From: Acidobacteriota bacterium
Lineage (GTDB): Bacteria > Actinomycetota > Acidimicrobiia > ATN3
DNA: 64,000 nt
Reading direction: 5' to 3'
Assembly (NCBI GenBank): GCA_003577105.1
Contig: QEUQ01000004.1
Span: 22,156 to 86,155 of the forward strand
Shown: in pieces, positions 1 through 64,000 of the stretch
How positions within the stretch are numbered: position 1 is the first letter of the stretch
How the letters are laid out: each line of letters begins with the position of its first letter
The notes under the pieces: generated by a model
Database searches by the model: none
What the model saw: only the letters and a program-made list of their open reading frames with translations
What the model was told of the DNA's origin: nothing
Program-made: the position numbers and the translations under genes

Positions 1-438
1 GGCCTCAAGTCACCGCTCTCGGATCAAGCGAGGCGGCGGCGCGACTCATTTGAATCGCGCGACGCTGCTCGAGAGCGTCTCGGCTCGAAGGCCCCATTCA
101 TGTTTTGGGCACCGGAGGTATTCGACCTCTATCTCGAATTCGCGCTGGTGAGTGAGGGTGAGGGTGACGGCGTCAGACTGGCTTGCCGCAAGGAGGTCGA
201 GGCCGTCAACTACGAGATGGGAACATCACACGGCGGCTGGGGTGCACTTGAGCGCCTCGAAATTCCCGTGACCTTCGCCGCGGGCGCCCTGTCTTCACGA
301 GAGGGACCGATTGCCACGCCGCCACTTGCCAAACGCGTGGCCAACTCCCGCTACGTGGAGTTCGAAGACCGGACTCACTTCGGCCCATTTGAAGACCCGG
401 CACTCTGCGCGGCGGAGATCGAAGCGCACCTCAGCTGA
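1..438 (+). CDS. C-terminal part of an alpha/beta-hydrolase-fold protein (gene continues upstream of the window)
   Basis: The reading frame is open from position 1 with no stop before the annotated ATG at 100. The C-terminal pattern '...VTFAAGALS...YVEFEDRTHFGPFEDP...' resembles alpha/beta-hydrolase C-termini (catalytic His region). Confidence 0.4.
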   Translation, partial: GLKSPLSDQARRRRDSFESRDAARERLGSKAPFMFWAPEVFDLYLEFALVSEGEGDGVRLACRKEVEAVNYEMGTSHGGWGALERLEIPVTFAAGALSSREGPIATPPLAKRVANSRYVEFEDRTHFGPFEDPALCAAEIEAHLS

Positions 439-3040
439 GATCAATCGCCGAGTTCTCCCAAAGCTCGAAAGTCGCAGACCTGGCGGTGACCGGTGAGGTG
501 ATCTCGTAGCAATCGGGTGGCAAGCCTGTGAAGTGCGCCACTCCCCCTTCTCCGGTGTACGCCTCGATGTACCCATCGCTCGGTCTGAACTTACGCACAA
601 TGTGAACCCTGCTCCGCCTCCCCGCCTCCCCGGCGCCGACTTCGAGGTCAAAGCGAGGGGCCGGCCAGAGACCCGGCTGGAGCGGATCGCCGGCAACTGC
701 AAAGTGGAACCAGTTGCTACCCATCTCGCCGAGCGGGTTCTCCCAATCCAAGAAGACCGTGTATCCGCACGGACTCTCCGCCGGAGTCGTGAATGAGATC
801 TCCCCGGCCATAACCGACGAGCGCGCGTTGACCGGCGAATAGAACTGGCCCGTCTCGAGCTCGCTCACGGCACCCTCGCCCCGGGGCAACGCAACACTGT
901 GGTTCTCAGGTGCGGCAATTCCGGTGCCACCCAAGACCGATGCGGAAGGGTCCGAAGTAATGATCTCGGTCTCGCGCATCCGACAAAGCCTCCAAGTCAC
1001 TACCAGAGCGTTGGTGTCATGGTCTCTGTCGGAGACAACCCAGACCGGGAGGGAGACGGCCTCGCCCGGAGCAAAGACATTTCTCGGATGCGCAATCACC
1101 GCCTTCAGCGGTGCCAGGGCGTCTCTCAGCCATCGGTATCCGAGCTTTGACCTTCGATCGACATCGACTAGCCCCATGCCTGCGTAGCCCCACCAGTCCG
1201 TGAGCATGTGAACCATGAAGTTCGAACTCGCCCAAGTGCGCATAGTCTCGGCCTGGCACTTGAGCAGGTGGGCTCCATATCGCTGGCAGGCGTAAATCCA
1301 ATCCTGCGGGCATGAATACCGCTCGGGCGCGCCTACATAGGTGGCAGTGGTGCCAAAGCATGAGAGCCGGCCCGCCCATTCCCGAAGATTCTCTGAATCA
1401 GGCGGCCAGCCTTGGTCGCCCCAAAGAGCCGAGGACCACCCCGGCGCCGGAAAGCCGAACTCCGAGACGAAGCCGGCTGGCTCGGTGGCAAAGTCCCCAA
1501 GTGTCCCTCCCGCAAGCGAGCCCTCGTACTTGTGGGAATCGGCCACCCCCGATGCCCCAATCACCGGCCGCGAAGGATCAATTGCCGCTAGGCGATCGCG
1601 AAGCAGTCGGTCGAGGGCCTGATTGTCCGGGTCAGCGGCATCGTCTTCGGGCGGCTCCGGAGCCCACGCATATGGCGGCTCGTTGTGGCAGCACCAATAG
1701 ACAACGCTCGGGTGGTTCCAAAGGACATAGGCCATCTCCGCTGCCATCTTCGGTGCGCGCTCCCGAAAGCCCCGGTTGAGCGACTCGTCTGACTCGTAAT
1801 TCCACTGCAGCGAGAAGTCCTGAAAGATAAGGAGGCCCGCCCGGTCAGCGGCGTCATAGAACGCGGCGGGTTGCTGATGTGCGTGCAACCCAAGACTGTT
1901 GAGGCCGAGGTCAGCGGCGAGGGCGAGATCTCGCCGGTACCAGTCTTCGTCAAGGCCCGCGAGATGCTGCGTGGGAATGTAGTTGGCTCCGCGGATCGGA
2001 ACCGGCTTGTTGTTGAGGCGAAATACCCAGCTCTGCGCTGAAGGGTCTTCCAGTACGAAGTTCCGAAATCCGAATGTGGTCGAGCGCGAATCCGAGACCG
2101 CGCCTTGGGCCAGGGCCGTCGCCGTCATATCGTAAAGGGCCGGGCGCAACCCCGATGCGTCAGGAGACCAGATGGCAGCGTCGGCAAGCTCGGTCGTCAA
2201 GTCGATCCTGTTTGCTCCGGGATCAAGAGTTGCGCCGACAACCCCGCCATATGACTGGAGTCCTTCAATTGCGATTCCGAGCTCAATGCCAAGCGGTTCG
2301 GCAGTTCTATTTGTTGCTAGCACGGCGATGTTGAGCTGCTTGTCAGACGGGGTGGCAAAGACCGCGTCGATTCGCACCGGGCCCGTCGCCCTCAACCGGA
2401 CTCCACCGGTGATCCCGCCAGTTGGCATTGACTGACCCACCACCGGCGTCCAGCCTGGGGTCGACGCTCCGGGCATGCCTCCGGGGCGAGAGTCGTGATA
2501 GTTCAAGACGCCCTTGATCTGGCGCTTGCGATGCTCGACGAGATACTTCGACGGGTCCAGTTCCTCAAGTGGGCACTCGATCTTGACGGCAAGAACCGAG
2601 CCTGGCCTCGCCCTTCCTGAAACGTCAAAGCTGAAGGGTGCGAAATACCCCTCGTGCCGGCCAAGTAACTCTCCGTCTAGATAGACCTCGCTGAAGTAGT
2701 CGGCCGATGTGAATTCGAGATCGAGCCAGTTGCCTGTGCGCGCATGCGGCAAGGCAATCTTGCGTCTGTACCAGACCGGACCGAAATATCGGGAGAGAGC
2801 AGGCTCGGTGCCGTAGCAATTGGGCACACTGACGCTCGGCCAGCTTGTGTCATCTAGGGCAGCTGCCGAGCAATCGCCTTCGATCGCCAGTCGGCGCCAC
2901 TGCCCGTCGAGACTGATCGCGTGGGCGCCTGTATCGCTTGGAACCGATGTCGCTTGAAGCACCTGAATATCACGAGCCTCTGCGGCTGATTCGATTCCTC
3001 TGAATCGGGAATGCGCCATGACGGGCGCCCCACCCGGCAT
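431..3040 (-). CDS. Glycoside hydrolase family 2 (beta-mannosidase/beta-galactosidase-like)
   Basis: ORF of 904 aa with GH2-type sugar-binding / Ig-like / TIM-barrel order and the motif 'WNHPSVVYWCCHNEPP'. The first Met (3145) overlaps divergent queF, so an internal Met (3040 or 3019) is the more likely start. Confidence 0.8.
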   Translation of the reverse strand: MPGGAPVMAHSRFRGIESAAEARDIQVLQATSVPSDTGAHAISLDGQWRRLAIEGDCSAAALDDTSWPSVSVPNCYGTEPALSRYFGPVWYRRKIALPHARTGNWLDLEFTSADYFSEVYLDGELLGRHEGYFAPFSFDVSGRARPGSVLAVKIECPLEELDPSKYLVEHRKRQIKGVLNYHDSRPGGMPGASTPGWTPVVGQSMPTGGITGGVRLRATGPVRIDAVFATPSDKQLNIAVLATNRTAEPLGIELGIAIEGLQSYGGVVGATLDPGANRIDLTTELADAAIWSPDASGLRPALYDMTATALAQGAVSDSRSTTFGFRNFVLEDPSAQSWVFRLNNKPVPIRGANYIPTQHLAGLDEDWYRRDLALAADLGLNSLGLHAHQQPAAFYDAADRAGLLIFQDFSLQWNYESDESLNRGFRERAPKMAAEMAYVLWNHPSVVYWCCHNEPPYAWAPEPPEDDAADPDNQALDRLLRDRLAAIDPSRPVIGASGVADSHKYEGSLAGGTLGDFATEPAGFVSEFGFPAPGWSSALWGDQGWPPDSENLREWAGRLSCFGTTATYVGAPERYSCPQDWIYACQRYGAHLLKCQAETMRTWASSNFMVHMLTDWWGYAGMGLVDVDRRSKLGYRWLRDALAPLKAVIAHPRNVFAPGEAVSLPVWVVSDRDHDTNALVVTWRLCRMRETEIITSDPSASVLGGTGIAAPENHSVALPRGEGAVSELETGQFYSPVNARSSVMAGEISFTTPAESPCGYTVFLDWENPLGEMGSNWFHFAVAGDPLQPGLWPAPRFDLEVGAGEAGRRSRVHIVRKFRPSDGYIEAYTGEGGVAHFTGLPPDCYEITSPVTARSATFELWENSAIDLS

Positions 3041-3105
3041 CCGGAGAGGTGACGGCGAGAGCTCTATGGTGCACACCTGCTCATCTGATTGGATAGCCTC
3101 ATGCC

Positions 3106-3459
3106 ATGAGTACCAAACCAAGCCGCGAACTCGAGGCGATTCCAAACCCGAATCCGGAACGGGACTATGAAGTCACCATGGTCTGCCCCGAATTCACCTG
3201 CCTCTGTCCACGCACGGGGCAACCGGACTTTGCGACGTTCACAATCCACTACCGCCCCGGACCCTCGATCGTCGAACTGAAATCCCTCAAGCTTTACCTT
3301 TGGTCGTTCAGGGACGAAGGGCACTTTCACGAGGCCGTCACCAATCAGGTACTCGACGATCTTGTTGCCGCGATCGAACCCAGGGAGATGACGGTCGAGG
3401 CCAAGTTCAACATCAGGGGTGGCATAACGACGACCGTCACAGCCAAGCACGAAGGCTGA
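3106..3459 (+). CDS. queF: NADPH-dependent 7-cyano-7-deazaguanine (preQ0) reductase, type I
   Basis: 117-aa protein with the QueF/YkvM hallmarks: '[17 protein letters not shown]' (catalytic Cys) and 'ELKSLKLYL...FHE'. Confidence 0.9.
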
Positions 3460-3460
3460 G

Positions 3461-3907
3461 CTACGACGGGATTCCGCCATGGCCGACCCCGGCCTCCTCG
3501 GATGCGGTTGAAGCGCTCTGCGGCGCGGCTGGGTCAGTCGGCGCAGGACCACTCGGCGCCGGCGGAGCGCCCTTGCCCCGCTTCTTCTTCTGGGCCTTCG
3601 GTGGTTTGTCGGCCTTCTTTGCCGCCCGTGTGGCCTTGTTCGCACTCCTGTTGCGCTTGGCGCGCGATGGCGATAGCAACGGTTCGGTCCTGAGATTGGC
3701 AGCTTCCCAGGCGTCATCGTGTGATCGCATCCACGATGCTGCGCCGCAGAACAAAGCCGCAAGAAGACCGGCCCCGAGTGCAGATGGACCGCGCTGCGCG
3801 TACGGCCAGAGAGCGAACCACCCACCTGCGGCGAGAAGGAACCCAGCAGCCCCTACCGCCAAGCTTTGAAGTATTTGCGGCCGTAACCGGTACCTGCGCA
3901 TTGCCAC
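3461..3907 (-). CDS. Hypothetical membrane protein with Lys/Pro-rich basic C-terminal tail
   Basis: Two hydrophobic segments followed by a 'KRNRSANKATRAAKKADKPPKAQKKKRGKG' tail. No recognisable family. Confidence 0.35.
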   Translation of the reverse strand: MAMRRYRLRPQILQSLAVGAAGFLLAAGGWFALWPYAQRGPSALGAGLLAALFCGAASWMRSHDDAWEAANLRTEPLLSPSRAKRNRSANKATRAAKKADKPPKAQKKKRGKGAPPAPSGPAPTDPAAPQSASTASEEAGVGHGGIPS

Positions 3908-4075
3908 ACCCTTCGTCGCTGTGCCGTGCGCGCGGCACCTAGGGTAGAAGCTGATCGCCTTCGGTGCGAGAATCTCCGGTTCTTGGGTGGGTTGTGTGGC
4001 TAGTCGTTTGCTCGACGGGACAGCTTGGTTCGAGGGATCAGACGCCTCCGACCGATGGGTCGATCTTCGGCATAA

Positions 4076-4465
4076 TTGGCTGTTCTGCTATCTGGGGTGG
4101 CGCCGGTGATTTCGAGAGAAGACGACATAGCGCTGCGCCGCCTGCACTACACGGAGTTGCTCGACGCTGCGCACATCCGGGAAGAGAAGGACGACGGCGA
4201 GCCCGTCGTTTCCAACGGAATTGCAATGTGCAAGATCCACCACGCGGCCTACGACCGGGACATCATGGGGATCTCACCGGACTATCGCATCGAGCTTCGG
4301 CGTGATGTGCTCGAAGAATCCGATGGTCCCACGCTCCGCTACACGCTCCAGGGCCTGCACGGCGAGGCCATTTGGACGCCGCGGTCTAGGCGGCACAAGC
4401 CAGATCCCGACCTGCTGGCTGAGCGTTTCGATCGGTTCAGGGCGCATGGAAGTTTCCCCGGCTAA
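4076..4465 (+). pseudogene. HNH endonuclease domain protein, probably 5'-truncated
   Basis: Contains the HNH_2-type motif 'AAHI...NGIAMCKIHHAAYDRD' but only about 130 aa; the upstream frame is non-coding-like, suggesting loss of the N-terminal half. Confidence 0.45.
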
Positions 4466-4725
4466 GAAGCGGAAGTTTTGATGGCAAGACGTCGGGTGGC
4501 TGGCAGAAGACTCTCACGAGCACGTATTCGAATTTCACCCCGAACTCACTTGGATGCGCCTCGGCGGGCGAGTACTTGCGCCAAAGCACACAGCCCGCGG
4601 GCTGATCGAACGCATTCGAGTTCTGCGTGAGTTCGGTATTGCAGTGAATGACTTGGAGATAGAAGATCGTTTGGCGGAGCGGGCAAAGGCAGACCTCGTC
4701 GAGGGCGAGCGGCAAAGCCGCTCGC

Positions 4726-4962
4726 CTACTCGTCTTTCAGATCAAGGTTGTCTAAGACCCTCTGGATCTCCTCGGGCGTGCCCCACTCATGCCTACAGGA
4801 ACTGCACAACCACCTTGGGCTGTCTGCTTCAACGATGCAGCCGCGCGGAACTGTGCCTTCCGCTAGGTCATCTGGCGATCCGACAAGCCCGTAGATGAGT
4901 TCAAGCACATTTGCCGACCCACACTTAGGGCACGGAGGACGGTCTGATTCAGATTGTGTCAT
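4726..4962 (-). CDS. Small zinc-ribbon protein (CPKC...CSSC)
   Basis: 'MTQSESDRPPCPKCGSANV...WLCSSCRHEWG' four-Cys zinc ribbon. The longer ORF (to 5235) is low-complexity, so the internal Met at 4962 is the likely start. Confidence 0.4.
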   Translation of the reverse strand: MTQSESDRPPCPKCGSANVLELIYGLVGSPDDLAEGTVPRGCIVEADSPRWLCSSCRHEWGTPEEIQRVLDNLDLKDE

Positions 4963-5003
4963 TGCCAAAACCCCCAGATTGATTGAGTTCAAGGCTAGCG
5001 ACG

Positions 5004-5016
5004 GGGTGTGACAATT
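5004..5016 (-). promoter_or_regulatory. Recurrent motif TTGTCACACCCC (instance 1), ~40 bp upstream of the zinc-ribbon gene
   Basis: Reverse complement of 'ggggtgtgacaat'. The same motif recurs at 6151, 7048, 40341, 44649, 50311 and 50834. Confidence 0.3.
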
Positions 5017-5303
5017 TCCGGGCCGGCTTCGGCAGCGGATCGCCGGCCGAAGGTCTGGAGCAGACTTTTCGCCGAAACCCGCTCCTCTCTCGGAGATCAA
5101 CAGGAAACGCCCGAACGCTATCGCCGGCTTAGACCGGTGCTGTCCCGTCGATATTCTCGGAGTCGCCGTGCCAGCTGGATCCTGATTGCCACCAAGGGCC
5201 AGCCAAGTTTTCGGAGCGAAGGGAAACGACTCCACAGCACTGCTCCATCTGTCTCCCGACCGCCACGCCGGATCGCATCGTGGCTGGCAACCCGCTACTC
5301 CAA

Positions 5304-5636
5304 TCAGCGTGTCAGCGCGCTCACCGTTTCCAGCACCGCGAACTTGCTATGCGACTCGCCGGGCTGATGCAGACCGATCGCCAGCTCAAAACCGGTGGCA
5401 TCCGCGATCTTGAGTAACGACCTGACGCTCGGCATCTGAGACCCACCCTCCCATCGTGCTATTGCGGCCTGCGACGAGCCGATCTTTCGCGCGAGCTCAT
5501 CTTGAGTGAGGCCAGCCGATGCGCGCGCCTTGAGGATCACATAACCAACCCCCATCGAACGACGCTCGCTCTCGTACGCCCGCCTGGCAGCACCGCTGAG
5601 AGGGCGGGGCTGCTTATGCTCTCGCCATGTCGTCAC
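5304..5636 (-). CDS. higA: HTH XRE-family antitoxin (HigA-like)
   Basis: 'LTQDELARKIGSSQAAIARWEGG' helix-turn-helix; overlaps the upstream toxin stop by 4 bp. Confidence 0.7.
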   Translation of the reverse strand: MTTWREHKQPRPLSGAARRAYESERRSMGVGYVILKARASAGLTQDELARKIGSSQAAIARWEGGSQMPSVRSLLKIADATGFELAIGLHQPGESHSKFAVLETVSALTR

Positions 5637-6106
5637 TTTTCGTTCTCATTTCTCCTGAGCCAGGCTCGCATGGGTTTTTCGGCTCGTGCGATCTCCGTAG
5701 GCGGCGTCCTTCTTGAAGTCTTTCGAAAGCTCGACAATAGAATCATTCTGCGTTTCGGATCCGCGAAATAGGTCACGCGCCACTTTCCAGGGCGGAGCTC
5801 CCGTAGCTTCCCTCTTAGCTGCCGACTATGGGGCTCCGACAGTAGCGGGCCGAATTCCTCCAATAGATCGATGTGGTGGCGAACTCGACCGCAGTCACCT
5901 GGGTGCGCCCGCTCAAGTTCTTCCAACCACAGCCTGACGGGCTCCCTTCCATTTGCGTCACTGAAGAACCACACCTCCCACATGTTGCGGCTCATATCAT
6001 AATTAGCATATGCATGTCGGCTTGGTCGGTCAAGGGAAGAACATCGTCCGAACAGTCGACTCGTGCGCATTGAGGCATGTGGCCCCCCTTCGAAAATCCG
6101 TGCCAT
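5633..6106 (-). CDS. higB: RelE/ParE-superfamily toxin (HigB / Gp49-like killer protein)
   Basis: 'WEVWFFSDANG...VRLW...LEE' N-terminus typical of the Gp49/HigB family. The true start is probably the internal Met near 5983-5995. Confidence 0.65.
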   Translation of the reverse strand: MARIFEGGPHASMRTSRLFGRCSSLDRPSRHAYANYDMSRNMWEVWFFSDANGREPVRLWLEELERAHPGDCGRVRHHIDLLEEFGPLLSEPHSRQLRGKLRELRPGKWRVTYFADPKRRMILLSSFRKTSRRTPPTEIARAEKPMRAWLRRNENEK

Positions 6107-6136
6107 TCAGCCGGCCAATAACCAACAGGCTGATCA

Positions 6137-6339
6137 CTGAACCTATCGACGGGGTGTGACAATCGATGCCGCGCCAAAGAGGAGCGCCGCATGTGATCGA
6201 GAAGCTGCAAAGAATCTGGAGAGGTCTGACGGGACGCGACACGACGTATCCGCACGAACTCGCGTTCGTGTTGACGTCGCCGTTGCGGAACTTGATCCTT
6301 AGCCCAGCAGCGCTTGCATCATGCCTCTCGCTTGAGGAA
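6137..6339 (+). repeat. Direct repeat copy 1 (~200 bp, ~90% identical to 7033-7235)
   Basis: Contains the TTGTCACACCCC motif (6151-6163) and a 5' fragment of the 7059-7676 methyltransferase gene (ORF 6166-6381, 'VIEKLQRIWRGLTGR(D/E)TTYPHELAF...'). Confidence 0.8.
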
Positions 6340-6381
6340 GTACCGGCGGCTCGCGAACTCCGGCTGGCCGACGCACGATGA
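6166..6381 (+). pseudogene. 5' fragment of SAM-dependent methyltransferase gene (duplicate of the start of 7059-7676)
   Basis: The first ~57 aa are near-identical to the N-terminus of the full methyltransferase, then diverge and terminate. Confidence 0.6.
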
Positions 6382-6389
6382 GGCCGCGG

Positions 6390-6821
6390 CTAAGAGGCCG
6401 CTCGATCAAGGATTTGCTGCACACGCTGGTGTGAAATTCCCAAGAGGGTCGCCGCGTCACGTCGACTGACACCGCGCGCCGTGAGCTGCTCAACAGCGAG
6501 AGCTGTCTTCTCATTCAGTTGATCCTCAATTGCGCGAGCTTCGTCCCGCATCCTTCGAGTCGTCTCGACTAGAGCGAGCAATCGCTTCGGGAAGCCGAAT
6601 CGGGGAACGATTTCGAAGTCATCTGCAGCGGTCTCGTACCAGAGCGCCAGAGCATCTGCCATGTTGGCTTTGGCTGATTCGATAGTCCGGCCGTAGCTGT
6701 GTACGCGCGGCTCATCGATCGATTCGACCAGCCATGTTCCGTTGTCATCTGGCGTGAACCGAACCTCTACGGTCTTGGTCTTGCGCTTGGATTTCATCGC
6801 AACCATTTCCTTCCCAAGCAC
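6390..6821 (-). CDS. hicB: HicB-family antitoxin with C-terminal HTH
   Basis: UPF0150/HicB-like N-terminus ('KTVEVRFTPDDNGTWLVESIDEPRVHSYGRTIESAKANMADAL') plus a C-terminal HTH ('LLGISHQRVQQIL'); directly downstream of hicA. Confidence 0.75.
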   Translation of the reverse strand: MLGKEMVAMKSKRKTKTVEVRFTPDDNGTWLVESIDEPRVHSYGRTIESAKANMADALALWYETAADDFEIVPRFGFPKRLLALVETTRRMRDEARAIEDQLNEKTALAVEQLTARGVSRRDAATLLGISHQRVQQILDRAAS

Positions 6822-6994
6822 GGCTCTAGATCTCGCTCAATCGCCCGAAGCAGCCCCGTGCCCAGATCACGGCCAGCATGCCTAGGCACGACCGACTGGC
6901 AGTGCCCGCATCGGACAACCATGTGAGAACCGCTCTGGCGGACCCCCTCACAACCCTGCCTTCGCAGGCGTCGAATCAATTCTCTGTCGGTCAT
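6794..6994 (-). CDS. hicA: HicA-family toxin (YcfA-like mRNA interferase)
   Basis: 66 aa, 'LRRQGCEGVRQSGSHMVV' signature. Confidence 0.8.
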   Translation of the reverse strand: MTDRELIRRLRRQGCEGVRQSGSHMVVRCGHCQSVVPRHAGRDLGTGLLRAIERDLEPCLGRKWLR

Positions 6995-7032
6995 TCTAAC
7001 TGTCTATGCACTAGACGGAAAAGGGAACACCT

Positions 7033-7235
7033 CTGAACCTATCGACCGGGTGTGACAATTGATGTCGCACTACGCAGGGGCGCTCAAGGTGATCGAGAAA
7101 CTGCAAAGAATCTGGAGAGGCCTGACGGGGCGTGAGACGACGTATCCGCACGAACTCGCGTTCATCTTGACGTCGCCGCTGCGGAACTTGATCCTTAGCC
7201 CAGCAGCGCTTGCATCACGCCTCTCGCTTGAGGAA
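7033..7235 (+). repeat. Direct repeat copy 2 (motif, promoter region and 5' end of the methyltransferase gene)
   Basis: Aligns to 6137-6339 with about 90% identity. Confidence 0.8.
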
Positions 7236-7676
7236 TCAGACGTCGTTCTCGAAATCGGCCCAGGACCCGGCTACTTCAGCTCAGAGATTGCCCAGCGCCT
7301 GCCACAGGGCCGCCTCGAGCTTTTCGACCTGCAGCCCGAGATGCTCAAGAAGGCACGCCGGCGCATTCAGCACCACAGCTTGACCAATGCCGGATACACA
7401 GCTGGTGATGCGACACGCCTTCCATACCGTGACGGCGTATTCGACCGTGTCTTTCTCGTCGCGGTCCTCGGCGAGGTGCCAGATCATGAAGCCTGCCTAC
7501 AGGAGGCACATCGGGTGCTCAAGGCCGATGGCCAACTGTCGATCACCGAACAGCCGGGCGATCCCGACTTCATCAAGCGCGCTCATCTCGATCAGATGGC
7601 GGCACGGGCAGGATTCGAGCCCGCAGAGTCGTTCGGCAGGGGCCTGAACTACACGGCGAATTACGGGAAGGCCTAG
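7059..7676 (+). CDS. Class I SAM-dependent methyltransferase (type 11 / UbiE-like)
   Basis: 'VLEIGPGPGYFS' motif I, 'LFDLQPEML', 'DRVFLVAVL' motifs. Confidence 0.8.
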   Translation: MMSHYAGALKVIEKLQRIWRGLTGRETTYPHELAFILTSPLRNLILSPAALASRLSLEESDVVLEIGPGPGYFSSEIAQRLPQGRLELFDLQPEMLKKARRRIQHHSLTNAGYTAGDATRLPYRDGVFDRVFLVAVLGEVPDHEACLQEAHRVLKADGQLSITEQPGDPDFIKRAHLDQMAARAGFEPAESFGRGLNYTANYGKA

Positions 7677-7745
7677 GCGAAAGCCGCCAGCGCCGATCCG
7701 ACAAGACAGTCTTGCCAATTCCTACCGCAGTAGTAAGATGGCGGC

Positions 7746-8060
7746 ATGCCAGCTCGGAAATACTCCGCATCAATGGATTCAGACCTGCTACTCGAGGTCG
7801 AAAGCGCCGCGCTTGCAGAGGGTGTGACCACGTCGGCATGGCTGGCTCGGGCCGCTGAGGACCGGCTTGCAATCATCGGTCTGCGTGAGTTCATCGCAGA
7901 CTGGGAATCGCAACACGGAGAGATCACCAGAGAGGAGCGGCGACGAGCGCGTAGCAAGATCGACCACGCCATAGCGACGAGCGGCCAGCCCAAGAGTTCA
8001 AGAGCGCGCACCAAAAATGCCTCGGGATCAGCGGAGAACCGCACGAAGAGAGCCAGCTAA
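7746..8060 (+). CDS. vapB: Ribbon-helix-helix antitoxin (VapB/CopG-like)
   Basis: Small protein immediately upstream of a PIN toxin, separated by 3 bp. Confidence 0.55.
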   Translation: MPARKYSASMDSDLLLEVESAALAEGVTTSAWLARAAEDRLAIIGLREFIADWESQHGEITREERRRARSKIDHAIATSGQPKSSRARTKNASGSAENRTKRAS

Positions 8061-8062
8061 GC

Positions 8063-8464
8063 GTGAAGAGGGGGGATCACCGCGGTCTAACACTCGACGC
8101 AGGTGCTCTGATCGCGATCGACCGCAACGACCGCAACGACCGCAACATCATGGCGCTATTGAAGGATTTCGTTGAAAGAGGCGTAGTTCCCACAATTCCC
8201 GCTCCCGTCGTCGCCCAAGCGTGGCGATCCTCACGCCAGTCAAACCTCGCCCGCTTCATCAAGCTCTGCCGCGTCGAACCTACCGATCTAGAACTCGCTC
8301 GCCTTGCCGGGGAGCTGTGCCGATCGGCCGATGTAGCTGATGCGATCGACGCGATCGTCGTAGCAAGCGCCGCTCGCAGAGGTGATCTGGTGGCGACCTC
8401 CGATGCCCGGCACTTCAGGCGCATGGCAGCCCACGTTGAGGGCGTCGTGATACTCAACATCTGA
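8063..8464 (+). CDS. vapC: PIN-domain toxin VapC
   Basis: 'LTLDAGALIAIDR' PIN N-terminus with an acidic triad. Contains a 3x 'gaccgcaac' tandem repeat (DRNDRNDRN) at 8119-8145. Confidence 0.75.
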   Translation: MKRGDHRGLTLDAGALIAIDRNDRNDRNIMALLKDFVERGVVPTIPAPVVAQAWRSSRQSNLARFIKLCRVEPTDLELARLAGELCRSADVADAIDAIVVASAARRGDLVATSDARHFRRMAAHVEGVVILNI

Positions 8465-8475
8465 CTCCCCCGAAC

Positions 8476-10716
8476 TCACGAAACCGCACTGATCTTGACG
8501 GGCACTCCGTTTACGACCGAAGTGCCGGATGGGCGATCTACGACCCCCGGGTCAACTACGACATTGATGTTCGACCCGGGCCTGCCTGACGCGACTGACA
8601 GCTGAGCACCGGGTGAATCGTGGCCCCACCCAATGGTCATGCTCGCGACACCGGCCATGACGGCATCTGTTACCTCGGCTGTGACTTCGATCATCCCTTC
8701 GGCCGATTCGACAACGACCTTGTCTCCATCGGCGATACCGCGCTCTTTGGCGTCGAGTGGATTTAGCTGAATGGTGCACGACTCGCGACCCCTGCTCAGC
8801 GAGCGGAGATTGTGCATCCACGAGTTCATGCCCTTCAGCGTCCGCCTGCTGATAAGCAGGATCTCGCTATTGGACACAGGGCCTGGCGAAGTCTCGGTCG
8901 CGCCCCCACCCAACACCCCACCCGGCCCCCCAGACGGCACACCAACCACTCCCCCGCCCAGCATCCCGCCACCAAGCGCGCCGGAGCCACCAGAGCGACC
9001 GAAACGCTCGGCAAGGCGAAGCACATCAGCCATAACCAGACTCGGAGCTAGATCAATTCCTCCCCCCGGAGTCTGGAGTATTTGCGGAAGATGAGGCTCC
9101 AGCGGCCCAAGATCAATCCCGTGGGGTTGCCGCTTCAACTCCGAGAGCGAGAGCCTCTGCGGGCCGAGTCGCAATAGCACATCCAAAAGAACGCCCGAAC
9201 CGATTGCCCACTTGATTGCACCCCCCGCAGCCCGCGCGACCACATTCGGAATACGTCGCTCAGATGCGATTGCCGAGATCAGCGAGGTGAGGATTTCGAG
9301 CTCGTGGCGCGTCCCCGGCTCACGCGCAAATACAGCCGGTGAAAAGTGCGCGCTGTTCCGAATAGCAATCGAGTGCTCAAGTGCCGGGTACTGATCGGAT
9401 TCGAGCGCCAGCGATGGCGGCATCACGATATCTGCACGCCAGTTCGTTTCGTTGATGTAGTAGTCGATCGAGGCCAGGAACCCGATATCGCCAAGGGCCT
9501 TCTCGAGCCGGGCAGACCCCGGATTGGTGAGTACGGGATTGCCCGCCACGATGAGCATCGCCTTGATCTGACCTCTCCCCGGTGTCTCAAGCTCATCGAC
9601 GAGTGCGGCTACGGGACGCTCCGCATTGAACTCTGCGAGCCCCGCAACCCGGCTGCGCCATCGGCCGTACTTGCCGGGCTCACGCAGCACCTTGCTCAAC
9701 GCCGCGAGGTCAACCGCCGGGGTCGTGAACATTGGTCCACCAGGCGAATCAAGCTTGCCCGTCGCAATGTTCACAACATCAATCAGCCAAGTCGTCAGCG
9801 TGCCGAACTCTTGCGCGGACGTGCCCATGCGCCCATACCAGACTGCGCGCTCGGTCTCGCCAAATCTGCGGGCGAGCTTGCGGGCCGCCGAAGCACTGAC
9901 CCCCGTAACCCCTTCGGTGCGATCCGGCGAATACTGCGCTGCAAGGTCTAGCACCTGATCGAGGTTCTCGACTATCGGCTCGAGGTGACGCAGTTGGATG
10001 AGCCCGTCTCGCTCCAAGGTGTTCAGCACCGAGAGGAGCAGATAGGCGTCGGTCCCCGGTCGGATTGCCAGGTGTTCATTTGCAATGGCCGCGGTCTCGG
10101 TACGGCGAGGGTCGATCACCACGATTTCCCCGCCACGCTCACCGATGGCGCTGAGGCGCCTCTTGGTGTCTGGTATCCCCATGACGCTGCCGTGGCTCAC
10201 CATCGGGTTGGCACCCATGATCACGAGCATCTCCGTACGCTCGACGTCTGGCACCGGAAGGATTGCCTGGTTGCCATAGAGGAGTCGTGAGACGAGCATT
10301 CGTGGGTATGCGTCGACGGAATTCGATGTATAGGTGTTGCGCGATCCCAAATATCGGATGAGCGGTAACAGAGCTAGCATCGCCTGGTAGTTGTGGCCCA
10401 TCGGATTCCCGTAGTAGAGGGCGGCTGCGTCACGTCCGCCTTCACGCTGGGCGGCCACAAGCTGTCTCGCGGTCTCGGTTACGGCTTCACGCCAGCTGAT
10501 CTCATGCCATTCGGATCCAATGCGGCGCATGGGGTGGCGCAGCCGGTCGGGATCATTCAGAAGGTCCTTGTGAGCCGATCCCTTTGGGCAGATGTGTCCC
10601 CGGCTAAACGGGTCAGCCATGTCACCGCGAATGCGACGTATGTCGCGCCCTGAGTGCTCAATCTCAAGGCCGCAGATGGCGTCGCAGAAGTTGCAGATTG
10701 CAAAGGATGTCTTCAA
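8476..10716 (-). CDS. Molybdopterin (bis-MGD) oxidoreductase, formate-dehydrogenase/nitrate-reductase-like
   Basis: N-terminal 'CNFCDAICGLEIE' 4Fe-4S motif plus molybdopterin oxidoreductase and molybdopterin dinucleotide-binding regions. Has an unusual Gly-rich low-complexity insert ('GGSGALGGGMLGGGVVGVPSGGPGGVLGGG'). Confidence 0.85.
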   Translation of the reverse strand: MKTSFAICNFCDAICGLEIEHSGRDIRRIRGDMADPFSRGHICPKGSAHKDLLNDPDRLRHPMRRIGSEWHEISWREAVTETARQLVAAQREGGRDAAALYYGNPMGHNYQAMLALLPLIRYLGSRNTYTSNSVDAYPRMLVSRLLYGNQAILPVPDVERTEMLVIMGANPMVSHGSVMGIPDTKRRLSAIGERGGEIVVIDPRRTETAAIANEHLAIRPGTDAYLLLSVLNTLERDGLIQLRHLEPIVENLDQVLDLAAQYSPDRTEGVTGVSASAARKLARRFGETERAVWYGRMGTSAQEFGTLTTWLIDVVNIATGKLDSPGGPMFTTPAVDLAALSKVLREPGKYGRWRSRVAGLAEFNAERPVAALVDELETPGRGQIKAMLIVAGNPVLTNPGSARLEKALGDIGFLASIDYYINETNWRADIVMPPSLALESDQYPALEHSIAIRNSAHFSPAVFAREPGTRHELEILTSLISAIASERRIPNVVARAAGGAIKWAIGSGVLLDVLLRLGPQRLSLSELKRQPHGIDLGPLEPHLPQILQTPGGGIDLAPSLVMADVLRLAERFGRSGGSGALGGGMLGGGVVGVPSGGPGGVLGGGATETSPGPVSNSEILLISRRTLKGMNSWMHNLRSLSRGRESCTIQLNPLDAKERGIADGDKVVVESAEGMIEVTAEVTDAVMAGVASMTIGWGHDSPGAQLSVASGRPGSNINVVVDPGVVDRPSGTSVVNGVPVKISAVS

Positions 10717-10764
10717 TGGAGATCAATATGGTTCGCTCGTTGATCACATCTTCGCGGAGGTTCG

Positions 10765-11202
10765 GTGACCGAGAAGACTGCACAAGATGCAATTGCCCTC
10801 GCACGCAAGTGCCATGAAGGGCAGACCGACAAGGCTGGCAAGCCATACATCGATCATGTGATGCGGGTAGTAAGTCGATTCGATGACGACTTCTCTTGCC
10901 AAGTCGCCGCACTTCACGACGTTCTAGAAGATAGTGACGTGACGCCATCGGACCTCTTGGGCGAGGGGTATTCGCCTGAAGTAGTCGATGCGGTGGTACT
11001 GCTGAGTCGCGACTACGCGATTGACGATCACTCGTATTACGAAGCAATCAAGAGAAATCCTGCGGCTCTTGCGGTCAAGCTTGCTGATTTAGACGACAAC
11101 TCGAATCCAGCTCGCCTGTGTGAGCTCGAGAAGATCGACAAGGCCACAGCTGATTGGTTGCGTAAGAAGTATCGGCTGGCCTGGGAGCATCTCTCGGACT
11201 AG
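10765..11202 (+). CDS. HD-domain phosphohydrolase (RelA/SpoT-type small alarmone hydrolase-like)
   Basis: 'HEGQTDKAGKPYIDHVMRV' and 'LHDVLEDS' HD motifs resembling (p)ppGpp hydrolase domains. Confidence 0.6.
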   Translation: MTEKTAQDAIALARKCHEGQTDKAGKPYIDHVMRVVSRFDDDFSCQVAALHDVLEDSDVTPSDLLGEGYSPEVVDAVVLLSRDYAIDDHSYYEAIKRNPAALAVKLADLDDNSNPARLCELEKIDKATADWLRKKYRLAWEHLSD

Positions 11203-11399
11203 CACTCATGACTCGCGACGAGGAAGCACCAATTCATGACTGAAAAGAACCGGATCTTGGATTTCGTGGACTCGGTCTTCGCGGAAATAGATATAACCAG
11301 AAGTTGTGGATCACCCACTCGTTCGAGGACGCGGCGCACCTTCCTATGTGAAAGGTAAACAAACGCCGGCAGTAGACGCCGGCGAGGAAGGAAACGCCG

Positions 11400-11972
11400 A
11401 TGCTGATGTTAGCGAATGAAGACGTCGAAGGCGCGGAGTTCGCGTCGACGCTGGATTCGATCTGTCGCGAGGGAGCAAAGAGGATGCTTGCCGCCGAGCT
11501 CGAGGCCGAGGTGGCGGAGTACGTTTCCGCGTTCTCAGACGATCTTAATGAGGAGGGCCATCGTCTTGTGGTGAGAAACGGCCACCACAACGCCCGGACG
11601 GTGACAACGGCCGCAGGCGCATTGGAGGTGAGGGCCCCGAGAGTCAATGACAAGAGGGTGGACTCCGAGACGGGCGAACGGCACCGCTTCGTCTCCAAGG
11701 TCTTGCCTCCCTGGTGTCGCAAGTCTCCCAAGGTGGTCGAGGTCTTGCCCCTGCTGTATCTACACGGCCTCTCCACCGGGGACTTCACAGACGCGCTCGG
11801 AGCGTACTTCGGCTCAGCCGCCGGCCTGTCGGCTTCTGTCATCTCCCGGCGCGGTTCGCAGGCCAGATGGCGGAAGATCAACGGGCCGGAGCTCGTGGCA
11901 CTCGTACGCGCCGGGGCCAGGTTCGAGAAAGGTGTACTTGTCGAGAGCTGCGAGGAGGAGGTCGCCGCGTGA
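11400..11972 (+). pseudogene. IS256-family (mutator-type) transposase, N-terminal fragment
   Basis: 'AELEAEVAEYV...RNGHHNARTV.T.AG.LEV.APRVND' matches IS256-family N-termini; only ~190 aa, catalytic DDE region absent. Confidence 0.65.
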
Positions 11973-12079
11973 TCAGCGGGGAGGCTCATCCACAACATTT
12001 GACAATGTCTCTCGCTCCTCAATCGCAGACAACCAAACAAGGTGCGTAGCTGGTCGGCCGTCGCGAGGTGCGCTCGCCG

Positions 12080-12369
12080 CTATGGAAGGATCGAGTGGCC
12101 GCCTATCGCGACCCAGACGAAATGGGGTTCTCCAGCGCGAACCGCTGGACCGTATTTGAAGATCGCACGACCGTCGGAAGCCCATGTCATTTCGAAGCAC
12201 CCGGGTAGCCCCCGAACGCCCTTGACGCGAAGCCCCGGTCGAAACTCTCGGGCCTTCGCGTCCTCGATGAACCGTGCGAGCGCTCTGCGAAATGCCTCAC
12301 GAGCCGAGGGGTCGAGCCGCCTATAGGCTCGAAGAAAGTCTTCGGTCGCCTCGTAGGTTGGCAACCGCG
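12080..12369 (-). CDS. RelE/ParE-family toxin (putative)
   Basis: Small basic protein immediately downstream of, and overlapping, a small acidic putative antitoxin. C-terminal 'FVWVAIGGHSI' is RelE/ParE-like. Confidence 0.4.
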
Positions 12370-12597
12370 TTACTGCAGTGCTTCGAGGAAGTCTTCGCCG
12401 TCGTCGAAGCGAGCGGTTCGCCCTGCATCGAGGTCCGCAAGCGAGTCTCTGAGGTGACGCTGCCACTCCGCGGTCCAAACCCAAGCTTGGTCGGGGTCAA
12501 TGTCGTCGATCAGAACGCGCCGAATGAGCAGGGACGCGCTTTCGACTGCTCCGTCGGGAAGCTCATCTACCATGCGATGGAGTTCAGCTCGTGTCAT
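12370..12597 (-). CDS. Putative antitoxin (small acidic protein)
   Basis: 75-aa acidic protein upstream of the putative toxin. Confidence 0.35.
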   Translation of the reverse strand: MTRAELHRMVDELPDGAVESASLLIRRVLIDDIDPDQAWVWTAEWQRHLRDSLADLDAGRTARFDDGEDFLEALQ

Positions 12598-13092
12598 GGC
12601 AACAATTCTAGCTTCCGTGTCAATAGCATCGGTTCGAGGCTAGCCCCCCTGTGTCAGAAGGCCTACCGTCGTGAGTGCATGGGCAGCGATACGCCGGTAT
12701 CGCGTTGGCGGAACGCTCGAGACGGTCGAGCCGTACGACGATCCGCGGGTCGGGCATTTTCTAGGCGAACACACCCGACCCAATGCGTCGATCGCGCCGA
12801 GAACACCACGGTAGTTGCCGTCCTTCAACATGTCGGCGGGCCTTTCATAATCAAGCGACGGGTTCGGGCTGAAGAGCCACTCTTCACTCGCCTCCGGTTT
12901 GGGCGTTCGCGACAGTCGATCCACGACGACTAGCGGCACGAGTTCAACAACTGCCGACCTCACCGGTCGCTCGGACTCGCGACGCCGGCAGAGTTCGCGG
13001 CCCGGTGGAGGGCCGGGAGTGCACCCCGAGTCTCATATCGCGTGGACCGAAGGATGGGGCTCAGTCACGGCCACGTCCACGCAAGTGGTGTA

Positions 13093-14419
13093 AGACCACA
13101 GCGTCATCCTCACTTCTGAATTAGCCAGCTTCCTCGATCTCCGGCCTCACCCCCTCTCGTCCGTCTTCACCCGCGTCGATCACGACGAAGCGCGTCTTTG
13201 CCAGCGACTCGATCGACATGTAGCGCCTTGTGATCAGCCACTCGTCGTTCTGCTCAGATAGCACGGAGCCGACTAGGCGGATGATCGATCCCCGGTTGGG
13301 GAAGATGCCGACTACGTCGGTCCGGCGACGGATCTCCTTGTTCAGCCGCTCCTGCGGGTTGTTCGACCAGATCTGTCGCCAGTGCTCCTTGGGGAAGGTT
13401 CCAAAGGCCAAGATCTCCTCCCTCGCGTCGGCGAGCATCTCGGCAGCGTCTTCGAAGTGGGGGGCGAGCTCTGCAACCACCCTCTCGAACTGGGCATAGA
13501 CAGATGCCCTGTCCGGTTGGGCGAAGATCGAGCGGACAAGAGTGGCCACCATGTCGGCTGAGGCCTTTGGGACCTTGGTCAACAAGTTCCTGAGGAAGTG
13601 GGCCCGGCACCTCTGCCACGCCGCACCTGGGAGCTCGGCAGCGATCGCGGATTTGAGCCCCTCATGGGCGTCGGAGACGACGAGCTTGACACCAGATAGC
13701 CCTCGGGCCTTGAGAGATCTGATGAAGCTGGGCCAACCCGCGCCGTCTTCGGTGGTGACGACGTCAAGGCCTAAGATCTCTCGACTCCCGTCGGCATTGA
13801 CACCGGTTGCGATGAGAGCACAGACATTGACGACACGCCCGCCCTCTCGACATCGCTGGGTGATCGCATCGATCCAGATGTAGGGGTAGCCGCCTTCGTC
13901 CAAGGGGCGGGACCGAAACGCCTCGACTCCCTCGTCGAGGCTTCTTGCGAGTGCGCTTACCTGGGACGCGGAGATCGCTTCGATGCCAAGGGTCTTGATC
14001 ACCTTCTCTACACGGCGTGTCGAGACGCCTTGGACGTAGGCCTCGGCGACAACGGCGATAAGCGCACGCTCTGCACGCCGTCTCGGGGTGACCAGCCAGT
14101 CGGGGAAGTACGAGCCGGTTCTGAGTTTGGGGATGGCAAGTTCCATCGTGCCGACCCGGGTGTCAAAGGTCCGCTCCCGATACCCGTTGCGGGAGTTCAC
14201 CCGGTCGGGAGTCCTCTCGCCGTAGTTGGCGTTGCAGAGCGCATCTGCCTCGGCAGACATGAGCTGGCCGGCGAACTCCTCGACCATCTCTTTGATGACA
14301 TCTCCGTCAGAATCTTCAAGCCGCTTGCGCAGCCAGGTCAGAACGTCCATGTTATGTGCGACCATCGCGTTACTCCTCAAGTGGTACTTAGTGGTCTTCT
14401 TGAGGATGACGCGGTGGTC
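13093..14419 (-). mobile_element. IS256-family insertion sequence (complete, ~1.33 kb) with terminal inverted repeats
   Basis: Left end 'gaccacagcgtcatcctca' (13093-) matches the reverse complement of the right end '...tgaggatgacgcggtggtc' (-14419) at 18 of 19 positions. Encloses the transposase CDS 13121-14380. Confidence 0.75.
13121..14380 (-). CDS. IS256-family transposase (mutator type)
   Basis: 419 aa with typical IS256-family N-terminus and a DDE region ('ISASQVS', 'PYIWIDA...', 'GLKSAIAAELPGAAWQRCRAHFLRN'). Confidence 0.9.
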   Translation of the reverse strand: MRSNAMVAHNMDVLTWLRKRLEDSDGDVIKEMVEEFAGQLMSAEADALCNANYGERTPDRVNSRNGYRERTFDTRVGTMELAIPKLRTGSYFPDWLVTPRRRAERALIAVVAEAYVQGVSTRRVEKVIKTLGIEAISASQVSALARSLDEGVEAFRSRPLDEGGYPYIWIDAITQRCREGGRVVNVCALIATGVNADGSREILGLDVVTTEDGAGWPSFIRSLKARGLSGVKLVVSDAHEGLKSAIAAELPGAAWQRCRAHFLRNLLTKVPKASADMVATLVRSIFAQPDRASVYAQFERVVAELAPHFEDAAEMLADAREEILAFGTFPKEHWRQIWSNNPQERLNKEIRRRTDVVGIFPNRGSIIRLVGSVLSEQNDEWLITRRYMSIESLAKTRFVVIDAGEDGREGVRPEIEEAG

Positions 14420-14717
14420 ATCAATCTTTGTGGATCTCCTGGCCCGTCGGGCTAGGTGTCAGGCCCTTCGTACACCACGGGCGTGCACGCTACTCTCAGT
14501 TCACGAGGGCCCGGGCATTCACACAATCTAACGGGTCAGCAAGCGAATATTCGTTCGCACTCTTGATTTCACTAAGTCACCAGACGAGATACTAGATCAG
14601 GTGGTGCTTCTAGCTAACGAGATTCGCTCTACAACGACAGTATTGTTGGGTCTCAATCGGCTTTCAGCCCAATTGGGTACGAAATCCCGAGCCCTGCAAT
14701 CGGCATATCTGGGTCGA

Positions 14718-15137
14718 TCACTTTCGTCGCCAAGGATCGATTGTCTTGATGCCCGTATAGCGGAAATCCTTGACGTTCCGCGTTAACAGCGCCGACCCGT
14801 GAGCTCGGCAAATCGAGGCAACCTGGGCATCGAACCCGTCGATCGGAACTCCCCGGCGATCGCGCGCATCGACTATCTCCGGGTAACACAGCGCCGCAGT
14901 CTCATCGAAGGGCAAAACCTGATCCTCAAACGCACCGAAGACGTCAATAGCCGTGGCCTTCAAGATCTCTTTGCGGCGACCCTTCGGCAGTCGCTCGATT
15001 CCGTAGAGAATCTCTGCAACCGTGATTGAGGTTGTGCACAACTCCCCGCTAGGTCGAGCCAGCACCCAATCTCTCACTGCGGGGTCCGGCTCGGGCCTCA
15101 TGAGCTCAGACACTACGTTGGTATCGACAACGATCAT
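14718..15137 (-). CDS. vapC: PIN-domain toxin VapC (FitB-like)
   Basis: 'MIVVDTNVVSELMRP' PIN N-terminus and a C-terminal acidic residue ('LLTRNVKDF'). Confidence 0.85.
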   Translation of the reverse strand: MIVVDTNVVSELMRPEPDPAVRDWVLARPSGELCTTSITVAEILYGIERLPKGRRKEILKATAIDVFGAFEDQVLPFDETAALCYPEIVDARDRRGVPIDGFDAQVASICRAHGSALLTRNVKDFRYTGIKTIDPWRRK

Positions 15138-15379
15138 TCAGACAGATCTGGTGATCGCACCGTAGCCGACCGCTCGGGTAGGTCAAGTGTGACACCGCCT
15201 ACCTCACTGAAGCGCTCCACGAGTGATGCGAGCAGGCCCTTGGAATCACCCGGCTCACTGACCGCCTCAGCAAGGATGGCGCGAATCTCGGCTTCCATCG
15301 ATCGGCGATTCGCAGCTGCTCGGATGCGCAGTCGCTCTCTCACTTGGTCATCTAGATTTCGAATGCTCACAGCTGCCAT
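15134..15379 (-). CDS. vapB: VapB/FitA-type antitoxin (RHH)
   Basis: 'MAAVSIRNLDDQVRERLRIRAAANRRSMEAEIRAIL' is classic FitA/VapB; the internal Met at 15379 is the likely start; 4-bp overlap with vapC. Confidence 0.75.
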   Translation of the reverse strand: MAAVSIRNLDDQVRERLRIRAAANRRSMEAEIRAILAEAVSEPGDSKGLLASLVERFSEVGGVTLDLPERSATVRSPDLSE

Positions 15380-15776
15380 CGCCAATACCTCCTTAGTGCT
15401 AGCAATGCTAGCACTGGTAGGCAGGTGAGTCTCCCCAACCCAGACTGCATGGCCGACGACCCCCTTGCCGTTCGCGGTTACCTTGACGTTGTTTGCTGCC
15501 CGTGTAGTCTTCACCTAGAAAGTGCCCTTCTCGTCGAGGTTCCTGTGCGGCTTGCACCCGCCGTTTCCCCTGTCAGGAGGGCGTTTTCGCGGATTTACCT
15601 GCTCAGATCAGGGCGTTTTCGTGGAGAATCGTGGCTAATGCAACGAGTTCGGGACCCCGAGTACGCGGCTCTCGCGCCAATCTTCCTTTTCCTCCATGTC
15701 GCCGCCGTGGAGGTGCTTGTGGCACTGCCCGCCCACGAGTCATCGTCGAGGCGGCACGTGGCTGGGTGATGTCGGG

Positions 15777-16547
15777 ATGGCCGCGCGATCATCTGGCAAC
15801 CGAAATGAATACGACCAGTGGCTTGCCACGCTGCGGGAGTTCCGAGGCGAAGTCTTAAGCCACCGCGGATACGGAGTGCGTGCTGAACTCGACTACAACC
15901 TCGGATCGGCTCTGTCGGCCTTCGGCCGGAATCTTACGGAACTTGAGAGGCTGGCCGCGGGAGTCCCAGCAGACTCGGGTGATGCACAGCGCTCATACTT
16001 CTTCAAGAAGGATGCGCTGTCCGTCGAGATGCGAGAGAAAATCGACAGGACGCTCTCGAACACCCTCAGCTCGGGCCAGCGCGTGCTGGAGATTGCCAAG
16101 GCGTGCATCCACCGGCTTTACACACCTAAGTCTGCTACGCGCCAGACCCTCGACGAAAAGCTGGAGGTGTTTCGAGGTCTCGATGTTTGTGCCGCCTTCC
16201 AGGAGGTTCGCAATACTAACGACCATGCGGGCTATGCATCATGGGGCCAGGGATCCTCAAACACGCTCAATGGTGACGGGACAATCGAACGAATCTTTCA
16301 AGTCCCGTTGGCAGCGAAGAAGCCGGTCCTCAATCTGAAGTTCGATGCCTATACGCAGTACAGCGAGACACGAGATGACAACGATCTGGTATCGATGTTG
16401 AAGGAGTTCGGACAAGGACTCGTCCAGTTGGTGGAGGATCTAACCGATGAGACCCTCTGCACCGAGCGAGCCGCTATGGACGAATTCGAGTCCATGCGGG
16501 CGAATCTGAAGAAACACGAACGGAGCCGACCAAACAACGAAACGTGA
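15777..16547 (+). CDS. Hypothetical protein (unknown function), upstream partner of a trypsin-like protease
   Basis: About 256 aa with no recognisable motif; 30-bp gap to the next gene. Confidence 0.35.
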   Translation: MAARSSGNRNEYDQWLATLREFRGEVLSHRGYGVRAELDYNLGSALSAFGRNLTELERLAAGVPADSGDAQRSYFFKKDALSVEMREKIDRTLSNTLSSGQRVLEIAKACIHRLYTPKSATRQTLDEKLEVFRGLDVCAAFQEVRNTNDHAGYASWGQGSSNTLNGDGTIERIFQVPLAAKKPVLNLKFDAYTQYSETRDDNDLVSMLKEFGQGLVQLVEDLTDETLCTERAAMDEFESMRANLKKHERSRPNNET

Positions 16548-16577
16548 CAAGGTCGTGCGAATCACTGGAGCAGAAGA

Positions 16578-17306
16578 ATGAGCCATCACTACGAGAACAT
16601 GCCTCGGTGCGCGTTCTTCATCGCTGGGCAAGATGGTCGCCCTGCGGGGACAGCTTTTGCTCTCGCCGCATCGGACACGAGTCCGATCTTTGTCGCCACG
16701 GCTCGACATGTTGTTCGAGGCTGTGCACCAAGTCCGAATGATTACACGGACCTCGTCATGAACTCGACGGCGGGTGAGGAATTTCGAATTCCTATTTGCC
16801 GCGCGGCGTGGATCGAGCACGAAACGGAGGATGTCGCTGTGACGTGTCTGGATCGTGACGATGTCGAGGACACAGCCAGCTTCACGTACTTCTACCTCGA
16901 CGACCGTATCGGGAAGAAATGGCAAGAGGACTTCCCTCTGCTCGGGTACCGGGTCATCACGGTTGGGCTATTTTCGGAGGCTCCCGGCAAGGGCGTCGTT
17001 CGACCGGTACTCCGATTCGGCGCCGTAGCGCGCCTCAACGACGAGCGCCATTTGCTGAGAAGCGCCGATGGGACCGACCAAGGCGATTTCGATTCGTACA
17101 TTGTCGACGTTACATCCACACCGGGATTCAGTGGCGCGCCGGTGTTCCTCGACTCGAACGTCCCATGCGTACTCGGCGTGCTACTGGGGCACTGGAATAT
17201 CAGCGCGCCCGACGGCAAGACTGGCTCACACCACTCTGGCCTCGCCCTCGTATCGCCCACTCGGTACGCAGCAGAGGTGATCGACCGATGGGAGCCATCT
17301 GGCTAA
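16578..17306 (+). CDS. Trypsin-like (S1/chymotrypsin-fold) serine peptidase domain protein
   Basis: 'FVATARHVV' (His region) and 'TPGFSGAPVF' (GDSGGP-like Ser motif). No signal peptide. Confidence 0.55.
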   Translation: MSHHYENMPRCAFFIAGQDGRPAGTAFALAASDTSPIFVATARHVVRGCAPSPNDYTDLVMNSTAGEEFRIPICRAAWIEHETEDVAVTCLDRDDVEDTASFTYFYLDDRIGKKWQEDFPLLGYRVITVGLFSEAPGKGVVRPVLRFGAVARLNDERHLLRSADGTDQGDFDSYIVDVTSTPGFSGAPVFLDSNVPCVLGVLLGHWNISAPDGKTGSHHSGLALVSPTRYAAEVIDRWEPSG

Positions 17307-17477
17307 CGGCAGAGCGCTCAGGCACGCATTGGTACCGCGAGCCACGGCGCTACTCCGAGCTTCAAAGCGCTACGCGCCCGCGCTCGTCTCACCTCCGTGA
17401 TGGCGGCCGGATCCAGTACCCAAATGTCGATATCGTCGACTACGGACCGTGTGCGAACGATATAGGGAGGTTTCGGT

Positions 17478-17978
17478 GGGTCAAATAGCGATAATCGGCT
17501 GGGGGTCACTCGTCTGGGATCCTCGCGACTTGCCGATTGAATCCCCATGGCACGACGACGGCCCAGAGCTGCCAATCGAATTCGCGCGGATTTCGTCGGG
17601 GACCGGCTGACACTCGTGGTTTTGGAGGATGCGCCGCTCCAGCCCACCTACTGGGCCGCCAGTACCAAGGCGACCTTGGCGCAGGCCAGCGACGATCTCC
17701 GCGGACGGGAGGGCACAATCGACAGCTGCATTGAGAGCGTCGAGCGCGACGACGCCACATCTCAGCCAGACGAGACCGCTACCGAAGCCCGCGAGCGCGT
17801 CGGCGCTTGGCTACGCGAGGGCACCGAACTCACTGGTGCCACCTGGACTGGGTTGCGATCTAACTTTCGGGAAAAGACGCAGTGTCCGTTCAGTAGCAAC
17901 GCGGCGCTCGAGTACCTCCGGGGGCTGATCGACACTAAACGAGCTCATCGGATTTCAGCGGGGAGTCACGGTCGGTAG
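17478..17978 (+). pseudogene. Gamma-glutamylcyclotransferase (ChaC/GGCT)-like gene with apparent +1 frameshift near 17600
   Basis: Frame A (GTG 17478) encodes 'IAIIGWGSLVWDPRDL...' and stops at ~17610. The frame of ORF 17547 continues '...RLTLVVLEDAPLQPTYW...'. The two frames overlap across 'gaattcgcgcggatttcgtcgggg'. Confidence 0.3.
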
Positions 17979-19360
17979 CAGATCCCAATTGGGTCTTCCC
18001 GCATAGAGCAGCGCACGGATTCTGTAGTTCCTGAACCGTCTGAACCCAAGCGCGATGCGCTTGACTCTCTTGATCAAGTTGTTGATGGCCTCGGTCGGCC
18101 CGTTCGAGTATCGGACCTGATGCCAGGCGACGATCTGGTCGAACCAGCGGCGTAGCGTCCGGCCAAGTGACCGGACCTCGACCGGGAAGGAATCGTCTTG
18201 GAGGTCAGCTGCCAGCTCGGTAACGAAGGTGGCGGCAAGTTGGGGATCATCGATCTCGTAGATGGATCTGATGACCTCCTTGGCGTGCCAGGCCATCCGG
18301 ACATCGCCGTGGGGGTCGCCTGCTCGTAGCAGCCCCATCAACTTGGCCTCTCCTTTCTCGTCGAGACGTTCGTGCGCCTTGGTCAACAGACGCCTCGCCC
18401 GATATAGGGGGTCGGCCTTCTGCCCCCGGTGGCCAAGGGTCTCGTTCTGTACGCGTCGGCGACACGCATCTGGCTTGGTATTGGCCAGCTTCACCACATG
18501 AAACGGGTCCGCGATCTGGGTCGCGTGGGCGAGTGTGTCTTCGAAGACCTTCCGATACGGACCGGAAAGGTCGAGTACGCCAAAACAGATGCCGTCCCGC
18601 CACTCCTTGGGCTGTGCCTCGATCCACTCGCTCGGCCCCTTGGCGGAACGCCCCTCGACCACATCTAACAGTCGGGCCTCATCAGCGCCAACGCCCACGA
18701 TTGAGGTGGACCAGTTCTTGCTCCTCCACTTGCCCTTTCGGACAAACAGAGTCTCGTCGAGCCCGAGGGCTGCAACCTCACCGATCCGTCCGTCGTCATC
18801 ATCGACCAGAGCCGTCCCGTAGGCGAGAACCGCGTCGTTGACGGTGTGCCAATCGGCCCCGAGCTCGTCGGCGACCTCTTGGATACTCCGACCTAACTTG
18901 CCGACTTGGTAGGTCACCCAGCGTCCGGCCCGATCGGTCATCTTTCCCCGAGGCGGCGCGATCGTAGGTACCTGCTCGGTGAAGGAGGCCGTCGAGCATT
19001 CGCAGGCGTAGATGAGCCGGCGCTTGCGCCAGACGATCCTTGTAGGCCGGCCGAATGCCGGAAGGTCCACCAGCTCGACTTCGGGACGATCCTTCACCCA
19101 GGCGCCACCCGAGCACCTTGGGCATCTCGGCCGCTCGACGCGGGCCTCTATGTGAATGAGCAGCGGCTCGCCGTCGACATCATCGACGCCAAGGATGTTG
19201 ACGGCGGGAAGTCCGACAAGAATCTCGGCGATGCGCGTAGGGTTGGTCTCCACAGGGGCTCTCCCGGTTCAGGTGGATGAGACCTCCTGATTCTGGGAGC
19301 CCCTGTTACGCGCCTGGTGGACCTCAGACCCCGCTTATTTCCGAAGTGCCGGTAACTCCA
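17900..19360 (-). mobile_element. ISL3-family insertion sequence (approximate boundaries)
   Basis: Surrounds the transposase; terminal repeats were not resolved by eye. Confidence 0.5.
17955..19253 (-). CDS. ISL3-family transposase
   Basis: 432 aa with an N-terminal zinc-finger ('CPRCSGGAWVKDR') and an ISL3/IS204-type DDE domain. Confidence 0.9.
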   Translation of the reverse strand: METNPTRIAEILVGLPAVNILGVDDVDGEPLLIHIEARVERPRCPRCSGGAWVKDRPEVELVDLPAFGRPTRIVWRKRRLIYACECSTASFTEQVPTIAPPRGKMTDRAGRWVTYQVGKLGRSIQEVADELGADWHTVNDAVLAYGTALVDDDDGRIGEVAALGLDETLFVRKGKWRSKNWSTSIVGVGADEARLLDVVEGRSAKGPSEWIEAQPKEWRDGICFGVLDLSGPYRKVFEDTLAHATQIADPFHVVKLANTKPDACRRRVQNETLGHRGQKADPLYRARRLLTKAHERLDEKGEAKLMGLLRAGDPHGDVRMAWHAKEVIRSIYEIDDPQLAATFVTELAADLQDDSFPVEVRSLGRTLRRWFDQIVAWHQVRYSNGPTEAINNLIKRVKRIALGFRRFRNYRIRALLYAGRPNWDLLPTVTPR

Positions 19361-19394
19361 GTTTGGCAATGAGCACGCCACCCTGGCGTTCAGC

Positions 19395-20504
19395 TCAACT
19401 GGCGTATGCGGGGGACCGTGGGAACTTGGCGGTGGCATCGTATCGATGTTGGAGATTCGCCAACAGTCTCAGTGCCGTATTTCCGCAGGAATACGGAGTC
19501 AGGTAAACGAAGATCTTGTCAGGAGTGATGTCGATCGTGATTCGTTCGCCAATGTGGAGATCGACGACTTGAGCAGTGAAGTAGTTCTCCGTAACCTCCT
19601 CGGGAACTCCCCAGAGGCGGAAAGGCTCACGACACGAGAACAGCCCCTCCAGCAAGCGGGGCATGTCGGTAATACGACGACCGAGTTCAATCGTTACGAT
19701 CTCGCCGTCGATTTCGAATCCAGTGTCGGGCGAACCCCGCCACTGGATTCGGTGTGCTGCTTCGATCGATAGCACGAGATCCGCGTACTGACGGATCGTG
19801 TCGGCCACGAACCCAACGTGCGTTTCAAACGATTCCCCGCGAGCAACGAATCGTCCATTGAACTGAACTATTTCATCAAGAGGGGCACCATCGGATTCTG
19901 CGTCGCTCACTTTGGTCGCTACTCCCGTGAGCGCGGCTGCGGTCTTGTATTCAGTCGCTCGTAGCACGCTGAGGAGATCGGTGGCTCCATCGCCCTCGAC
20001 CTGAATGCGCAACCGCCGGTCCTTGACGCCGCTTAGAGGCAGAAGGTCGGCACCCCTGAAATCGGCCTTGAACCAGGTCGCCTGCGACTGCGACTGAATC
20101 TGTTCAAGCAGGAACTGAGGGAACCAGCACGCGTCGACCTTGGAATCCCAAGCAAGGCGGCGTACTTCTCTGTGAGCGTTCCCTGACGCCGATGCCGTAT
20201 GGAGCAGCCAGAAGCGCGGGTCGAGCACATCGACGAAGAATGTGACTGCGTCGCTTTCCATCATCAGCAACGTGTTGTCCCCCGTGGCCTGGATACGCAT
20301 GTCATTTCGATGCGCGAGGTCCTCCGCGAATTCCGCCGCGCCGCTTGTGTCGCTCAAGCCATCAACTTCAAGGCCGTATGACTTGACGGGGCCGCGACCA
20401 CGAACCAGTTTTTGATCGGATGGCAGCCCGCGGCCGGCCAAGAATGGACTGAGCAGACTCGCCAATCCTTGACGATCGAGGCCGTTAGTAGGGCTCGTCT
20501 TCAC
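19395..20504 (-). CDS. Hypothetical protein (369 aa), last gene of the SbcCD-like cluster
   Basis: No recognisable domain; 4-bp overlap with the upstream ORF. Confidence 0.4.
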   Translation of the reverse strand: MKTSPTNGLDRQGLASLLSPFLAGRGLPSDQKLVRGRGPVKSYGLEVDGLSDTSGAAEFAEDLAHRNDMRIQATGDNTLLMMESDAVTFFVDVLDPRFWLLHTASASGNAHREVRRLAWDSKVDACWFPQFLLEQIQSQSQATWFKADFRGADLLPLSGVKDRRLRIQVEGDGATDLLSVLRATEYKTAAALTGVATKVSDAESDGAPLDEIVQFNGRFVARGESFETHVGFVADTIRQYADLVLSIEAAHRIQWRGSPDTGFEIDGEIVTIELGRRITDMPRLLEGLFSCREPFRLWGVPEEVTENYFTAQVVDLHIGERITIDITPDKIFVYLTPYSCGNTALRLLANLQHRYDATAKFPRSPAYAS

Positions 20505-21430
20505 TTTTCAGGGTCTCCTCTCTCGGCCTCGCCGGCGAACTCATCGAGGGAAAGCTGCCCTTCGATCTCGGGTCGACGTCGGCGTCGCCGCCCCGACGCC
20601 TGACGCAGCAGCCGCTGCCAACCCTGTGTCTGTCCTCTGGGGTCCGAATCAGCAGGATTCCTAAGTATCGTAACGGTCCCGCCTCTTTGATTCCTCACTC
20701 GCCCGGTCGTTCGCGAAACGGTGAAGTCACCGAAGAACGTCGTTTGGGCCGCCCGGTGGAGCACGTCCGTTACCCGGACAGCGATTCGCGAACGTGTCGT
20801 GTGGCTCAGCATCGTCAGAAAGGGAACGCGATCTACAAGTGCAATAACGGGGACGACTGACTCGCCACGGCTCATTGCGGCTACTACCTCCGCGACGAAG
20901 ATTCGCTCGATGTCGTCGTCCGAGCTTTCCGCGTCCACCTGGATCAGCGCGGGCGGGGGCCCTGGGACCGGGACCTCAAACGGCTTCAATTCGGAGCCCG
21001 ACGGGACCCTCAACCTGCACTGCCGCCCCCCGACAGCCAGCGTCGCGCAGCTTAGGCCAGATTGCTGTATCCCCTTCAGAATGCGCTCTTCGTTTTCTTC
21101 GAGGAAGGCGTACACGACCTCGACCTTCGTTTTCGACGCCTTCGGGGGGTTGATCGTGATTATGCGACGAAGGTCCTTCAGCGTCATCGCTCCGTACTTC
21201 CGCGCCTGATCGACATCGACGTTTGCGCCGCTCTTGGCCTCGGTAACGATTGCGAGTTTCGAGTCATCGGAAAGCGCAACCCCATCGGCCATGACGGTTG
21301 AAATCGCCGTCGAGATCGGCACTTCAAACCACGCCGGGCGCAGTCCTTGACTACCGAGGGGTCTCGGCCAGCCCGCGTCACCGCGCATCAACGCTATCCA
21401 AGCGTTGATAGGGATGAGCCGTCGATCCAT
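20501..21430 (-). CDS. Hypothetical protein (309 aa)
   Basis: No recognisable domain; co-oriented and translationally coupled to 19395-20504. Confidence 0.4.
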   Translation of the reverse strand: MDRRLIPINAWIALMRGDAGWPRPLGSQGLRPAWFEVPISTAISTVMADGVALSDDSKLAIVTEAKSGANVDVDQARKYGAMTLKDLRRIITINPPKASKTKVEVVYAFLEENEERILKGIQQSGLSCATLAVGGRQCRLRVPSGSELKPFEVPVPGPPPALIQVDAESSDDDIERIFVAEVVAAMSRGESVVPVIALVDRVPFLTMLSHTTRSRIAVRVTDVLHRAAQTTFFGDFTVSRTTGRVRNQRGGTVTILRNPADSDPRGQTQGWQRLLRQASGRRRRRRPEIEGQLSLDEFAGEAERGDPEK

Positions 21431-21716
21431 CAGCGTCCTCCCTGGGTTTCCGCGGATACGAGCGAACGGGCCAGAGCATTCTGCTTCAGCGGCGTGACAG
21501 CGTGAGGGAATTCGTCGCCGGCGTCGTAGCGACGATCTCCTTGTCGAAGACAGGCCGCGTCAAGTCCACGGCCGATTTCAAGGCGGCGCTCGAGATCCCA
21601 GCCGAACGGCAGGCCCTCGTGGCCGCGACCCGCATACGACCGGCTCAAGATCGTGGCCCGCGCAAGCGAATTCCGCGACTCGTGCCGAGAGCCGGTTTCA
21701 ATGCCATCACCGGTCG

Positions 21717-24398
21717 TCATGAGGATGCGAGCTCCTCGGATGGTCGCGCGCCTTGAGGAAGCTTGACCGTGACGGCGTCGCCGATGAATCGGTAGCGATC
21801 CGGGTAGCAGGTGAGCAGGATCACTTGGCACTGCTGGCGCGCGGCGATCATGCGAATCACTGCCCCAAGTGCCTCGAGCCGTTCAGGATCGCTGTAGCCC
21901 AGCGCATCATCGAGCACAACGGGTACGCCTGAGTCCGGGTCGACAAGAGCAGCCGTTGCCAGGCGCGCCAAGATCGAGAGCTGTTCGCGAGCCCCAACGC
22001 TCAGCTGCTCGAAGGGGACCGTCACGCCGTCAAGCGCACGCCGGCTGATCGCGAGGTCTTCACTCAGCTCGACCGCGAAGCTGGCACCGAAAACGATCCG
22101 GCCCAGCTCTTCGATCTTCTCCCGCAGCGGTGCCCTGTACCGCTGAAACGCTTCAGTGCGGCAAGCTGCCATCGTCTCGTAGAGCTTCGCGGCAGCTTGC
22201 GCGCGACGCCACAGCGATTCCCAAGCTCGGCGCTGATGCTCCAGCTGAGACCTGGCTTCGTCCAGTTGCTCCGCTATGCCATCAGCGCCCAGAGTCTCAA
22301 GCTTCACGCGTGCGTCGCGAAGGTCGTGCGCGGTGCTGTCCCGGTCCTCCCTGCATCTGTCGACTGCGGCGGAAGCGTTTTCAGCTCTGGCCCGGACTTT
22401 CTCGGGCTCAAGAGCCTCGTACTCACGACGGCCGTCCTCTAGGCGAGCCGCCTTCTCTTGGACATCGCGCTCCTTAGAGCGGAGCTTCTCTTCAAGCTCC
22501 TCATCTGAATGCTGCTGCCGGGCTCCTTCCAGCTCTTCCCGGACCTGTGCCAGTCGGCCCCGCAGCTGCTCGTGATCGGCCTGTTGCTTGGCAAGTTGCT
22601 GATTGAGCGTTTCGAGTTGGGACTGTGCAGCATCCCGCTCACTTTCGGCTTCAGCGCGCTCCTCATCGGCCTCCTCTCGGGCCGTTTCAGCAGCGGCCAA
22701 GAGCGCGCTGGCGTCGTCGAGGTCAGCAGCCATCGATAAGTCAGATTGGCGCGTTTCCGGATGCGCATCCACAAATGCTCTGAGGTTGCTCACCTTCTGC
22801 TTAAGTTCTTCTCGACTCAAGTCTCGAAGAGCATCTCGGATGCGCTCCTCAGCATGCTTGATAACGCCGGCTGCCTCGCGTCGCTCGTCGTTGACTCGCT
22901 TGGCGTCAGCAAGGTCGGTTACCCCGAGGTCGGCCAGGAGCCCAGCGATGTTCGCCTGGACATCGTCGAGTTCCCGGGATGCAATCTCCGGGGAAGATCC
23001 GGGCCGAACCGTGATTGTGACAATCTCGGGGATCTCGAACTTGGCCTCGGCGGTAACTCTCCTCTCAATAGGGTGGCCATCCCGGAGCTGCTCTGGCTCA
23101 CCGTCAATCACGAGCGAGGAGTTAGTGTGAGGCTCTAGGCGAACACTCGGGCTCCCAGCCTCAAGGGTTGCGCGCTTCACAATCGCCTCGTGCTCAAGTT
23201 GCCGCAGACGCTCCAGCGCGTCGTCATCCACGAGACTCCGACTCACGACTTCTTGCGCGACGGCCACCTCCTGCTCGGCCGCTTCTGCTCGAGCCAGGCG
23301 CTCGCCCATCATTTCGAGGTCGAGCTTGCCTCGAAGGAAGTCATGGTCGGTCCTCCGAATCTGCTCGATTCGGCGGCAGTCTTCCAGGACAGAATTCGCC
23401 TGCTTGCCGCGCTCGATCGCCCTGTCAACACGAACTCTGGCGTTCGCCTGATCGCTCGATACCGCCGCGCGGCCACTCGCGAGGCCGGTTTCTTGCTCGA
23501 TGTACTGCTTTTCGTCGTCAGCGAGCTTTCTACGCCGCTCCACCGCGTCGCTGACGGGAGCTAATTCGGCCTTGGCGCTGTTGAGTTCAGACTCAAGCTG
23601 TTCAATCTCTGACGCCTTCGCAATCACGTTATCGAGCTTGGCACCGAGATCCGCGGCCTCAGCCTCCGCCTCCGCAAGGCGGATTTCGAGTCGGGCGCGA
23701 TCTCTTGCAAGGCTTTCCGCTGTTGATGTGAGCTCTTCAAGGTCTCTGAGGGCCGTTTCTCGCTCACCCTCGCGACCTTCGAGTTCCCTCACTGCGTCTT
23801 CTTGCTCCTGTATTTCCTTCTTGCGCTTCCCGGTACCCGTGAAGTACTTGCCAAACTCGGTCTCTGCCTTCGCGAAAAGTGTGTCTTCCGCGGCACTCAC
23901 GGGTGTGCTGCCGGCAGCGCCATCGAGTGCAGCCTGAAGCGCATGCGACTCACCCAGCGTCGGCTGAGAGATCTCTGTGCCCTGCTCGAATTGAAGAGCT
24001 GCCCAAAGACCCTCGTCCAACGTCTCCGCGATGATCTCGCTCATCCGTTCGTGCGCTTCTCGTCCCGCGATCGATTCAGTTCGCGGCTTGGTGATCTGCA
24101 GTGTCGTCTCGCCACGCCGGCCTGGGCCAAATGTCTTGCTGTAGGTGAGTTCGTAGTCCCCCGTCTGCAACGTCAACTCAACCCGGGGGTCAGCATCCCG
24201 ATGAACCGGCCTGCTCGCCTTGACATCCTTCTTGGTTGAGTCTGAAGGCGCAGTAAAGAGAAGGTTGATGGCTTCTATGAGCGACGACTTACCGACCTCA
24301 TTCGGACCTTCGACGATTGTGATCCCATCAGTACTGAAATCAACATCGCACTCATCAACCCCACGGAAGTTACGGATGCCGACACGGTGAATCCTCAC
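21717..24398 (-). CDS. SbcC/Rad50-like AAA ATPase with long coiled coil (actinobacterial Rv1278-like)
   Basis: N-terminal 'IRNFRGVDECDVDFSTDGITIVEGPNEVGKSSLIEAI' P-loop, ~500 aa of Ala/Glu/Arg-rich coiled coil, C-terminal 'QVILLTCYPDRY' D-loop region; 4-bp overlap with the upstream SbcD-like gene. Confidence 0.8.
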   Translation of the reverse strand: MRIHRVGIRNFRGVDECDVDFSTDGITIVEGPNEVGKSSLIEAINLLFTAPSDSTKKDVKASRPVHRDADPRVELTLQTGDYELTYSKTFGPGRRGETTLQITKPRTESIAGREAHERMSEIIAETLDEGLWAALQFEQGTEISQPTLGESHALQAALDGAAGSTPVSAAEDTLFAKAETEFGKYFTGTGKRKKEIQEQEDAVRELEGREGERETALRDLEELTSTAESLARDRARLEIRLAEAEAEAADLGAKLDNVIAKASEIEQLESELNSAKAELAPVSDAVERRRKLADDEKQYIEQETGLASGRAAVSSDQANARVRVDRAIERGKQANSVLEDCRRIEQIRRTDHDFLRGKLDLEMMGERLARAEAAEQEVAVAQEVVSRSLVDDDALERLRQLEHEAIVKRATLEAGSPSVRLEPHTNSSLVIDGEPEQLRDGHPIERRVTAEAKFEIPEIVTITVRPGSSPEIASRELDDVQANIAGLLADLGVTDLADAKRVNDERREAAGVIKHAEERIRDALRDLSREELKQKVSNLRAFVDAHPETRQSDLSMAADLDDASALLAAAETAREEADEERAEAESERDAAQSQLETLNQQLAKQQADHEQLRGRLAQVREELEGARQQHSDEELEEKLRSKERDVQEKAARLEDGRREYEALEPEKVRARAENASAAVDRCREDRDSTAHDLRDARVKLETLGADGIAEQLDEARSQLEHQRRAWESLWRRAQAAAKLYETMAACRTEAFQRYRAPLREKIEELGRIVFGASFAVELSEDLAISRRALDGVTVPFEQLSVGAREQLSILARLATAALVDPDSGVPVVLDDALGYSDPERLEALGAVIRMIAARQQCQVILLTCYPDRYRFIGDAVTVKLPQGARPSEELASS

Positions 24399-25558
24399 GT
24401 GCCGCTCCTAGCCAACCGGTAAAGCAATCCCAGTGCGTCTCGAGCCGCCCGCGACGGATCGTCAAGATCGGTGCCTCCCGTCGATGCCTCGGCCACAAGA
24501 CGATCGAGTGCATCTTTGGCGAAGCCGGAAAGTCCAAGGTCGCTGAAGTCGTCGTCGTCAGGGCGAACCGCGAGATCACTCTCGCGGTCCCAGTCTTCGA
24601 CAGCAGCGAAAAGGTCGCTCGCTCTGTCGAGAATCTCACCCAGCTCGGCTTCCTCGCGAATGCTGACCGTCCCCCGAAATGCCAGCTTTAAGATCTTTCG
24701 ATCCTTCTGTGAGAAACTCTCGAGCCAATCGTCGACAACCCTCAGGTCATCAGCCCCGTCTATCGGAAACTCCCGGCGGATGAAACTCCAGGTTCCAGTG
24801 TGGCGCTTCTCGACCCGGCACTTCGAGCCGTCGAGCTCGACGACAAGGATGTTGCCGGAATCGTCTTCGACGTAATCGGTGGGCTCCGGGGTCCCCGAGT
24901 ACCAAATGCGGCCGGTCTCCCCTGCATCGAGCGTCGAGTGCCTGTCGCCGAGGGCAACGTAGTCGAGTAGTCCGTCGCGCACATTCTGCTCGGCCGATGC
25001 GAGGGAGATAAGCGCTGGATTCGCTTCATCTGGTACCAGCGAATCGAGCTGCCCGTGCGCGACGCCAATCCGGATGCCCGACTTGCCGCCGCCTTCGATA
25101 CCCGCTTTCGCGATTGCATCCGCGAGGAGGTCTGTCAGCGGCTTACGAGTAAGCAACGGAGCTGCGATTACCTGGACTCCCGGTGACACCTCTACAAGTC
25201 CCGGCTCGTCGAGGACAACGACATTGTCCGGCTTGCGTTCCCCGAACTCGGGCGTTTGGTATATCGACGATGGATCAAGCGCGTCGTGGTTGCCCGGGAG
25301 CAAGTAGAAGGTGACTTCGCACTCGGAGATCGCTTCGAGAGTGGCATACACCGTGCGACGGTGCAGGAAGTTGGAGTCGAAGACATCGCCTGCAACGACT
25401 ACAAAATCACAGGATTCCTCAGCCGCAACGCGCCCAATCGCCCGGATGGCTTCGAGTCGCGCGTCATTGAACCGAGCTTGCGCATCGGCATCGAGGAAGT
25501 GCCGCGTCATCCCGATCTGCCAGTCGGATGTGTGGATGAATCGAGTGCCGTCAGACAT
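24395..25558 (-). CDS. SbcD/Mre11-like metallophosphoesterase (Rv1277-like)
   Basis: 'FIHTSDWQIG', 'VVVAGDVFD', 'LLPGNHD' calcineurin-like phosphoesterase motifs; internal Met at 25558 taken as start. Confidence 0.8.
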   Translation of the reverse strand: MSDGTRFIHTSDWQIGMTRHFLDADAQARFNDARLEAIRAIGRVAAEESCDFVVVAGDVFDSNFLHRRTVYATLEAISECEVTFYLLPGNHDALDPSSIYQTPEFGERKPDNVVVLDEPGLVEVSPGVQVIAAPLLTRKPLTDLLADAIAKAGIEGGGKSGIRIGVAHGQLDSLVPDEANPALISLASAEQNVRDGLLDYVALGDRHSTLDAGETGRIWYSGTPEPTDYVEDDSGNILVVELDGSKCRVEKRHTGTWSFIRREFPIDGADDLRVVDDWLESFSQKDRKILKLAFRGTVSIREEAELGEILDRASDLFAAVEDWDRESDLAVRPDDDDFSDLGLSGFAKDALDRLVAEASTGGTDLDDPSRAARDALGLLYRLARSGT

Positions 25559-25713
25559 GCGAGGTCTCACTCGGGTCTGGGTTCGACCGGTATTGAGAGA
25601 CAATGCACGTCAACTCCAAATTTGTTCCGGTTCCTGCCCGTGGAGAGATGCAGCACGGGACGGGCCACAGATGGCCATCTCGGGGGCACGAGGCACAACT
25701 GAGAACATCGTTC

Positions 25714-28011
25714 TCAGCCCCACTTGTTCTTCACAAAAGAGACGAGATCCTTTCCCTCAAGAACTCGCGTTGAGTTGTTCACGCGCACGTAGAACACCTG
25801 CTCGCCCTTGGATGTTTTCGCGTATACCGCTTCGGGAGAGGGTGAAACGGTGATGGTGCAAACCTGCTCCTCCTCGATGCCCTCAATGCGGATTCGAGCG
25901 CGAGCCGACGTCGCCGCGCCGAGCGCGGAGGCGAGAACGCTGCTCAGCGCGTTCACATACCGATCCGCGTCGATGCCTTTGTGATCGAGATCTGCTTGAA
26001 TCCCGAGTACCTGATGATCGTCCGAAATCCCTATGGCCAAGGTACCCCCGTCAGCGTTGAAGAACGCCGCTACTGTCTTGATCACGCTCTCTGTCACAAC
26101 CTTTTCGGGCACGTCCGGCTTGTAGCTGAAGAACGCCGACGACTTGAACTCGACAGTCCCATCTTCATCGGCATCGATGAGATCCTTGAGAGTCCACCTT
26201 GGCTCAGTAGGCGGTGACGCAGGAGGTGCGTCTTGCTCGGTCTCATCGCTGGGAAAGTCCCCGTTCCGAAGCTTCTCGAACGCTATCCGCACAACGTTGG
26301 CAATCAGTTGCCGCCGCTCCTTGAGGAACTCGGTGTATTCCATGTTCTCCCACCCTTCAGGCAATGCGTGCCAGAAGCGGGCTTTCTGTTGTTCTTCGCC
26401 GTTGAGTTCACCAAACAGGGCAGGGAAGTACGCGCTAGGGGGCTGGTCACCAATCGAAGCGTTATCGGGCCATTCGACGAAGGCGTAGTTGGCGATCTGA
26501 TTCCGCATACGACTATCGAATCCAAGGGTTCCCAAGTATTTCGCAGGAAAGAGGTGGTGACGTTCGATCGCAGAACGAGGCGCGTGGGTCGATGGGTTCA
26601 GCAGCTCGGCGGTCGTGAGCCGCGAGAACAGAGGAGTAGCACTGAGGAGGACGAGGCTTGCGTGATACGCGAACAGCGTCGGGCTGTAGGCAGCAGAGGT
26701 CTCTAATCCAGACGGCAGCTGGATCTCCCAATAGTCGTTGGTAAGCGCCGTTTCGATGATCTGGTCGAGGGCCAAAACGAAGCCGTCTGAGCCGGTCACG
26801 CCTTCGAGCTGGCGGAGATCTGCCTCCACGCGCGTCTCGAAGCTTCCCGTATACCGTCCGGTTATCGCGGTCATGAAGAACCAGCGAGCGATCACTTCCC
26901 GAAGTAGCCTCCGGTCGACGCCATAGGTCCGCAGGCCTATCAGGTAAAAGAGGTAGCCAAACAACAGGTTGTTCTCCGAGCTGATCATCGAGTGGCTGCA
27001 GTATCCGGCTCGGCGGATCCCCTTCAAGAACTCGTGCCAGTTCGTCAGGTCTAGCACCGCCGATTGTGCGTCGCGCAGTGCGTCAAACTGTCGCTCCCGG
27101 ACCTCAGCAGAGACTTCGCCAGTCGCTAGATCCTTCCCGCGCAAGACCTGATAGACCGACCTGAGTCGGCCACGCCGGAACGCCAGGCCTGCCGCGACTC
27201 GCAGCAGTTGGTCTGGCGAGGGCGCGATAAAAGGGTTCGCGGGAGACGCCACACCCGAAGGCGCGGTCTTCGCGGCACGCGCGAACTCCTCCAGGGCCTT
27301 GCGCCCCTTATCCCACCAAACAGACATCAGGGTAAGAATGAAATCTGCTTGATCAAGTCGGACACCCTCGCTGTTGATACGCACGAAAATCTCGGCGACC
27401 TGCTCTTCGTCGATGTCGCTGCCAAGTTCTACGATCTTGAATGGATAATTCCTCATGTCGAAGAGGCGGTCGATGGCTGTCCAGTGGCGGTCCTCCTCAT
27501 CCTCGTCCAGCTCGCCTTTGGCGGCCTCCAGACGATCGATGAATGACTGCACCTTCTTCTTCATTCCTCCACCGGCCCAAAGGGTGGAGATGTCGGAAAT
27601 GAACTCAGGATCCTTCTCAATTGCGGCGTCAGCCACTTCGAACTGGGCATCGCGGGGCCTAAAAGCGATACGAATTCGGCTCTCGGTAAAGTCATCGCGG
27701 ACAACGGGCTGACCCGTCATGACGGCATAGAGCGAGGTAAGGCGCTGTTGGCCATCTACGATCATGAGGCGTGGCGCGGCCTCCTTCGTGTCGGTACCAA
27801 TACTCCTGGCGCCGGCCTCGGCCCCCGTTGACCAGAGCAACAAGAACCCGACAGGAAATCCCCGATACATCGAGTCGAAAAGGTCCCGGACCTTTGCGGC
27901 CTTCCAGACGAACGGGCGCTGGATGTCTGGCAGCGCGATCTCGCCTCGCCGAATCTCCTCTAATAGAGTCGACAGGTTATATGTCGTGTCTTTGAAGACT
28001 GTTATGGCCAC
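25714..28011 (-). CDS. GmrSD-like type IV restriction enzyme (DUF262 + DUF1524/HNH-like) fused to a C-terminal AlbA_2 / Schlafen-like domain
   Basis: N-terminal DUF262 'DIQRPFVWK...DGQQRLTSL', central DUF1524 'IERHHLFPAKYL', C-terminal 'EFKSS...NADGGTLAIGISDDHQVLGI' (AlbA_2-like). Confidence 0.7.
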   Translation of the reverse strand: MAITVFKDTTYNLSTLLEEIRRGEIALPDIQRPFVWKAAKVRDLFDSMYRGFPVGFLLLWSTGAEAGARSIGTDTKEAAPRLMIVDGQQRLTSLYAVMTGQPVVRDDFTESRIRIAFRPRDAQFEVADAAIEKDPEFISDISTLWAGGGMKKKVQSFIDRLEAAKGELDEDEEDRHWTAIDRLFDMRNYPFKIVELGSDIDEEQVAEIFVRINSEGVRLDQADFILTLMSVWWDKGRKALEEFARAAKTAPSGVASPANPFIAPSPDQLLRVAAGLAFRRGRLRSVYQVLRGKDLATGEVSAEVRERQFDALRDAQSAVLDLTNWHEFLKGIRRAGYCSHSMISSENNLLFGYLFYLIGLRTYGVDRRLLREVIARWFFMTAITGRYTGSFETRVEADLRQLEGVTGSDGFVLALDQIIETALTNDYWEIQLPSGLETSAAYSPTLFAYHASLVLLSATPLFSRLTTAELLNPSTHAPRSAIERHHLFPAKYLGTLGFDSRMRNQIANYAFVEWPDNASIGDQPPSAYFPALFGELNGEEQQKARFWHALPEGWENMEYTEFLKERRQLIANVVRIAFEKLRNGDFPSDETEQDAPPASPPTEPRWTLKDLIDADEDGTVEFKSSAFFSYKPDVPEKVVTESVIKTVAAFFNADGGTLAIGISDDHQVLGIQADLDHKGIDADRYVNALSSVLASALGAATSARARIRIEGIEEEQVCTITVSPSPEAVYAKTSKGEQVFYVRVNNSTRVLEGKDLVSFVKNKWG

Positions 28012-28153
28012 GTTTTCCTCCCTCTGATCCGATACTCACTATCTGGCGCAGACGCGTCGGCGGGCAGCTGTCTATCTTGCTCCGCCACCCCGTCAGCGAA
28101 CGAGTGCTTGTAGAAACCGCTCGCGACCTTTGGGCGGAAACTGCATTGAAAAG

Positions 28154-31100
28154 TCATTTCATGGATTCCATAAGGGTGAGGATGGTGTCTTTGGTGCGGT
28201 AGGTGCCGTAGGTGGCTTCGTCGTGGCGGCGGACGATGGGGAAGGTGTCGAGGATGTACGCCGCGTCGTCGGCGTTGATGCCGTAGAGGTGGAAGAAGGC
28301 GGCGTCGAGTTCGCAGCGGAGTTGGAAGCGGCGCTCGGGGTCCCACGCGAAAGGCGGGCCGTCGTAGCCGAGGTCGCGAGCGAATGGTTCGAGACCCCAC
28401 GACGTGTAGACGAGTTCTAGGACGCGCGAAGAAATCCAGTCGGCGAGCGTTTCGGCTGGCGCCCATGGCGCAGACGCGTCGTACGTCGAGGGCGAGAAGA
28501 CCGGCAGCTGCTTGAATGTGAAGAACTTCATGTGTGTGCCACCGACCTTCTGGCGGGCCACAAAGTCGTATACGAAAGCGTCAATGTTTCCGAGAAGACT
28601 GGCGTACACAACAGGAAGCTGCCCGCTCGACGGTAATAGCAGGAGGAAATTGTCACCGACGCCAACCAGTGGGATGAGGGCCGATATCGCGGTGCGCTCG
28701 TCGGTGCTGCGGGCAATATCGCGCCAGCCGAGGAGCCAGGGGCGGTCCCATTTGCCGGCAAGGCGGGCCGAGACATCCGCAGCGGGGACCCAGTAGCGGG
28801 GCAGCGGCTGGTAGTTGGGGTCGGCAAGCACGGAATCGGAAATGTCTGGGAGCTGGGTGCTCTTGGAGCCCGCTGGGAGCATCGAGTAGTCGCCGAAGCG
28901 GTGGTTGAACTGGTGGATCATCTTGGCCTCGTACAAGGGCACGTACTGCTCGTCGGCGCGCTGGAAGATGTTGCCTTTCAGTGTCCAGCCGTCGGCTTCG
29001 AGCCCCTCGCGAGTGCGGAAGAGCCCCGAGTCTGAAGTCATGTTGAACAAACCTTGTTTCAGCTGTGCGCCCCAGGGATTGCCTTCTTCCCCCTTGGACT
29101 CATCGATCAGTACGGGCACACGCTCGTAAATTGCCTTGGTGATCTCGGCGTCCCGCCGCGTGCGGAAGATCGGACACGTCTTGGTATTCGGATTGATCAG
29201 TGCGATGTCGGCGGGGCTGAGCGTGATTTGCTTCTCGGGGCGCGCAACATCTTCGGTCGAGTGTGCAAAGAAGACAAAGTCGGCTGCTGCGGCGGGAGAC
29301 TCGGGACCGGTAAGAGCGAGCAAGCAGAACTTGACTCTGCTGTCCACCGCTGGAAACACACGATCGCGGTTCTCGAAGTCCAGGAGCGCGACAAGCGAGC
29401 TCTGCTCGACGAGATCTTGAAAGAAGAACTTGGTCGTGTCATCCGTCGCGATCCCCGACGGCAGCACAGCGCCAACTCGTCCGGCATCCGACGCCAATGT
29501 GCGCATCCCCTCGGCAAAAACCGCGTAGCTGTTGATCTTGCCGGTTCCGCTCAGCGGGTACCTGCCGGACGATCGAACGAAATGGCTTGTCGCATGGCTG
29601 TTGTGAACAGCTCGCTTGAATTCCGCGTGCAGTTCGGGCTGTTCGGATTCGAGCTTCGCAATAAGCTTCTTGCGCTCTGCTCCTGAGGCGGACGCGATTT
29701 CGGGGTCGCGTGAGGCGAAGAACTCCTGTTCAGCAGTAACGAGCTGCTCCCATGGCGGGTTTCCGACGACGACATCAAAGCCGCCGCGCCATCCGGTTAC
29801 CTCGTCTGAGTCGATCGCGAGGTTGTCTTTGGGCGAGAAGACATCGGGGAAAGCCAGATGGAAGTGGAAGAACTGGTTTTCGCGAGCGAGCCGGTCGATC
29901 TCATCCAGAGTCCGGCGGGGCACCGGGGCATCGCCTGTCACGAGGTTGGTCAAGACCTCTTGGGTGACAGGCTCTGGGCCGTCTGTGACCGCGGGCCAGA
30001 AGAAGGCCGCACACCAGGCATCTGCAACCAGCTTTGCCTTCTCGAAGTCATCGGAAGCGACTAGGCTCCGATAACGCTGCTCCTTCTCTCCCACTTGGTA
30101 TATGGAGTCCTGCGGCGCATCCTCTAGTTCGAGGGCGCCGGCGCTGATTGCTGAGTAGCGCGATTCGAGGCCGCGCTGGGGTGCGAGGCTGAGCTGCCCG
30201 CCCTCAGACGCCAACTTGTTCCGCTTCTTATACGACGCCGCGATCTTCTTGTCGTCGCCTTCGATAGGCGCAAAGGCCTCGTTGGGAATCCCGCGCTTGA
30301 TGAGTGCCGGGGTGGCCCCTACGAGCGAATCGCCGACCAAGATCTTGTGGTCGAGGAAGGCCAGGGGCTTGCCGGGCTCCATCGCCTCCATCCATAGCGA
30401 GACTCTGCATAGCTCAGCTGCCATCTCGTTCTTGTCGACGCCATAGATGCAGCGGGCGATGACATCTCTCAGCGCGTGGCGCACCGCTTCGGGGGGCGGC
30501 TCTTCTTCGCCGGTGCGCACTTGAGCTACGCGGCGAGCAATGCGACGAGCGGCGGCAACGAGGAAGTGGCCGCTGCCCGTAGCCGGGTCGAGCACTTTGA
30601 CATCTAGTAGGGCGGCTTCGGGGTCGTCGCTTTGCTGCGCTCGATCCAAGATTGGGTCAAGTGCTCGATCTAGGAGTTCATCGATTAGCGATGACGGCGT
30701 GTAGTAGCTCCCCGTAGTCTTGCGCTCATTGCCACTTGCGACCTTGAGTTCAAAGGTAGCCGCATCGAGACTGAGCACGGGGTGAAGCTCTAGGAGCGAC
30801 TCGTAAACCGAGCCAAGCTCTTCTGCACCTAGGTTCTTGTAGTCGACCCTACGGCGCTTACCCGCTGCATCGACTAGAGAGAGCGACCTGATCGCGTCGA
30901 GAAGGCCGAGTTCGGGGCATCCACGTTCGTCACCAAGCCACCCGGTGACGAGGCGCAGAATCTCGAATAGGTCGGAGTGCGCCGTGCCAACCCTCCGCTC
31001 AGCGAGTTCGCGCAGGCGCGCAGTTGAGTAGTTGTCTATGTAGAGATTGCGGGCTTCGCCGGATGCTTCCGGGCCGAAGAGAAGGTTCCGGTCATCGGCG

Positions 31101-32008
31101 ACGAAGAGGAAGATCAGGCGATAGATCAGGCGCATCAGCTGGCGGTAGTAGGCGAGTGTCGAGAGCTCGCCGCTTCGCAGGCGGTCACGGAGTACGTCGT
31201 TCTTCGGGTGCTCGAGAAAGCCCGAGCCCAGGGCTGCAAGAGCCTCTTCGACCCCGGCGCGCAACTGGTCGAGGGCGCGGGTGCCTTCGCGAATGGCGGT
31301 GTCACGCCAGCGTTCGAGCCAGCAGGTCTCGGGCGGCTCTCCCTCGACCCGGGAGACATGGAAGAGCATGTACGCGAGGACAAAATCGGCGTAGAGATCA
31401 CCGTCGAAGATTGCTTCTAGGTCGAACTCGAGATATGCCTGGCGGGCGAGACTGGCGTTGTCCCGCAGGAGTCTGAGGCGCACGCCATTGGAGACGATGC
31501 CCCAGAGATGATCGTCTGAGCGGTTGAGGAACTCTTGTACCAGCGAGTGCGGGCTCGCCTGCGCGGCGCCGCGGGCGCCGGCCGTTCGCTTGTCTATGTC
31601 TAAGCGGGCGCCGATCAGGTGGATCGGCACATGGCCCCAGAAGTGCGATAGGGGGTATTCCCGCCCATCAAGCTCAGTCGCCTTGCGGGCAGGCTGGAGT
31701 CGGCCAAACCCGAGCTCTTGGAAGAGAATCAGCAACCATCGGTCGCGGGTGAGCCCGGTGGCATGGTCGTCTTCGGGGGTCTTTGCGAGTGCGTCTTTGT
31801 AAGCGGCCCATGCGCCGACGAGGCGAGTCCATGCGCGGTTGGCAGCTTCACCGAGGCGCTCGCCCGAGGCGAGGTGGTAGTCACCGGGGCGGAGGCCCTT
31901 GAGCTCGCTGTCACCCTGAGATATGCGGGCGACTATGTCGGGCGGAATCAGCGACCCCTCGACCGTGAGGGAGATGAACGACGCAGTCTCTTGGCGGCGG
32001 CGGGCCAT
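28154..32008 (-). CDS. N6-adenine DNA methyltransferase, Eco57I/PglX/DrmMI-type (1284 aa)
   Basis: 'TGSYYTPSSLIDELLD', 'VLDPATGSGHFLVAAARRIA' (motif I), 'VVGNPPW' (motif IV). Size and N-terminal region match BREX PglX / DISARM DrmMI-class enzymes. Confidence 0.85.
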   Translation of the reverse strand: MARRRQETASFISLTVEGSLIPPDIVARISQGDSELKGLRPGDYHLASGERLGEAANRAWTRLVGAWAAYKDALAKTPEDDHATGLTRDRWLLILFQELGFGRLQPARKATELDGREYPLSHFWGHVPIHLIGARLDIDKRTAGARGAAQASPHSLVQEFLNRSDDHLWGIVSNGVRLRLLRDNASLARQAYLEFDLEAIFDGDLYADFVLAYMLFHVSRVEGEPPETCWLERWRDTAIREGTRALDQLRAGVEEALAALGSGFLEHPKNDVLRDRLRSGELSTLAYYRQLMRLIYRLIFLFVADDRNLLFGPEASGEARNLYIDNYSTARLRELAERRVGTAHSDLFEILRLVTGWLGDERGCPELGLLDAIRSLSLVDAAGKRRRVDYKNLGAEELGSVYESLLELHPVLSLDAATFELKVASGNERKTTGSYYTPSSLIDELLDRALDPILDRAQQSDDPEAALLDVKVLDPATGSGHFLVAAARRIARRVAQVRTGEEEPPPEAVRHALRDVIARCIYGVDKNEMAAELCRVSLWMEAMEPGKPLAFLDHKILVGDSLVGATPALIKRGIPNEAFAPIEGDDKKIAASYKKRNKLASEGGQLSLAPQRGLESRYSAISAGALELEDAPQDSIYQVGEKEQRYRSLVASDDFEKAKLVADAWCAAFFWPAVTDGPEPVTQEVLTNLVTGDAPVPRRTLDEIDRLARENQFFHFHLAFPDVFSPKDNLAIDSDEVTGWRGGFDVVVGNPPWEQLVTAEQEFFASRDPEIASASGAERKKLIAKLESEQPELHAEFKRAVHNSHATSHFVRSSGRYPLSGTGKINSYAVFAEGMRTLASDAGRVGAVLPSGIATDDTTKFFFQDLVEQSSLVALLDFENRDRVFPAVDSRVKFCLLALTGPESPAAAADFVFFAHSTEDVARPEKQITLSPADIALINPNTKTCPIFRTRRDAEITKAIYERVPVLIDESKGEEGNPWGAQLKQGLFNMTSDSGLFRTREGLEADGWTLKGNIFQRADEQYVPLYEAKMIHQFNHRFGDYSMLPAGSKSTQLPDISDSVLADPNYQPLPRYWVPAADVSARLAGKWDRPWLLGWRDIARSTDERTAISALIPLVGVGDNFLLLLPSSGQLPVVYASLLGNIDAFVYDFVARQKVGGTHMKFFTFKQLPVFSPSTYDASAPWAPAETLADWISSRVLELVYTSWGLEPFARDLGYDGPPFAWDPERRFQLRCELDAAFFHLYGINADDAAYILDTFPIVRRHDEATYGTYRTKDTILTLMESMK

Positions 32009-32010
32009 CG

Positions 32011-34962
32011 CTACGCTCCCCCGCCCTGTGTTGCTTGTGCCTGTGGCTGGGGCACATAGACGTAGATACCGACGATGTCGCGTGGAAGCTCGGCCTCTAC
32101 ATCGACCTTGGCGCCCTTAGCTTTGGCGGCCTCGCGCACTCGCATGTGCTGTTCTGCGACGGCATCGGCACGCCGGAGCGCCTCGGCCTCAAAGACGGGC
32201 GCCAGGCCGGCGGCGGATTCGAGCGCGGCGGCGATGCGTGTTCGCGCATCCTCTGACGCGATGTTGCCGTCGGGGCGGGTATCGAGAAGCGCCTCGATCT
32301 CGTCGGGCTCAAGCCACTCAGCTTTGCCGGTGCTGTTGCGCCATGCGAGCACACCACAGTCTTCGACAAGTGACCGCTTGAGGCCGCTCGGCGTCTTGGC
32401 CGTGAGGTGGAACCTGATGCGAAGCAGCACAAGGGTCGTCGCCGTTGTGACACCCGAGGTGCGAAATGCGCCGCACCGCCTTGCGGGCGAGATCTGGCCG
32501 GCCCCGGGTTCGTCAACGGGGTCAATTGCGAGATCGAGAAGGTAGGTCGCCAATCCGTTGACGAATGGGTGAGTGCGGCTGAAGTACTGCGCTCCCTTGG
32601 GGGCGGGGAAATCAAATGTCGCAGTCAGATCGTTAGAGCCGTTGTGAGTTGGCCCAGGCGCCGTGTTGGTGCTCGCGTAGTCGCGCAATGCCCGAGGTGT
32701 ATGTGCGAGGTTGATTTCAACGGTATCGAGGGGTTTCGCGGTCGCAGTCTTTGCCGTGCCGCCAAGTGCCGGGATCGCGGTCAGTATGAAGTCGCGCACC
32801 GACCCCGGAGAGCCCATCGCCCTGCGCATCTCATCGACGACTTCGCCTACTTCTGCAGCGTCGATGCCGTGCTGGGCAAAGATCGTGCGGGAGCGCTTCT
32901 CGGTGTCGGCGGCTTGTTCCCACTCGCCGAAGAGCTCCTCGCGCTTGGGTTTCAAGAACTCATCGAGAAGGCGGAGCTGTTCGCCCTGTGAGCCCGACTG
33001 CTCTCTTAGTAGGAGCCCCTCGAAGATCGCCTCGACGAGGTTGTTCGAGTCGACCGGTACGGGTACCGAGACACCAGTGGCCTGGCGAATCGCCTTGTGC
33101 TTGCGGATCAAAATGTCGAGAACGATGCCGTCGATCTGGTTGTCGGTGCTGTAGTAGGTGAGGACTCGCACCTTGGGGCTCTTCTGGCCGAAGCGATCGA
33201 CGCGCCCATCGCGCTGCTCGTGCCGGGTTGGGTTCCACGCCAGGTCGTAGTGGACTACTGCGTCAAACCAGTCTTGTAAGTTGATGCCTTCGCTCAGGCA
33301 ATCGGTGGCAACGAGGATCCGCTTCTCTGACTTCGCGAGTTCGCACACCCGGGCCTCGCGCTCATCGTGTGGAAGGCGGCCGGTGACCGCGATGACCTCA
33401 GTGCCCTTCTTGAGCTTCTTTCGCAGCTGCTCGGCGAGATACTCGGCGGTTGGAATGAAGCGGCAGAAGACAATCGGACTGAAGCCGTCTTTGAGAAGTT
33501 CGGCAATGAGCTTTGTTGCCTTCTTCAGCTTGGGGTCGCCATCACCGGCGAGGGCCTCTGCTGCCTTGGCCATCTCTCGCAGACGACGTTGCTCGCTCTC
33601 GGCCACAGCCGGGCTTGTTTCGGATTCGATCTCGTCAGAGATTGAACCGGGGATTACGTCGCTTGGGTCACCTGCATCGTCATCGGCGAGGTCGAGAACA
33701 GTCCGGCGCCCGACCTCGTCGGCCTCTTCCGGTGTCTCGGTATTGATTGCCGCCGCCCGGGTTCTCAGCGTCTCGGCAGCAGCCATTGGCGATGACCCGA
33801 GAGACCTCAGCAGTGCAAGGGCCGACCACCACTGGACCCGGTTGCGATACGTGCCGGTCTCGGTGTCGCGGATCTTCTCTCTCGCGTAGTCGACGGCGCG
33901 GTTGAAGAGCTTCTGATACTCGGGTGTCAGCTCATAAGCGGCTTCGGAGTCTTCACGATCAGGGAACGATGTATCGGTCTCGAGGTAATGGCGGATGTCG
34001 CCCCTGCGGCGCTGGACCATGTGGCGCGCAAGAGCTCTCCGGTGCTTTTCATTTTGCGGGCCGTTCAGATCGTCGGGCATTTCGCGGAGCTTGCTGTTGA
34101 GTAATGCCACGAGCGACTTGAACGATTCGGGCTTGCCGCTATGAGGCGTCGCAGTAACAAGGACAATGTGGCGATCGTCGTCTTCGGCGAGCTTGGTCAC
34201 GAGCTGGTTGCGCAGATGGCGATTGTGGGTCTCGGCTCCAACCGAACAAGTGTGAGCCTCGTCGACAATCACCAGGTTAGGACATGCCCTGACGAAGTCA
34301 TCGCGGCGACGATCCGACTTGATGAAGTCGATCGAGACGATTGTCACGGGATGCGCTTCAAAGAGCGACTGGCCGAAACTGGTCTGGCGCTCTAGGCGTG
34401 AGACAGTCGACGGCAGTACGACTTCGGCTTCGATGTGGAACTTTTCTGACAGCTCGCCACGCCACTGCTCGGCAAGATGAGGCGGGCAGAGCACGCAGAG
34501 CCCGGTTGCGTCACCTTGTTCGAGAAGTTCCTTGGCAATGAGCGCGGCCTCGATGGTCTTGCCGACGCCGACATCATCTGCAATGAGAAGGCGCACCGGG
34601 TCGAGACGGAGCGCCATGAGCAAGGGCACCAGTTGGTAGGGGCGGGGTTCGACGGCGACCTTGGCGACTGATCTGAAGGGGCCGGCTGATGATCTGAAGC
34701 CGATACGCAGTGAGTCTCTCAGTAGGCGGCACGAGAGGTAGTCGCCGAGCTGAGAGGGGTCGGGCGGGTCGAATTGCGCTGACTCGACCTTCTCGAGCGT
34801 CGCGAGCACACCGGCTGCCTCGATGGCAGAGCCGCCGAGAGGGTGGAGCACCAACAAATCGCCTGCTGATTCGGGCTGGACGATCCACTCACGTCCGCGG
34901 GCACGCACGATCGACCCTGGCGAGAAGCGCTCGGCTGCGGGGGCCTGCTCGCTCACACTCAT
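32011..34962 (-). CDS. SNF2-family helicase (DrmD-like)
   Basis: 'LLIADDVGVGKTIEA', 'DEAHTCS', helicase-C 'TDCLSEGINLQ...RDGRVDRFGQ'; start overlaps the stop of the upstream gene (ATGA). Confidence 0.85.
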   Translation of the reverse strand: MSVSEQAPAAERFSPGSIVRARGREWIVQPESAGDLLVLHPLGGSAIEAAGVLATLEKVESAQFDPPDPSQLGDYLSCRLLRDSLRIGFRSSAGPFRSVAKVAVEPRPYQLVPLLMALRLDPVRLLIADDVGVGKTIEAALIAKELLEQGDATGLCVLCPPHLAEQWRGELSEKFHIEAEVVLPSTVSRLERQTSFGQSLFEAHPVTIVSIDFIKSDRRRDDFVRACPNLVIVDEAHTCSVGAETHNRHLRNQLVTKLAEDDDRHIVLVTATPHSGKPESFKSLVALLNSKLREMPDDLNGPQNEKHRRALARHMVQRRRGDIRHYLETDTSFPDREDSEAAYELTPEYQKLFNRAVDYAREKIRDTETGTYRNRVQWWSALALLRSLGSSPMAAAETLRTRAAAINTETPEEADEVGRRTVLDLADDDAGDPSDVIPGSISDEIESETSPAVAESEQRRLREMAKAAEALAGDGDPKLKKATKLIAELLKDGFSPIVFCRFIPTAEYLAEQLRKKLKKGTEVIAVTGRLPHDEREARVCELAKSEKRILVATDCLSEGINLQDWFDAVVHYDLAWNPTRHEQRDGRVDRFGQKSPKVRVLTYYSTDNQIDGIVLDILIRKHKAIRQATGVSVPVPVDSNNLVEAIFEGLLLREQSGSQGEQLRLLDEFLKPKREELFGEWEQAADTEKRSRTIFAQHGIDAAEVGEVVDEMRRAMGSPGSVRDFILTAIPALGGTAKTATAKPLDTVEINLAHTPRALRDYASTNTAPGPTHNGSNDLTATFDFPAPKGAQYFSRTHPFVNGLATYLLDLAIDPVDEPGAGQISPARRCGAFRTSGVTTATTLVLLRIRFHLTAKTPSGLKRSLVEDCGVLAWRNSTGKAEWLEPDEIEALLDTRPDGNIASEDARTRIAAALESAAGLAPVFEAEALRRADAVAEQHMRVREAAKAKGAKVDVEAELPRDIVGIYVYVPQPQAQATQGGGA

Positions 34963-37900
34963 GGCGTACCGAAGATCTCGGGGTAGCCGGCTGCAATCTC
35001 AGGCCAAGCCGACTTGTCGTATCCGAAAACAATGATGGTGTAGCCGGCATCGGTGAGGGCGTCGCGCTTCTCGGCGTCGCCCTTTGCCACATCAGCGTTG
35101 TCGTGAATAGGGCCGTCTATGAATACAGCAGCTGAGTACGACTTATAGAAAAAGTCGGGTTGTACGTAGTGGCCATCGATCTTCACCTGTGCTGCATCAG
35201 GCATGTCGAGATTGGCTTCGTCAACGAACTTCAACCACTCGCGCTCGAGGTCTGAATCGCATAGCTTCTCGAGTCTTGCCCGGTGCTCGGCACGTGTCAG
35301 CGGCCCCGGGGATGCAGCAACCTTTGCGTTGGTGAGATCCATCAGGAGCTGGCGAATCGCCTTGCGGTCGAGTGCCTTGTGGTCTCGCTGATTGCGATAG
35401 GTCATGAGGCAGTTGTAGCAAGCTTTCTCGCAGTCTTCTTCGGCGTTGTCGGCGCGGCGCAGGTCGTCGCCGGTCTCGGGATCAAAATGACAAATCTCAA
35501 GTGCCTTACCTGCGATGCCCGCTAGAGCATTGGGGTCATCGACTAGCTGACGAAGTACTCCGGCGCCGCCTTCGGCTGCTTCATAGAAGAGGAGCCTCCT
35601 CGGGTCGCCCCCGGTCGGAAGGGCTTCGGAGGCAATCTCGTTCTCTTCAAGTTCGTAGACGATGCCAATTGCCGCGGCGAGTGCTGCTTGGAGGGACTTG
35701 ATCTCTGCGGTGCCGAGGTCATCGCCGGGCTCGATCAGAAGGCAGTTCTTCTTGTCATCCACATAGGGAACAACCATGCGCTTGCTTGCGCTCATCGGGT
35801 CGCCGGGGTCTTCGTCTTCGGACAGCTCGTCGTTCCGGCCCCAATAGCCATTTTGGGTGTCGAGCTGGAAGCCCCAGGCATCTTGCTTCTTACGCCTGCG
35901 CCACCCGGCATTGACACGCCAAATGGTTGCCGAGCTTCCGTAGCTGAGCCGACCCCACTCGTCGCCATTGATCTCGACCTGGCCAATGCGCCTGTGAGTG
36001 CTGTTGCCTGAGCCGCCGAATCTGAAGAAGGCATGGATCTCGTAGCCGATGCGGAGGCGGTCCTCTTCATCGGAGGTAATGCGCTGGCGCCGCCTCGTGT
36101 TTGCGTTGCGCATCCGAAAGAGATCGGAGCGGGCAAAGCCGAGAGCCCCACCACAGAGGTGGCACTCGTCGGGCCCCGGAGGTTGAGGTATCTCGTGAAT
36201 GTATCCACATGATTCGCAGAGCTTGGCCGTACTCGTCAGGGCGTTCATCTCGTCGGTGTCTTTGCTGCCGGCGAAGATCACACCGTTGATCTGATACTTC
36301 GCCCCTTCGTGGTAGACGATCGCCCGGGGACCGAACTCGGAGATCGCTAGGAAGCGAGGCCGGCTCAGGTATTCGTCGAAGCCCTTGTTCCGCCTGCGGG
36401 CCGGAATGTATGCCGATATCGGCAGGCGAGGGAAGCTGTAGCCGGGGAGGAACCCTTGGCTCGCAAAGTAGCGGTACGAGTAGAAGTCAGACTGGCTGAC
36501 TTTTCCCTCTGAGCTGAGCAAGATCTTGATCTGTTGCTCGGCCTCATTGCGCAGACGCGTGGCGGTCTTTCGTGCCTCGGCTGCCGTGGCGGCGTTCTGA
36601 ATCACCGCGTTCTGGTTCCGGTGCTGGGATTGGGCGGCAAAGTAGAGCTCACGCCAGCGGTCACATGCCCGGTCAAGCTGGCTGGGGCACTGACTGATTA
36701 CCTCGTCGAGCCAATAATCTGAGTACCAGTCGGGGTCTCCCGGTCGCAGATCGATTTCGTCGAGCATTGATGCGGCCCTAGTCCGCGCCGTAGATGCAGC
36801 GGTCTTGCTTCTCAGCGCCTCGGCGACGTGGTCTTTGAGGGGGTAGTGGCCGGTCTCATTTTCGAGATCGAGGATGTCACGCAGCGACTTGTGGAGATCC
36901 ACGCCGGTGGCGCGGAGCCAGATCGCTTGAACGTGTGAGCGAATCAGATCTTCGTTGTGTAAGTCGATGCGGGGCAGGGAGACTTCGCCCGAGACCATCG
37001 CATCTTGGCGGCGGAAGAAGTACTGGTCGTGCGGGCTGCCGGCGGTGCAGTAGGTGATGACAATCGCGGGCTGGCCCTGACGCCCTGCTCGCCCTGAGCG
37101 CTGCGCGTAGTTGGCGGGCGAAGGTGGAACGTTTCGCATGTGGACCGCGTTGAGATCGGCGATATCTACGCCGAGCTCCATGGTCGGCGAACAGTAGAGG
37201 ATCGGCAGCTGCGCGGATCTGAAGTTCTCTTCGCGTCGTTCGCGCACCTCGTAAGGGACCTGCGCGGTGTGCTCGTGGGCTTCTAGACCCTTTGTTGAGA
37301 GCGCGGCTAAGCGGTAGAAGTCGGTGAAGAACTCGTTGGCGGCATCTGGGATTGCGGTGGCCGTCTCGTTGTCTTGGCCAGTGCCCTCTGCGTCGCCAGT
37401 GCCCTCTGCGTCGCCTCCGCTCGTGCGGAGTTCGTCTCTGACGGGGGTGCCGTCGCCCGGAACCCATTTCATGCCCGCTGCGACTAGTTGATAACCACCT
37501 GCTTGGTCACCTTTGGCTTCGTCAATGCACTCGACCAACCCGGCTTTGCGGAGATTCTCGAGCAGATCGAGAAGTACCATCGGCACTTCATCGGATCCGA
37601 TCGGCGACTCTAAGTTGGGGAAAGTACTTTTCTTTCGTAGGAACTGGCCGATGAGGCTCCGTGCCGAGCCATAGCGGTTGAGGCTGGACTCACCCCGCTT
37701 ACTGACCCTGGGATACAACAAGCCCGACTTCTCGAGGTTCTCACCTTCATCAATTGCCCACGGCTCGCGAAGACGCTGTTCGGAAACGCTGCGAATTCGC
37801 TCTTGTTCCACCGGGTCGAGATACGAGACCTTGATCAGCAGTTCAGTCCGCATGAACTGGAGGAGTGTTGTAGCGACTTTGGCGCGCACCTCGGGTGTGG

Positions 37901-40304
37901 CCGTTGTGAGGGCGAGGTGGAGGCCGGTCCAGTCATCGTCGTTGGCACAGAGCTCATCGAGTGACCGGTACTCGATCTTGAGTAGTCCACACTGCTCAAG
38001 GTTGGGCGAGGTGATGCGCCAGCCGCGCTTGAGGTCTTGGTAGAGGCGATAGCCGAGGACTTCGCGCATGGCACGGTAGGTGTCGTCTTTGGCCGCGTAC
38101 TTGACCTCTCGATCTGCCGCGAAGTCCTCCAAGCCAAGGTTGAGCGAATCAAGTACGCGATGAGGAAGTTCCTCATGGGTGAGCCCCTCGGGATCTGCCT
38201 CCTCGGCTGCGTTGAGGAGAGCCGCTCGGATCATCCCCGTCTGGATGAAGTCGTTGAAGTGACCGGCCTGAAGTGATGCATCTTGCCGGTCGTCGGTGAA
38301 GCTGAGGAGCTTGCGGGCTTGAGCCGCCAGATCTTGGTCGGCTTTGAGGCGGCGAACAAGCGACAGCGAGAGGATCGTCGTTGCGGTGGATCGCCCTTCG
38401 CTAGATAGCGTGCCGAGCTTGGCGAAGTCCGAGCGCTGCTTCGACGAGTAGGTGACCCCACACTTGATACAGAACTGGAATGGCGCATAGATCAGCGCGC
38501 AGTCGACACCGCTGCCGGTTGCGTCTGCTCCGTTCTGTGCGCCATCGGTGCCAACTCGAATCGCTCTGGGTATGTGCTTCTTGCTGTTGCGCTTGACCCG
38601 AGCGTCAGAACCGCTCCCTTCGATCCAGTCTTCTGGAATCAGCGAGATCTGTTCTGAAGGGCCGACCGGCCAAGGCTTGGTCTCACTCATATATAGGAAT
38701 GCAGGTTTCTTGCCAGAATCCTCGAAGCGATCGGTCAGCTCTCTGGGCGAGAAGGTGAGGTCGCTTTCGTCTTCGTCGTCGGAGGCATATACGACGTAGT
38801 ACTCCTGCCCGCATCCCGGATTTCGACAGAAGGCGATGGGCAGGAGAATCTTGTCGCGATCGCCGGGAACGAATTGCTGTGCTTCGGTTGTAATGTGGCG
38901 TTGATCGGCCGGTTCAAGCGATGCATAGGCGCTCGTTCCGCGGCCGATGAACTGGTGAAGTCTGAATGCGAAGACCGGGAAACCCGTTGCGGGGTTGGTG
39001 ATCGCGTTGCCGTCGAGGAGGGCTTGGCGGATGGCCGATGTGGCGGCATCGGGGTCTGTCGACGTGAGCTGCGCGAGTACTTCGGCCGCACCTCCGTGGC
39101 CGTCAATAGGCCGTGGCTTCTGGCGAATGTAAGTGCCGGTTTCGTCTTCACGTATCAGGCCGAAGGTGGACTCGATCCATTGCGCTAGCGGGTCTCCTTG
39201 GAGGTCAGCGAAATTCTCCGGCCGGTTGTAGTTGTTGATGCGCTTGCCCAGCGCATCCCGAAAAATCTCGCTGTTGAGATCGGGTTCGTGCGTCGCGCGG
39301 CGAAGTGTTTCGCCGATGACGTTCTTAGCATCGACCGTTGTGCCAAAGATCTGCGTGGCAACCTCAGCGACACGAGTCCGTTGCTCTTCTATGGAGCTGC
39401 CACCGGCGAGCGTTGCCGACGTGCCAACGCATTGAAGACTCGGTGAGTTGCAGGTTTCCCGCACCCGCCTGGCGAGCATCGCAACATCTGCGCCTTGGCG
39501 CCCCCGGTAGGTGTGGAGCTCGTCGAAGACCAAGAACTGAAGGCCCTCGGCTCCGGCAATCAGCTTGGCTTCTTGGGGGCGAGTCAAGATGAGCTCGAGC
39601 ATGACGTAGTTGGTGAGCAAGATGTCGGGAGGGTCAGTGATGATCGCCTGCTTGGCCTCCTCGTTTTCCTGTCCGGTGTAGCGGCGGAAGGTGACGGGCG
39701 GTTTGTTCTGCGGGTAGCCGTTGCAGAGGAACTTGGCGAGCTCGCCCTCTTGGGAGTTGGCGAGCGCATTCATCGGGTAGACGACAATCGCCTTGATCGA
39801 GCCTCCCGAGCCTTGACGCAGCACCCTGTCGACGATGGGAACGATGTAAGCAAGGCTCTTGCCCGACCCCGTGCCGGTGGTTAGCACGTAGTTCGCCTGG
39901 GTTGCTGCGGCTCTGATGGCCTCTTCCTGGTGCTTGTGGAGCTGGATCAGCTCGCCCTCGCGAGAGGTGCCGTCATCATTCTTGGCCTTGTCACGCCGAA
40001 AAATGCGTTCACACTCCGGGTGGAGCAGGCCTTCGGCGATTAGGTCTGGGATCGGAGCGCCACGCTCGAACGAAGGATTTAACTGGATGCGCGGCTCGGG
40101 CCAGAGGAGGCCACGGTCGAAATAGTCGCTGACTTTCGCCTCGATGCGCGCGTCAGCAATGTTGATGAAACTCCTCACGTATGAGGAGAAGTCATCGATC
40201 AGTCCTTCGCGGAGATCGAATATGTCCACTTGGTTCCGCCCCAGTCGGCCGCCCCGAATTGCAGCTTGTGACCGACCAATTGGGCTTCGCGACAGCGCTT
40301 GCAC
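34959..40304 (-). CDS. Giant (1781 aa) DEAH-box helicase fused to a DUF1998-like domain (as in DrmA+DrmB; DruE-like) with C-terminal DUF559/Vsr-like nuclease-fold domain
   Basis: Helicase motifs '[15 protein letters not shown]', 'FDELHTY', '[13 protein letters not shown]'. DUF1998-like Cys cluster '[33 protein letters not shown]'. C-terminal '[21 protein letters not shown]...[18 protein letters not shown]' resembles DUF559. Confidence 0.7.
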
Positions 40305-40340
40305 GGCCAGCTCGATGCTGCGTCGAGAAGACTAACGCGC

Positions 40341-40351
40341 GGGTGTGACAC
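40341..40351 (-). promoter_or_regulatory. Recurrent motif (GTGTCACACCC) 37 bp upstream of the DISARM-like operon start
   Basis: Same core as the motifs upstream of TA toxin genes. Confidence 0.3.
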
Positions 40352-40777
40352 TCTGCCGTGAGTCTTCCGGCGGGACTCGTTGTGCTCACACGGATTTGTC
40401 GCACCTGGTGGCTAGTGTGCGACTTGCCGGGGCTGACCGTCAGCCGCTTCCTCTTGGTGCTATCTCGCTCAAGGGGAGCCATGCGTTTCATCCGCAACGT
40501 CGAGGACGACAACGGTGATTTGGTCGAACTCATCTACTACTGCAGCTGGCTCTGCTTTTCGACTGAGTCTGACGCGGCGGTCGCGTCGCTGACCGGCGGT
40601 GCCTGGCCGTGCTTAGACTCGGAGCTGACTCTTCCGGCGGTTTGCCGAGGGTGTGGCCGACCCGTCGGTGCAAGCGACTCGATTGAAGTCGAACTGGAAC
40701 TGCATTCGTCGGCCCATGGCGCCTCGACGGATCTCGCTGAGCGATACTTTGGGTCTGGTTTTCGAGAAAGGGGGCGC

Positions 40778-41911
40778 ATGGCGCGCACGCCCAAAGTTCC
40801 GGTTACTCCGAGCCTCTTGAGCTGGGCCAGGGAGCTTTCGGGATACTCGCTGACCGACATCGCCAAACGCGTAGGGGTCAAGGACGCTACCCGTGTGGCC
40901 GCGTGGGAGGCCGGCGACGATCAGCCGACCCTCGCTCAAGTTCGAAAGCTCGCTGCGAGCTATGGCCGAACTCCAGCGTTCTTCTTTCTGAAGACCCCTC
41001 CGCCATCAGATCTTCCTAAGGAACCGGATTTTCGTGGTCTCACCGTCCGCGGCAGCCTAAGTCCAAAGCTCCGTCGTGAAATGCGCCTCGCTGCAGAGCG
41101 CCGTGCTAGCTACATTGAACTGCACGGTGCAGATGACTTCAGGCTCGCGGAGTTAGGCGTCTCGCTAGATCAGCCCGAGACCGCGGCGCGAGTGGTTCGC
41201 GACGCATTGGGCGTCTCGATTCGCGAGCAGTTCGAAGCGCGCGACAACAGTTGGGCATATTCGCTCTGGCTGTCCGCGATCGAGAATTCGGGGGTACTGG
41301 TCTTTCAAATGAGTCGGGTACCGCTCGCGGAGACACGCGGTTTCTCGATATTCGAGCCTGAGTCACCCGTGATTGTCTTGAACGGCGCTGATGTCCCTCA
41401 GGCGAAGAGTTTTACGCTCTTCCATGAGTTGGGCCATCTCCTCGAGAGTTCTGGCGGCATTTGTGGCTGGACAGACGATGCGGCTGAGCGACGTTGCAAC
41501 GCTTTTGCTGCCGACGCGCTGATGCCAGGTGCTGAGTTTCTGCACGAGCTCGGCGACCGCGACCCAATCGAGGCCATTTCCGATCTGGCAAGTCGTTTCC
41601 GGGTCAGTCGTGAGGCGGCCGCAGTTCGATTGAAAGTACTCGGCAGATTGGAACAACAGGATCTAGACCGCATTCGCCAGGAGACAGCTGACTGGGTCGC
41701 CGAAAACAGGCAGCGAGCAAGCGATCGGGAGGGCGGGCCACCGCATCACCTGATCCACCTTCGCAATCTCGGTCAGCGTTACGTCGAGGCTGTGCTCGAC
41801 GCCTATCAAGACGATCGGATCACGTTCGCCGATGCTGCCTTCTACCTAGATGCGAAGGTCCCGACGATTCAGCGCATGGAGCAAGCGCTTCAAGATCGAA
41901 ATGCGAGCTAG
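40778..41911 (+). CDS. HTH (XRE) + ImmA/IrrE-family metallopeptidase (COG2856) regulator
   Basis: HTH 'LTDIAKRVGVKDATRVAAWEAG' and HEXXH 'FTLFHELGHLL'. The longer ORF from 40358 has a non-conserved N-terminal extension, so the internal Met at 40778 is preferred. Confidence 0.7.
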   Translation: MARTPKVPVTPSLLSWARELSGYSLTDIAKRVGVKDATRVAAWEAGDDQPTLAQVRKLAASYGRTPAFFFLKTPPPSDLPKEPDFRGLTVRGSLSPKLRREMRLAAERRASYIELHGADDFRLAELGVSLDQPETAARVVRDALGVSIREQFEARDNSWAYSLWLSAIENSGVLVFQMSRVPLAETRGFSIFEPESPVIVLNGADVPQAKSFTLFHELGHLLESSGGICGWTDDAAERRCNAFAADALMPGAEFLHELGDRDPIEAISDLASRFRVSREAAAVRLKVLGRLEQQDLDRIRQETADWVAENRQRASDREGGPPHHLIHLRNLGQRYVEAVLDAYQDDRITFADAAFYLDAKVPTIQRMEQALQDRNAS

Positions 41912-41914
41912 GCG

Positions 41915-42400
41915 GTGCCGGCTGTGCCCGCCGACAGTTACTGCATCGACACCAATGTCGTTATGGACCTCGGGCGTGTCTATCCGCGCGACGTGTTCCC
42001 AGGCGTGTGGGAATCAATCGAGACGCTCGTCGTCGAGGGGAGGGCTGTCATCCCCAGAGAGGTCCTCGATGAGTTGGAGCGACATGATCCCGACGCCTAC
42101 GAATGGGCGAAGGGACTCGATGACTTCGTGGTTGAACCTGACGATCACGAAATAGCAATCGTCGCGGAAATCGCCGAGAACCATCCCGATTGGGTGCAAG
42201 GGCGCAAGAACGCCGCCGACCCCTTTGTGGTCGCGAACGCGTCTGGTCACGGGAGAATTGTCGTTACACATGAAAGGCGGCGCGGGCCGGGCGTCTTGGA
42301 TCACAATCTCGGCATACCCAACGTCGCTGACGAATACGATCTCGAATGCATCTCGCTGCAAGAACTCGCTCGCCGTGAGCAATGGCAATTCAAGCGATAG
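41915..42400 (+). CDS. DUF4411-like PIN-fold protein (partner of ImmA/IrrE regulators)
   Basis: 'YCIDTNVVMDL' PIN-like N-terminus, 4 bp after the ImmA gene. This pairing is a known TA-like module. Confidence 0.55.
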   Translation: MPAVPADSYCIDTNVVMDLGRVYPRDVFPGVWESIETLVVEGRAVIPREVLDELERHDPDAYEWAKGLDDFVVEPDDHEIAIVAEIAENHPDWVQGRKNAADPFVVANASGHGRIVVTHERRRGPGVLDHNLGIPNVADEYDLECISLQELARREQWQFKR

Positions 42401-42472
42401 GTCGGCTCAAGTCCCCCAACCGAATCGCGTGGCAGCAGCGACGGGTGGAAGGCTGGCTGCACTTCGCTTGAG

Positions 42473-44380
42473 TCACAGGCAGCCGTCGTAGAGTTCGGCG
42501 TTGACCTTGAATCCGCTGTCAATGAAACGGACGACGTCATTTTCCGTGTGGAAGACCAGCGAGGTGCCGACGTTTGTCGGAAGGACTGGATCGACCTGGA
42601 CGATTGACCACGGCGGGTACTCTCCCTTGATGTTGAGATGGGTTCGGCCGGAGTAGGTACCGATGACCTGTGTTCCCGTATTGCCGATTCCGAGACCTTC
42701 TGCAGTGAGACTTGTCGAAGTTCCGTAGACGCGAGTGCTCACGATCACGCCGTAGTTGAGCATGAACCGGATGTCCCAGCCTGTCGGAGCCGCGTAGCGG
42801 CAAGAGCCATCGCCATAGAAATCCATACCAAGCGTGTATGTGAATCCCCCGATCTGGGCAGCCTCTGTAATCGACATCCCCGCGCGAATCGGGCCAATAC
42901 CTCTATGGTGGATGCGCGATGCCGCCGACAGGTAGGGCTCAGGCGCAGCCGGCGGACCGGGCTGGGCAGCGCCAACATGGCCGCCGTCTGCGAATCCTTT
43001 ATAGGTGAAATACATCGGGCGCTCGGTGACGATTGGCTGGTCTGACGCGACGCGCGCCGAGTCATCGACCCCGACGCCAAGATCGTTGCCGACCGCGAGC
43101 GTTCGGCGAGAGTTGGCCGGAACCATCAGTGATGTCGACGCCGTGGCCCCACCGGGGAACTGGTATGCGACGGTCACCCGTGCGTCGATGCCACCGGGAT
43201 TCTGAAACGTCAGGTACTCGTCGAATCCGGGGCCTGTGTAGCCCTCGGCGAAGTAGCCGGTTGTAAGCGGCGCGCTCTGCCCGACGACGACGCTGCCGCC
43301 ATCGACCGAACCCTTGTAGTTGAAGTACATCGGGCGCTCGGCCAGCACAGGCTGGTCTGAGGTGACTTTGGCCGAGACCTCTTGGTTGGCACCGACAACG
43401 TTGTTGACCCGCACGGTCGAGCGGGCGTGTGGCGGCACCACAAGCGCATTGCCAAAGGGCGTGCCCGAAGACGACTGATATGCGATCGAGACGTTGGCCG
43501 CGACCGATCCGGGGTTCTGCAGCGTGATGTACTCGTCGAATCCGGCGCCGGTATAGCCCTCGGCGAAGTAAAGGGTGGTGGCGGCTGCACTTTGCGCGGG
43601 CGAGACGTGTCCGTCGGTGATCGACCCGTGATAGGTGAAGTACATCGGACGCTCGGCCAGTATCGGCGCATCCGAGGTGAGCTTGGCACTCACCTCTTGG
43701 CCGGGGCCGACCTCGGCGTTGACGTTGACGGTCTGGCGCGAGGTCGGAGCGACTACATGTTGGGTGTTGATCACCGGTCCGGTGCCGAGCTGGTACTCGA
43801 TGTCGACGGTGGCCGGTGCGCCACCCGGGTTCTGCAACGTGATGTACTCGTCAAAGCCCAGGCCGGTGTACCCCTCTGCAAAGTACATCGTCTGGGCGAG
43901 CTGGCTCTGGCCGGATGCGACGTGCCCGCCCGTGACCGACCCCTTGTAGGTGAAATACATCGGGCGCTCGGCGAAGATCACCTGATCTGACTCGATCTTG
44001 GCGCTCACCTCTTGGCCGGGGCCGACCTCTGAGTTGACGTTGACAGTGGCGCGTGAGTTGGGCGCGACCTGGCGGCTGGTGTTGATCGTCGCCCCGGTGC
44101 CGGTCTGGTAAGTGATGTCGACGTTGGCCGTGGCCGTTGTCGGGTTCTGAATGGTGAGGTACTCCTCGAAGCCCGGCCCCGTATAGCCCTCGGCGAAGTA
44201 GAGGGTTGTTACCGGGGATGGGATGCGGGCCGTGTCGTGGGCCCTGGCCGTTGCGGTTGCCGGTGTCGCGGGCGTCGCGGCGATCACGAGCGCGGCGATT
44301 GCGGCGAGAGCTGCCGCCCTTCGGCGTTCTTGCGGCCGCCGCCGCCTCTGCCTCTGGTTCGTCCGACCCGTCTGCGCCAT
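42473..44380 (-). CDS. Tat-signal secreted protein with four tandem ~100-aa repeat domains
   Basis: 'RRRRPQERRRAAALAAIAAL' Tat-like N-terminus. Repeats of 'YFAEGYTG.GF.EY.T.QNP....V...YQ...G......VAP.SR.TV.VN..VG..QEVSAK..SD.P...ERPMYF.Y.G'. Confidence 0.55.
   Translation of the reverse strand: MAQTGRTNQRQRRRRPQERRRAAALAAIAALVIAATPATPATATARAHDTARIPSPVTTLYFAEGYTGPGFEEYLTIQNPTTATANVDITYQTGTGATINTSRQVAPNSRATVNVNSEVGPGQEVSAKIESDQVIFAERPMYFTYKGSVTGGHVASGQSQLAQTMYFAEGYTGLGFDEYITLQNPGGAPATVDIEYQLGTGPVINTQHVVAPTSRQTVNVNAEVGPGQEVSAKLTSDAPILAERPMYFTYHGSITDGHVSPAQSAAATTLYFAEGYTGAGFDEYITLQNPGSVAANVSIAYQSSSGTPFGNALVVPPHARSTVRVNNVVGANQEVSAKVTSDQPVLAERPMYFNYKGSVDGGSVVVGQSAPLTTGYFAEGYTGPGFDEYLTFQNPGGIDARVTVAYQFPGGATASTSLMVPANSRRTLAVGNDLGVGVDDSARVASDQPIVTERPMYFTYKGFADGGHVGAAQPGPPAAPEPYLSAASRIHHRGIGPIRAGMSITEAAQIGGFTYTLGMDFYGDGSCRYAAPTGWDIRFMLNYGVIVSTRVYGTSTSLTAEGLGIGNTGTQVIGTYSGRTHLNIKGEYPPWSIVQVDPVLPTNVGTSLVFHTENDVVRFIDSGFKVNAELYDGCL
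43015..44209 (-). repeat. Four tandem ~300-bp coding repeats inside 42473-44380
   Basis: Seen as four near-identical peptide repeats in the ORF. Confidence 0.6.
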
Positions 44381-44725
44381 GTTGCGAATCCCTCATGCCG
44401 ATTCGGCGATGCGCTTCGGTCGTCGAGCCTACCCGAGACAAACGCGACCCCATCACTGGCATCAAGAATTGAGTAAACCGGGGCACAGCCTTTGAGCTGC
44501 CCCCAAATCCCTTAACCGGGCCGTCCCGTCCGGATTGCTTTGGGCGTTCAATTCTTCGGAGCAGGCCTCGCGGTCTCTCCAGTCACACTCCCTCAGCCAC
44601 CTCGGCAATCCGATCGGAACGGAATCTAGGGCACGAGGGAGGTTAGATGTCACACCGCTCGCATACGCTCGGCTTCGATCACTTCCCCCGCCCATCCGAA
44701 CGGCGGTGAGAAGGAGTCTCCAAGA

Positions 44726-44920
44726 ATGAAGGTGAGAGAGGTGATCAAGTTGCTCGAACGAGACGGCTGGTACCAAGTCGCGATGCGCGGCAGCCATCGG
44801 CAATTCAAGAACACGAGAAAACCCGGGCGGGTGACAGTCGCCGGAAGCCCTTCTGACGATCTTGCTCCGGGTACGCTTAACAGCATCCTCAAACAAGCCC
44901 AATTGAAGGGTCGATACTGA
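44726..44920 (+). CDS. hicA: HicA-family toxin
   Basis: 'KLLERDGWYQVAMRGSHRQF' HicA signature, 64 aa. Confidence 0.8.
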   Translation: MKVREVIKLLERDGWYQVAMRGSHRQFKNTRKPGRVTVAGSPSDDLAPGTLNSILKQAQLKGRY

Positions 44921-45126
44921 TGCGCTACGCCGTTGTCATCGAGAAGGCTGACGGGAATTTGTCGGCGTACGTACCCGATCTTCCGGGATGTGTCGCGACC
45001 GGCAGAACCCGCGAGGAGGTCGAGAGGAACATCCGCGAGGCAATCCGATTTCATATCGACGGCCTGCTTGAAGACGGCGCGCCGGTGCCAGACCCAGAGT
45101 TCGACTTCGAGTACGTCGACGCCTAG
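44920..45126 (+). CDS. hicB: HicB-family antitoxin
   Basis: 'YAVVIEKADGNLSAYVPDLPGCVATGRTREEVERNIREAI' UPF0150/HicB; overlaps the hicA stop. Confidence 0.8.
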   Translation: MRYAVVIEKADGNLSAYVPDLPGCVATGRTREEVERNIREAIRFHIDGLLEDGAPVPDPEFDFEYVDA

Positions 45127-45509
45127 GTACCTGGTATCGGGCTGAGCAAGCGCGGCAATGCCTTTCTTGAAATGCGCGGGGGCACGCACAGTCTCAAGAG
45201 GCCGTAGCACATCGAACTTGGTCCAGATTGGCTACTGGGGCAACCGACCATTCGCGGGCGGCGGATCCAAGAGGAAGAAGCTGCCCGGATTGCCGAGGCG
45301 CCGGGCGCTTCTGAGAATCCGGCGCGACGACTCCGAGCTTTCGAATGACGCAATAGGCGACGCCAGGCGATGGTTCGGCCTCGCTAACCACCTAGCGAGG
45401 CAATGCGTTTGAGGCCCGAGCCACGGTTAGTGCGGGTGCTGTCCTGGACGAGTCCTCAAATCCCGACGAATGCCAGGCCGGGGCGAGGTCGCTTGCCGGC
45501 AGACACGAA

Positions 45510-48095
45510 TCACATGCCGAGGAGCTCTCGCAGCCGGGCCGGACGCATGACAACGTCGAAATCCTCGGAGTCTGCGACCGACTCCCTCTCGAAGCTGGCG
45601 ATCAAGCGGTCCAGCTCTTCACGCCGGGTCGGGTCCTCGGCCGCCTCGCGCGGAGTCAGACCGCCCAGGGCGGGCACCGGTTGTTCGCACCATCGTTCTT
45701 CATAGCGGTCGCGGTACTCCGCCATTAAGGCCCGGGCCTCGAGAGGGATCTCCTCATCGCTCAACGAAGCTCCCGCCGACTCGGCCATCTCAGATGCGCG
45801 AGCCTGCACCGTCGCAACATCTAACGGTTCGCGCCGTTCGGAGACGACCAGGCAACCGCCCGGCATACGGTCAAGCAATGCAAGCACTCTGCGGGCCCGT
45901 TCTTCACTGTTCACATTCACAGTAAGCCGGCTGCCGTTGAGTGCAAGCTGAGCGCGGATAATCGACTCATCTTCGTCGAGGTCGTGCACCTCGACCCAGC
46001 CATCCCGCTCTCCTTCGAAGTTCGCGTCGAGGAAATCGACTGCCTCGGGTGGATTAGCAACCTCAAGCTCGATCTCGCAGAGCACGAGATCATCACCTTC
46101 TCGATTTGCCAGGCGCGGTGGCGCGTGTGCTGCAGAGAACCATTCGGCAATGGAATACGGATCACCGTCGTCGAGTATCGCGAGCAACCCCCGTTCGTGG
46201 CCGGGCTCGACAACGATGATTCCGCCCACGAATTGGTAACCGCCGCCGTCTGGCACCGGGCGCGCACAGATCATCATCTTCGGATGCGCGATCTCGCTGA
46301 ACGACCGCTCGCGCACCTCGACGCTCTCGCCGGTCCGGAGGTCTCGCAAGGTAAGTCCCTCGCCAGCCTCTACGTCGATCACCTCGAAGACGCTCCGCTC
46401 AACGAACAGCCACGAATGCGCCAGCACCGATTCGTCCTCTGGCAACAGCGGGCCCCGCTCCTCCAAGAAACGCTCAAACCAGCCTCCCTCGGTAAGCGCG
46501 AGGTCGATCACGATCGGGTCTGAGAGCGCTTCGAGAATCGAATCGTTGTCGTGCGGGTCGACGGCCCGGGCCGAGGCCAGAGTCATCACGGCCATGCGCG
46601 CATTCCTGCCGCGCCTCTCAAGAAAGCACGTTGCCTTGCGACAAAGCCAGCCGATGCGATCAGGCAGCGGGGGCAGCTCGGTAATGCCGAGGTGGCATTG
46701 CTTGTACTTCCGGCCCGATCCACACCAGCAGGGCTCGTTCCTTCCCATCTTCGCAGTGCTTGTGCGCGCGAATTCCCTGACTTCAGCGAGAGGCACCTCT
46801 ATCGCCGAAGATGTGGCCACGCGGCCCCAGTACCGCGCCGCGAGCGGGGCGTCGCCACGGTCTGACGCGTACCATCCGAGCCTGTCGAGTGCCGGCTCAA
46901 AATCGCCGTCGGCTTCAATTGCGGCCTTCAGATGTTCCTCAGCAACTTCGGGCTCAAGTGACCGCTCGGCACAAATTGCAGAGATGTATCGGGCGATCGC
47001 CTTCTCACGCCGTGTGCGCGCAGCCCCTGCCAGCGCCTTAGCGAATTGAGCTCGCGACTCCGGCTCGAGATACGCGCTGGCCGCAGGTGGTTCTCTGTAC
47101 GGCTGGTCGAAAAGTTCGTCACAGACGATTTCAAGGACTTCGGGTTTCGACATCACGCTCAGGTGTTCTCTCAAGTCCTCGGCCGTCGGCGGACCTTCGT
47201 ATTCGGTGAGCAACTCGACGTCGATGCCCGATGCGACGTCGGCGGTATCGAGAACCCTCAGGACCGGCAAAGTGAGGTTCGAGTCGCGGCCGAGCTCATC
47301 CATTACTCGTCCCAGGCGTATCACGCGGGTAAGGCTGTGCCAGACAGACGCGTCGTGAGCTACGTCTCGCCCTCGAACCTCAAGCCCTGCCTGGTGATAC
47401 AGCTCGGAGAGAGGCGGAGCGGCCGAGCTGAACGCGTCGGGAGCGTCAAGAAGCACAGCCAGCAGCAACTCCTCTGCGCTGACGGGCAGCCACGGCTCTT
47501 CCACCTCCACGTCGTAAGCTGCGCGCACCGCGGCGACCAAGGCGCCGCTGGTTTTCGGGTCGGCATTCACCCGAGCAATCATCAGCCTGCCACGGTCGTC
47601 GGAGCTAGCCGAGTCGACTCTGATCGCGACGGCTTTGCCCGCCTCGAAGCCGTCGAGCCAGCCCGGCGGACCGTGCCAGGTGATGGCACCGCCGGGGCCG
47701 TCCCAGATCTCGATCACGGTCGTCTCGTCGTCTGCCAAATTGAGCACGTCGTAGCCGCGAAAGCCGGCCAGGTCACACGTGGCGCCGATGACCCCCGACT
47801 GCTGCTCGGCCTCGGTCAGGCGGTGGGTTAGTGTGATTCCATCGGTTAGACCGCGCTTGTGGACCACGCGATCGGGCGCAAGCAGTGCGAATGGGCCGTA
47901 GTCGCGGTCTATGAGTTCTTCGAATACCTCGTCGAGCAGCGCTCGGTCAGACTGATTGGTGTCGTCGAGTCCGAGCCGGTCGCACACCGCACGGTCGAGG
48001 TCGGCGCATCCGATTCCCTGGTCTGCCGCAACGATTTCGATCATTGCCGCTTCGACCCGCGCGGGTGAGTCTTCGGGCAGATCCTCAATCTTCAT
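45510..48095 (-). CDS. Large SEC-C-motif protein (861 aa), otherwise unknown
   Basis: 'NEPCWCGSGRKYKQCH' SEC-C metal-binding motif in the middle; the rest has no recognised domain. Confidence 0.5.
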   Translation of the reverse strand: MKIEDLPEDSPARVEAAMIEIVAADQGIGCADLDRAVCDRLGLDDTNQSDRALLDEVFEELIDRDYGPFALLAPDRVVHKRGLTDGITLTHRLTEAEQQSGVIGATCDLAGFRGYDVLNLADDETTVIEIWDGPGGAITWHGPPGWLDGFEAGKAVAIRVDSASSDDRGRLMIARVNADPKTSGALVAAVRAAYDVEVEEPWLPVSAEELLLAVLLDAPDAFSSAAPPLSELYHQAGLEVRGRDVAHDASVWHSLTRVIRLGRVMDELGRDSNLTLPVLRVLDTADVASGIDVELLTEYEGPPTAEDLREHLSVMSKPEVLEIVCDELFDQPYREPPAASAYLEPESRAQFAKALAGAARTRREKAIARYISAICAERSLEPEVAEEHLKAAIEADGDFEPALDRLGWYASDRGDAPLAARYWGRVATSSAIEVPLAEVREFARTSTAKMGRNEPCWCGSGRKYKQCHLGITELPPLPDRIGWLCRKATCFLERRGRNARMAVMTLASARAVDPHDNDSILEALSDPIVIDLALTEGGWFERFLEERGPLLPEDESVLAHSWLFVERSVFEVIDVEAGEGLTLRDLRTGESVEVRERSFSEIAHPKMMICARPVPDGGGYQFVGGIIVVEPGHERGLLAILDDGDPYSIAEWFSAAHAPPRLANREGDDLVLCEIELEVANPPEAVDFLDANFEGERDGWVEVHDLDEDESIIRAQLALNGSRLTVNVNSEERARRVLALLDRMPGGCLVVSERREPLDVATVQARASEMAESAGASLSDEEIPLEARALMAEYRDRYEERWCEQPVPALGGLTPREAAEDPTRREELDRLIASFERESVADSEDFDVVMRPARLRELLGM

Positions 48096-48149
48096 TGTGA
48101 CTGAGACTAGCAGCGACCGTTGGTCCTCGTGGTTCCCCGCGATCTCGCT

Positions 48150-48911
48150 TCACGGGTAGATGCTCCCCACCCCTATGAGATACCAGCGGCCGTCGACGCG
48201 TGCCAGCTCCGCGTAGAGGTTCCAGCCGACCTGCGCGAGATCGCTTGCTTCCCGGGGCACCTCGATCGGGCCGATTGTTTCGTCCATTTCCGACGCCGAT
48301 GCCCAGCCGGGACCGAACCAGATCGCGCCCTCTTCAACTCGTGCGATGTCGACGTAGTCTTCGATCAAGTCCGCTTCGTCAAGGTCTTCGAAGCTGGCGA
48401 CACGCGGCCCGCCGAGCGACACTTCATGTAGGAGACCGGTAAGCTTCTCGGCTCGGGGCAGGTCGCGTGCGGCTTCCGCGCCAGCGTCAGCTCCGATTCT
48501 TGCGTCTGCGGAGTCTATGTATTCTCGTCGCTCGAGCCACTTGGCCAGCTTGCGTGTGACGGTTCCCGAAGCTCGCAGCAATTCCTCGCCTGCAACGACC
48601 TTTCGGACCATGAAGTAGCCGAGGAACATGCTCAGGTTCGGGACGATCTGATCGGGACCGAAGAGGTTGGTAAAGGCACCTTCGTCGCCCCCGTCGTAGG
48701 CACGCTGCCATCGCTTCTTGTCGAACTCGCCGAGGTCCTCGTAGGCATAAGAGTTCAAGTAGTCCTTGAGCAGGCCTACCACGTCTGCGTAGTTGCGGAA
48801 GGTGCGCTCTGATAGACGTTCGCGTTCGTCCGCGAGAAAGTCGTCGAGAACCGAGTCGATGCTCGGCGTTTCGGAATTGGCGGCGGAGGGCATGTGCCTA
48901 TCTTGACGCAT
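48150..48911 (-). CDS. Hypothetical protein (~250 aa)
   Basis: Co-oriented, 55 bp upstream of the SEC-C protein; no recognised domain. Confidence 0.35.
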   Translation of the reverse strand: MRQDRHMPSAANSETPSIDSVLDDFLADERERLSERTFRNYADVVGLLKDYLNSYAYEDLGEFDKKRWQRAYDGGDEGAFTNLFGPDQIVPNLSMFLGYFMVRKVVAGEELLRASGTVTRKLAKWLERREYIDSADARIGADAGAEAARDLPRAEKLTGLLHEVSLGGPRVASFEDLDEADLIEDYVDIARVEEGAIWFGPGWASASEMDETIGPIEVPREASDLAQVGWNLYAELARVDGRWYLIGVGSIYP

Positions 48912-48934
48912 TCGCGTTTCGCCTGGCTCTCATG

Positions 48935-49045
48935 GGTCGTATGCGCGCATCCGAGAGGCCATTCGGCTTCCCATCGACGGGCCCGTTGAAGACGGCGCGC
49001 CGGCTCCGGACCCGGAATTCATCTGCGAATGCGTCGACGCGCAAG
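48935..49045 (+). pseudogene. hicB 3'-end remnant (~75% nt identity to 45031-45126)
   Basis: Translates to 'ARIREAIRLPIDGPVEDGAPAPDPEFICECVDA', compared with HicB 'NIREAIRFHIDGLLEDGAPVPDPEFDFEYVDA'. Confidence 0.5.
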
Positions 49046-49079
49046 CACGCGCTGCGCGCCTCGGTGGCCCGTCCGGCGG

Positions 49080-50180
49080 TCAGTGCGAGACAAACGACGC
49101 AGACGTGGCCCGGCCATCCTTGAACGTGAACTGGAAGTCGTATAGCGAAAGCGTGCCGAGGCCAACCACCGACGTGAACTGAACTAGTCCTGGCGGGAAG
49201 TCCGAGGCCGCTGGAAGTGTGAAGAACGGCGGCTCTGGTGGCGCACCCCACGCTTTCACGTTGTCATTTACGAGCACGACGTGATCACCGTTGCCGACAT
49301 CAAGGGTGAACTGCACCTTGTCATAAGCCTCAGTACCAGTAAATGGAATGGGAGCTTTGGCAACCTGATTGCTCAATAACGAGATGTCACCGTTTAGGGG
49401 GGTAAATGGCAGCGTCGCGCCCGTGTCGAAGAAGGCTAGGTTCTTCTCCGCGATTCGTGACCGCTGCCCGTCGCGTTCAAGAAACACGCCCCCCGCCTCC
49501 GAGACGATGCTGGCGCGAATCCTCGAATCCACCATGAAGTCAACTCTAGAAATGTTTGCCGTGTAGCCGTATTTGAGGGAACCCGGGCTGACAAGAGGTA
49601 CGGCCGCAACTCCACGAAGCTTCTCGGGCGGCAGCGCTGCAAATTCGACGATCGCACTGTTCTGGCCTCCATTTGGGAACTGAAATGACATGTGGTCCGG
49701 CCGCAATTGGTCGATGACCGTCTCGACGCCGGGTAGGTTCTCGCCTTCCATGTTTCCCGACACACCAATGATCGAGTGCGGACCGACCCAGTTCTTGAAG
49801 TTCGCATCCCCGTATTTCAGATTCGGTGCGACTTCGACGACCGAATTGTCGGCGCCCAAAGCCTTCAGAGGCGCTGTCGCCGGGCAGAATTCCGCGAATC
49901 CGGCTCCGTAGTAGAAGGTTGGCTTGCTCGGGCAGGTGAGATTCGGGTCTTCGGGGTGACCGCCTACAAAGAGGTAGACGCTCCCGGTATCGACTTGGCT
50001 TCGAATGCGCTCGTTGCCGCGGACCAAGATCATGTCTGTGCTCGACGGAAATTGATCTTGAAGGGTCGGCTGGAGCTGTAGAGCAGTGCTTTGGAGGCCG
50101 GGCGGCTTTGCGCAAGCTGTGAGCGCGACGAACGCGAAAGAGAGAATCACTGCCCGGGCCCTCGGCTTATTGCGACGCAT
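49080..50180 (-). CDS. Putative lipoprotein / secreted protein, unknown function
   Basis: Signal peptide with lipobox 'AFVALTAC'; 366 aa. Confidence 0.45.
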   Translation of the reverse strand: MRRNKPRARAVILSFAFVALTACAKPPGLQSTALQLQPTLQDQFPSSTDMILVRGNERIRSQVDTGSVYLFVGGHPEDPNLTCPSKPTFYYGAGFAEFCPATAPLKALGADNSVVEVAPNLKYGDANFKNWVGPHSIIGVSGNMEGENLPGVETVIDQLRPDHMSFQFPNGGQNSAIVEFAALPPEKLRGVAAVPLVSPGSLKYGYTANISRVDFMVDSRIRASIVSEAGGVFLERDGQRSRIAEKNLAFFDTGATLPFTPLNGDISLLSNQVAKAPIPFTGTEAYDKVQFTLDVGNGDHVVLVNDNVKAWGAPPEPPFFTLPAASDFPPGLVQFTSVVGLGTLSLYDFQFTFKDGRATSASFVSH

Positions 50181-50339
50181 TCTTCGACCTCTCGCCGGCG
50201 ATAAACGATGCGTTCGCGGGGATCACGGCGATACCGGATGCTCCCAGGAGTCCGTGAGTCTACCCGCTCGTAGGGGGGGTGCCGTGCCGCTGTTACCCGG
50301 CCGTCGAATCTGTCATACCACCCGAATAGCGTCGGAACC

Positions 50340-50591
50340 ATGAATACAGAACGGCTGCTGCGCAAGATCAAACAAGGCAACGTGAACAACGTCGCCCTTG
50401 CCGATCTGCATCGCCTCCTCGTCGGTCTGGGATTTGACTTAGCACGTGTTCGTGGCAGTCATCACGTCTACAGCCACCTCGAATGCCGCGAGATCGTCAA
50501 TGTGCAGGAGGTCGGAGGCCAAGCGAAGCCATATCAGGTTCGGCAGATCGCGCATCTGATAGACCGCTACAATTTGGAGCTGGAGGCGTGA
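50340..50591 (+). CDS. hicA: HicA-family toxin
   Basis: 'LHRLLVGLGFDLARVRGSHHVY' motif; motif TGTCATACCACCC lies 20 bp upstream. Confidence 0.7.
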   Translation: MNTERLLRKIKQGNVNNVALADLHRLLVGLGFDLARVRGSHHVYSHLECREIVNVQEVGGQAKPYQVRQIAHLIDRYNLELEA

Positions 50592-50809
50592 ACTTGTCGG
50601 ATTACGCGATCAATATCTTCTATAGCGAGGACGACGCCGGCTATATCGCCGAAATTCCGGAACTCCCTGGTTGCTCGGCCTTTGGAGACTCACCCGAGAA
50701 AGCGCTGGCCGAATTGCAGGTTGCGCGAGGAGCCTGGATTTCCGCTGCCAAAGAAAGTGGCATTGAGATTCCGAAGCCCGTGACTCGACACGCCGCCTCG
50801 GGCAGTTAG
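50588..50809 (+). CDS. hicB: HicB-family antitoxin (GTG start overlapping the hicA stop)
   Basis: 'INIFYSEDDAGYIAEIPELPGCSAFGDSPEKALAEL' UPF0150/HicB. Confidence 0.65.
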   Translation: MNLSDYAINIFYSEDDAGYIAEIPELPGCSAFGDSPEKALAELQVARGAWISAAKESGIEIPKPVTRHAASGS

Positions 50810-50864
50810 TCGACTAGACGCACACCCCCAAGAATTGTCATACCCCTCTGACACACTCAGAGAC

Positions 50865-51371
50865 ATGAACGCAATTAACTTCCGAGACGAAATTCTCTTT
50901 CGAATCGATCACGCAATTGAGCAACACGGCTACTTCATTCAGTACGTCGTGGGCGATGGCCGGCACCCGACTTGGGCCTACACGATCGGATGTCTGAACC
51001 TCGACCGTCCCGAGGCAGTCGTCGTCGGCCTTGATCCCGAATCGACTGCAGGAATCCTCCGATGCTACTGGCATGCGATTTCAAGCGGTGCCGATCTGGC
51101 GACAGGCCGCGAGGTCGAGCAGCCGGCCTTCGACCGCCTCGCACGCCTCGTCGAGGTCGCCAAGCGCCACTGGCGGGGCAAAGAAGATCTCATGCTTGGC
51201 TGCCGCAACTACTATCGGTCGATCGGCGGATTCCCGTCTGCGCCAAGGGCGGTTCAGATCGTCTGGTGCGATGACGATGGTCGCTACCCATGGCACGAAG
51301 GATTCCCATCGAAACTTCGCAAGCTCCAGGTGCTCTACGACGATGGCAGGACTCCAGTTGACAGCGAATGA
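50865..51371 (+). CDS. Hypothetical protein (~168 aa)
   Basis: Motif ATTGTCATACCCC lies 20 bp upstream; no recognised domain. Confidence 0.35.
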   Translation: MNAINFRDEILFRIDHAIEQHGYFIQYVVGDGRHPTWAYTIGCLNLDRPEAVVVGLDPESTAGILRCYWHAISSGADLATGREVEQPAFDRLARLVEVAKRHWRGKEDLMLGCRNYYRSIGGFPSAPRAVQIVWCDDDGRYPWHEGFPSKLRKLQVLYDDGRTPVDSE

Positions 51372-51658
51372 GATATCCTTACTTCTGCCTCATAGTAAGG
51401 ACTTCCCGATTGGACGTAGCAGCCAAGCTCACATCGAAGGGCCAAGTGACGATTCCGAAGCCGGTGCGAGACGCACTCGAACTCGCCGAGGGCGACGCGG
51501 TCGTGTTTCGAATCGAGGGCAAGACCGCAACAATGGCGCGCACGCCGAACCTGCTCGACTTGGCAGGCTCGATCGATGTTCCGGCGAGCCGGCGCAGCGA
51601 GCGCTGGGGTGAGGTCCGGCGCGCATCCAGAAAGACGCGGAGCGCCAAGCGGCGGTGA
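51368..51658 (+). CDS. vapB: AbrB/MazE/SpoVT-family antitoxin (VapB-like)
   Basis: 'AKLTSKGQVTIPKPVRDALELAEGDAVVF' swapped-hairpin motif. The first ~15 codons are likely not translated. Confidence 0.6.
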   Translation: MRYPYFCLIVRTSRLDVAAKLTSKGQVTIPKPVRDALELAEGDAVVFRIEGKTATMARTPNLLDLAGSIDVPASRRSERWGEVRRASRKTRSAKRR

Positions 51659-52059
51659 CTGCTCTCGTTGACACCAACGTCCTTGTTCGCCACCTCACAG
51701 GCGATCCGCCCGCCGCGGCAGCAAGTGCGACGAGGCTTCTCGGATCTGCCAAAGACCTGCTGATGCCCGATCTCATACTCGCCGAAGTTGTCTATGTGCT
51801 CGAGTCGTTCTACGAGGCCCCGCGTGCTCAGGTTGCCGAGTGCGCACGCTCGATACTCGGGTTCGAGCCAATACGCGTCGATGACCCAGCGCTGCTAATG
51901 CGAGCAGTCGAGGTCTACGAAACCGACCGAATCGACTTCGCAGAGGCTTATCTGGTGGCAACCGCCGAGGCAACGGGTATCGACACGGTCGTGTCATTCG
52001 ACAAGTCAATCGACCGAATCGAGAGCGTCGAGCGCGTCGATCCCGGCAAGGTCAAGTGA
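51655..52059 (+). CDS. vapC: PIN-domain toxin VapC
   Basis: 'ALVDTNVLVRHL' PIN N-terminus; overlaps the antitoxin stop by 4 bp. Confidence 0.8.
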   Translation: MTALVDTNVLVRHLTGDPPAAAASATRLLGSAKDLLMPDLILAEVVYVLESFYEAPRAQVAECARSILGFEPIRVDDPALLMRAVEVYETDRIDFAEAYLVATAEATGIDTVVSFDKSIDRIESVERVDPGKVK

Positions 52060-52142
52060 CTGGCGGAGCGAGGCCCGCGCCGACGCACGGCCCGCGCCAG
52101 CCCGTACTCTTGGCCACTCGCCGCGAATCAGAGGTAACTCAC

Positions 52143-53462
52143 ATGAATCAACGGCGCCAGATGCCCGTCATGGCGGCCCTCGCCGCCGCACTCCTCGTCT
52201 TCACGTCCGCATGTACCAAGGCTGACGAGACCAAGACTGCCCCACCGTCACCTAACGTGAAGACGAAGGCGGGTACCGGCAAATATGCGTGGACGCAATT
52301 TGGCCCAGGATCGACTGTTCTCGTGCGCTCAGTGGCCAAGGGTGGCTGCCCTGACGCACACGTCGACGGCGCAACGGTCAAGTCAGAGGTTTTCGCGCAT
52401 CCGACTCAGAACTTCCCCATGACCACGTGCCAAGCCGAGATCGCGCCAACCGCAAAGTCGGTGACGATCGACGGAGTCGCGGTGCCGCCGCCGCCGAAGC
52501 AGCTCGAGAAGGTCATTGTCGTCGGCGATATCGGCTGCTACATGCAGGGAAAGGACTTCCAGGCATGTCTCGATCCGAGCCAATTCCCGGCGGCCGCCCT
52601 CGCCAGGCAGATCGAAGCAGCCAAGCCCGACCTGGTCGTCTTTGTCGGCGACATCTACTACAGCCAGACCGAATGCCCGCCCGAGAAGGCGGCAGAGTGC
52701 GGCGGCGTACCGACCGGAGACAACTGGGAATCGTGGGCGTACGACTTCTTCGACCCGTATTCGCCCGCGCTGAGCGCAGCGCCCTGGATCTTCACGCGAG
52801 GCAATCACGAATCGTGTGACACCAAGAACGACAACGGCGGGCCGGGGTGGTTCCAGGTGCTCGCCCCGGCCAACATTCCGTGTTCGAACAACACCGACCC
52901 CTACCGGGTCGACATCGCCGGGCAGTCGTTCATCGTCTTCGATTCGGCAATTGCCGATGACAATCCGGCCAAGGCATCACAAGTGCCGGACTACGCCGAG
53001 AACTTCAAGAAGGTTCACGAGCTTGCCGCAGGGCACCCCAACACGTGGTTTGTCGATCATCGCCCGCTTTGGGCTGCGGCCGAATCAAAGAAGGGGCCGT
53101 ATGCCCTAAACCAAACGCTCCAAGATGCAATCAAGAGCTCAGGAAACACGCTGCCGGCCGATGTGTCGCTGATCCTCTCGGGCCACATGCACTCGCTGGC
53201 GTATTACACGTTCGCCGATGGCCGCCCCGCCCAGATCGTCTCGGGTGGCGGCAGCGCGATTCTCGACAAGCACACCGGAGACTTCGCGCAACAGACAATC
53301 GACGGTGTCACCTTTGCCGGCGCGGAGATCACCGCGCAGTTCGGGTATGTGCAGCTCCATCGCATTGACGATCGAGCCAATTGGCAACTGGAGTTTGTAA
53401 CGAAGGGCGGTTCGGTTTGGAAGCAGTGCCGTCTCGCCGGCTCGAAGCTGGACTGCGCCTAA
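52143..53462 (+). CDS. Metallophosphoesterase (calcineurin/purple-acid-phosphatase-like) lipoprotein
   Basis: Lipobox 'LVFTSAC'; 'VIVVGDIGCY', 'VVFVGDIYY', 'RGNHES', 'LSGHMH' phosphoesterase motifs. Confidence 0.7.
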   Translation: MNQRRQMPVMAALAAALLVFTSACTKADETKTAPPSPNVKTKAGTGKYAWTQFGPGSTVLVRSVAKGGCPDAHVDGATVKSEVFAHPTQNFPMTTCQAEIAPTAKSVTIDGVAVPPPPKQLEKVIVVGDIGCYMQGKDFQACLDPSQFPAAALARQIEAAKPDLVVFVGDIYYSQTECPPEKAAECGGVPTGDNWESWAYDFFDPYSPALSAAPWIFTRGNHESCDTKNDNGGPGWFQVLAPANIPCSNNTDPYRVDIAGQSFIVFDSAIADDNPAKASQVPDYAENFKKVHELAAGHPNTWFVDHRPLWAAAESKKGPYALNQTLQDAIKSSGNTLPADVSLILSGHMHSLAYYTFADGRPAQIVSGGGSAILDKHTGDFAQQTIDGVTFAGAEITAQFGYVQLHRIDDRANWQLEFVTKGGSVWKQCRLAGSKLDCA

Positions 53463-53606
53463 ACCACCCACGCGCGCCCAGTCAATGGCCGGCGGAAGGC
53501 GATCTCTGCCCCGATGGTCTCGCCTCGTGTTGCGTGGCATACGGCCTTTCCAAGAGCTGCTAACGTCAAAGTCTCACCAACGAGCACCGTCTGGGAAGGG
53601 CCGGCA

Positions 53607-54284
53607 ATGACTAGATTTGCGCGGACGACGAATTGGCTAGTAGCAGCAGCCGCAGTAACGGTCTTGATCGCCGCAACATCGTGCTCAAAGCCGGTCCAGG
53701 TCGAGGACGATGCCTACAAGAGTCCAGAGCCAAAGGCCACGCCTCCTGCCCTCACGGAGGGCACAGGGCCAGGCGACTCGATGCGAACCAACAACGTGAT
53801 CCTCTTCACCCTCAACGGCTTCCCCAATGGCTTCCAGTTGACGGGATACAAGGTGTCGAGTGGCCAGCCATGGGGTGGCGTGACGACGTCATCAACTCAG
53901 TACGAAGGCGAACCCGCCTTTATAGTCACGGCTAAGGCAGGCCGGCACAAGACGACGGATGTAGCCGACTGGTTCAAGGATCAGGTTGGCGGCGGCCAAA
54001 TGCTCGGCGCAAAGAGCAGTTCGTCGTCGCCGGATCAGCTGAACTTCGCCATTTGCGGAAACCTCACCTTCGGGGACGGATTCGAGCAGTTCACCCGCCT
54101 GGGGCAGGGAAACGACAGCGTCGAAAACGACTGGTGGGTAGGTGGGCCCGCGTACAACCAGAAGGGAAATGTGGGAGGCATGGCCGCGCTCTGTACGACT
54201 GGCCAGTCTCAAACCGTGGGTTTCACCCAGACTCCGCCCAATGCCGCCGCCGATCAATACTTCATTGTGAATCGCTGCTACTGA
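53607..54284 (+). CDS. Putative lipoprotein, unknown function
   Basis: Signal peptide with lipobox 'LIAATSC'. Confidence 0.4.
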   Translation: MTRFARTTNWLVAAAAVTVLIAATSCSKPVQVEDDAYKSPEPKATPPALTEGTGPGDSMRTNNVILFTLNGFPNGFQLTGYKVSSGQPWGGVTTSSTQYEGEPAFIVTAKAGRHKTTDVADWFKDQVGGGQMLGAKSSSSSPDQLNFAICGNLTFGDGFEQFTRLGQGNDSVENDWWVGGPAYNQKGNVGGMAALCTTGQSQTVGFTQTPPNAAADQYFIVNRCY

Positions 54285-54365
54285 ATCGAGCGGGGCCGCC
54301 AGGCGCAAGTCACGGATCGGAGTAGGTAAGCCAGGGCCACGGGAATGCGCCAACCACCTCGATGC

Positions 54366-54725
54366 TCACCGAGAGGAATTGGCAAACTCGCGGACCGGCC
54401 GAGTCCTCGGCCCACTTTCGAACCCGATCAACAGCCTCACCCCGAGAGCATTCGCAACTCGCTGGAGTGTGTGAACAGAGACCCTGTGACGCCCGCTCTC
54501 GAGACGCGAGATCGCCGAGTGGCTAGTTCCGACGCGCTCGGCGAGTTGCTGCTGAGATATTCCAAGTGATGCTCGGTGCTTGATCACCAACCTGGCTAGT
54601 TCTTCAAACTGAGCCAAACGTTGCTGCTCGGCGGCGTACTCAGGGCTTCTACTCGAACGAAGTCGACGCGTGTCCGCGACTTTCGACCCTACAGGTTCCA
54701 TCTTCGCCATGACTACCCTCCACAC
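54366..54725 (-). CDS. higA: HTH XRE-family antitoxin (HigA-like)
   Basis: 'LGISQQQLAERVGTSHSAISRLESG' HTH; downstream of the toxin. Confidence 0.7.
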   Translation of the reverse strand: MWRVVMAKMEPVGSKVADTRRLRSSRSPEYAAEQQRLAQFEELARLVIKHRASLGISQQQLAERVGTSHSAISRLESGRHRVSVHTLQRVANALGVRLLIGFESGPRTRPVREFANSSR

Positions 54726-54793
54726 CTAAGTCACAAGTTTATCAATATTGATACAGTCACCTCAACGCCGACTCGAGTCGACTCCCTAGCGAG

Positions 54794-55195
54794 TCATGGC
54801 GCGTCGTGGCCCGCAGCCCTAGGCCGGCGGCGTCGTAGGGCATTCATTCGTGCCTTGAAATCAGCCCAACGCGCCTCCGCGATCTGGATTTCGGTTTCCG
54901 GAATCCGGCTCGTCGTCTTCTGGAAGACGTGAAGAAGTACGAGCAGATTGCGCGAACGCCGATAAGGAACCCGGTACTGCTCCCTCCCGAAATGACACCG
55001 GAGTTCGCGAAGCTCTCCTCTGACCTGCGAAGTGTGGGGAAACGGCAGGTGCGCCATGTCGCCCGAAAGCATGTTTAGCCGGTCAATCTGGTTGTCGAGA
55101 GCGACCTGCCGACGCGTGTCAAGTTGATCAATGAAGTCGTTTACCGGCTCCGTACCGTCAGACGCTCGGTAGTGGACGGCCTGGAAATTTCCCAT
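54794..55195 (-). CDS. higB: RelE/ParE-superfamily toxin (HigB/Gp49-like)
   Basis: Same family as 5633-6106 ('VRGELRELRCHFGREQYRVPY'). Confidence 0.6.
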   Translation of the reverse strand: MGNFQAVHYRASDGTEPVNDFIDQLDTRRQVALDNQIDRLNMLSGDMAHLPFPHTSQVRGELRELRCHFGREQYRVPYRRSRNLLVLLHVFQKTTSRIPETEIQIAEARWADFKARMNALRRRRPRAAGHDAP

Positions 55196-55264
55196 GGTTG
55201 GAACCTACCTTTGGCCTATGACACTCAGGATCCGCATATCGCGGTATGGCGTAAACCGCGGATC

Positions 55265-55345
55265 GGAGCAGGCGAGCCAGGGCCACGGGAATGCGCCAAC
55301 CACCTCGATGCTCACCGAGAGAAGTCGGCGAACTCGCGGACCGGC
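55265..55345 (-). repeat. Duplicate of the higA 3' end (~90% identical to 54335-54425)
   Basis: A run of 45 identical nucleotides, 'ccagggccacgggaatgcgccaaccacctcgatgctcaccgagag'. The peptide '...RPRPVREFADFSR' compares with HigA '...RTRPVREFANSSR'. Confidence 0.7.
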
Positions 55346-55415
55346 CGAGGCCGAGGATCAGACGCGCTAAGGTAAGAATTGATCTCCCCCGGCGCAGAGA
55401 GCCGATGGAATCCGG

Positions 55416-57398
55416 ATGGGCCGGTTGAGGAATCACATGTCAAACCGCCTCTCCGGCGAGACAAGCCCATATCTTCGCCAGCACGCAGATAACCCGGTTG
55501 ACTGGTGGCCCTGGTGTGACGAGGCCTTTGCCGAGGCCAGGCAGCGAAATGTCCCGATTCTGCTGTCAGTCGGCTATTCCTCTTGCCATTGGTGTCATGT
55601 GATGGCGCACGAGAGCTTTGAAGACCCGGCAACCGCTACGCAGATGAACTCAGACTTCGTAAGCATCAAGGTTGACCGGGAGGAACGCCCCGACATCGAC
55701 TCCATATACATGGACGCCGTGACTGCCATGACCGGTCGCGGCGGATGGCCAATGACCGTCTTTCTCGACCACGACGGCCGCCCGTTTTTCGGTGGCACCT
55801 ACTTCCCACCCGATGACCGACCCGGCGTGCCGTCGTTCAAGAGCCTCATGGCCGCGATTACCGAGGCCTGGAAAGAGAGCCGCAGCGAGGTTGAAGCGCA
55901 AGCGGCCAAGCTGGCCCAGGCAGTCATTCCGCCAAGTTTCGCAAACCCGTCGGCCCCCAGTGCCGCCCTCTTGGACAAGGCCCTGCGCGCCTTGCAGTCC
56001 ACCTACGACTTCGAGTTTGGCGGATTCGGGTCAGCTCCGAAGTTTCCCAACACTATGAACTTGGCCTTCTGCCTCGCGATGGCCTACCCCGAAGATGAAC
56101 GCACCCTTGCGATCGTGCGCAACAGCCTTAGATCCATGGCCCTTGGCGGCATTTACGACCAAGTCGGCGGTGGGTTCGCCCGCTACTCAGTCGATGAGAG
56201 ATGGGAGATCCCCCACTTCGAGAAGATGCTCTATGACAACGCGCAACTTGCGCGCCTGTACCTCTGGGCGGGAATCGCCCTCGACTCACCCTTCTTCATC
56301 CGGATTGCAACCGAAACCCTCGACTATCTAGCACGGGAAATGCTCGACGAGTCAGGCAACTTCTACTCCTCCACCGACGCTGACTCCGACGGCGAGGAAG
56401 GGAAGTTCTTTGCCTGGAGCTATGAGGAATTCATCGAAGTAGCAGGGGAAGACGCAACCAGGCATTTCGGGGTCACCAGAAATGGCAACTTCGAAGGAGA
56501 GAACGTACTGACAGCTGCGCGCCCGCTCGAAGAACTCGAAAATCAAGAGCGCTTAGCAATCGAATCCGCTCGAGAAGCGCTCTTTGAACGGCGTTCCCGC
56601 AGAACTCGCCCTTCGACCGACGACAAGATTGTCTGCGCATGGAATGGCCTCGCGATTTCGGCCTTTGCTGACGCCGCAAGGGCGCTCGGGCGCACCGACT
56701 ACCTCGACATTGCACTGAAGTGCGCCGAGGCCTGGCTCGCCGAGATTCATGCCGATGAGCTCGTGCGGATCAAGGGCGGCGACGTGCCTGCATTTGCAGC
56801 CGACTACGGGCTTCTCGGGCTCGGCTACATCTCGCTATTTGAGGCCACAGGGCAATGGCGCTGGGTCGACGAAGCCAAACACCTCGCCTCGACACTCTTT
56901 TCGAATTTCAGGGATGAGAGCGACGGGTTTCTCTTCACCACATCCGATAAGACCCTAATTGCCCGCCCTAAGGAGCTCTTTGACAACGCTGAACCAAGTG
57001 CTTCCTCGGCAGGGGCAGAGCTTGCATTGCATCTCGCAACGCTGACTGACGATCAGTCACTGCGCGAGGCGACCAAGAAGATCACCTCGAGTGCGTCAGG
57101 ACTGATCGAACGTGCTCCAGGCGGCTTCGGGGCGATGCTCCAGGTGATTGCCAGACAGCTCGCACCCCCGGTCGAGATCATCGTTTCAGGTGACGACCTT
57201 GCGGCTGAGGCCTGCAGGCGATTTCTGCCATTTGCAGCACTCGTTACCGGCGCAGTTGGGGCAGATCCCACGACGCCTCTACTACTTGGGAAGGATTTGG
57301 CATCCAGACCGGTTGGTTACATTTGTAAGAATTACGCATGTGATGCCCCTGTATACGATCTGACCGGTTTGCGCTTGGCCCTTGACGAGGCTCGCTGA
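55416..57398 (+). CDS. Thioredoxin-domain protein YyaL/SPATA20-like (DUF255 + six-hairpin glycosidase-like domain)
   Basis: '[17 protein letters not shown]...[22 protein letters not shown]' DUF255 signature. Confidence 0.85.
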
Positions 57399-57587
57399 AG
57401 CAAACCAGCAGGTCAGACGTGAAAATTGCTAAAGCGCTTTAGTTGAACTGCTTGTTTGACTACAATTAGATGTCCTGCCGGCGACCTGGTCGGCTAAGTA
57501 GGCGTGAGAAAACGCGCGGATACCCAAGTAACGCGACCGGAAGACAACTAAGACCTCACAAACCTGCGTATTTCAACTAGACACGAC

Positions 57588-57608
57588 CGCCCGCGTTCGA
57601 GCGCGGGC
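57588..57608 (+). promoter_or_regulatory. Hairpin 'gcccgcgttcgagcgcgggc' in the 5' leader of the sigma-factor gene
   Basis: 8-bp GC-rich inverted repeat about 30 bp upstream of the ATG. Confidence 0.3.
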
Positions 57609-57637
57609 GCCATCAACGAGAAGGACCAGAAACCTAG

Positions 57638-58579
57638 ATGGCCAAGACGCGCAGTGAACCGAGCGAGCACGAAGATCTACTCGGTCAGTACCTGAAGGAG
57701 ATCGGTCAGCACCCCCTGCTGACCCAGGCAGACGAAGTCGTGCTCGCCAAGGCCATTGAGGCCGGCGTAGAGGCCCAAGAACGCCTCGACGATTCCGATA
57801 CCAAGAAGACTCGCGACGAGACAATCAAGCTCAAAAGGGTTGCACGTGAAGGTGAGGCTGCCCGCAAGCGATTCCTTGAATCCAACCTTCGCCTAGTGGT
57901 CTCGATCGCCAAGAAGTACACGAACTCTTCGGGTATGCCCCTCCTCGATCTGATCCAAGAAGGCAACCTTGGCCTCATGAGGGCAGTTGAGAAGTTCGAC
58001 TACCGACGAGGTTTCAAGTTCTCGACTTACGCGACGTGGTGGATTCGTCAGGCAATCACCCGCGCAATAGCTGACAAGTCACGTGTGATTCGTGTGCCGG
58101 TTCACATGACCGAGGTGGTTACCAAGCTCAATCAGGCACGTGCTCGCCTTGAGCTCGAACTTGGCCGCAGGCCCACAGAAGATGAACTGGCTGAAGCGAC
58201 TCAGCTACCCGTAGAGAAGGTCCGTCTCGCCCTCGAGTCTATTTATGACGTCGGTTCAATCCACGAGACCGTGGGCGAAGAAGATGAGACCGAGCTCGAG
58301 GACTTCATCGAGGATCCAGACGCCGCCAAACCGTTAGACGAGGCGGTTCTAGCAGCGCAAAAAGACGAGATACGCAAGATCCTTCAAGTCCTCAAGCCAC
58401 GAGAGCGCGCAATTCTTGAACTACGCTTCGGCCTTGACAGCGGCGAAGAGCGCACACTCGAAGAAGTTGGGAAGTCCTTCGGGCTGACAAGGGAACGCAT
58501 CCGCCAGATTGAGGCCAAGGCACTCTCGAAGCTTCGCCACCCGTCAATGGGTACTCTGGTAATCGAGCAAGCTTCGTAG
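57638..58579 (+). CDS. RNA polymerase sigma-70 family factor (group 1/2, SigA/SigB-like, short N-terminus)
   Basis: Regions 1.2-4: '[15 protein letters not shown]', '[36 protein letters not shown]', '[20 protein letters not shown]'. Confidence 0.9.
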
Positions 58580-58612
58580 CCGGCCGAAGCCACCCCTGGG
58601 GAGGTACAACCG

Positions 58613-59329
58613 ATGCCGACTTGCACCTTCTGCGGATCGGTCAATTCACCCGAGGCCTCCCGCTGCACACTTTGCGATCAGGTGCTAGTCAAAGAGACTG
58701 GTCCAAGCAAGGCTGATCAAGCCACCGGTGCCAGGACGTCACGCTACGGCGGCGCCACAACATCGGACGATTCCCGCCCTCCCCCCGGATGGGGTCCCGC
58801 AGAACCGGAGGCTCCTCCACCAGGATGGGGAACCGCGGATTCTTCGAGCTACGGCACTCGAGCACCGGTTGCGAGACGCAACTACGACGCGCCCAAGAAG
58901 AAGAAGCGCAAGGGCGGGGCCTCAGCAGGGGCAATCCTCGGAAACCTCCGGGTCCTGGCCATTGTCATCGTGGTTGGTGTGCTGATTTTTCTTGGCGCCA
59001 AGTCGCAGTTCGGGGGGGAATCGCTGAGTGTTGCGCTTGTCACGGGCTCCGATGTCGCCGTAACCGGAACCTTTGAGGTCCTCGACGAGAGCGAGAACGT
59101 CATCGGCTCGACCGAAATCGGTGACGCCGGATCGAAGTGCGGATCAGGACGGCTCTCGAACTTCAAGGTCAAGGCCAAGGGCGCCAAAGAGTACTACTTC
59201 AGATACAACGGAGTGACCGCAGGGCCGCTAGATGCCGCCGCGGTCAAAGCCAACGATCGAAATGTCACAATCAACGAGACGACGCGCGGCCTTGTGGCAA
59301 CGACGGATCGCCCGCGGGCCTGTCTGTAG
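58613..59329 (+). CDS. Zinc-ribbon membrane protein, unknown function
   Basis: 'CTFCGSVNSPEASRCTLCD' ribbon, one transmembrane segment, Pro/Gly-rich linker. Confidence 0.4.
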   Translation: MPTCTFCGSVNSPEASRCTLCDQVLVKETGPSKADQATGARTSRYGGATTSDDSRPPPGWGPAEPEAPPPGWGTADSSSYGTRAPVARRNYDAPKKKKRKGGASAGAILGNLRVLAIVIVVGVLIFLGAKSQFGGESLSVALVTGSDVAVTGTFEVLDESENVIGSTEIGDAGSKCGSGRLSNFKVKAKGAKEYYFRYNGVTAGPLDAAAVKANDRNVTINETTRGLVATTDRPRACL

Positions 59330-59345
59330 TCGAGGCGCGAAAGAC

Positions 59346-59372
59346 CCCGCCTCTGCGGGCGGGGTCTAAAGC
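59346..59372. terminator. Bidirectional intrinsic-terminator-like hairpin between convergent genes
   Basis: 'agaccccgcc tctgc gggcggggtct', a perfect 10-bp GC-rich stem. Confidence 0.5.
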
Positions 59373-60736
59373 ACCAGAATCGCAACCACCACAATGATTA
59401 CAAGAACAACGACTGCGACTCCGATGAGCAGCATCTTCGAGTTCCCACCCGGTCCAGCTCCGCCCACCGAAGTTTTCTTGCCGGCCGATGCGGCCCCGGC
59501 GCTCCAAGTGGGACCAGCTGTACTTCTCGATGTTTCGCCGTAGGCGCCTGGCGGAATGGCAGTACCGGCAGTTGGCGGGGCAGGCTGGCCAGCCATCGGA
59601 GGTGCCATGCCGGGGGGGCCACCAGCCATCGGAGGCGCCATGCCGGGGGGGCCACCAGCCATCGGAGGTGCCATGCCGGGGGGGCCACCGACGACAGGAG
59701 GCGCCATGCCGGGAGGTCCACCGACGACAGGCGGCGCCATGCCGGGAGGGCCACCGACGACAGGTGGCGCCATGCCAGGGGGGCCACCCTGCAGCTGATC
59801 ATCGATGGGTGGGGCCATGCCGGGAGGACCAGCTGGAATCTCGGTCGACTCCCACGGCGGGGGCTCGGCCTCGACACTCTCCGACGAGCTCTCGAAGAAG
59901 AAGCTGTACCGGTCAGGTGACTCATCACGGCCAAGCTGAAACGCCTCGGCGAGAGCCACGGCATCTGGGCGATCCTCGGGATCCTTTGACAGCGCCAACG
60001 ACAGGGTCGGTCTGAGCCCGCCTCCAATCGGCAATTCGCTCAAGTCGAGATCTTCCTTGACGGTCTTGGTCAAGATCTCCCGCACGTCATCGCCGGTGAA
60101 CGGGTCCTCACCGGTCAGCGCATAAACAAAGACGCATGCGGCAGCGAAAATGTCACTGGCCGGCGTTGCGTCTTTGCCGAGGATCTGCTCGGGTGCCATG
60201 TATCCAGGGGTGCCAAGGAGTGGTTCGTCGGCCTGGACCTTCGAGGCCACCGCCATCTGGGCAAGCCCGAAGTCAAGGACCTTGGCGGTTCCACCGGTGA
60301 TCATCACGTTCTCAGGCTTGATGTCGCGATGCACCATGCCGCGCTCGTGGGCTGCAGCTAAGCCTTTGCACATCGCCTCGAGGTAGGTGCACGCATCTTT
60401 GAGGTCAAGCGCACCACCGCCAGGGGAATCAACTATGTCGCGAAGGGTGTCACCTACGACATATTCCATGACGATGTAGGGAGGGCTGCCATCTACGACG
60501 TCATAGAGGGTCACGACGTTGGGATGCTGCAGGTTCGCCGCGGCCCTGGCCTCTATCAGAAACCGTTGAATCGCCTGCGTCGCTCCGAGTGGTGCGTCCT
60601 CGCCCATGTCAAGAGAGAGCTGTTTGATGGCCACATCTCGATGCAACAGGCCGTCACGCGCATGGTAGACGACTCCCATGCCGCCCCGGCCAAGTTCACC
60701 AATGATTTGGTATCGCTGCTTTAGGTCGTCGCTCAC
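59366..60736 (-). CDS. Ser/Thr protein kinase with C-terminal Pro-rich repeat region and transmembrane anchor
   Basis: 'IGELGRGGMGVVY', 'HRDIKPENVM', 'DFGLA', 'GTPGYMAPE' Hanks motifs; 7x 'GGPPGMAPPVVG' repeats; C-terminal transmembrane segment. Confidence 0.85.
   Translation of the reverse strand: MSDDLKQRYQIIGELGRGGMGVVYHARDGLLHRDVAIKQLSLDMGEDAPLGATQAIQRFLIEARAAANLQHPNVVTLYDVVDGSPPYIVMEYVVGDTLRDIVDSPGGGALDLKDACTYLEAMCKGLAAAHERGMVHRDIKPENVMITGGTAKVLDFGLAQMAVASKVQADEPLLGTPGYMAPEQILGKDATPASDIFAAACVFVYALTGEDPFTGDDVREILTKTVKEDLDLSELPIGGGLRPTLSLALSKDPEDRPDAVALAEAFQLGRDESPDRYSFFFESSSESVEAEPPPWESTEIPAGPPGMAPPIDDQLQGGPPGMAPPVVGGPPGMAPPVVGGPPGMAPPVVGGPPGMAPPMAGGPPGMAPPMAGGPPGMAPPMAGQPAPPTAGTAIPPGAYGETSRSTAGPTWSAGAASAGKKTSVGGAGPGGNSKMLLIGVAVVVLVIIVVVAILVL
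59585..59790 (-). repeat. Seven tandem 36-bp repeats (encode GGPPGMAPP(V/M)(V/A)G) within the kinase gene
   Basis: Visible directly as a repeating 'atgccggg(g/a)gggccaccagccatcggagg(t/c)gcc' unit. Confidence 0.8.
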
Positions 60737-60925
60737 GCGTCTCTCTTAGTCGCATCTCCAATAGAGGGCACGCCACGACGCGAACGAGAACAAAGCCTCC
60801 CCGTAAGCGGCGACGCCCCCTGAATGCGTCCCCTGCATTTCTCTAGGCTACCGAAAAGCGTCGGCCGCTAGTGGGAATACCTTGAGTTTTAAGCTATCCA
60901 AGCACCGACAGCGAAGCGGCCACTC

Positions 60926-61653
60926 CTACCCAGCTACTTCAATTGGGATGGGCGGTCCGGCTGAAGTCTTGCCGTCCAAAAGAACAAAGATCTGATATCG
61001 CCCAGGCTTGACGTTTGACGGCAGCACCAGATCGACATCATATTCGCAGGTGGGAGCTGATTTTGCCTTCCCTGCGCCGAGGTACTTGGCGAACGGGCTC
61101 GCAGCTGGTGCGCCTTCCTTCTCGAGCAGCGCGACCACCATGGGCTCGCCGGGACTTGACGCCCCCGAGAGCCTGAAGCCCTCCCCTGGCCGGATGCGAG
61201 AGGCCGAAGCGATTGGGTGAGTGAAGCCTCGCGGGTAGTTGCACTGGACAGCTCCGTCGCCTGCGCAGCCTTGCCCGCAATCAACAACCACCTCGATAGT
61301 CGTACCGGGTGGCAGTTGATCTGAGACCGGCGGGGACTGCGAGATGACCTTTGAGGCTGCAGCCTTTGCCGGATCTGCCGGAGTTCCATCTGCTAGCACG
61401 GGTCTGACCTCGAAGCCTCGCTTGGCGAGGTCCGCCGCAAGGTCCGCATAGGTCCCGGTGGCGGGCGGCTGCGACGTCTGAGTCGCGTCGGGACTGCGAG
61501 GCGCAGGCTCAGCTGTCTTGGTCAGGTCGGGGCCAGCGCTTGAGCCGGTCGCAACGCGCGGCTCATCTGCACGCCCCACGAAGACTGCGATGACGAGTGC
61601 GGCCGCGACTGCAATCGCAACCACGATCACTCCCCACCGACCTGTCTTGTCCA
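60926..61653 (-). CDS. Membrane-anchored protein with a PASTA-like extracellular domain
   Basis: Transmembrane helix 'WGVIVVAIAVAAALVIAVFV' then 'YADLAADLAKRGFEV...ISQSPP...GTTIEVVV' (PASTA-like); internal Met at 61653 preferred. Confidence 0.4.
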
Positions 61654-61835
61654 TTCCTCGAGCCCTTCCTAAGCCGATCTTCCCTGATAGTACGCATCGG
61701 CGTTGCACGGCGCGAGCAATACAACCGAGAATTGGCCTTCAACGGAGCAATCTCGCGCCACTTCGGCGCAGCACAGGAGTTGGGGCGGTAGCAGTGGCGA
61801 CGCCGGTCATCAAAATCCATTCGCGCCGGGCGCGC

Positions 61836-63134
61836 CGCCTTTGGCTACGCGAGCCTAACGCCGTGTTGGCCAGCCTTCAGTATGACTTCGACGAAGGTGC
61901 GATCGACGCCCCGGGCATGTCACTGCTCTCGTGGCTCGCCTTTACCACAGGCGGCGACCTCATCCTTGCCGAACACGCAGCGCGGCGAGCTATTGACCTG
62001 GACCCGGCCTCGCGCTTCGCCGCCGCCACGTTGTCCGAAATCTTGCGGTACCGCTCGGACTTCGACGGTGCAGTTGAAGTGCTCCGCAAAGCTCGGGCGG
62101 CAAACCCTGGAATCGCCTGGTATGACCTCTCGCTTGCCGACGCACTAATCGATGCCAAGCGATACGAGGAGGCAACGTGGGTACTCGAGGAGGCCGTCGA
62201 GAGCCCAGATCTGAAACGTCACGCATTGAAGCGGCTGGCCCGAATCTCACTGGACAAGGGCGAGATTGAGGTCGCAATTCAATGGCAGTCGGCCCTGATT
62301 GACCTCGCACCCAACTATCTCGTCTACGCGAACGACTACCTGACACTTGCAGAGCTGTACTCGGGAAACGGAGACAGCGAGCTAGCCGAAGCTGTATTGC
62401 GGAAGGCTCAGGGGATATATCCCAGGAACGAAGAGATTTCCGAGGCGCTTGGTGAGCCCGCACCCGTCGCGGCTGCCCGCCCTCGCTTCGACGAAGATGC
62501 GGCTGGGGTGAGACGGATTCCCGTAAGAACCCCACTGATCACATCCCGCTCTGACTTGATCTCGGTTGTAGATGCTGCGACGACTTCGATCCGAAGGCCG
62601 GGTGACATCATTGCGGTCTCGGAAAGTCCGGCGGCCGCCTCGCAAGGGCGAGTGCTACCCCTCGAGCTCATCAAGCCTTCGTTGATCGCAAAGATTCTCT
62701 GCAGATACGTTGGCAAGATCGGGCCGCTTCACAGCCCCGCGGGCATGCAGGGGGCGATTCTCGACGTCGGCGCGACGAGGGTTCTAGCGGGCGCCGTTGC
62801 CGGCGCTTTCGGGAAGCTGATGGGGCGCAAGGGGTGGTTCTACAAGATCGCAGGTCCGTCGACGGCGATGATCGACGATGTCGCGGCCTGCCTCCCGCCC
62901 TTGGACCACCATGTGATTTTCGGCCCGAGCCAGCCCGACAGCCTTGCCAGCCGGCTCGCCGGTGCGCTCGGCTGCGAAGTGGCAATTGTCGACGCCAATC
63001 ACCTGACAGGTGCATGGGTGGTAGGCGCATCTGACGGCGTCAACCGCTCATGGGTCGAAGAGGTCCTCGCTGACAACCCCGCGGGCAACGAAGATGAGCA
63101 GACCCCGGTTGTCGTTATTCAGTCTCTGAACTGA
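61836..63134 (+). CDS. TPR-repeat protein with C-terminal F420-0:gamma-glutamyl ligase (CofE)-like domain (tentative)
   Basis: N-terminal TPR-like helices. C-terminal 'IIAVSESPAAASQGRVLPLELIKPS...MIDDVAAC...' resembles the F420-ligase family; start uncertain. Confidence 0.35.
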   Translation, partial: RLWLREPNAVLASLQYDFDEGAIDAPGMSLLSWLAFTTGGDLILAEHAARRAIDLDPASRFAAATLSEILRYRSDFDGAVEVLRKARAANPGIAWYDLSLADALIDAKRYEEATWVLEEAVESPDLKRHALKRLARISLDKGEIEVAIQWQSALIDLAPNYLVYANDYLTLAELYSGNGDSELAEAVLRKAQGIYPRNEEISEALGEPAPVAAARPRFDEDAAGVRRIPVRTPLITSRSDLISVVDAATTSIRRPGDIIAVSESPAAASQGRVLPLELIKPSLIAKILCRYVGKIGPLHSPAGMQGAILDVGATRVLAGAVAGAFGKLMGRKGWFYKIAGPSTAMIDDVAACLPPLDHHVIFGPSQPDSLASRLAGALGCEVAIVDANHLTGAWVVGASDGVNRSWVEEVLADNPAGNEDEQTPVVVIQSLN

Positions 63135-64000
63135 CGACACTCGCCGCGATCTTCGCGGCCTCAACTGCCCTCTCGACGCTCAGAGCTTGGTGCACCGGCA
63201 AGGCGATCAGCTCCGAGCGAACCTGCCTGAGGTCCTCGTAGCCTTCTAGTAAGGGATGTGCCACGGGCCAAATCTCGATTGCCCTCACTCCCCTGCCCCA
63301 CAAGCCCTTCATGACTGCGTCGCGGCGCTTGACCCTGATTGGCACGTATAGCGGGCAAGTGCCATCCGGAAGGGCCCGATATGCCGGTTGCACCAAGTCA
63401 GCCAAGACCTCGGCCGCCGCAACGAAATTCTCCCTGCGCCGCTCCCGAATTGCCGCGGCGTCGGCCCGGCGAAGGGCCCGACCGGTGAGCCGTGAAGGCT
63501 CGGCCGCGGCAGCCCTCAAGTCTGCTTCGGTCAGATTCCACTCGCCGATAACCGTCTCAGTCATCGTCCCGGCCTCCGCGGCCCGGCCGGTAGCGCTGAC
63601 TCGCTCCAGGACCGCTCCTGCAACTGCCGATATTGGCGCGAACCCTGAAAGCGCCGCCCGATTGAGGATGAGCGAGGCTAGTGCCCGGCGGCTCTGGGCC
63701 CGAAGTTCGGGCTGATCAATGTCTCCGCTGACCACGAGCGCACCGCCGTCTGGTACGCCGAGGCTCTTGCGGGGGCAGAAGATGGCTGCATCGGCCCCGT
63801 TGCCAAGTGGCCTCCCAGATGGCGACGAGGAGAAGAGCCCGTGAGCGACGTCTTCAATGACGATCTTCCCGGCGCTCCTAGCTTCTTCGTAGGGGGTCGG
63901 AAATCCGAAGTTCGAGATCAGGTACAGGGCGTCACAGCCTCGCGCGACTTCGGTCATGTGATCGACATCAACTTCGAGGTCTGAACTGACCCGGTAGAAC
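63115..64000 (-). CDS. DegT/DnrJ/EryC1/StrS-family PLP-dependent aminotransferase (N-terminus beyond the window end)
   Basis: 'VIEDVAHGLFS...GADAAIFCPRKSLGVPDGGALV' (conserved Lys region). Only the C-terminal ~60% lies in the window. Confidence 0.55.
   Translation of the reverse strand, partial: FYRVSSDLEVDVDHMTEVARGCDALYLISNFGFPTPYEEARSAGKIVIEDVAHGLFSSSPSGRPLGNGADAAIFCPRKSLGVPDGGALVVSGDIDQPELRAQSRRALASLILNRAALSGFAPISAVAGAVLERVSATGRAAEAGTMTETVIGEWNLTEADLRAAAAEPSRLTGRALRRADAAAIRERRRENFVAAAEVLADLVQPAYRALPDGTCPLYVPIRVKRRDAVMKGLWGRGVRAIEIWPVAHPLLEGYEDLRQVRSELIALPVHQALSVERAVEAAKIAASVVSSETE

Follow-up and report, generated by a model that had tools for sequence, protein, structure and literature searches.

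A probable ARMADA Type I defence operon, armC-armA-armB, in a metagenome-assembled genome

Three consecutive minus-strand genes in the 64-kb stretch of DNA analysed here (the window) very probably constitute an ARMADA Type I defence operon, armC-armA-armB, within a defence island; the source is a metagenome-assembled genome (MAG). As defined by Bell et al. (2025, bioRxiv 10.1101/2025.09.15.676423, PMC12458937), ARMADA Type I consists of the YprA-like helicase ArmC with a C-terminal Vsr-type nuclease, followed by the BrxHII/RapA-like SNF2 protein ArmA and then by the PglX-like protein ArmB; the representative Type I ArmC is WP_108720193.1, and the accessible portion of Table S1 of that preprint holds at least about 2000 helicases of this type. 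ArmC has also been described as resembling a DrmAB fusion with Vsr-type domains (EHEC mBio 2026). The architecture is real and already known, and because it was named and catalogued in the 2025 preprint the locus is not new. An earlier note on this DNA had taken the fused variant to be undescribed; that claim has to be given up, the same composition, order and nuclease having been defined as ARMADA Type I (Bell et al. 2025). The features of the locus are as follows, with ArmC residues numbered throughout by the 1781-aa reading of its open frame:

40230..40480, no strand: intergenic region between armC and the divergent HTH-M78 gene (sequence, L085 gene calls)
34959..40229, minus strand: armC, 1756 aa from the GTG at 40229; YprA-family DExH helicase with OB-CON-DUF1998 (MZB) module and C-terminal Vsr-like nuclease
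39405..39935, minus strand: ArmC RecA1 lobe, residues 124-300 (Pfam DEAD, 1.8e-24; Walker A GTGSGKS, Walker B DELH)
37305..39404, minus strand: ~700-aa ArmC insertion that separates RecA1 from the conserved C-terminal portion of RecA2
37074..37301, minus strand: ArmC Helicase_C (RecA2) core, residues 1002-1077 (Pfam Helicase_C, 1.5e-12; motif [10 protein letters not shown])
36153..36218, minus strand: zinc-binding insert of the ArmC OB region, with four Cys in two CxxC motifs (1363-1366, 1381-1384)
35406..35693, minus strand: ArmC MZB/DUF1998 zinc-binding domain, residues 1538-1633
34962..35282, minus strand: ArmC Vsr/DUF559-like PD-(D/E)xK nuclease domain, ~residues 1675-1781 (invariant D1717, D1730, H1734, D1743)
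32011..34962, minus strand: armA, 983 aa; BrxHII/RapA-like SNF2 helicase (Pfam, solved-structure match, blastp, junction sequence)
28154..32008, minus strand: armB, 1284 aa; PglX/DrmMI-like N6-adenine DNA methyltransferase (Pfam, PADLOC, motifs, blastp, junction sequence)

In the window ArmC, a YprA-family helicase is fused to an OB-CON-DUF1998 module and carries a C-terminal Vsr-type PD-(D/E)xK nuclease that is predicted to be active. Its ArmA and ArmB partners are encoded in the same operon, and the gene order on the minus strand, armC, armA, armB, matches the Type I order of YprA homologue, BrxHII-like and PglX-like genes. Among related loci on genome contigs with at least 8 kb downstream of armC, 52 of 53, from many phyla, carry armC, armA and armB in this order on one strand, with median gaps of ~50 nt; loci L001-L004, L087 and L092 have the same trio in the same order. 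Two contigs, BAABHJ010000041.1 (L050) and BOOU01000055.1 (L056), each encode one full-length ArmC homologue together with the trio, and the window ArmC shows 42-44% full-length identity to these homologues. Both contigs are labelled 'ARMADA Type I helicase' in the accessible part of Table S1 of Bell et al. (2025); the accessions of the source MAG were not found among the Table S1 rows available.

The three minus-strand genes, with the motifs and domains first ascribed to them, proved to be real by their open reading frames, motif positions and Pfam matches. The proposal that they are joined by ATGA overlaps holds at the first junction, where the armA start overlaps the armC stop in an ATGA at 34962-34959; at the second, a TAG at 32013-32011 is followed by 'cg' and the ATG at 32008, giving a 2-nt spacer instead. 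The longest reading of the armC frame runs over 34959-40304 on the minus strand, from a GTG at 40304, and yields the 1781 aa previously assigned to the large protein; the open frame stands, its start most likely does not. Since ArmC homologues begin with 'MDVFxLR', aligned with V26 of the 1781-aa ORF, and the gene call for armC on the Logan contig L085, identical to the window, is 1756 aa long, the GTG at 40229 is the most likely start. Upstream lies the intergenic region, presumably the site of the operon promoter, with an inverted repeat (20 nt, imperfect) at 40327-40367; a consensus scan for sigma-70 promoters and terminators gave results at or below shuffle expectation and was uninformative.

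That the long ORF is genuine, as opposed to an artefact joining drmA and drmB, was borne out. It is a single ORF without stops; more than 8000 ArmC homologues were scored, and among the matches listed 120 of 120 have the helicase and DUF1998 regions fused and cover 96-99% of the query at 1695-1836 aa. A second, separate assembly is a 100% match to the window over 12,174 nt, including the whole armC gene. These full-length homologues and the identical second assembly rule out a fusion created by assembly or frameshift. An exact look-up of the flanking DUF5719 protein, aimed at strains lacking the island, returned only two contigs, both identical to the window. In a disordered linker of the ArmC copy here, 6 aa are duplicated in tandem and in frame.

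ArmC belongs to the YprA-family DExH helicases and has a large zinc-rich insertion, an OB-CON-DUF1998 module and a C-terminal Vsr-like nuclease domain. Pfam recognizes DEAD, Helicase_C and MZB/DUF1998 in it, the last, a signal anticipated for the large ORF, at 37.3 bits against a cut-off of 24.2. The motifs are GTGSGKS (144-150), DELH (261-264), QRSGRAGR (1068-1075) and [19 protein letters not shown] (1624-1642). The ~700-aa insertion contains winged-helix as well as helical domains, plus a beta-rich module in which C493, C498, C612 and C615 are invariant, and Pfam found no matches in this 701-aa segment; what is expected of a Type I ArmC between RecA1 and RecA2 is a BrxA-like helical insert, a Zn-binding beta-barrel and a MarR-like domain. 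The Cys residues of the OB-region insert are invariant among 12 diverse homologues. The closest relatives of ArmC among solved structures are two helicase chains of 2.0-2.1 kb (the best being 9tu7, 2108 aa), which we take to be DruE, followed by MrfA.

The best PADLOC matches of ArmC are likewise DruE models (DruE3, 317 bits; DruE1, 302 bits), as might be expected of a Druantia system centred on DruE, for instance a Type III-B-like form with an SNF2 helicase and a methyltransferase replacing DruH; a Vsr nuclease is also present on some Type III-like DruE proteins (Bell et al. 2025). In Druantia Type III (DruH-DruE), DruE is the nearest characterised helicase to ArmC, a 3'-to-5' ssDNA helicase-nuclease effector that has the fused helicase-insert-DUF1998 arrangement in common with it and likewise a nuclease at the C-terminus, but its partner is DruH, not an SNF2 helicase and a methyltransferase, and the nuclease domains of III-A are PLD-type, not Vsr-type. 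We consider a Druantia identity most unlikely: the conserved partner genes are the ARMADA pair, PADLOC scans of the neighbouring genes recovered no homologues of DruH, DruA-D or DruF/G/M, and tblastn with E. coli DruH found nothing in 85 related loci. The hhalign comparisons also favour ARMADA, the ArmC family profile aligning to the validated ArmC of E. coli ATCC 8739 with a score of 502 over 1468 columns (75-1702), nuclease covered, and to DruE with 416 over columns 93-1603, nuclease not covered. The earlier suggestion that the giant protein might alternatively be of the DruE type is disfavoured by the lack of Druantia partners in the neighbouring genes scanned, partly DruE-like though the protein is at 317 bits.

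Concerning the C-terminus of ArmC, the terminal ~70 aa had been likened to DUF559 nucleases. The fold was correctly recognized: ArmC homologues carry PF04480, a family profile matches PDB 3hrl_A, and a structure model with fold comparison places the C-terminus in a Vsr-like fold. The size was underestimated, the domain spanning ~105 aa, and in the window ArmC itself DUF559 scores below the Pfam threshold (E=0.0014, 18.9 bits vs 20.6). The four putative catalytic residues (D/D/H/D) are invariant, which lends weight to the 'active?' label that Bell et al. (2025, PMC12458937) attach to this domain of Type I. It is the only recognisable nuclease among the three proteins; none was detected in the N- or C-terminal parts of ArmB.

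ArmA is a RapA/BrxHII-like SNF2 ATPase, with Pfam SNF2-rel_dom and Helicase_C, the motifs GVGKT (132-136) and DEAH (234-237), and RapA as the closest solved structure; blastp aligns it with E. coli ArmA at 27% identity over 542 aa (160 bits). The PglX-like ArmB is an N6-adenine methyltransferase whose SAM-binding and NPPW motifs are intact: it matches Pfam Eco57I and N6_Mtase, carries GSYYTP (433-438), DPATGSG (474-480) and NPPW (750-753), with motifs I and IV intact, scores 211 bits with the PADLOC DrmMI model, and aligns with E. coli ArmB at 21% identity over 1037 aa (121 bits, blastp). Pfam gave no matches on the termini of ArmA and ArmB, and ArmB matched no PDB sequence.

ArmA also matches PADLOC PDLC02853, named 'DpdE', end to end (838 bits), and ArmC has partial PADLOC matches to DpdJ and DpdF, which could point to part of a Dpd or BRIGADE-type 7-deazaguanine DNA-modification/restriction system. 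We give this reading virtually no credence. The NCBIfam DpdE and DpdJ models score 177 and 75 bits against cut-offs of 500 and 800, and the window genes scanned include no TGT-like DpdA, ParB-like DpdB, DpdC or queuosine-precursor genes. Moreover, canonical Dpd helicases are without the DUF1998 Cys cluster that is present in ArmC, and BRIGADE is reported only in halophilic archaea (Bell et al. 2025).

Like the window locus, DISARM class 1 (DrmD, DrmMI, DrmA, DrmB, DrmC) combines a YprA-type helicase and a DUF1998 module with an SNF2 helicase and an N6-adenine methyltransferase, and the earlier note had filed the locus there, as a variant with DrmA and DrmB fused and a Vsr-like nuclease in place of the PLD nuclease DrmC. 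The anatomy it described (a fused helicase-DUF1998-Vsr/DUF559 protein, an SNF2 helicase and an N6-adenine methyltransferase) stands, as does the kinship it saw with both DISARM class 1 and Druantia; the class 1 filing is disfavoured (DruE 317 vs DrmA 51 bits), and we regard it as quite improbable. PADLOC scores of 215-317 bits with DruE models contrast with 51 and 43 bits for DrmA, whose models cover only ~75-95 residues of RecA2. NCBIfam DISARM_DrmD scores ArmA at 332 bits, far below its equivalog cut-off of 610, and none of the NCBIfam DrmMI models reaches its cut-off, so that the proteins are homologous to the DISARM partners but fall outside the equivalogs. DISARM has its helicase and DUF1998 on two proteins, a split that distinguishes it from every other YprA clade, and the main defence branch of the YprA tree to which it belongs is not that of ARMADA and Druantia (Bell et al. 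2025). Separate DrmA and DrmB genes and the PLD-family nuclease DrmC are absent at the window locus; as had been noticed, no PLD-family protein is encoded by the operon or by the neighbouring genes scanned. With only ~100 residues ahead of RecA1, ArmC cannot accommodate the EVE-like, trigger-loop and jelly-roll N-terminus that Bell et al. (2025) describe for class 1 DrmA. Older annotations will mislabel the locus, because a 2023 PADLOC database breaks it up into DruE-like, 'DpdE' and DrmMI matches.

Set beside ARMADA Type I, the window shows nothing of substance that differs: the three proteins, their order, the single OB-region zinc-binding insert, the lack of ArmD, the wide phyletic spread and the Vsr-type nuclease at the ArmC C-terminus, including its PDB neighbour 3hrl, are shared. 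The source is labelled an Acidobacteria MAG, outside the two phyla reported as richest in Type I. ARMADA Type II of E. coli (armABCD; NCTC 12900, ATCC 8739, EDL933 OI-172), which is experimentally validated, shares homologues of ArmA, ArmB and ArmC, the ArmC alignment extending over ~1470 columns including the first Vsr domain. It differs in its strict order, armA-armB-armC-armD as against armC-armA-armB in the window, in its longer ArmC (2113 aa), to which EEP-like and second Vsr domains are added, and in its need for ArmD, a GajB-like protein (UvrD helicase) that bears a RelE-like domain at its N-terminus. No ArmD or UvrD-like gene was found among the neighbouring genes scanned, but four related ArmC-first loci do have ArmD homologues.

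Type II defence needs every gene of the set, as well as the Walker motifs and NPPW; it proceeds without abortive infection, and hypermodified T-even phages evade it (Bell et al. 2025, PMC12458937; EHEC mBio 2026). A mechanism may be proposed from this validated E. coli system and from the biochemistry of DruE, a 3'-to-5' ssDNA helicase, MrfA and DrmAB. ArmB would mark host DNA at a short motif and would itself be needed for defence; ArmC would load on single-stranded or forked phage DNA and translocate 3'-to-5', and its Vsr-like domain would cut the phage DNA; ArmA might remodel or translocate on duplex DNA, aiding loading or self/non-self discrimination. The outcome would be direct phage clearance, not abortive infection. 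For Type I we infer this mechanism, as the literature yielded no experimental test of that type and phage assays only for Type II, which needs ArmD; function is likewise transferred from E. coli by inference, because the identity of the window proteins to their Type II counterparts is low (21-37% over blastp segments). A more far-reaching proposal, which we hold to be rather unlikely, is that the three-gene Type I is a self-sufficient minimal ARMADA, in which the Vsr-like domain of ArmC would be the sole effector nuclease, ArmB methylation would both mark self and license defence, and expression would here also be gated upon DNA damage by the divergent HTH-ImmA/IrrE (CapH/CapP-like) protein. 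As a discovery the locus carries little weight, its architecture having been named, catalogued and partly validated in 2025-2026; as a compact three-gene operon, it is a convenient candidate for a first test of Type I and for the question of whether ArmD is dispensable.

The window contains no tRNA that might serve as an integration site, and the search for direct repeats bounding the island gave only short matches, probably due to chance. The HTH-M78, DUF4411 and SbcD-like genes recur in none of the related loci, the SMC-like gene has one weak partial match among them (L022), orf309/orf369 recur only in the closest relative, and the GmrSD-like downstream gene recurs in 1 of 84. The downstream genes are treated as neighbours, not as parts of ARMADA, because their recurrence in related loci is near nil. 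The divergent gene upstream of armC encodes a fused HTH-ImmA/IrrE (HTH-M78; CapH/CapP-like) protein.

The three large minus-strand genes claimed in an earlier note on this DNA were located as open reading frames, and each motif quoted there was found at a definite position in its protein. We name them after the ARMADA Type I set, in which armC, armA and armB respectively encode a YprA-like helicase-nuclease, a SNF2 helicase and an N6-adenine methyltransferase:

34959-40304, minus strand: armC, 1781 aa, longest open frame
32011-34962, minus strand: armA, 983 aa (GenBank RIK10759.1)
28154-32008, minus strand: armB, 1284 aa (GenBank RIK10758.1)

ATGA overlaps had been described at both junctions; one is present between armC and armA (34962-34959), whereas armA and armB are separated by a 2-nt spacer (TAG-cg-ATG). 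Likewise, 1781 aa is the longest possible product of armC, but the likely start is the GTG at 40229, which would yield 1756 aa, because the homologues begin with 'MDVFxLR', aligning with V26 of the longer frame, and because gene prediction on a Logan contig of identical sequence gives 1756 aa. In the 1781-aa numbering, the Pfam domains of ArmC are:

residues 124-300: DEAD
residues 1002-1077: Helicase_C
residues 1538-1633: MrfA zinc-binding domain, PF09369/DUF1998 (37.3 bits against a cut-off of 24.2), as the earlier note had proposed

ArmC additionally contains an insert with four invariant cysteines in a beta-rich module. A further four-Cys insert, in its OB region, is as described for ARMADA Type I. 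ArmA matches SNF2-rel_dom and Helicase_C, and ArmB matches Eco57I and N6_Mtase. A perfect 18-nt tandem duplication in armC (37377-37412) encodes DAEGTG twice, in a low-confidence, poorly conserved linker right before the RecA2 core.

The union of helicase and DUF1998 module in a single polypeptide is genuine. A search of a 5.8-billion-protein collection scored at least 8000 candidate homologues, all with E <= 1e-10, and the 120 listed are of 1695-1836 aa, with 51-73% identity and query coverage of 96-99%. Furthermore, run SRR7051044 was also assembled separately, and that assembly agrees with the window at 100% identity across 12,174 nt, a stretch that takes in the whole of armC and the armC/armA junction. 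These full-length homologues and the identical assembly rule out a fusion created by misassembly or frameshift.

The DUF559-like nuclease proposed for the ArmC C-terminus was recovered less directly. The last 146 residues match DUF559 below the Pfam cut-off (E=0.0014; 18.9 bits against 20.6), but several of the listed homologues have a DUF559 match, and several carry the JGI label 'YprA (DUF1998 family)/very-short-patch-repair endonuclease'. A profile built from 24 homologous C-termini matched a single PDB sequence, 3hrl_A, which is described as a DUF559 'endonuclease-like protein', and the D, D, H and D positions are identical in the alignment. The corresponding ArmC residues, D1717, D1730, H1734 and D1743, are invariant in 28/28 sequences from many phyla, and we take them to be equivalent to Vsr D51, the H64 position, H69 and D97. 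Residues 1500-1781 were modelled with AlphaFold2 at a mean pLDDT of 83.8, the final 110 residues being mostly above 90.

On sequence grounds, the operon is very probably a standard member of ARMADA Type I. The earlier note knew of no description of such a fused variant, but this architecture has already been defined as ARMADA by Bell et al. (bioRxiv 10.1101/2025.09.15.676423), whose Type I ArmC has a C-terminal Vsr-type nuclease, and who found the ARMADA helicases to be nearest to that of Druantia and the other two genes to be common to DISARM class 1. The position between DISARM and Druantia perceived in the earlier note holds. The 'ARMADA Type I helicase' entries in their Table S1 include BAABHJ010000041.1 (Actinoallomurus liliacearum) and BOOU01000055.1 (Sphaerisporangium rufum); each contig has one locus in our scan, with a full-length ArmC homologue (44% and 42% identity, respectively) and the trio of genes. 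The accession of the window's genome was not found in the portion of Table S1 that was covered. Our scan, with one genome per species, recovered at least 540 armC loci, of which 80 were kept, from phyla including Actinomycetota, Chloroflexota, Acidobacteriota, Planctomycetota, Spirochaetota, Myxococcota, Deinococcota and Pseudomonadota. When the three window proteins were compared by tblastn with those loci having at least 8 kb downstream (n=53), the order armC-armA-armB on one strand was seen in 52, with median gaps of about 50 nt. In four loci retrieved by exact protein look-up, the SNF2 and methyltransferase genes likewise lie downstream of the helicase gene, some of these loci having one or two additional genes interposed.

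Assignment to DISARM class 1, favored by the earlier note, fails despite the shared partner genes. PADLOC (2023 database) splits the operon among DruE-, 'DpdE'- and DrmMI-type models: ArmB matches DrmMI at 211 bits and ArmA reaches 297 bits with DrmD, but ArmC scores far higher with DruE models (317 bits, partial) than with DrmA (51 bits). None of the three proteins reaches an NCBIfam equivalog cut-off, DrmD being well under its own. The defining split DrmA/DrmB pair is absent, as is the PLD nuclease from the operon and the neighboring genes scanned, so that the reported lack of DrmC stands. The affinity of ArmC to DruE would suit Druantia, the alternative raised previously; this too fails, since no Druantia partner proteins were found among the neighboring genes scanned, and the ArmC family profile prefers ArmC. 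With comparison proteins from the E. coli ATCC 8739 island bearing ARMADA II, Druantia III and Zorya II, hhalign matched that profile to E. coli ArmC with a score of 502 over 1468 columns (75-1702), nuclease included, and to DruE with 416 over 1333 columns, stopping at 1603 before the nuclease. A Dpd system is suggested by the best match of ArmA, the 'DpdE' model PDLC02853 (PADLOC-DB 2.0.0; 838 bits, end to end), but dpdA-C and the precursor genes are absent from the window genes scanned and ArmC has the DUF1998 Cys cluster. Older PADLOC runs probably give ARMADA SNF2 helicases the name DpdE.

Within ARMADA, the window's ArmA and ArmB are 27% and 21% identical to their E. coli namesakes. The armC-first order distinguishes Type I from Type II, and the UvrD/GajB-like ArmD, the fourth Type II protein, was not detected among the neighboring genes scanned. 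Near-full-length homologues of E. coli ArmD, at 31-36% identity, do occur in four other armC-first, Type-I-like loci, either following armB or in the interval that separates armC from armA, so ArmD is not confined to the strict Type II gene order:

L008, 12310-13971: ArmD homologue
L017, 6919-8955: ArmD homologue
L027, 15535-17553: ArmD homologue
L083, 22131-24212: ArmD homologue

The three genes retain their domains with intact motifs and are inherited together. Among the papers found, none put a Type I ARMADA to experimental test. In published work on E. coli ARMADA II, every gene is essential, defence depends on the ArmA and ArmC Walker motifs and on NPPW in ArmB, and protection is direct and non-abortive but escaped by hypermodified T-even phages. 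Of the characterised helicases, the nearest is DruE, which binds ssDNA and has 3'-to-5' unwinding activity. By analogy with these systems, ArmB would methylate a host motif and also act in defence, ArmA might serve as a remodeller or duplex translocase, and ArmC would contact forked or single-stranded phage DNA and cleave it via its Vsr-like domain, the operon's only recognisable nuclease, as none was recognised in ArmB.

The operon lies on a 145,950-bp contig of an NCBI metagenome-assembled genome labelled 'Acidobacteria bacterium', amidst other defence-type and mobile genes; there is no tRNA gene in the window. An exact-sequence look-up for relatives returned only contigs identical to the window. 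The neighbors are:

13094-14419 and 17955-19253, left side of the defence gene cluster: IS256/Mutator-family element and ISL3-family transposase gene
19395-25603, minus strand: tightly packed genes for a SbcD-like phosphoesterase, a Rad50/SMC-like ATPase, orf133, orf309 and orf369
25714-28011, minus strand: GmrSD_N/DUF262 and Schlafen AlbA_2 protein, 765 aa, 143 nt downstream of armB
40358(40481)-42400, plus strand, divergent from armC: fused HTH_3 and ImmA/IrrE M78 peptidase gene, then DUF4411 gene
42473-44380, minus strand: DUF5719 gene

Except for one pair in the closest relative, L087, the defence-type and mobile neighbors are not conserved with ARMADA elsewhere, which fits an island-borne, horizontally moving system. 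That pair, orf309 and orf369, has homologues of 58% and 68% identity in L087 (12553-14604), directly after armB, and therefore co-travels with the window's ARMADA lineage; the genes separating it from armB differ between the two. The SbcD-like to orf369 genes are apparently co-transcribed; as a set they matched no defence system, the ATPase giving a weak LmuB match. The 765-aa protein combines an N-terminal GmrSD_N/DUF262 with a C-terminal AlbA_2 domain, two domains not usually paired in a Type IV-restriction-like protein; it matches HEC-05 and PDC-M55C in PADLOC, and a homologue follows armB in 1/84 related loci (L083). The IS256/Mutator-family element has 19-nt terminal inverted repeats.

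The HTH_3-M78 protein matches RmrA of Rosmer in PADLOC, and CapP weakly; with DUF4411 it could form a Rosmer-like or toxin-antitoxin pair, or be a damage-responsive regulator of the neighboring operon. No sequence homologue was detected in 85 other ARMADA loci, although upstream in both L003 and L004 there is a separate pair of HTH and M78. Between the HTH_3-M78 gene and armC lies an inverted repeat of 20 nt, imperfect (40327-40367; 75% complementary, 1-nt spacer), which may be an operator, though it is weak and could be due to chance. Within the DUF5719 gene there are four 315-nt repeats that have diverged to 62-77% identity, so its product is built from copies of a domain of about 105 aa.

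What the first reader, a model, noticed from the sequence alone, without database searches (positions are those of the whole stretch)
40778..42400. HTH-ImmA/IrrE metallopeptidase + DUF4411 PIN-like pair divergently adjacent to the DISARM-like operon
COG2856-type regulators (XRE HTH + HEXXH peptidase, 'FHELGHLL') paired with DUF4411 PIN-fold proteins form a recognised TA-like / stress-switch module. Here the pair is transcribed divergently from the defence operon. The shared 470-bp intergenic region carries the recurrent GTGTCACACCC motif. It could regulate the defence operon, for example by proteolytic derepression on DNA damage.
Basis: partly seen in the sequence, partly recalled or inferred. 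Interest (0 to 1): 0.5.

Follow-up and report, generated by a model that had tools for sequence, protein, structure and literature searches.

The report
HTH-protease plus PIN-nuclease toxin–antitoxin pair
The two genes are a real but already-described, self-contained toxin–antitoxin-type module (a DNA-binding zinc-protease paired with a VapC-like PIN nuclease) sitting in a defence island, and nothing shows that it controls the defence operon next door.

Summary
Gene 40778-41911 (+) encodes an XRE-HTH + Peptidase_M78 (ImmA/IrrE) protein. Gene 41915-42400 (+) encodes a full-length DUF4411 protein with a VapC-like PIN fold and four conserved acidic residues.

The pair is an autonomous, mobile two-gene module:
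- In 74 of 79 informative genomes from many phyla, DUF4411 lies directly downstream of this ImmA clade.
- Full-length homologues of both proteins share one PDB entry (9VZY).
- The architecture was described by Matelska et al. 2017 and lies in the RosmerTA/ImmA zone of known toxin–antitoxin and defence systems.

The regulatory reading is not supported:
- None of 82 related pair loci carries the DruE-like/SNF2/methylase cassette.
- Seven plasmid copies of that cassette lack the pair.
- The motif faces the cassette and recurs upstream of four other operons, three of them toxin–antitoxin operons.
- However, about one locus in seven has the pair flanked by restriction-modification genes, four times embedded inside such an operon, so some coupling to methylation-based defence remains possible.

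The "470-bp intergenic region" is not empty. A conserved small Cys-rich ORF starts at 40481 and runs in frame, without a stop, into the ImmA gene.

Verdict: a new member of a known kind, of low to moderate interest.

The parts
40778..41911 (+). Antitoxin-like gene: XRE HTH + Peptidase_M78 (ImmA/IrrE, RmrA-like) + conserved C-terminal helical domain, 377 aa
   Evidence: Pfam hits. PADLOC RmrA E 2.4e-28 and capP E 3.6e-17. Alignment A1 shows H216/E217/H220/E237 conserved. AF2 model pLDDT 92.9. Foldseek best matches are CapP, IrrE and PprI. PDB 9vzy_A E 2.9e-46 over the full length. SD GAAAGGGGG lies upstream of the ATG.
41915..42400 (+). Toxin-like gene: DUF4411, PIN-like (VapC-like) nuclease, 161 aa (alternative start GTG 41924)
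   Evidence: Pfam PF14367 E 3.2e-28, full length. D12, E53 and E120 invariant, D102 nearly invariant. AF2 pLDDT 93.8. Foldseek top hits are VapC/FitB toxins, probability 1.0. PDB 9vzy_D E 7.5e-13.
40481..40777 (+). Small Cys-rich ORF (conserved core about 40481-40675). In frame with the ImmA gene with no stop, giving a 476-aa ORF if read from 40481.
   Evidence: phmmer finds 16 homologues of 68-241 aa (most 68-127) matching residues 1-65/72, E down to 2.4e-24. Invariant C21, C25, C55, C58 and GG.WP. SD AAGGGGAG upstream. The gene caller on the identical contig called 476 aa. Absent upstream of ImmA in all other pair loci.
40431..40445 (.). Perfect palindrome GGCTGAC-c-GTCAGCC, 36 nt upstream of ATG 40481. 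Candidate operator for the HTH (inference).
   Evidence: The closest homologue, L097, has GCGCTGA-gctg-TCAGCGC 41 nt upstream of its ImmA ATG. The full palindrome is unique in the window.
40329..40351 (-). TGTCACACCC-N6-TAGTCT promoter-like element facing the DruE-like operon. It belongs to the neighbour rather than to the pair.
   Evidence: The element is conserved upstream of the small-ORF homologues in L087 and L098.

Best explanation
The pair is an autonomous, horizontally mobile, type II toxin–antitoxin-like module of the HTH-COG2856(ImmA/IrrE)+DUF4411 kind. This kind belongs to the RosmerTA-type family of Zn-peptidase antitoxin systems.

Shown:
- Gene 1 encodes an XRE HTH fused to an intact M78 zinc-peptidase and a conserved helical C-terminal domain.
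- Gene 2, 3 nt downstream, encodes a VapC-like PIN-fold protein with the four acidic catalytic residues conserved.
- The two genes travel together across phyla, and homologues of both share one PDB entry.

Inferred:
- The HTH-peptidase protein binds and neutralises the PIN nuclease.
- It represses its own operon, with the palindrome at 40431-40445 as the candidate operator.
- On a trigger such as phage infection or DNA damage, the peptidase is activated or the antitoxin is lost. The freed nuclease then cleaves RNA and arrests growth (abortive infection or addiction).

Its position beside the DruE-like/SNF2/methylase cassette reflects defence-island clustering, not a dedicated regulatory link.
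For: Domains, motifs and folds.

RmrA is the best PADLOC family, E 2.4e-28.

Module conservation:
- DUF4411 lies directly downstream on the same strand in 74 of 79 informative genome loci. These span Actinomycetota, Acidobacteriota, Pseudomonadota, Chloroflexota, Verrucomicrobiota, Bacteroidota, Bacillota and one archaeon. Genes are usually overlapping or less than 20 nt apart.
- The pair is also kept in the closest metagenomic homologues, which have unrelated neighbours.
- One locus (L007) has the two genes fused in a single ORF.

PDB 9VZY holds 3 chains of a full-length homologue of protein 1 and 6 chains of a homologue of protein 2.

Literature:
- HTH-DUF955 + DUF4411.1 was predicted as a three-component TA (PMC5499597).
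- RosmerTA is a Zn-peptidase antitoxin plus a toxin of unknown function. The delta-rmrA mutant could not be transformed, possibly because of toxicity (bioRxiv 10.1101/2022.05.11.491447).
- An ImmA antitoxin hub paired with PIN-like toxins is described in PMC10440598.

Independence from the cassette.
Against: - No toxicity, neutralisation or phage-defence data exist for any DUF4411 pair in the literature I could search.
- DUF4411 matches no PADLOC RmrT model, so it is not a catalogued RosmerTA.
- The role of the peptidase is unknown. It could cut itself, the toxin or a phage protein.
- Immediate neighbours are enriched for R-M genes, and four loci have the pair embedded inside an R-M operon. 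This hints at coupling with methylation-based defence that a purely autonomous model does not explain.
- The in-frame small ORF upstream is unexplained.
Confidence: 0.7

Rival explanations
1. First reader's model. The HTH-peptidase is a CapH/CapP- or ImmR/ImmA-like switch that represses the divergent DruE-like/SNF2/methylase operon and derepresses it by proteolysis on DNA damage or infection. DUF4411 would be an accessory.
For: - The M78 domain resembles CapP and IrrE in sequence and fold.
- The genes are divergently arranged.
- An imperfect 41-bp palindrome is centred on the motif in the shared region.
- In other genomes the pair is embedded co-directionally inside type I and type III R-M operons, and R-M genes are the commonest immediate neighbours.
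Against: - None of 82 related pair loci has this cassette nearby.
- None of 7 plasmid copies of the cassette has the pair.
- The HTH and the protease are one polypeptide, so there is no separate repressor substrate as in CapH/CapP.
- The conserved partner is the toxin, not a defence operon.
- The motif is oriented as a promoter element of the minus-strand operon and is shared with four other operons, three of them TA operons.
- A separate conserved ORF lies between the cassette and ImmA.
Confidence: 0.12
2. Three-part unit. The small Cys-rich ORF (40481-) belongs functionally with the pair. It would act either as a genuine N-terminal fusion giving a 476-aa antitoxin, or as a co-transcribed third gene, for example a sensor, a controller, or a link to the neighbouring R-M-type gene.
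For: - The ORF is in frame with no stop and has its own SD.
- The candidate operator lies upstream of the small ORF at the same distance as in L097 upstream of ImmA.
- A homologue of the small ORF in L087 sits beside a different HTH-M78 + PIN-like (DUF3368/PDC-S70) pair and divergent from a type IIG R-M gene.
Against: - It is absent from all 82 other ImmA-DUF4411 loci.
- Homologues are stand-alone proteins, mostly 68-127 aa.
- One homologue lies among housekeeping genes.
- ImmA keeps its own SD and its family-typical N-terminus.
- Only two independent co-occurrences were found.
Confidence: 0.1
3. Immunity or induction switch of an integrated mobile element. This would be a classical ImmR/ImmA-type role controlling excision or a lytic programme.
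For: ImmA/IrrE peptidases are typical of ICE and prophage switches (PMC10440598). An ISL3 transposase and several TA modules lie in the window.
Against: - There is no integrase, excisionase or phage gene next to the pair.
- Neighbours in the other loci are diverse chromosomal or R-M genes.
- The partner is always a PIN nuclease.
Confidence: 0.04

Closest known systems
HTH-DUF955(COG2856/ImmA)+DUF4411.1 predicted three-component TA (Matelska et al. 2017, PMC5499597)
   Same: Identical architecture: a fused HTH-Zn-peptidase gene followed by a single-domain DUF4411 PIN-like gene with conserved acidic residues.
   Different: Nothing substantive differs. That paper states that in most Actinobacteria DUF4411.1 is monocistronic. 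Here several Actinomycetota loci do carry the pair.
PDB 9VZY / 9VZZ (HTH cro/C1-type protein with a DUF4411 family protein)
   Same: Both window proteins align over the full length to the two kinds of chain (E 2.9e-46 and 7.5e-13). This implies a direct complex, here with 3 chains of one protein and 6 of the other.
   Different: The relatives are distant. I found no associated paper or functional data.
RosmerTA (RmrT/RmrA) anti-phage TA systems (Millman et al. 2022; Ernits et al. 2023)
   Same: An antitoxin with an HTH and an M78 Zn-peptidase. RmrA is the best PADLOC family. Toxin partners are swappable and include PIN-like domains (PMC10440598).
   Different: DUF4411 hits no PADLOC RmrT model. 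Phage defence is untested. Gene order here is antitoxin first.
CapH/CapP, ImmR/ImmA, DdrO/IrrE protease-repressor switches
   Same: An M78 metallopeptidase with the same fold and an XRE-type HTH.
   Different: In those systems the protease and the repressor are separate proteins and the output is transcription of a neighbouring operon. Here they are fused and tied to a toxin, and there is no conserved regulated neighbour.
VapBC type II TA
   Same: A PIN-fold toxin with four acidic residues. The best structural matches are VapC and FitB.
   Different: The antitoxin is a 377-aa HTH-metallopeptidase rather than a small AbrB/RHH/Phd-type protein. Sequence similarity to VapC is marginal.
PrrC / RloC (RNases embedded in type I R-M loci)
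   Same: In L049 and L070 the pair sits between hsdS and hsdR. In L064 and L084 it sits between mod and res. PrrC and RloC are likewise linked to type I R-M systems and act after their neutralisation by phage proteins (PMC12322248).
   Different: The protein families are unrelated. Here the inhibitor is a dedicated antitoxin. In this window the pair is beside, not inside, the methylase-containing operon.

Membership tests
Peptidase_M78 (ImmA/IrrE) | Pfam PF06114 match above the gathering score | tested here: met
   68 bits against a cutoff of 22, residues 171-286
Peptidase_M78 (ImmA/IrrE) | HExxH zinc motif plus a downstream Glu ligand | tested here: met
   H216-E217-x-x-H220 and E237 in the motif 'ExxCNxFAxxxLxP'. 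E217, H220 and E237 are invariant and H216 nearly invariant.
Peptidase_M78 (ImmA/IrrE) | IrrE-like fold | tested here: met
   AF2 pLDDT 92.9. Foldseek matches CapP 7t5t, IrrE 3dti and PprI 8sln at probability 1.0.
Peptidase_M78 (ImmA/IrrE) | Proteolytic activity on a defined substrate | not testable with these tools
   Needs biochemistry
DUF4411 / PIN-like superfamily | Full-length PF14367 match | tested here: met
   99 bits, profile positions 1-159 of 159
DUF4411 / PIN-like superfamily | Four conserved acidic active-site residues | tested here: met
   D12, E53 and E120 invariant, D102 at least 90% conserved in 29 sequences
DUF4411 / PIN-like superfamily | PIN (VapC-like) fold | tested here: met
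   AF2 pLDDT 93.8. VapC and FitB are the top Foldseek hits, TM 0.5-0.65.
DUF4411 / PIN-like superfamily | Nuclease activity and toxicity | not testable with these tools
   Needs an experiment
HTH-COG2856 + DUF4411 TA-like module | Conserved adjacent, co-directional, tightly spaced gene pair | tested here: met
   3-nt gap in the window. The pair is present in 74 of 79 informative loci across phyla.
HTH-COG2856 + DUF4411 TA-like module | Direct protein-protein complex | tested here: met
   By homology only. PDB 9VZY contains chains homologous to both proteins.
RosmerTA (as catalogued in PADLOC 2.0.0) | RmrA antitoxin model match | tested here: met
   PDLC03949 E 2.4e-28, residues 9-294
RosmerTA (as catalogued in PADLOC 2.0.0) | RmrT toxin model match | tested here: not met
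   No PADLOC hit for DUF4411 at E <= 0.01
RosmerTA (as catalogued in PADLOC 2.0.0) | Anti-phage activity | not testable with these tools
   Needs plaque assays
CapH/CapP-type regulator of a neighbouring defence operon | Separate HTH repressor that is the protease's substrate | tested here: not met
   The HTH and the protease are one polypeptide. There is no second small HTH gene in 40.3-42.4 kb.
CapH/CapP-type regulator of a neighbouring defence operon | Conserved linkage to the regulated defence operon | tested here: not met
   0 of 82 pair loci carry the cassette. 0 of 7 cassette loci carry the pair.
CapH/CapP-type regulator of a neighbouring defence operon | Operator in the defence operon's promoter | tested here: inconclusive
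   Palindromes exist at 40327-40367 and 40431-40445, but binding is untested.
DISARM (label given to the neighbouring operon) | DrmA helicase, DrmB (DUF1998) and a methylase as the core | tested here: inconclusive
   The 1781-aa protein has DEAD + Helicase_C + MZB/DUF1998 in one chain, but its best hit is DruE (8e-95) and DrmA scores only 1e-14. The SNF2 protein scores best against DpdE (2e-252), ahead of DrmD (7e-89). The methylase matches DrmMI (9e-63). In Nocardioides pNOCA01 an annotated drmA/drmB DISARM lies beside a copy of this cassette, which itself is annotated only generically.

The most novel reading that the evidence does not exclude
The small Cys-rich ORF and the conserved TGTCAC-N10-TANNNT divergent promoter may form a portable controller unit for R-M-type defence genes. 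It appears beside a type IIG enzyme in L087 and L098 and beside the DruE-like/SNF2/methylase cassette here. In this genome it has become fused in frame to the HTH-peptidase antitoxin. That would wire expression of a PIN-nuclease abortive-infection module to the defence operon's control region. The pair could then act as a PrrC-like back-up that fires when methylation-based defence is neutralised. The repeated embedding of the pair inside type I and type III R-M operons elsewhere is consistent with this.
Probability: 0.08. Interest if true: 0.55.

Novelty: new member of a known kind. Interest (0 to 1): 0.25.

Why it matters
As it stands, this is one more copy of a widespread, bioinformatically described TA/defence module whose complex has already been solved structurally. 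It mainly refines annotation: the correct starts, the hidden small ORF, and the fact that the pair is not a regulator of the neighbouring cassette.

It would matter more if the recurrent physical association of this module with methylase-based defence reflects function. The association covers type I and type III R-M operons elsewhere and the DruE-like cassette here. A functional link would give a testable example of a PIN-RNase back-up layer, or a protease-gated controller, coupled to R-M-type immunity.

Tried and rejected
- A GC3 frame plot of 40358-40777 could not decide whether the stretch is coding. Homology settled the question.
- The sigma-70 consensus scan found no promoter in 40200-42600. 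The single 'terminator-like' hit is the 40431-40445 palindrome.
- An Rfam scan of 40150-42550 at E <= 1 found nothing.
- Both metagenome-contig scans found nothing: the DruE-like protein and the small-ORF alignment.
The scan with the small-ORF alignment gave one distant phage-contig relative.
- Literature searches for the 9VZY paper, or for experimental work on DUF4411 or M78+PIN systems, found nothing specific.
- I considered taking the 476-aa ORF as the true protein and did not adopt it. All homologues are about 377 aa, with a conserved N-terminus at ATG 40778.
- I rejected TTGTCA as a -35 box, because its spacing to TANNNT is only 10-11 nt.
- The three loci without DUF4411 (L044, L058, L060) showed no alternative toxin next door.
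Full report
**Observation**

The ORF list and sequence show a plus-strand ORF ending at 41911, followed 3 nt later by a 161-codon ORF (41915-42400).

Pfam results:
- The product read from ATG 40778 (377 aa) matches HTH_3 (residues 16-68, E 1.4e-8) and Peptidase_M78 (171-286, E 8.4e-19).
- The second product matches DUF4411 end to end (E 3.2e-28).

A search of 5.8 billion proteins with the longer reading (from ATG 40481) found 314 relatives. Apart from the identical sequence, every listed hit is 304-446 aa (most 365-395) and covers only about 78% of the query. An alignment of 29 of them starts at a conserved 'MA-RTP.APV..LLxWARE'. The family start is therefore ATG 40778, which has a good Shine-Dalgarno sequence (GAAAGGGGG). 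E217, H220 and E237 are invariant and H216 is nearly invariant.

For DUF4411, 29 aligned homologues show D12, E53 and E120 invariant and D102 nearly so.

Structure:
- The DUF4411 AlphaFold model (pLDDT 93.8) matches VapC and FitB PIN toxins best in the PDB.
- The ImmA model (pLDDT 92.9) matches CapP, IrrE and PprI through its peptidase domain, and C-proteins, SinR and DdrO through its HTH.

**The pair is a conserved module**

A scan of one genome per species returned 80 loci with full-length relatives. Profile searches of their six-frame ORFs gave these counts:

| Outcome | Loci |
|---|---|
| Clear DUF4411 directly downstream, same strand | 74 of 79 informative |
| No DUF4411 | 3 |
| Weak remnants only | 2 |
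| Contig ends at the ImmA gene (uninformative) | 1 |

- The genes usually overlap or lie within 20 nt.
- The hosts range over at least eight bacterial phyla and one methanogen.
- In eight loci DUF4411 is split over two frames. Several of these are long-read MAGs, so sequencing error is possible.
- In L007 the two genes form one ORF.
- The closest metagenomic relatives (64% and 59% identity) also keep the pair, but with unrelated neighbours.

PDB sequence searches found entry 9VZY. It has three chains of a 393-aa 'HTH cro/C1-type' protein (profile E 9e-97; window protein E 2.9e-46, full length). It also has six chains of a 'DUF4411 family protein' (E 7.5e-13). Entry 9VZZ is the DUF4411 protein alone. 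By homology, the two proteins bind each other directly.

**What is known**

- Matelska et al. 2017 (PMC5499597) classed DUF4411 in the VapC-like PIN group. They described DUF4411.1 genes downstream of fused HTH-DUF955 (COG2856/ImmA) genes as potential three-component TA systems.
- PADLOC's best family for the window protein is RmrA, the RosmerTA antitoxin (E 2.4e-28).
- RosmerTA was defined as a Zn-peptidase antitoxin plus a toxin of unknown function. The delta-rmrA mutant could not be transformed, possibly because of toxicity.
- Ernits et al. 2023 describe ImmA as a hub antitoxin domain that also pairs with PIN-like toxins.
- DUF4411 itself matches no PADLOC model. The pair is therefore RosmerTA-like rather than a catalogued RosmerTA.

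**Does it regulate the neighbouring operon?**

The neighbouring genes on the minus strand are:

| Product | Domains (Pfam) | Best PADLOC hit |
|---|---|---|
| 1781 aa | DEAD + Helicase_C + MZB/DUF1998 | DruE |
| 983 aa | SNF2 | DpdE, E 2e-252 |
| 1284 aa | N6-methylase | DrmMI |

Forward test:
- tblastn of these proteins against all 82 non-identical pair loci found no copy of the cassette. The only hits were one distant DEAD helicase and one GmrSD.

Reverse test:
- The helicase has full-length relatives of about 43% identity on 69 plasmids.
- In six annotated contexts the three-gene cassette is intact. These are Nocardioides pNOCA01, two Rhodococcus plasmids, Deinococcus radiodurans MP1, D. 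radiophilus and Roseomonas.
- Nothing like the pair lies upstream in any of them.
- Profile scans of all seven fetched loci found no ImmA-clade or DUF4411 ORF.

Each unit is therefore independent of the other.

The motif:
- The exact 11-mer occurs once.
- TGTCAC-N9-11-TANNNT occurs five times: 5013(-), 6161(-), 7057(-), 40350(-) and 44648(+).
- Every copy points at a downstream gene, 25-57 nt before the first start codon.
- The downstream genes are a Zn-ribbon gene, a Gp49/HigB-like toxin, two HicA toxins and the DruE-like helicase.
- It is thus a promoter-associated element of the cassette and of other mobile operons, not a mark of the ImmA gene.

- Upstream: HsdS ×5, N6_N4 methylase ×4, HsdM ×1, of 73 scanned.
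- Downstream: ResIII ×8 (including HsdR ×4 and type III Res ×2), N6 methylase ×2, of 69 scanned.
- In L049 and L070 the order is hsdS-[pair]-hsdR, with 17-nt gaps between DUF4411 and hsdR.
- In L064 and L084 the order is mod-[pair]-res.

Association with methylation-based defence is therefore recurrent. It could be simple island clustering, or a PrrC/RloC-like back-up role (analogy only; PMC12322248).

**The 'intergenic' region**

An exhaustive phmmer search with the 99 codons upstream of ImmA found 16 small proteins matching residues 1-65/72 (E down to 2.4e-24). Their consensus is MRYxRxxED..GDLVE..YYCS..C...GGAWPCLDS.L....C..CG, with invariant C21, C25, C55 and C58.

In the window this ORF has its own SD and runs in frame into ImmA without a stop. 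Gene callers on two independent assemblies therefore report a 476-aa protein. The ORF is absent from all other pair loci.

Its homologues sit in these contexts:
- L087, L088, L098 and L099: divergent from the N-terminus of a type IIG R-M enzyme (PADLOC E 1e-11).
- L087: also next to a different HTH-M78 (RmrA, E 8e-28) + DUF3368/PDC-S70 pair.
- L085: in a housekeeping context beside a short divergent ORF that resembles that N-terminus (my reading of the translations).

The TGTGACA/TANNNT element is conserved in the upstream regions of L087 and L098.

The remaining true spacer (40305-40480) holds a perfect palindrome, GGCTGAC-c-GTCAGCC, 36 nt before ATG 40481. The closest ImmA homologue has GCGCTGA-gctg-TCAGCGC 41 nt before its own start. 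I take this as the candidate operator of the HTH. That is inference only.

**Mechanism**

Shown:
- Domain identities, intact catalytic motifs in both proteins, and tight spacing of the genes (3 nt).
- Conservation of the pair across phyla.
- Complex formation by homologues.

Inferred:
- The HTH-peptidase neutralises the PIN nuclease and autoregulates the operon.
- A trigger activates the peptidase or destabilises the antitoxin, which releases an RNase that arrests growth.

Unknown:
- The trigger.
- The protease substrate.
- The RNA target.
- Whether the small ORF or the neighbouring cassette has any input.

**Verdict**

This is a correctly spotted but ordinary member of a described family. The proposed regulatory role over the neighbour is not supported by comparative genomics. 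The hidden small ORF and the recurrent R-M embedding are the only features worth a further look.

Noticed in passing
window 40481-40777 (+): Conserved small Cys-rich ORF (4 invariant Cys, a 'GGAWPCLDS' motif, no Pfam or PADLOC hit) inside the supposed intergenic region. It is in frame with ImmA and has no stop. Sixteen homologues, most 68-127 aa, are stand-alone proteins.
   Followed up: yes
window 5013(-), 6161(-), 7057(-), 40350(-), 44648(+): TGTCAC-N9-11-TANNNT occurs five times, always oriented towards a downstream operon: a Zn-ribbon gene, a gp49/HigB-like + XRE operon, two hicAB operons and the DruE-like cassette. The 10-11 nt spacing is too short for a -35/-10 pair. It may be a shared operator or an unusual promoter type. 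It is also conserved upstream of the small-ORF homologues in L087 and L098.
   Followed up: partly
window 28154-40304 (-); L089-L094: A three-gene cassette is conserved at about 43% identity on plasmids of Deinococcus radiodurans (MP1), D. radiophilus, Nocardioides JS614, Rhodococcus and Roseomonas. It comprises a giant DEAD+DUF1998 helicase, a SNF2 helicase and a 1200-1375-aa N6-methylase (split into two genes on MP1). PADLOC splits its best hits among DruE, DpdE and DrmMI, so it is neither canonical DISARM nor Druantia.
   Followed up: partly
L049, L070, L064, L084 (also L048, L054, L067, L075): The ImmA-DUF4411 pair is embedded co-directionally inside R-M operons: hsdS-[pair]-hsdR in type I and mod-[pair]-res in type III. 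R-M genes are the commonest immediate neighbours of the pair.
   Followed up: partly
window 41915-41962: The public MAG annotation of this DUF4411 protein (P0121, 145 aa, 'Acidobacteria bacterium' DCC49_02230) starts at M17. That start would remove the first PIN catalytic Asp (D12), so it is probably miscalled.
   Followed up: partly
L007 9779-11584: In a Pseudoclavibacter MAG the ImmA-HTH and DUF4411 genes form one uninterrupted ORF (an antitoxin-toxin fusion, or a lost stop codon).
   Followed up: partly
L006, L016, L018, L020, L033, L034, L041, L051: DUF4411 is split over two reading frames in 8 of 80 loci. This could be toxin pseudogenisation or, for the long-read MAGs, indel errors.
   Followed up: no
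window 40778-41911, protein residues 84-86, 229 and 240: A D-F-R motif (D84 and R86 invariant, F85 nearly invariant) lies in the low-confidence linker between the HTH and the peptidase. Two nearly invariant cysteines (C229, C240) flank the third zinc ligand. The motif may be a cleavage or docking site, and the cysteines a redox or metal site.
   Followed up: no
L087 729-2517 (-): Next to a homologue of the small ORF lies a different Zn-peptidase pair: HTH-M78 (RmrA, E 8e-28) + a DUF3368 PIN-like protein that matches PADLOC candidate PDC-S70. An SNase-like gene lies upstream and a type IIG R-M gene lies divergent.
   Followed up: partly
window 44726-45126 (+), 6390-6994 (-), 5304-6106 (-): Further TA modules lie in the window: two hicA/hicB pairs and a Gp49(HigB-like)/XRE pair.
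   Followed up: partly
window 17955-28011 (-): The rest of the island holds a GmrSD_N + Schlafen/AlbA_2 protein (765 aa, PADLOC HEC-05), a metallophosphatase (402 aa) with an SMC/LmuB-like ATPase (893 aa), two unannotated ORFs and an ISL3 transposase.
   Followed up: no
L096 5989-6210: A distant relative of the small Cys-rich protein (73 aa) lies on an IMG/VR viral contig, so the family also occurs on phage-like elements.
   Followed up: no
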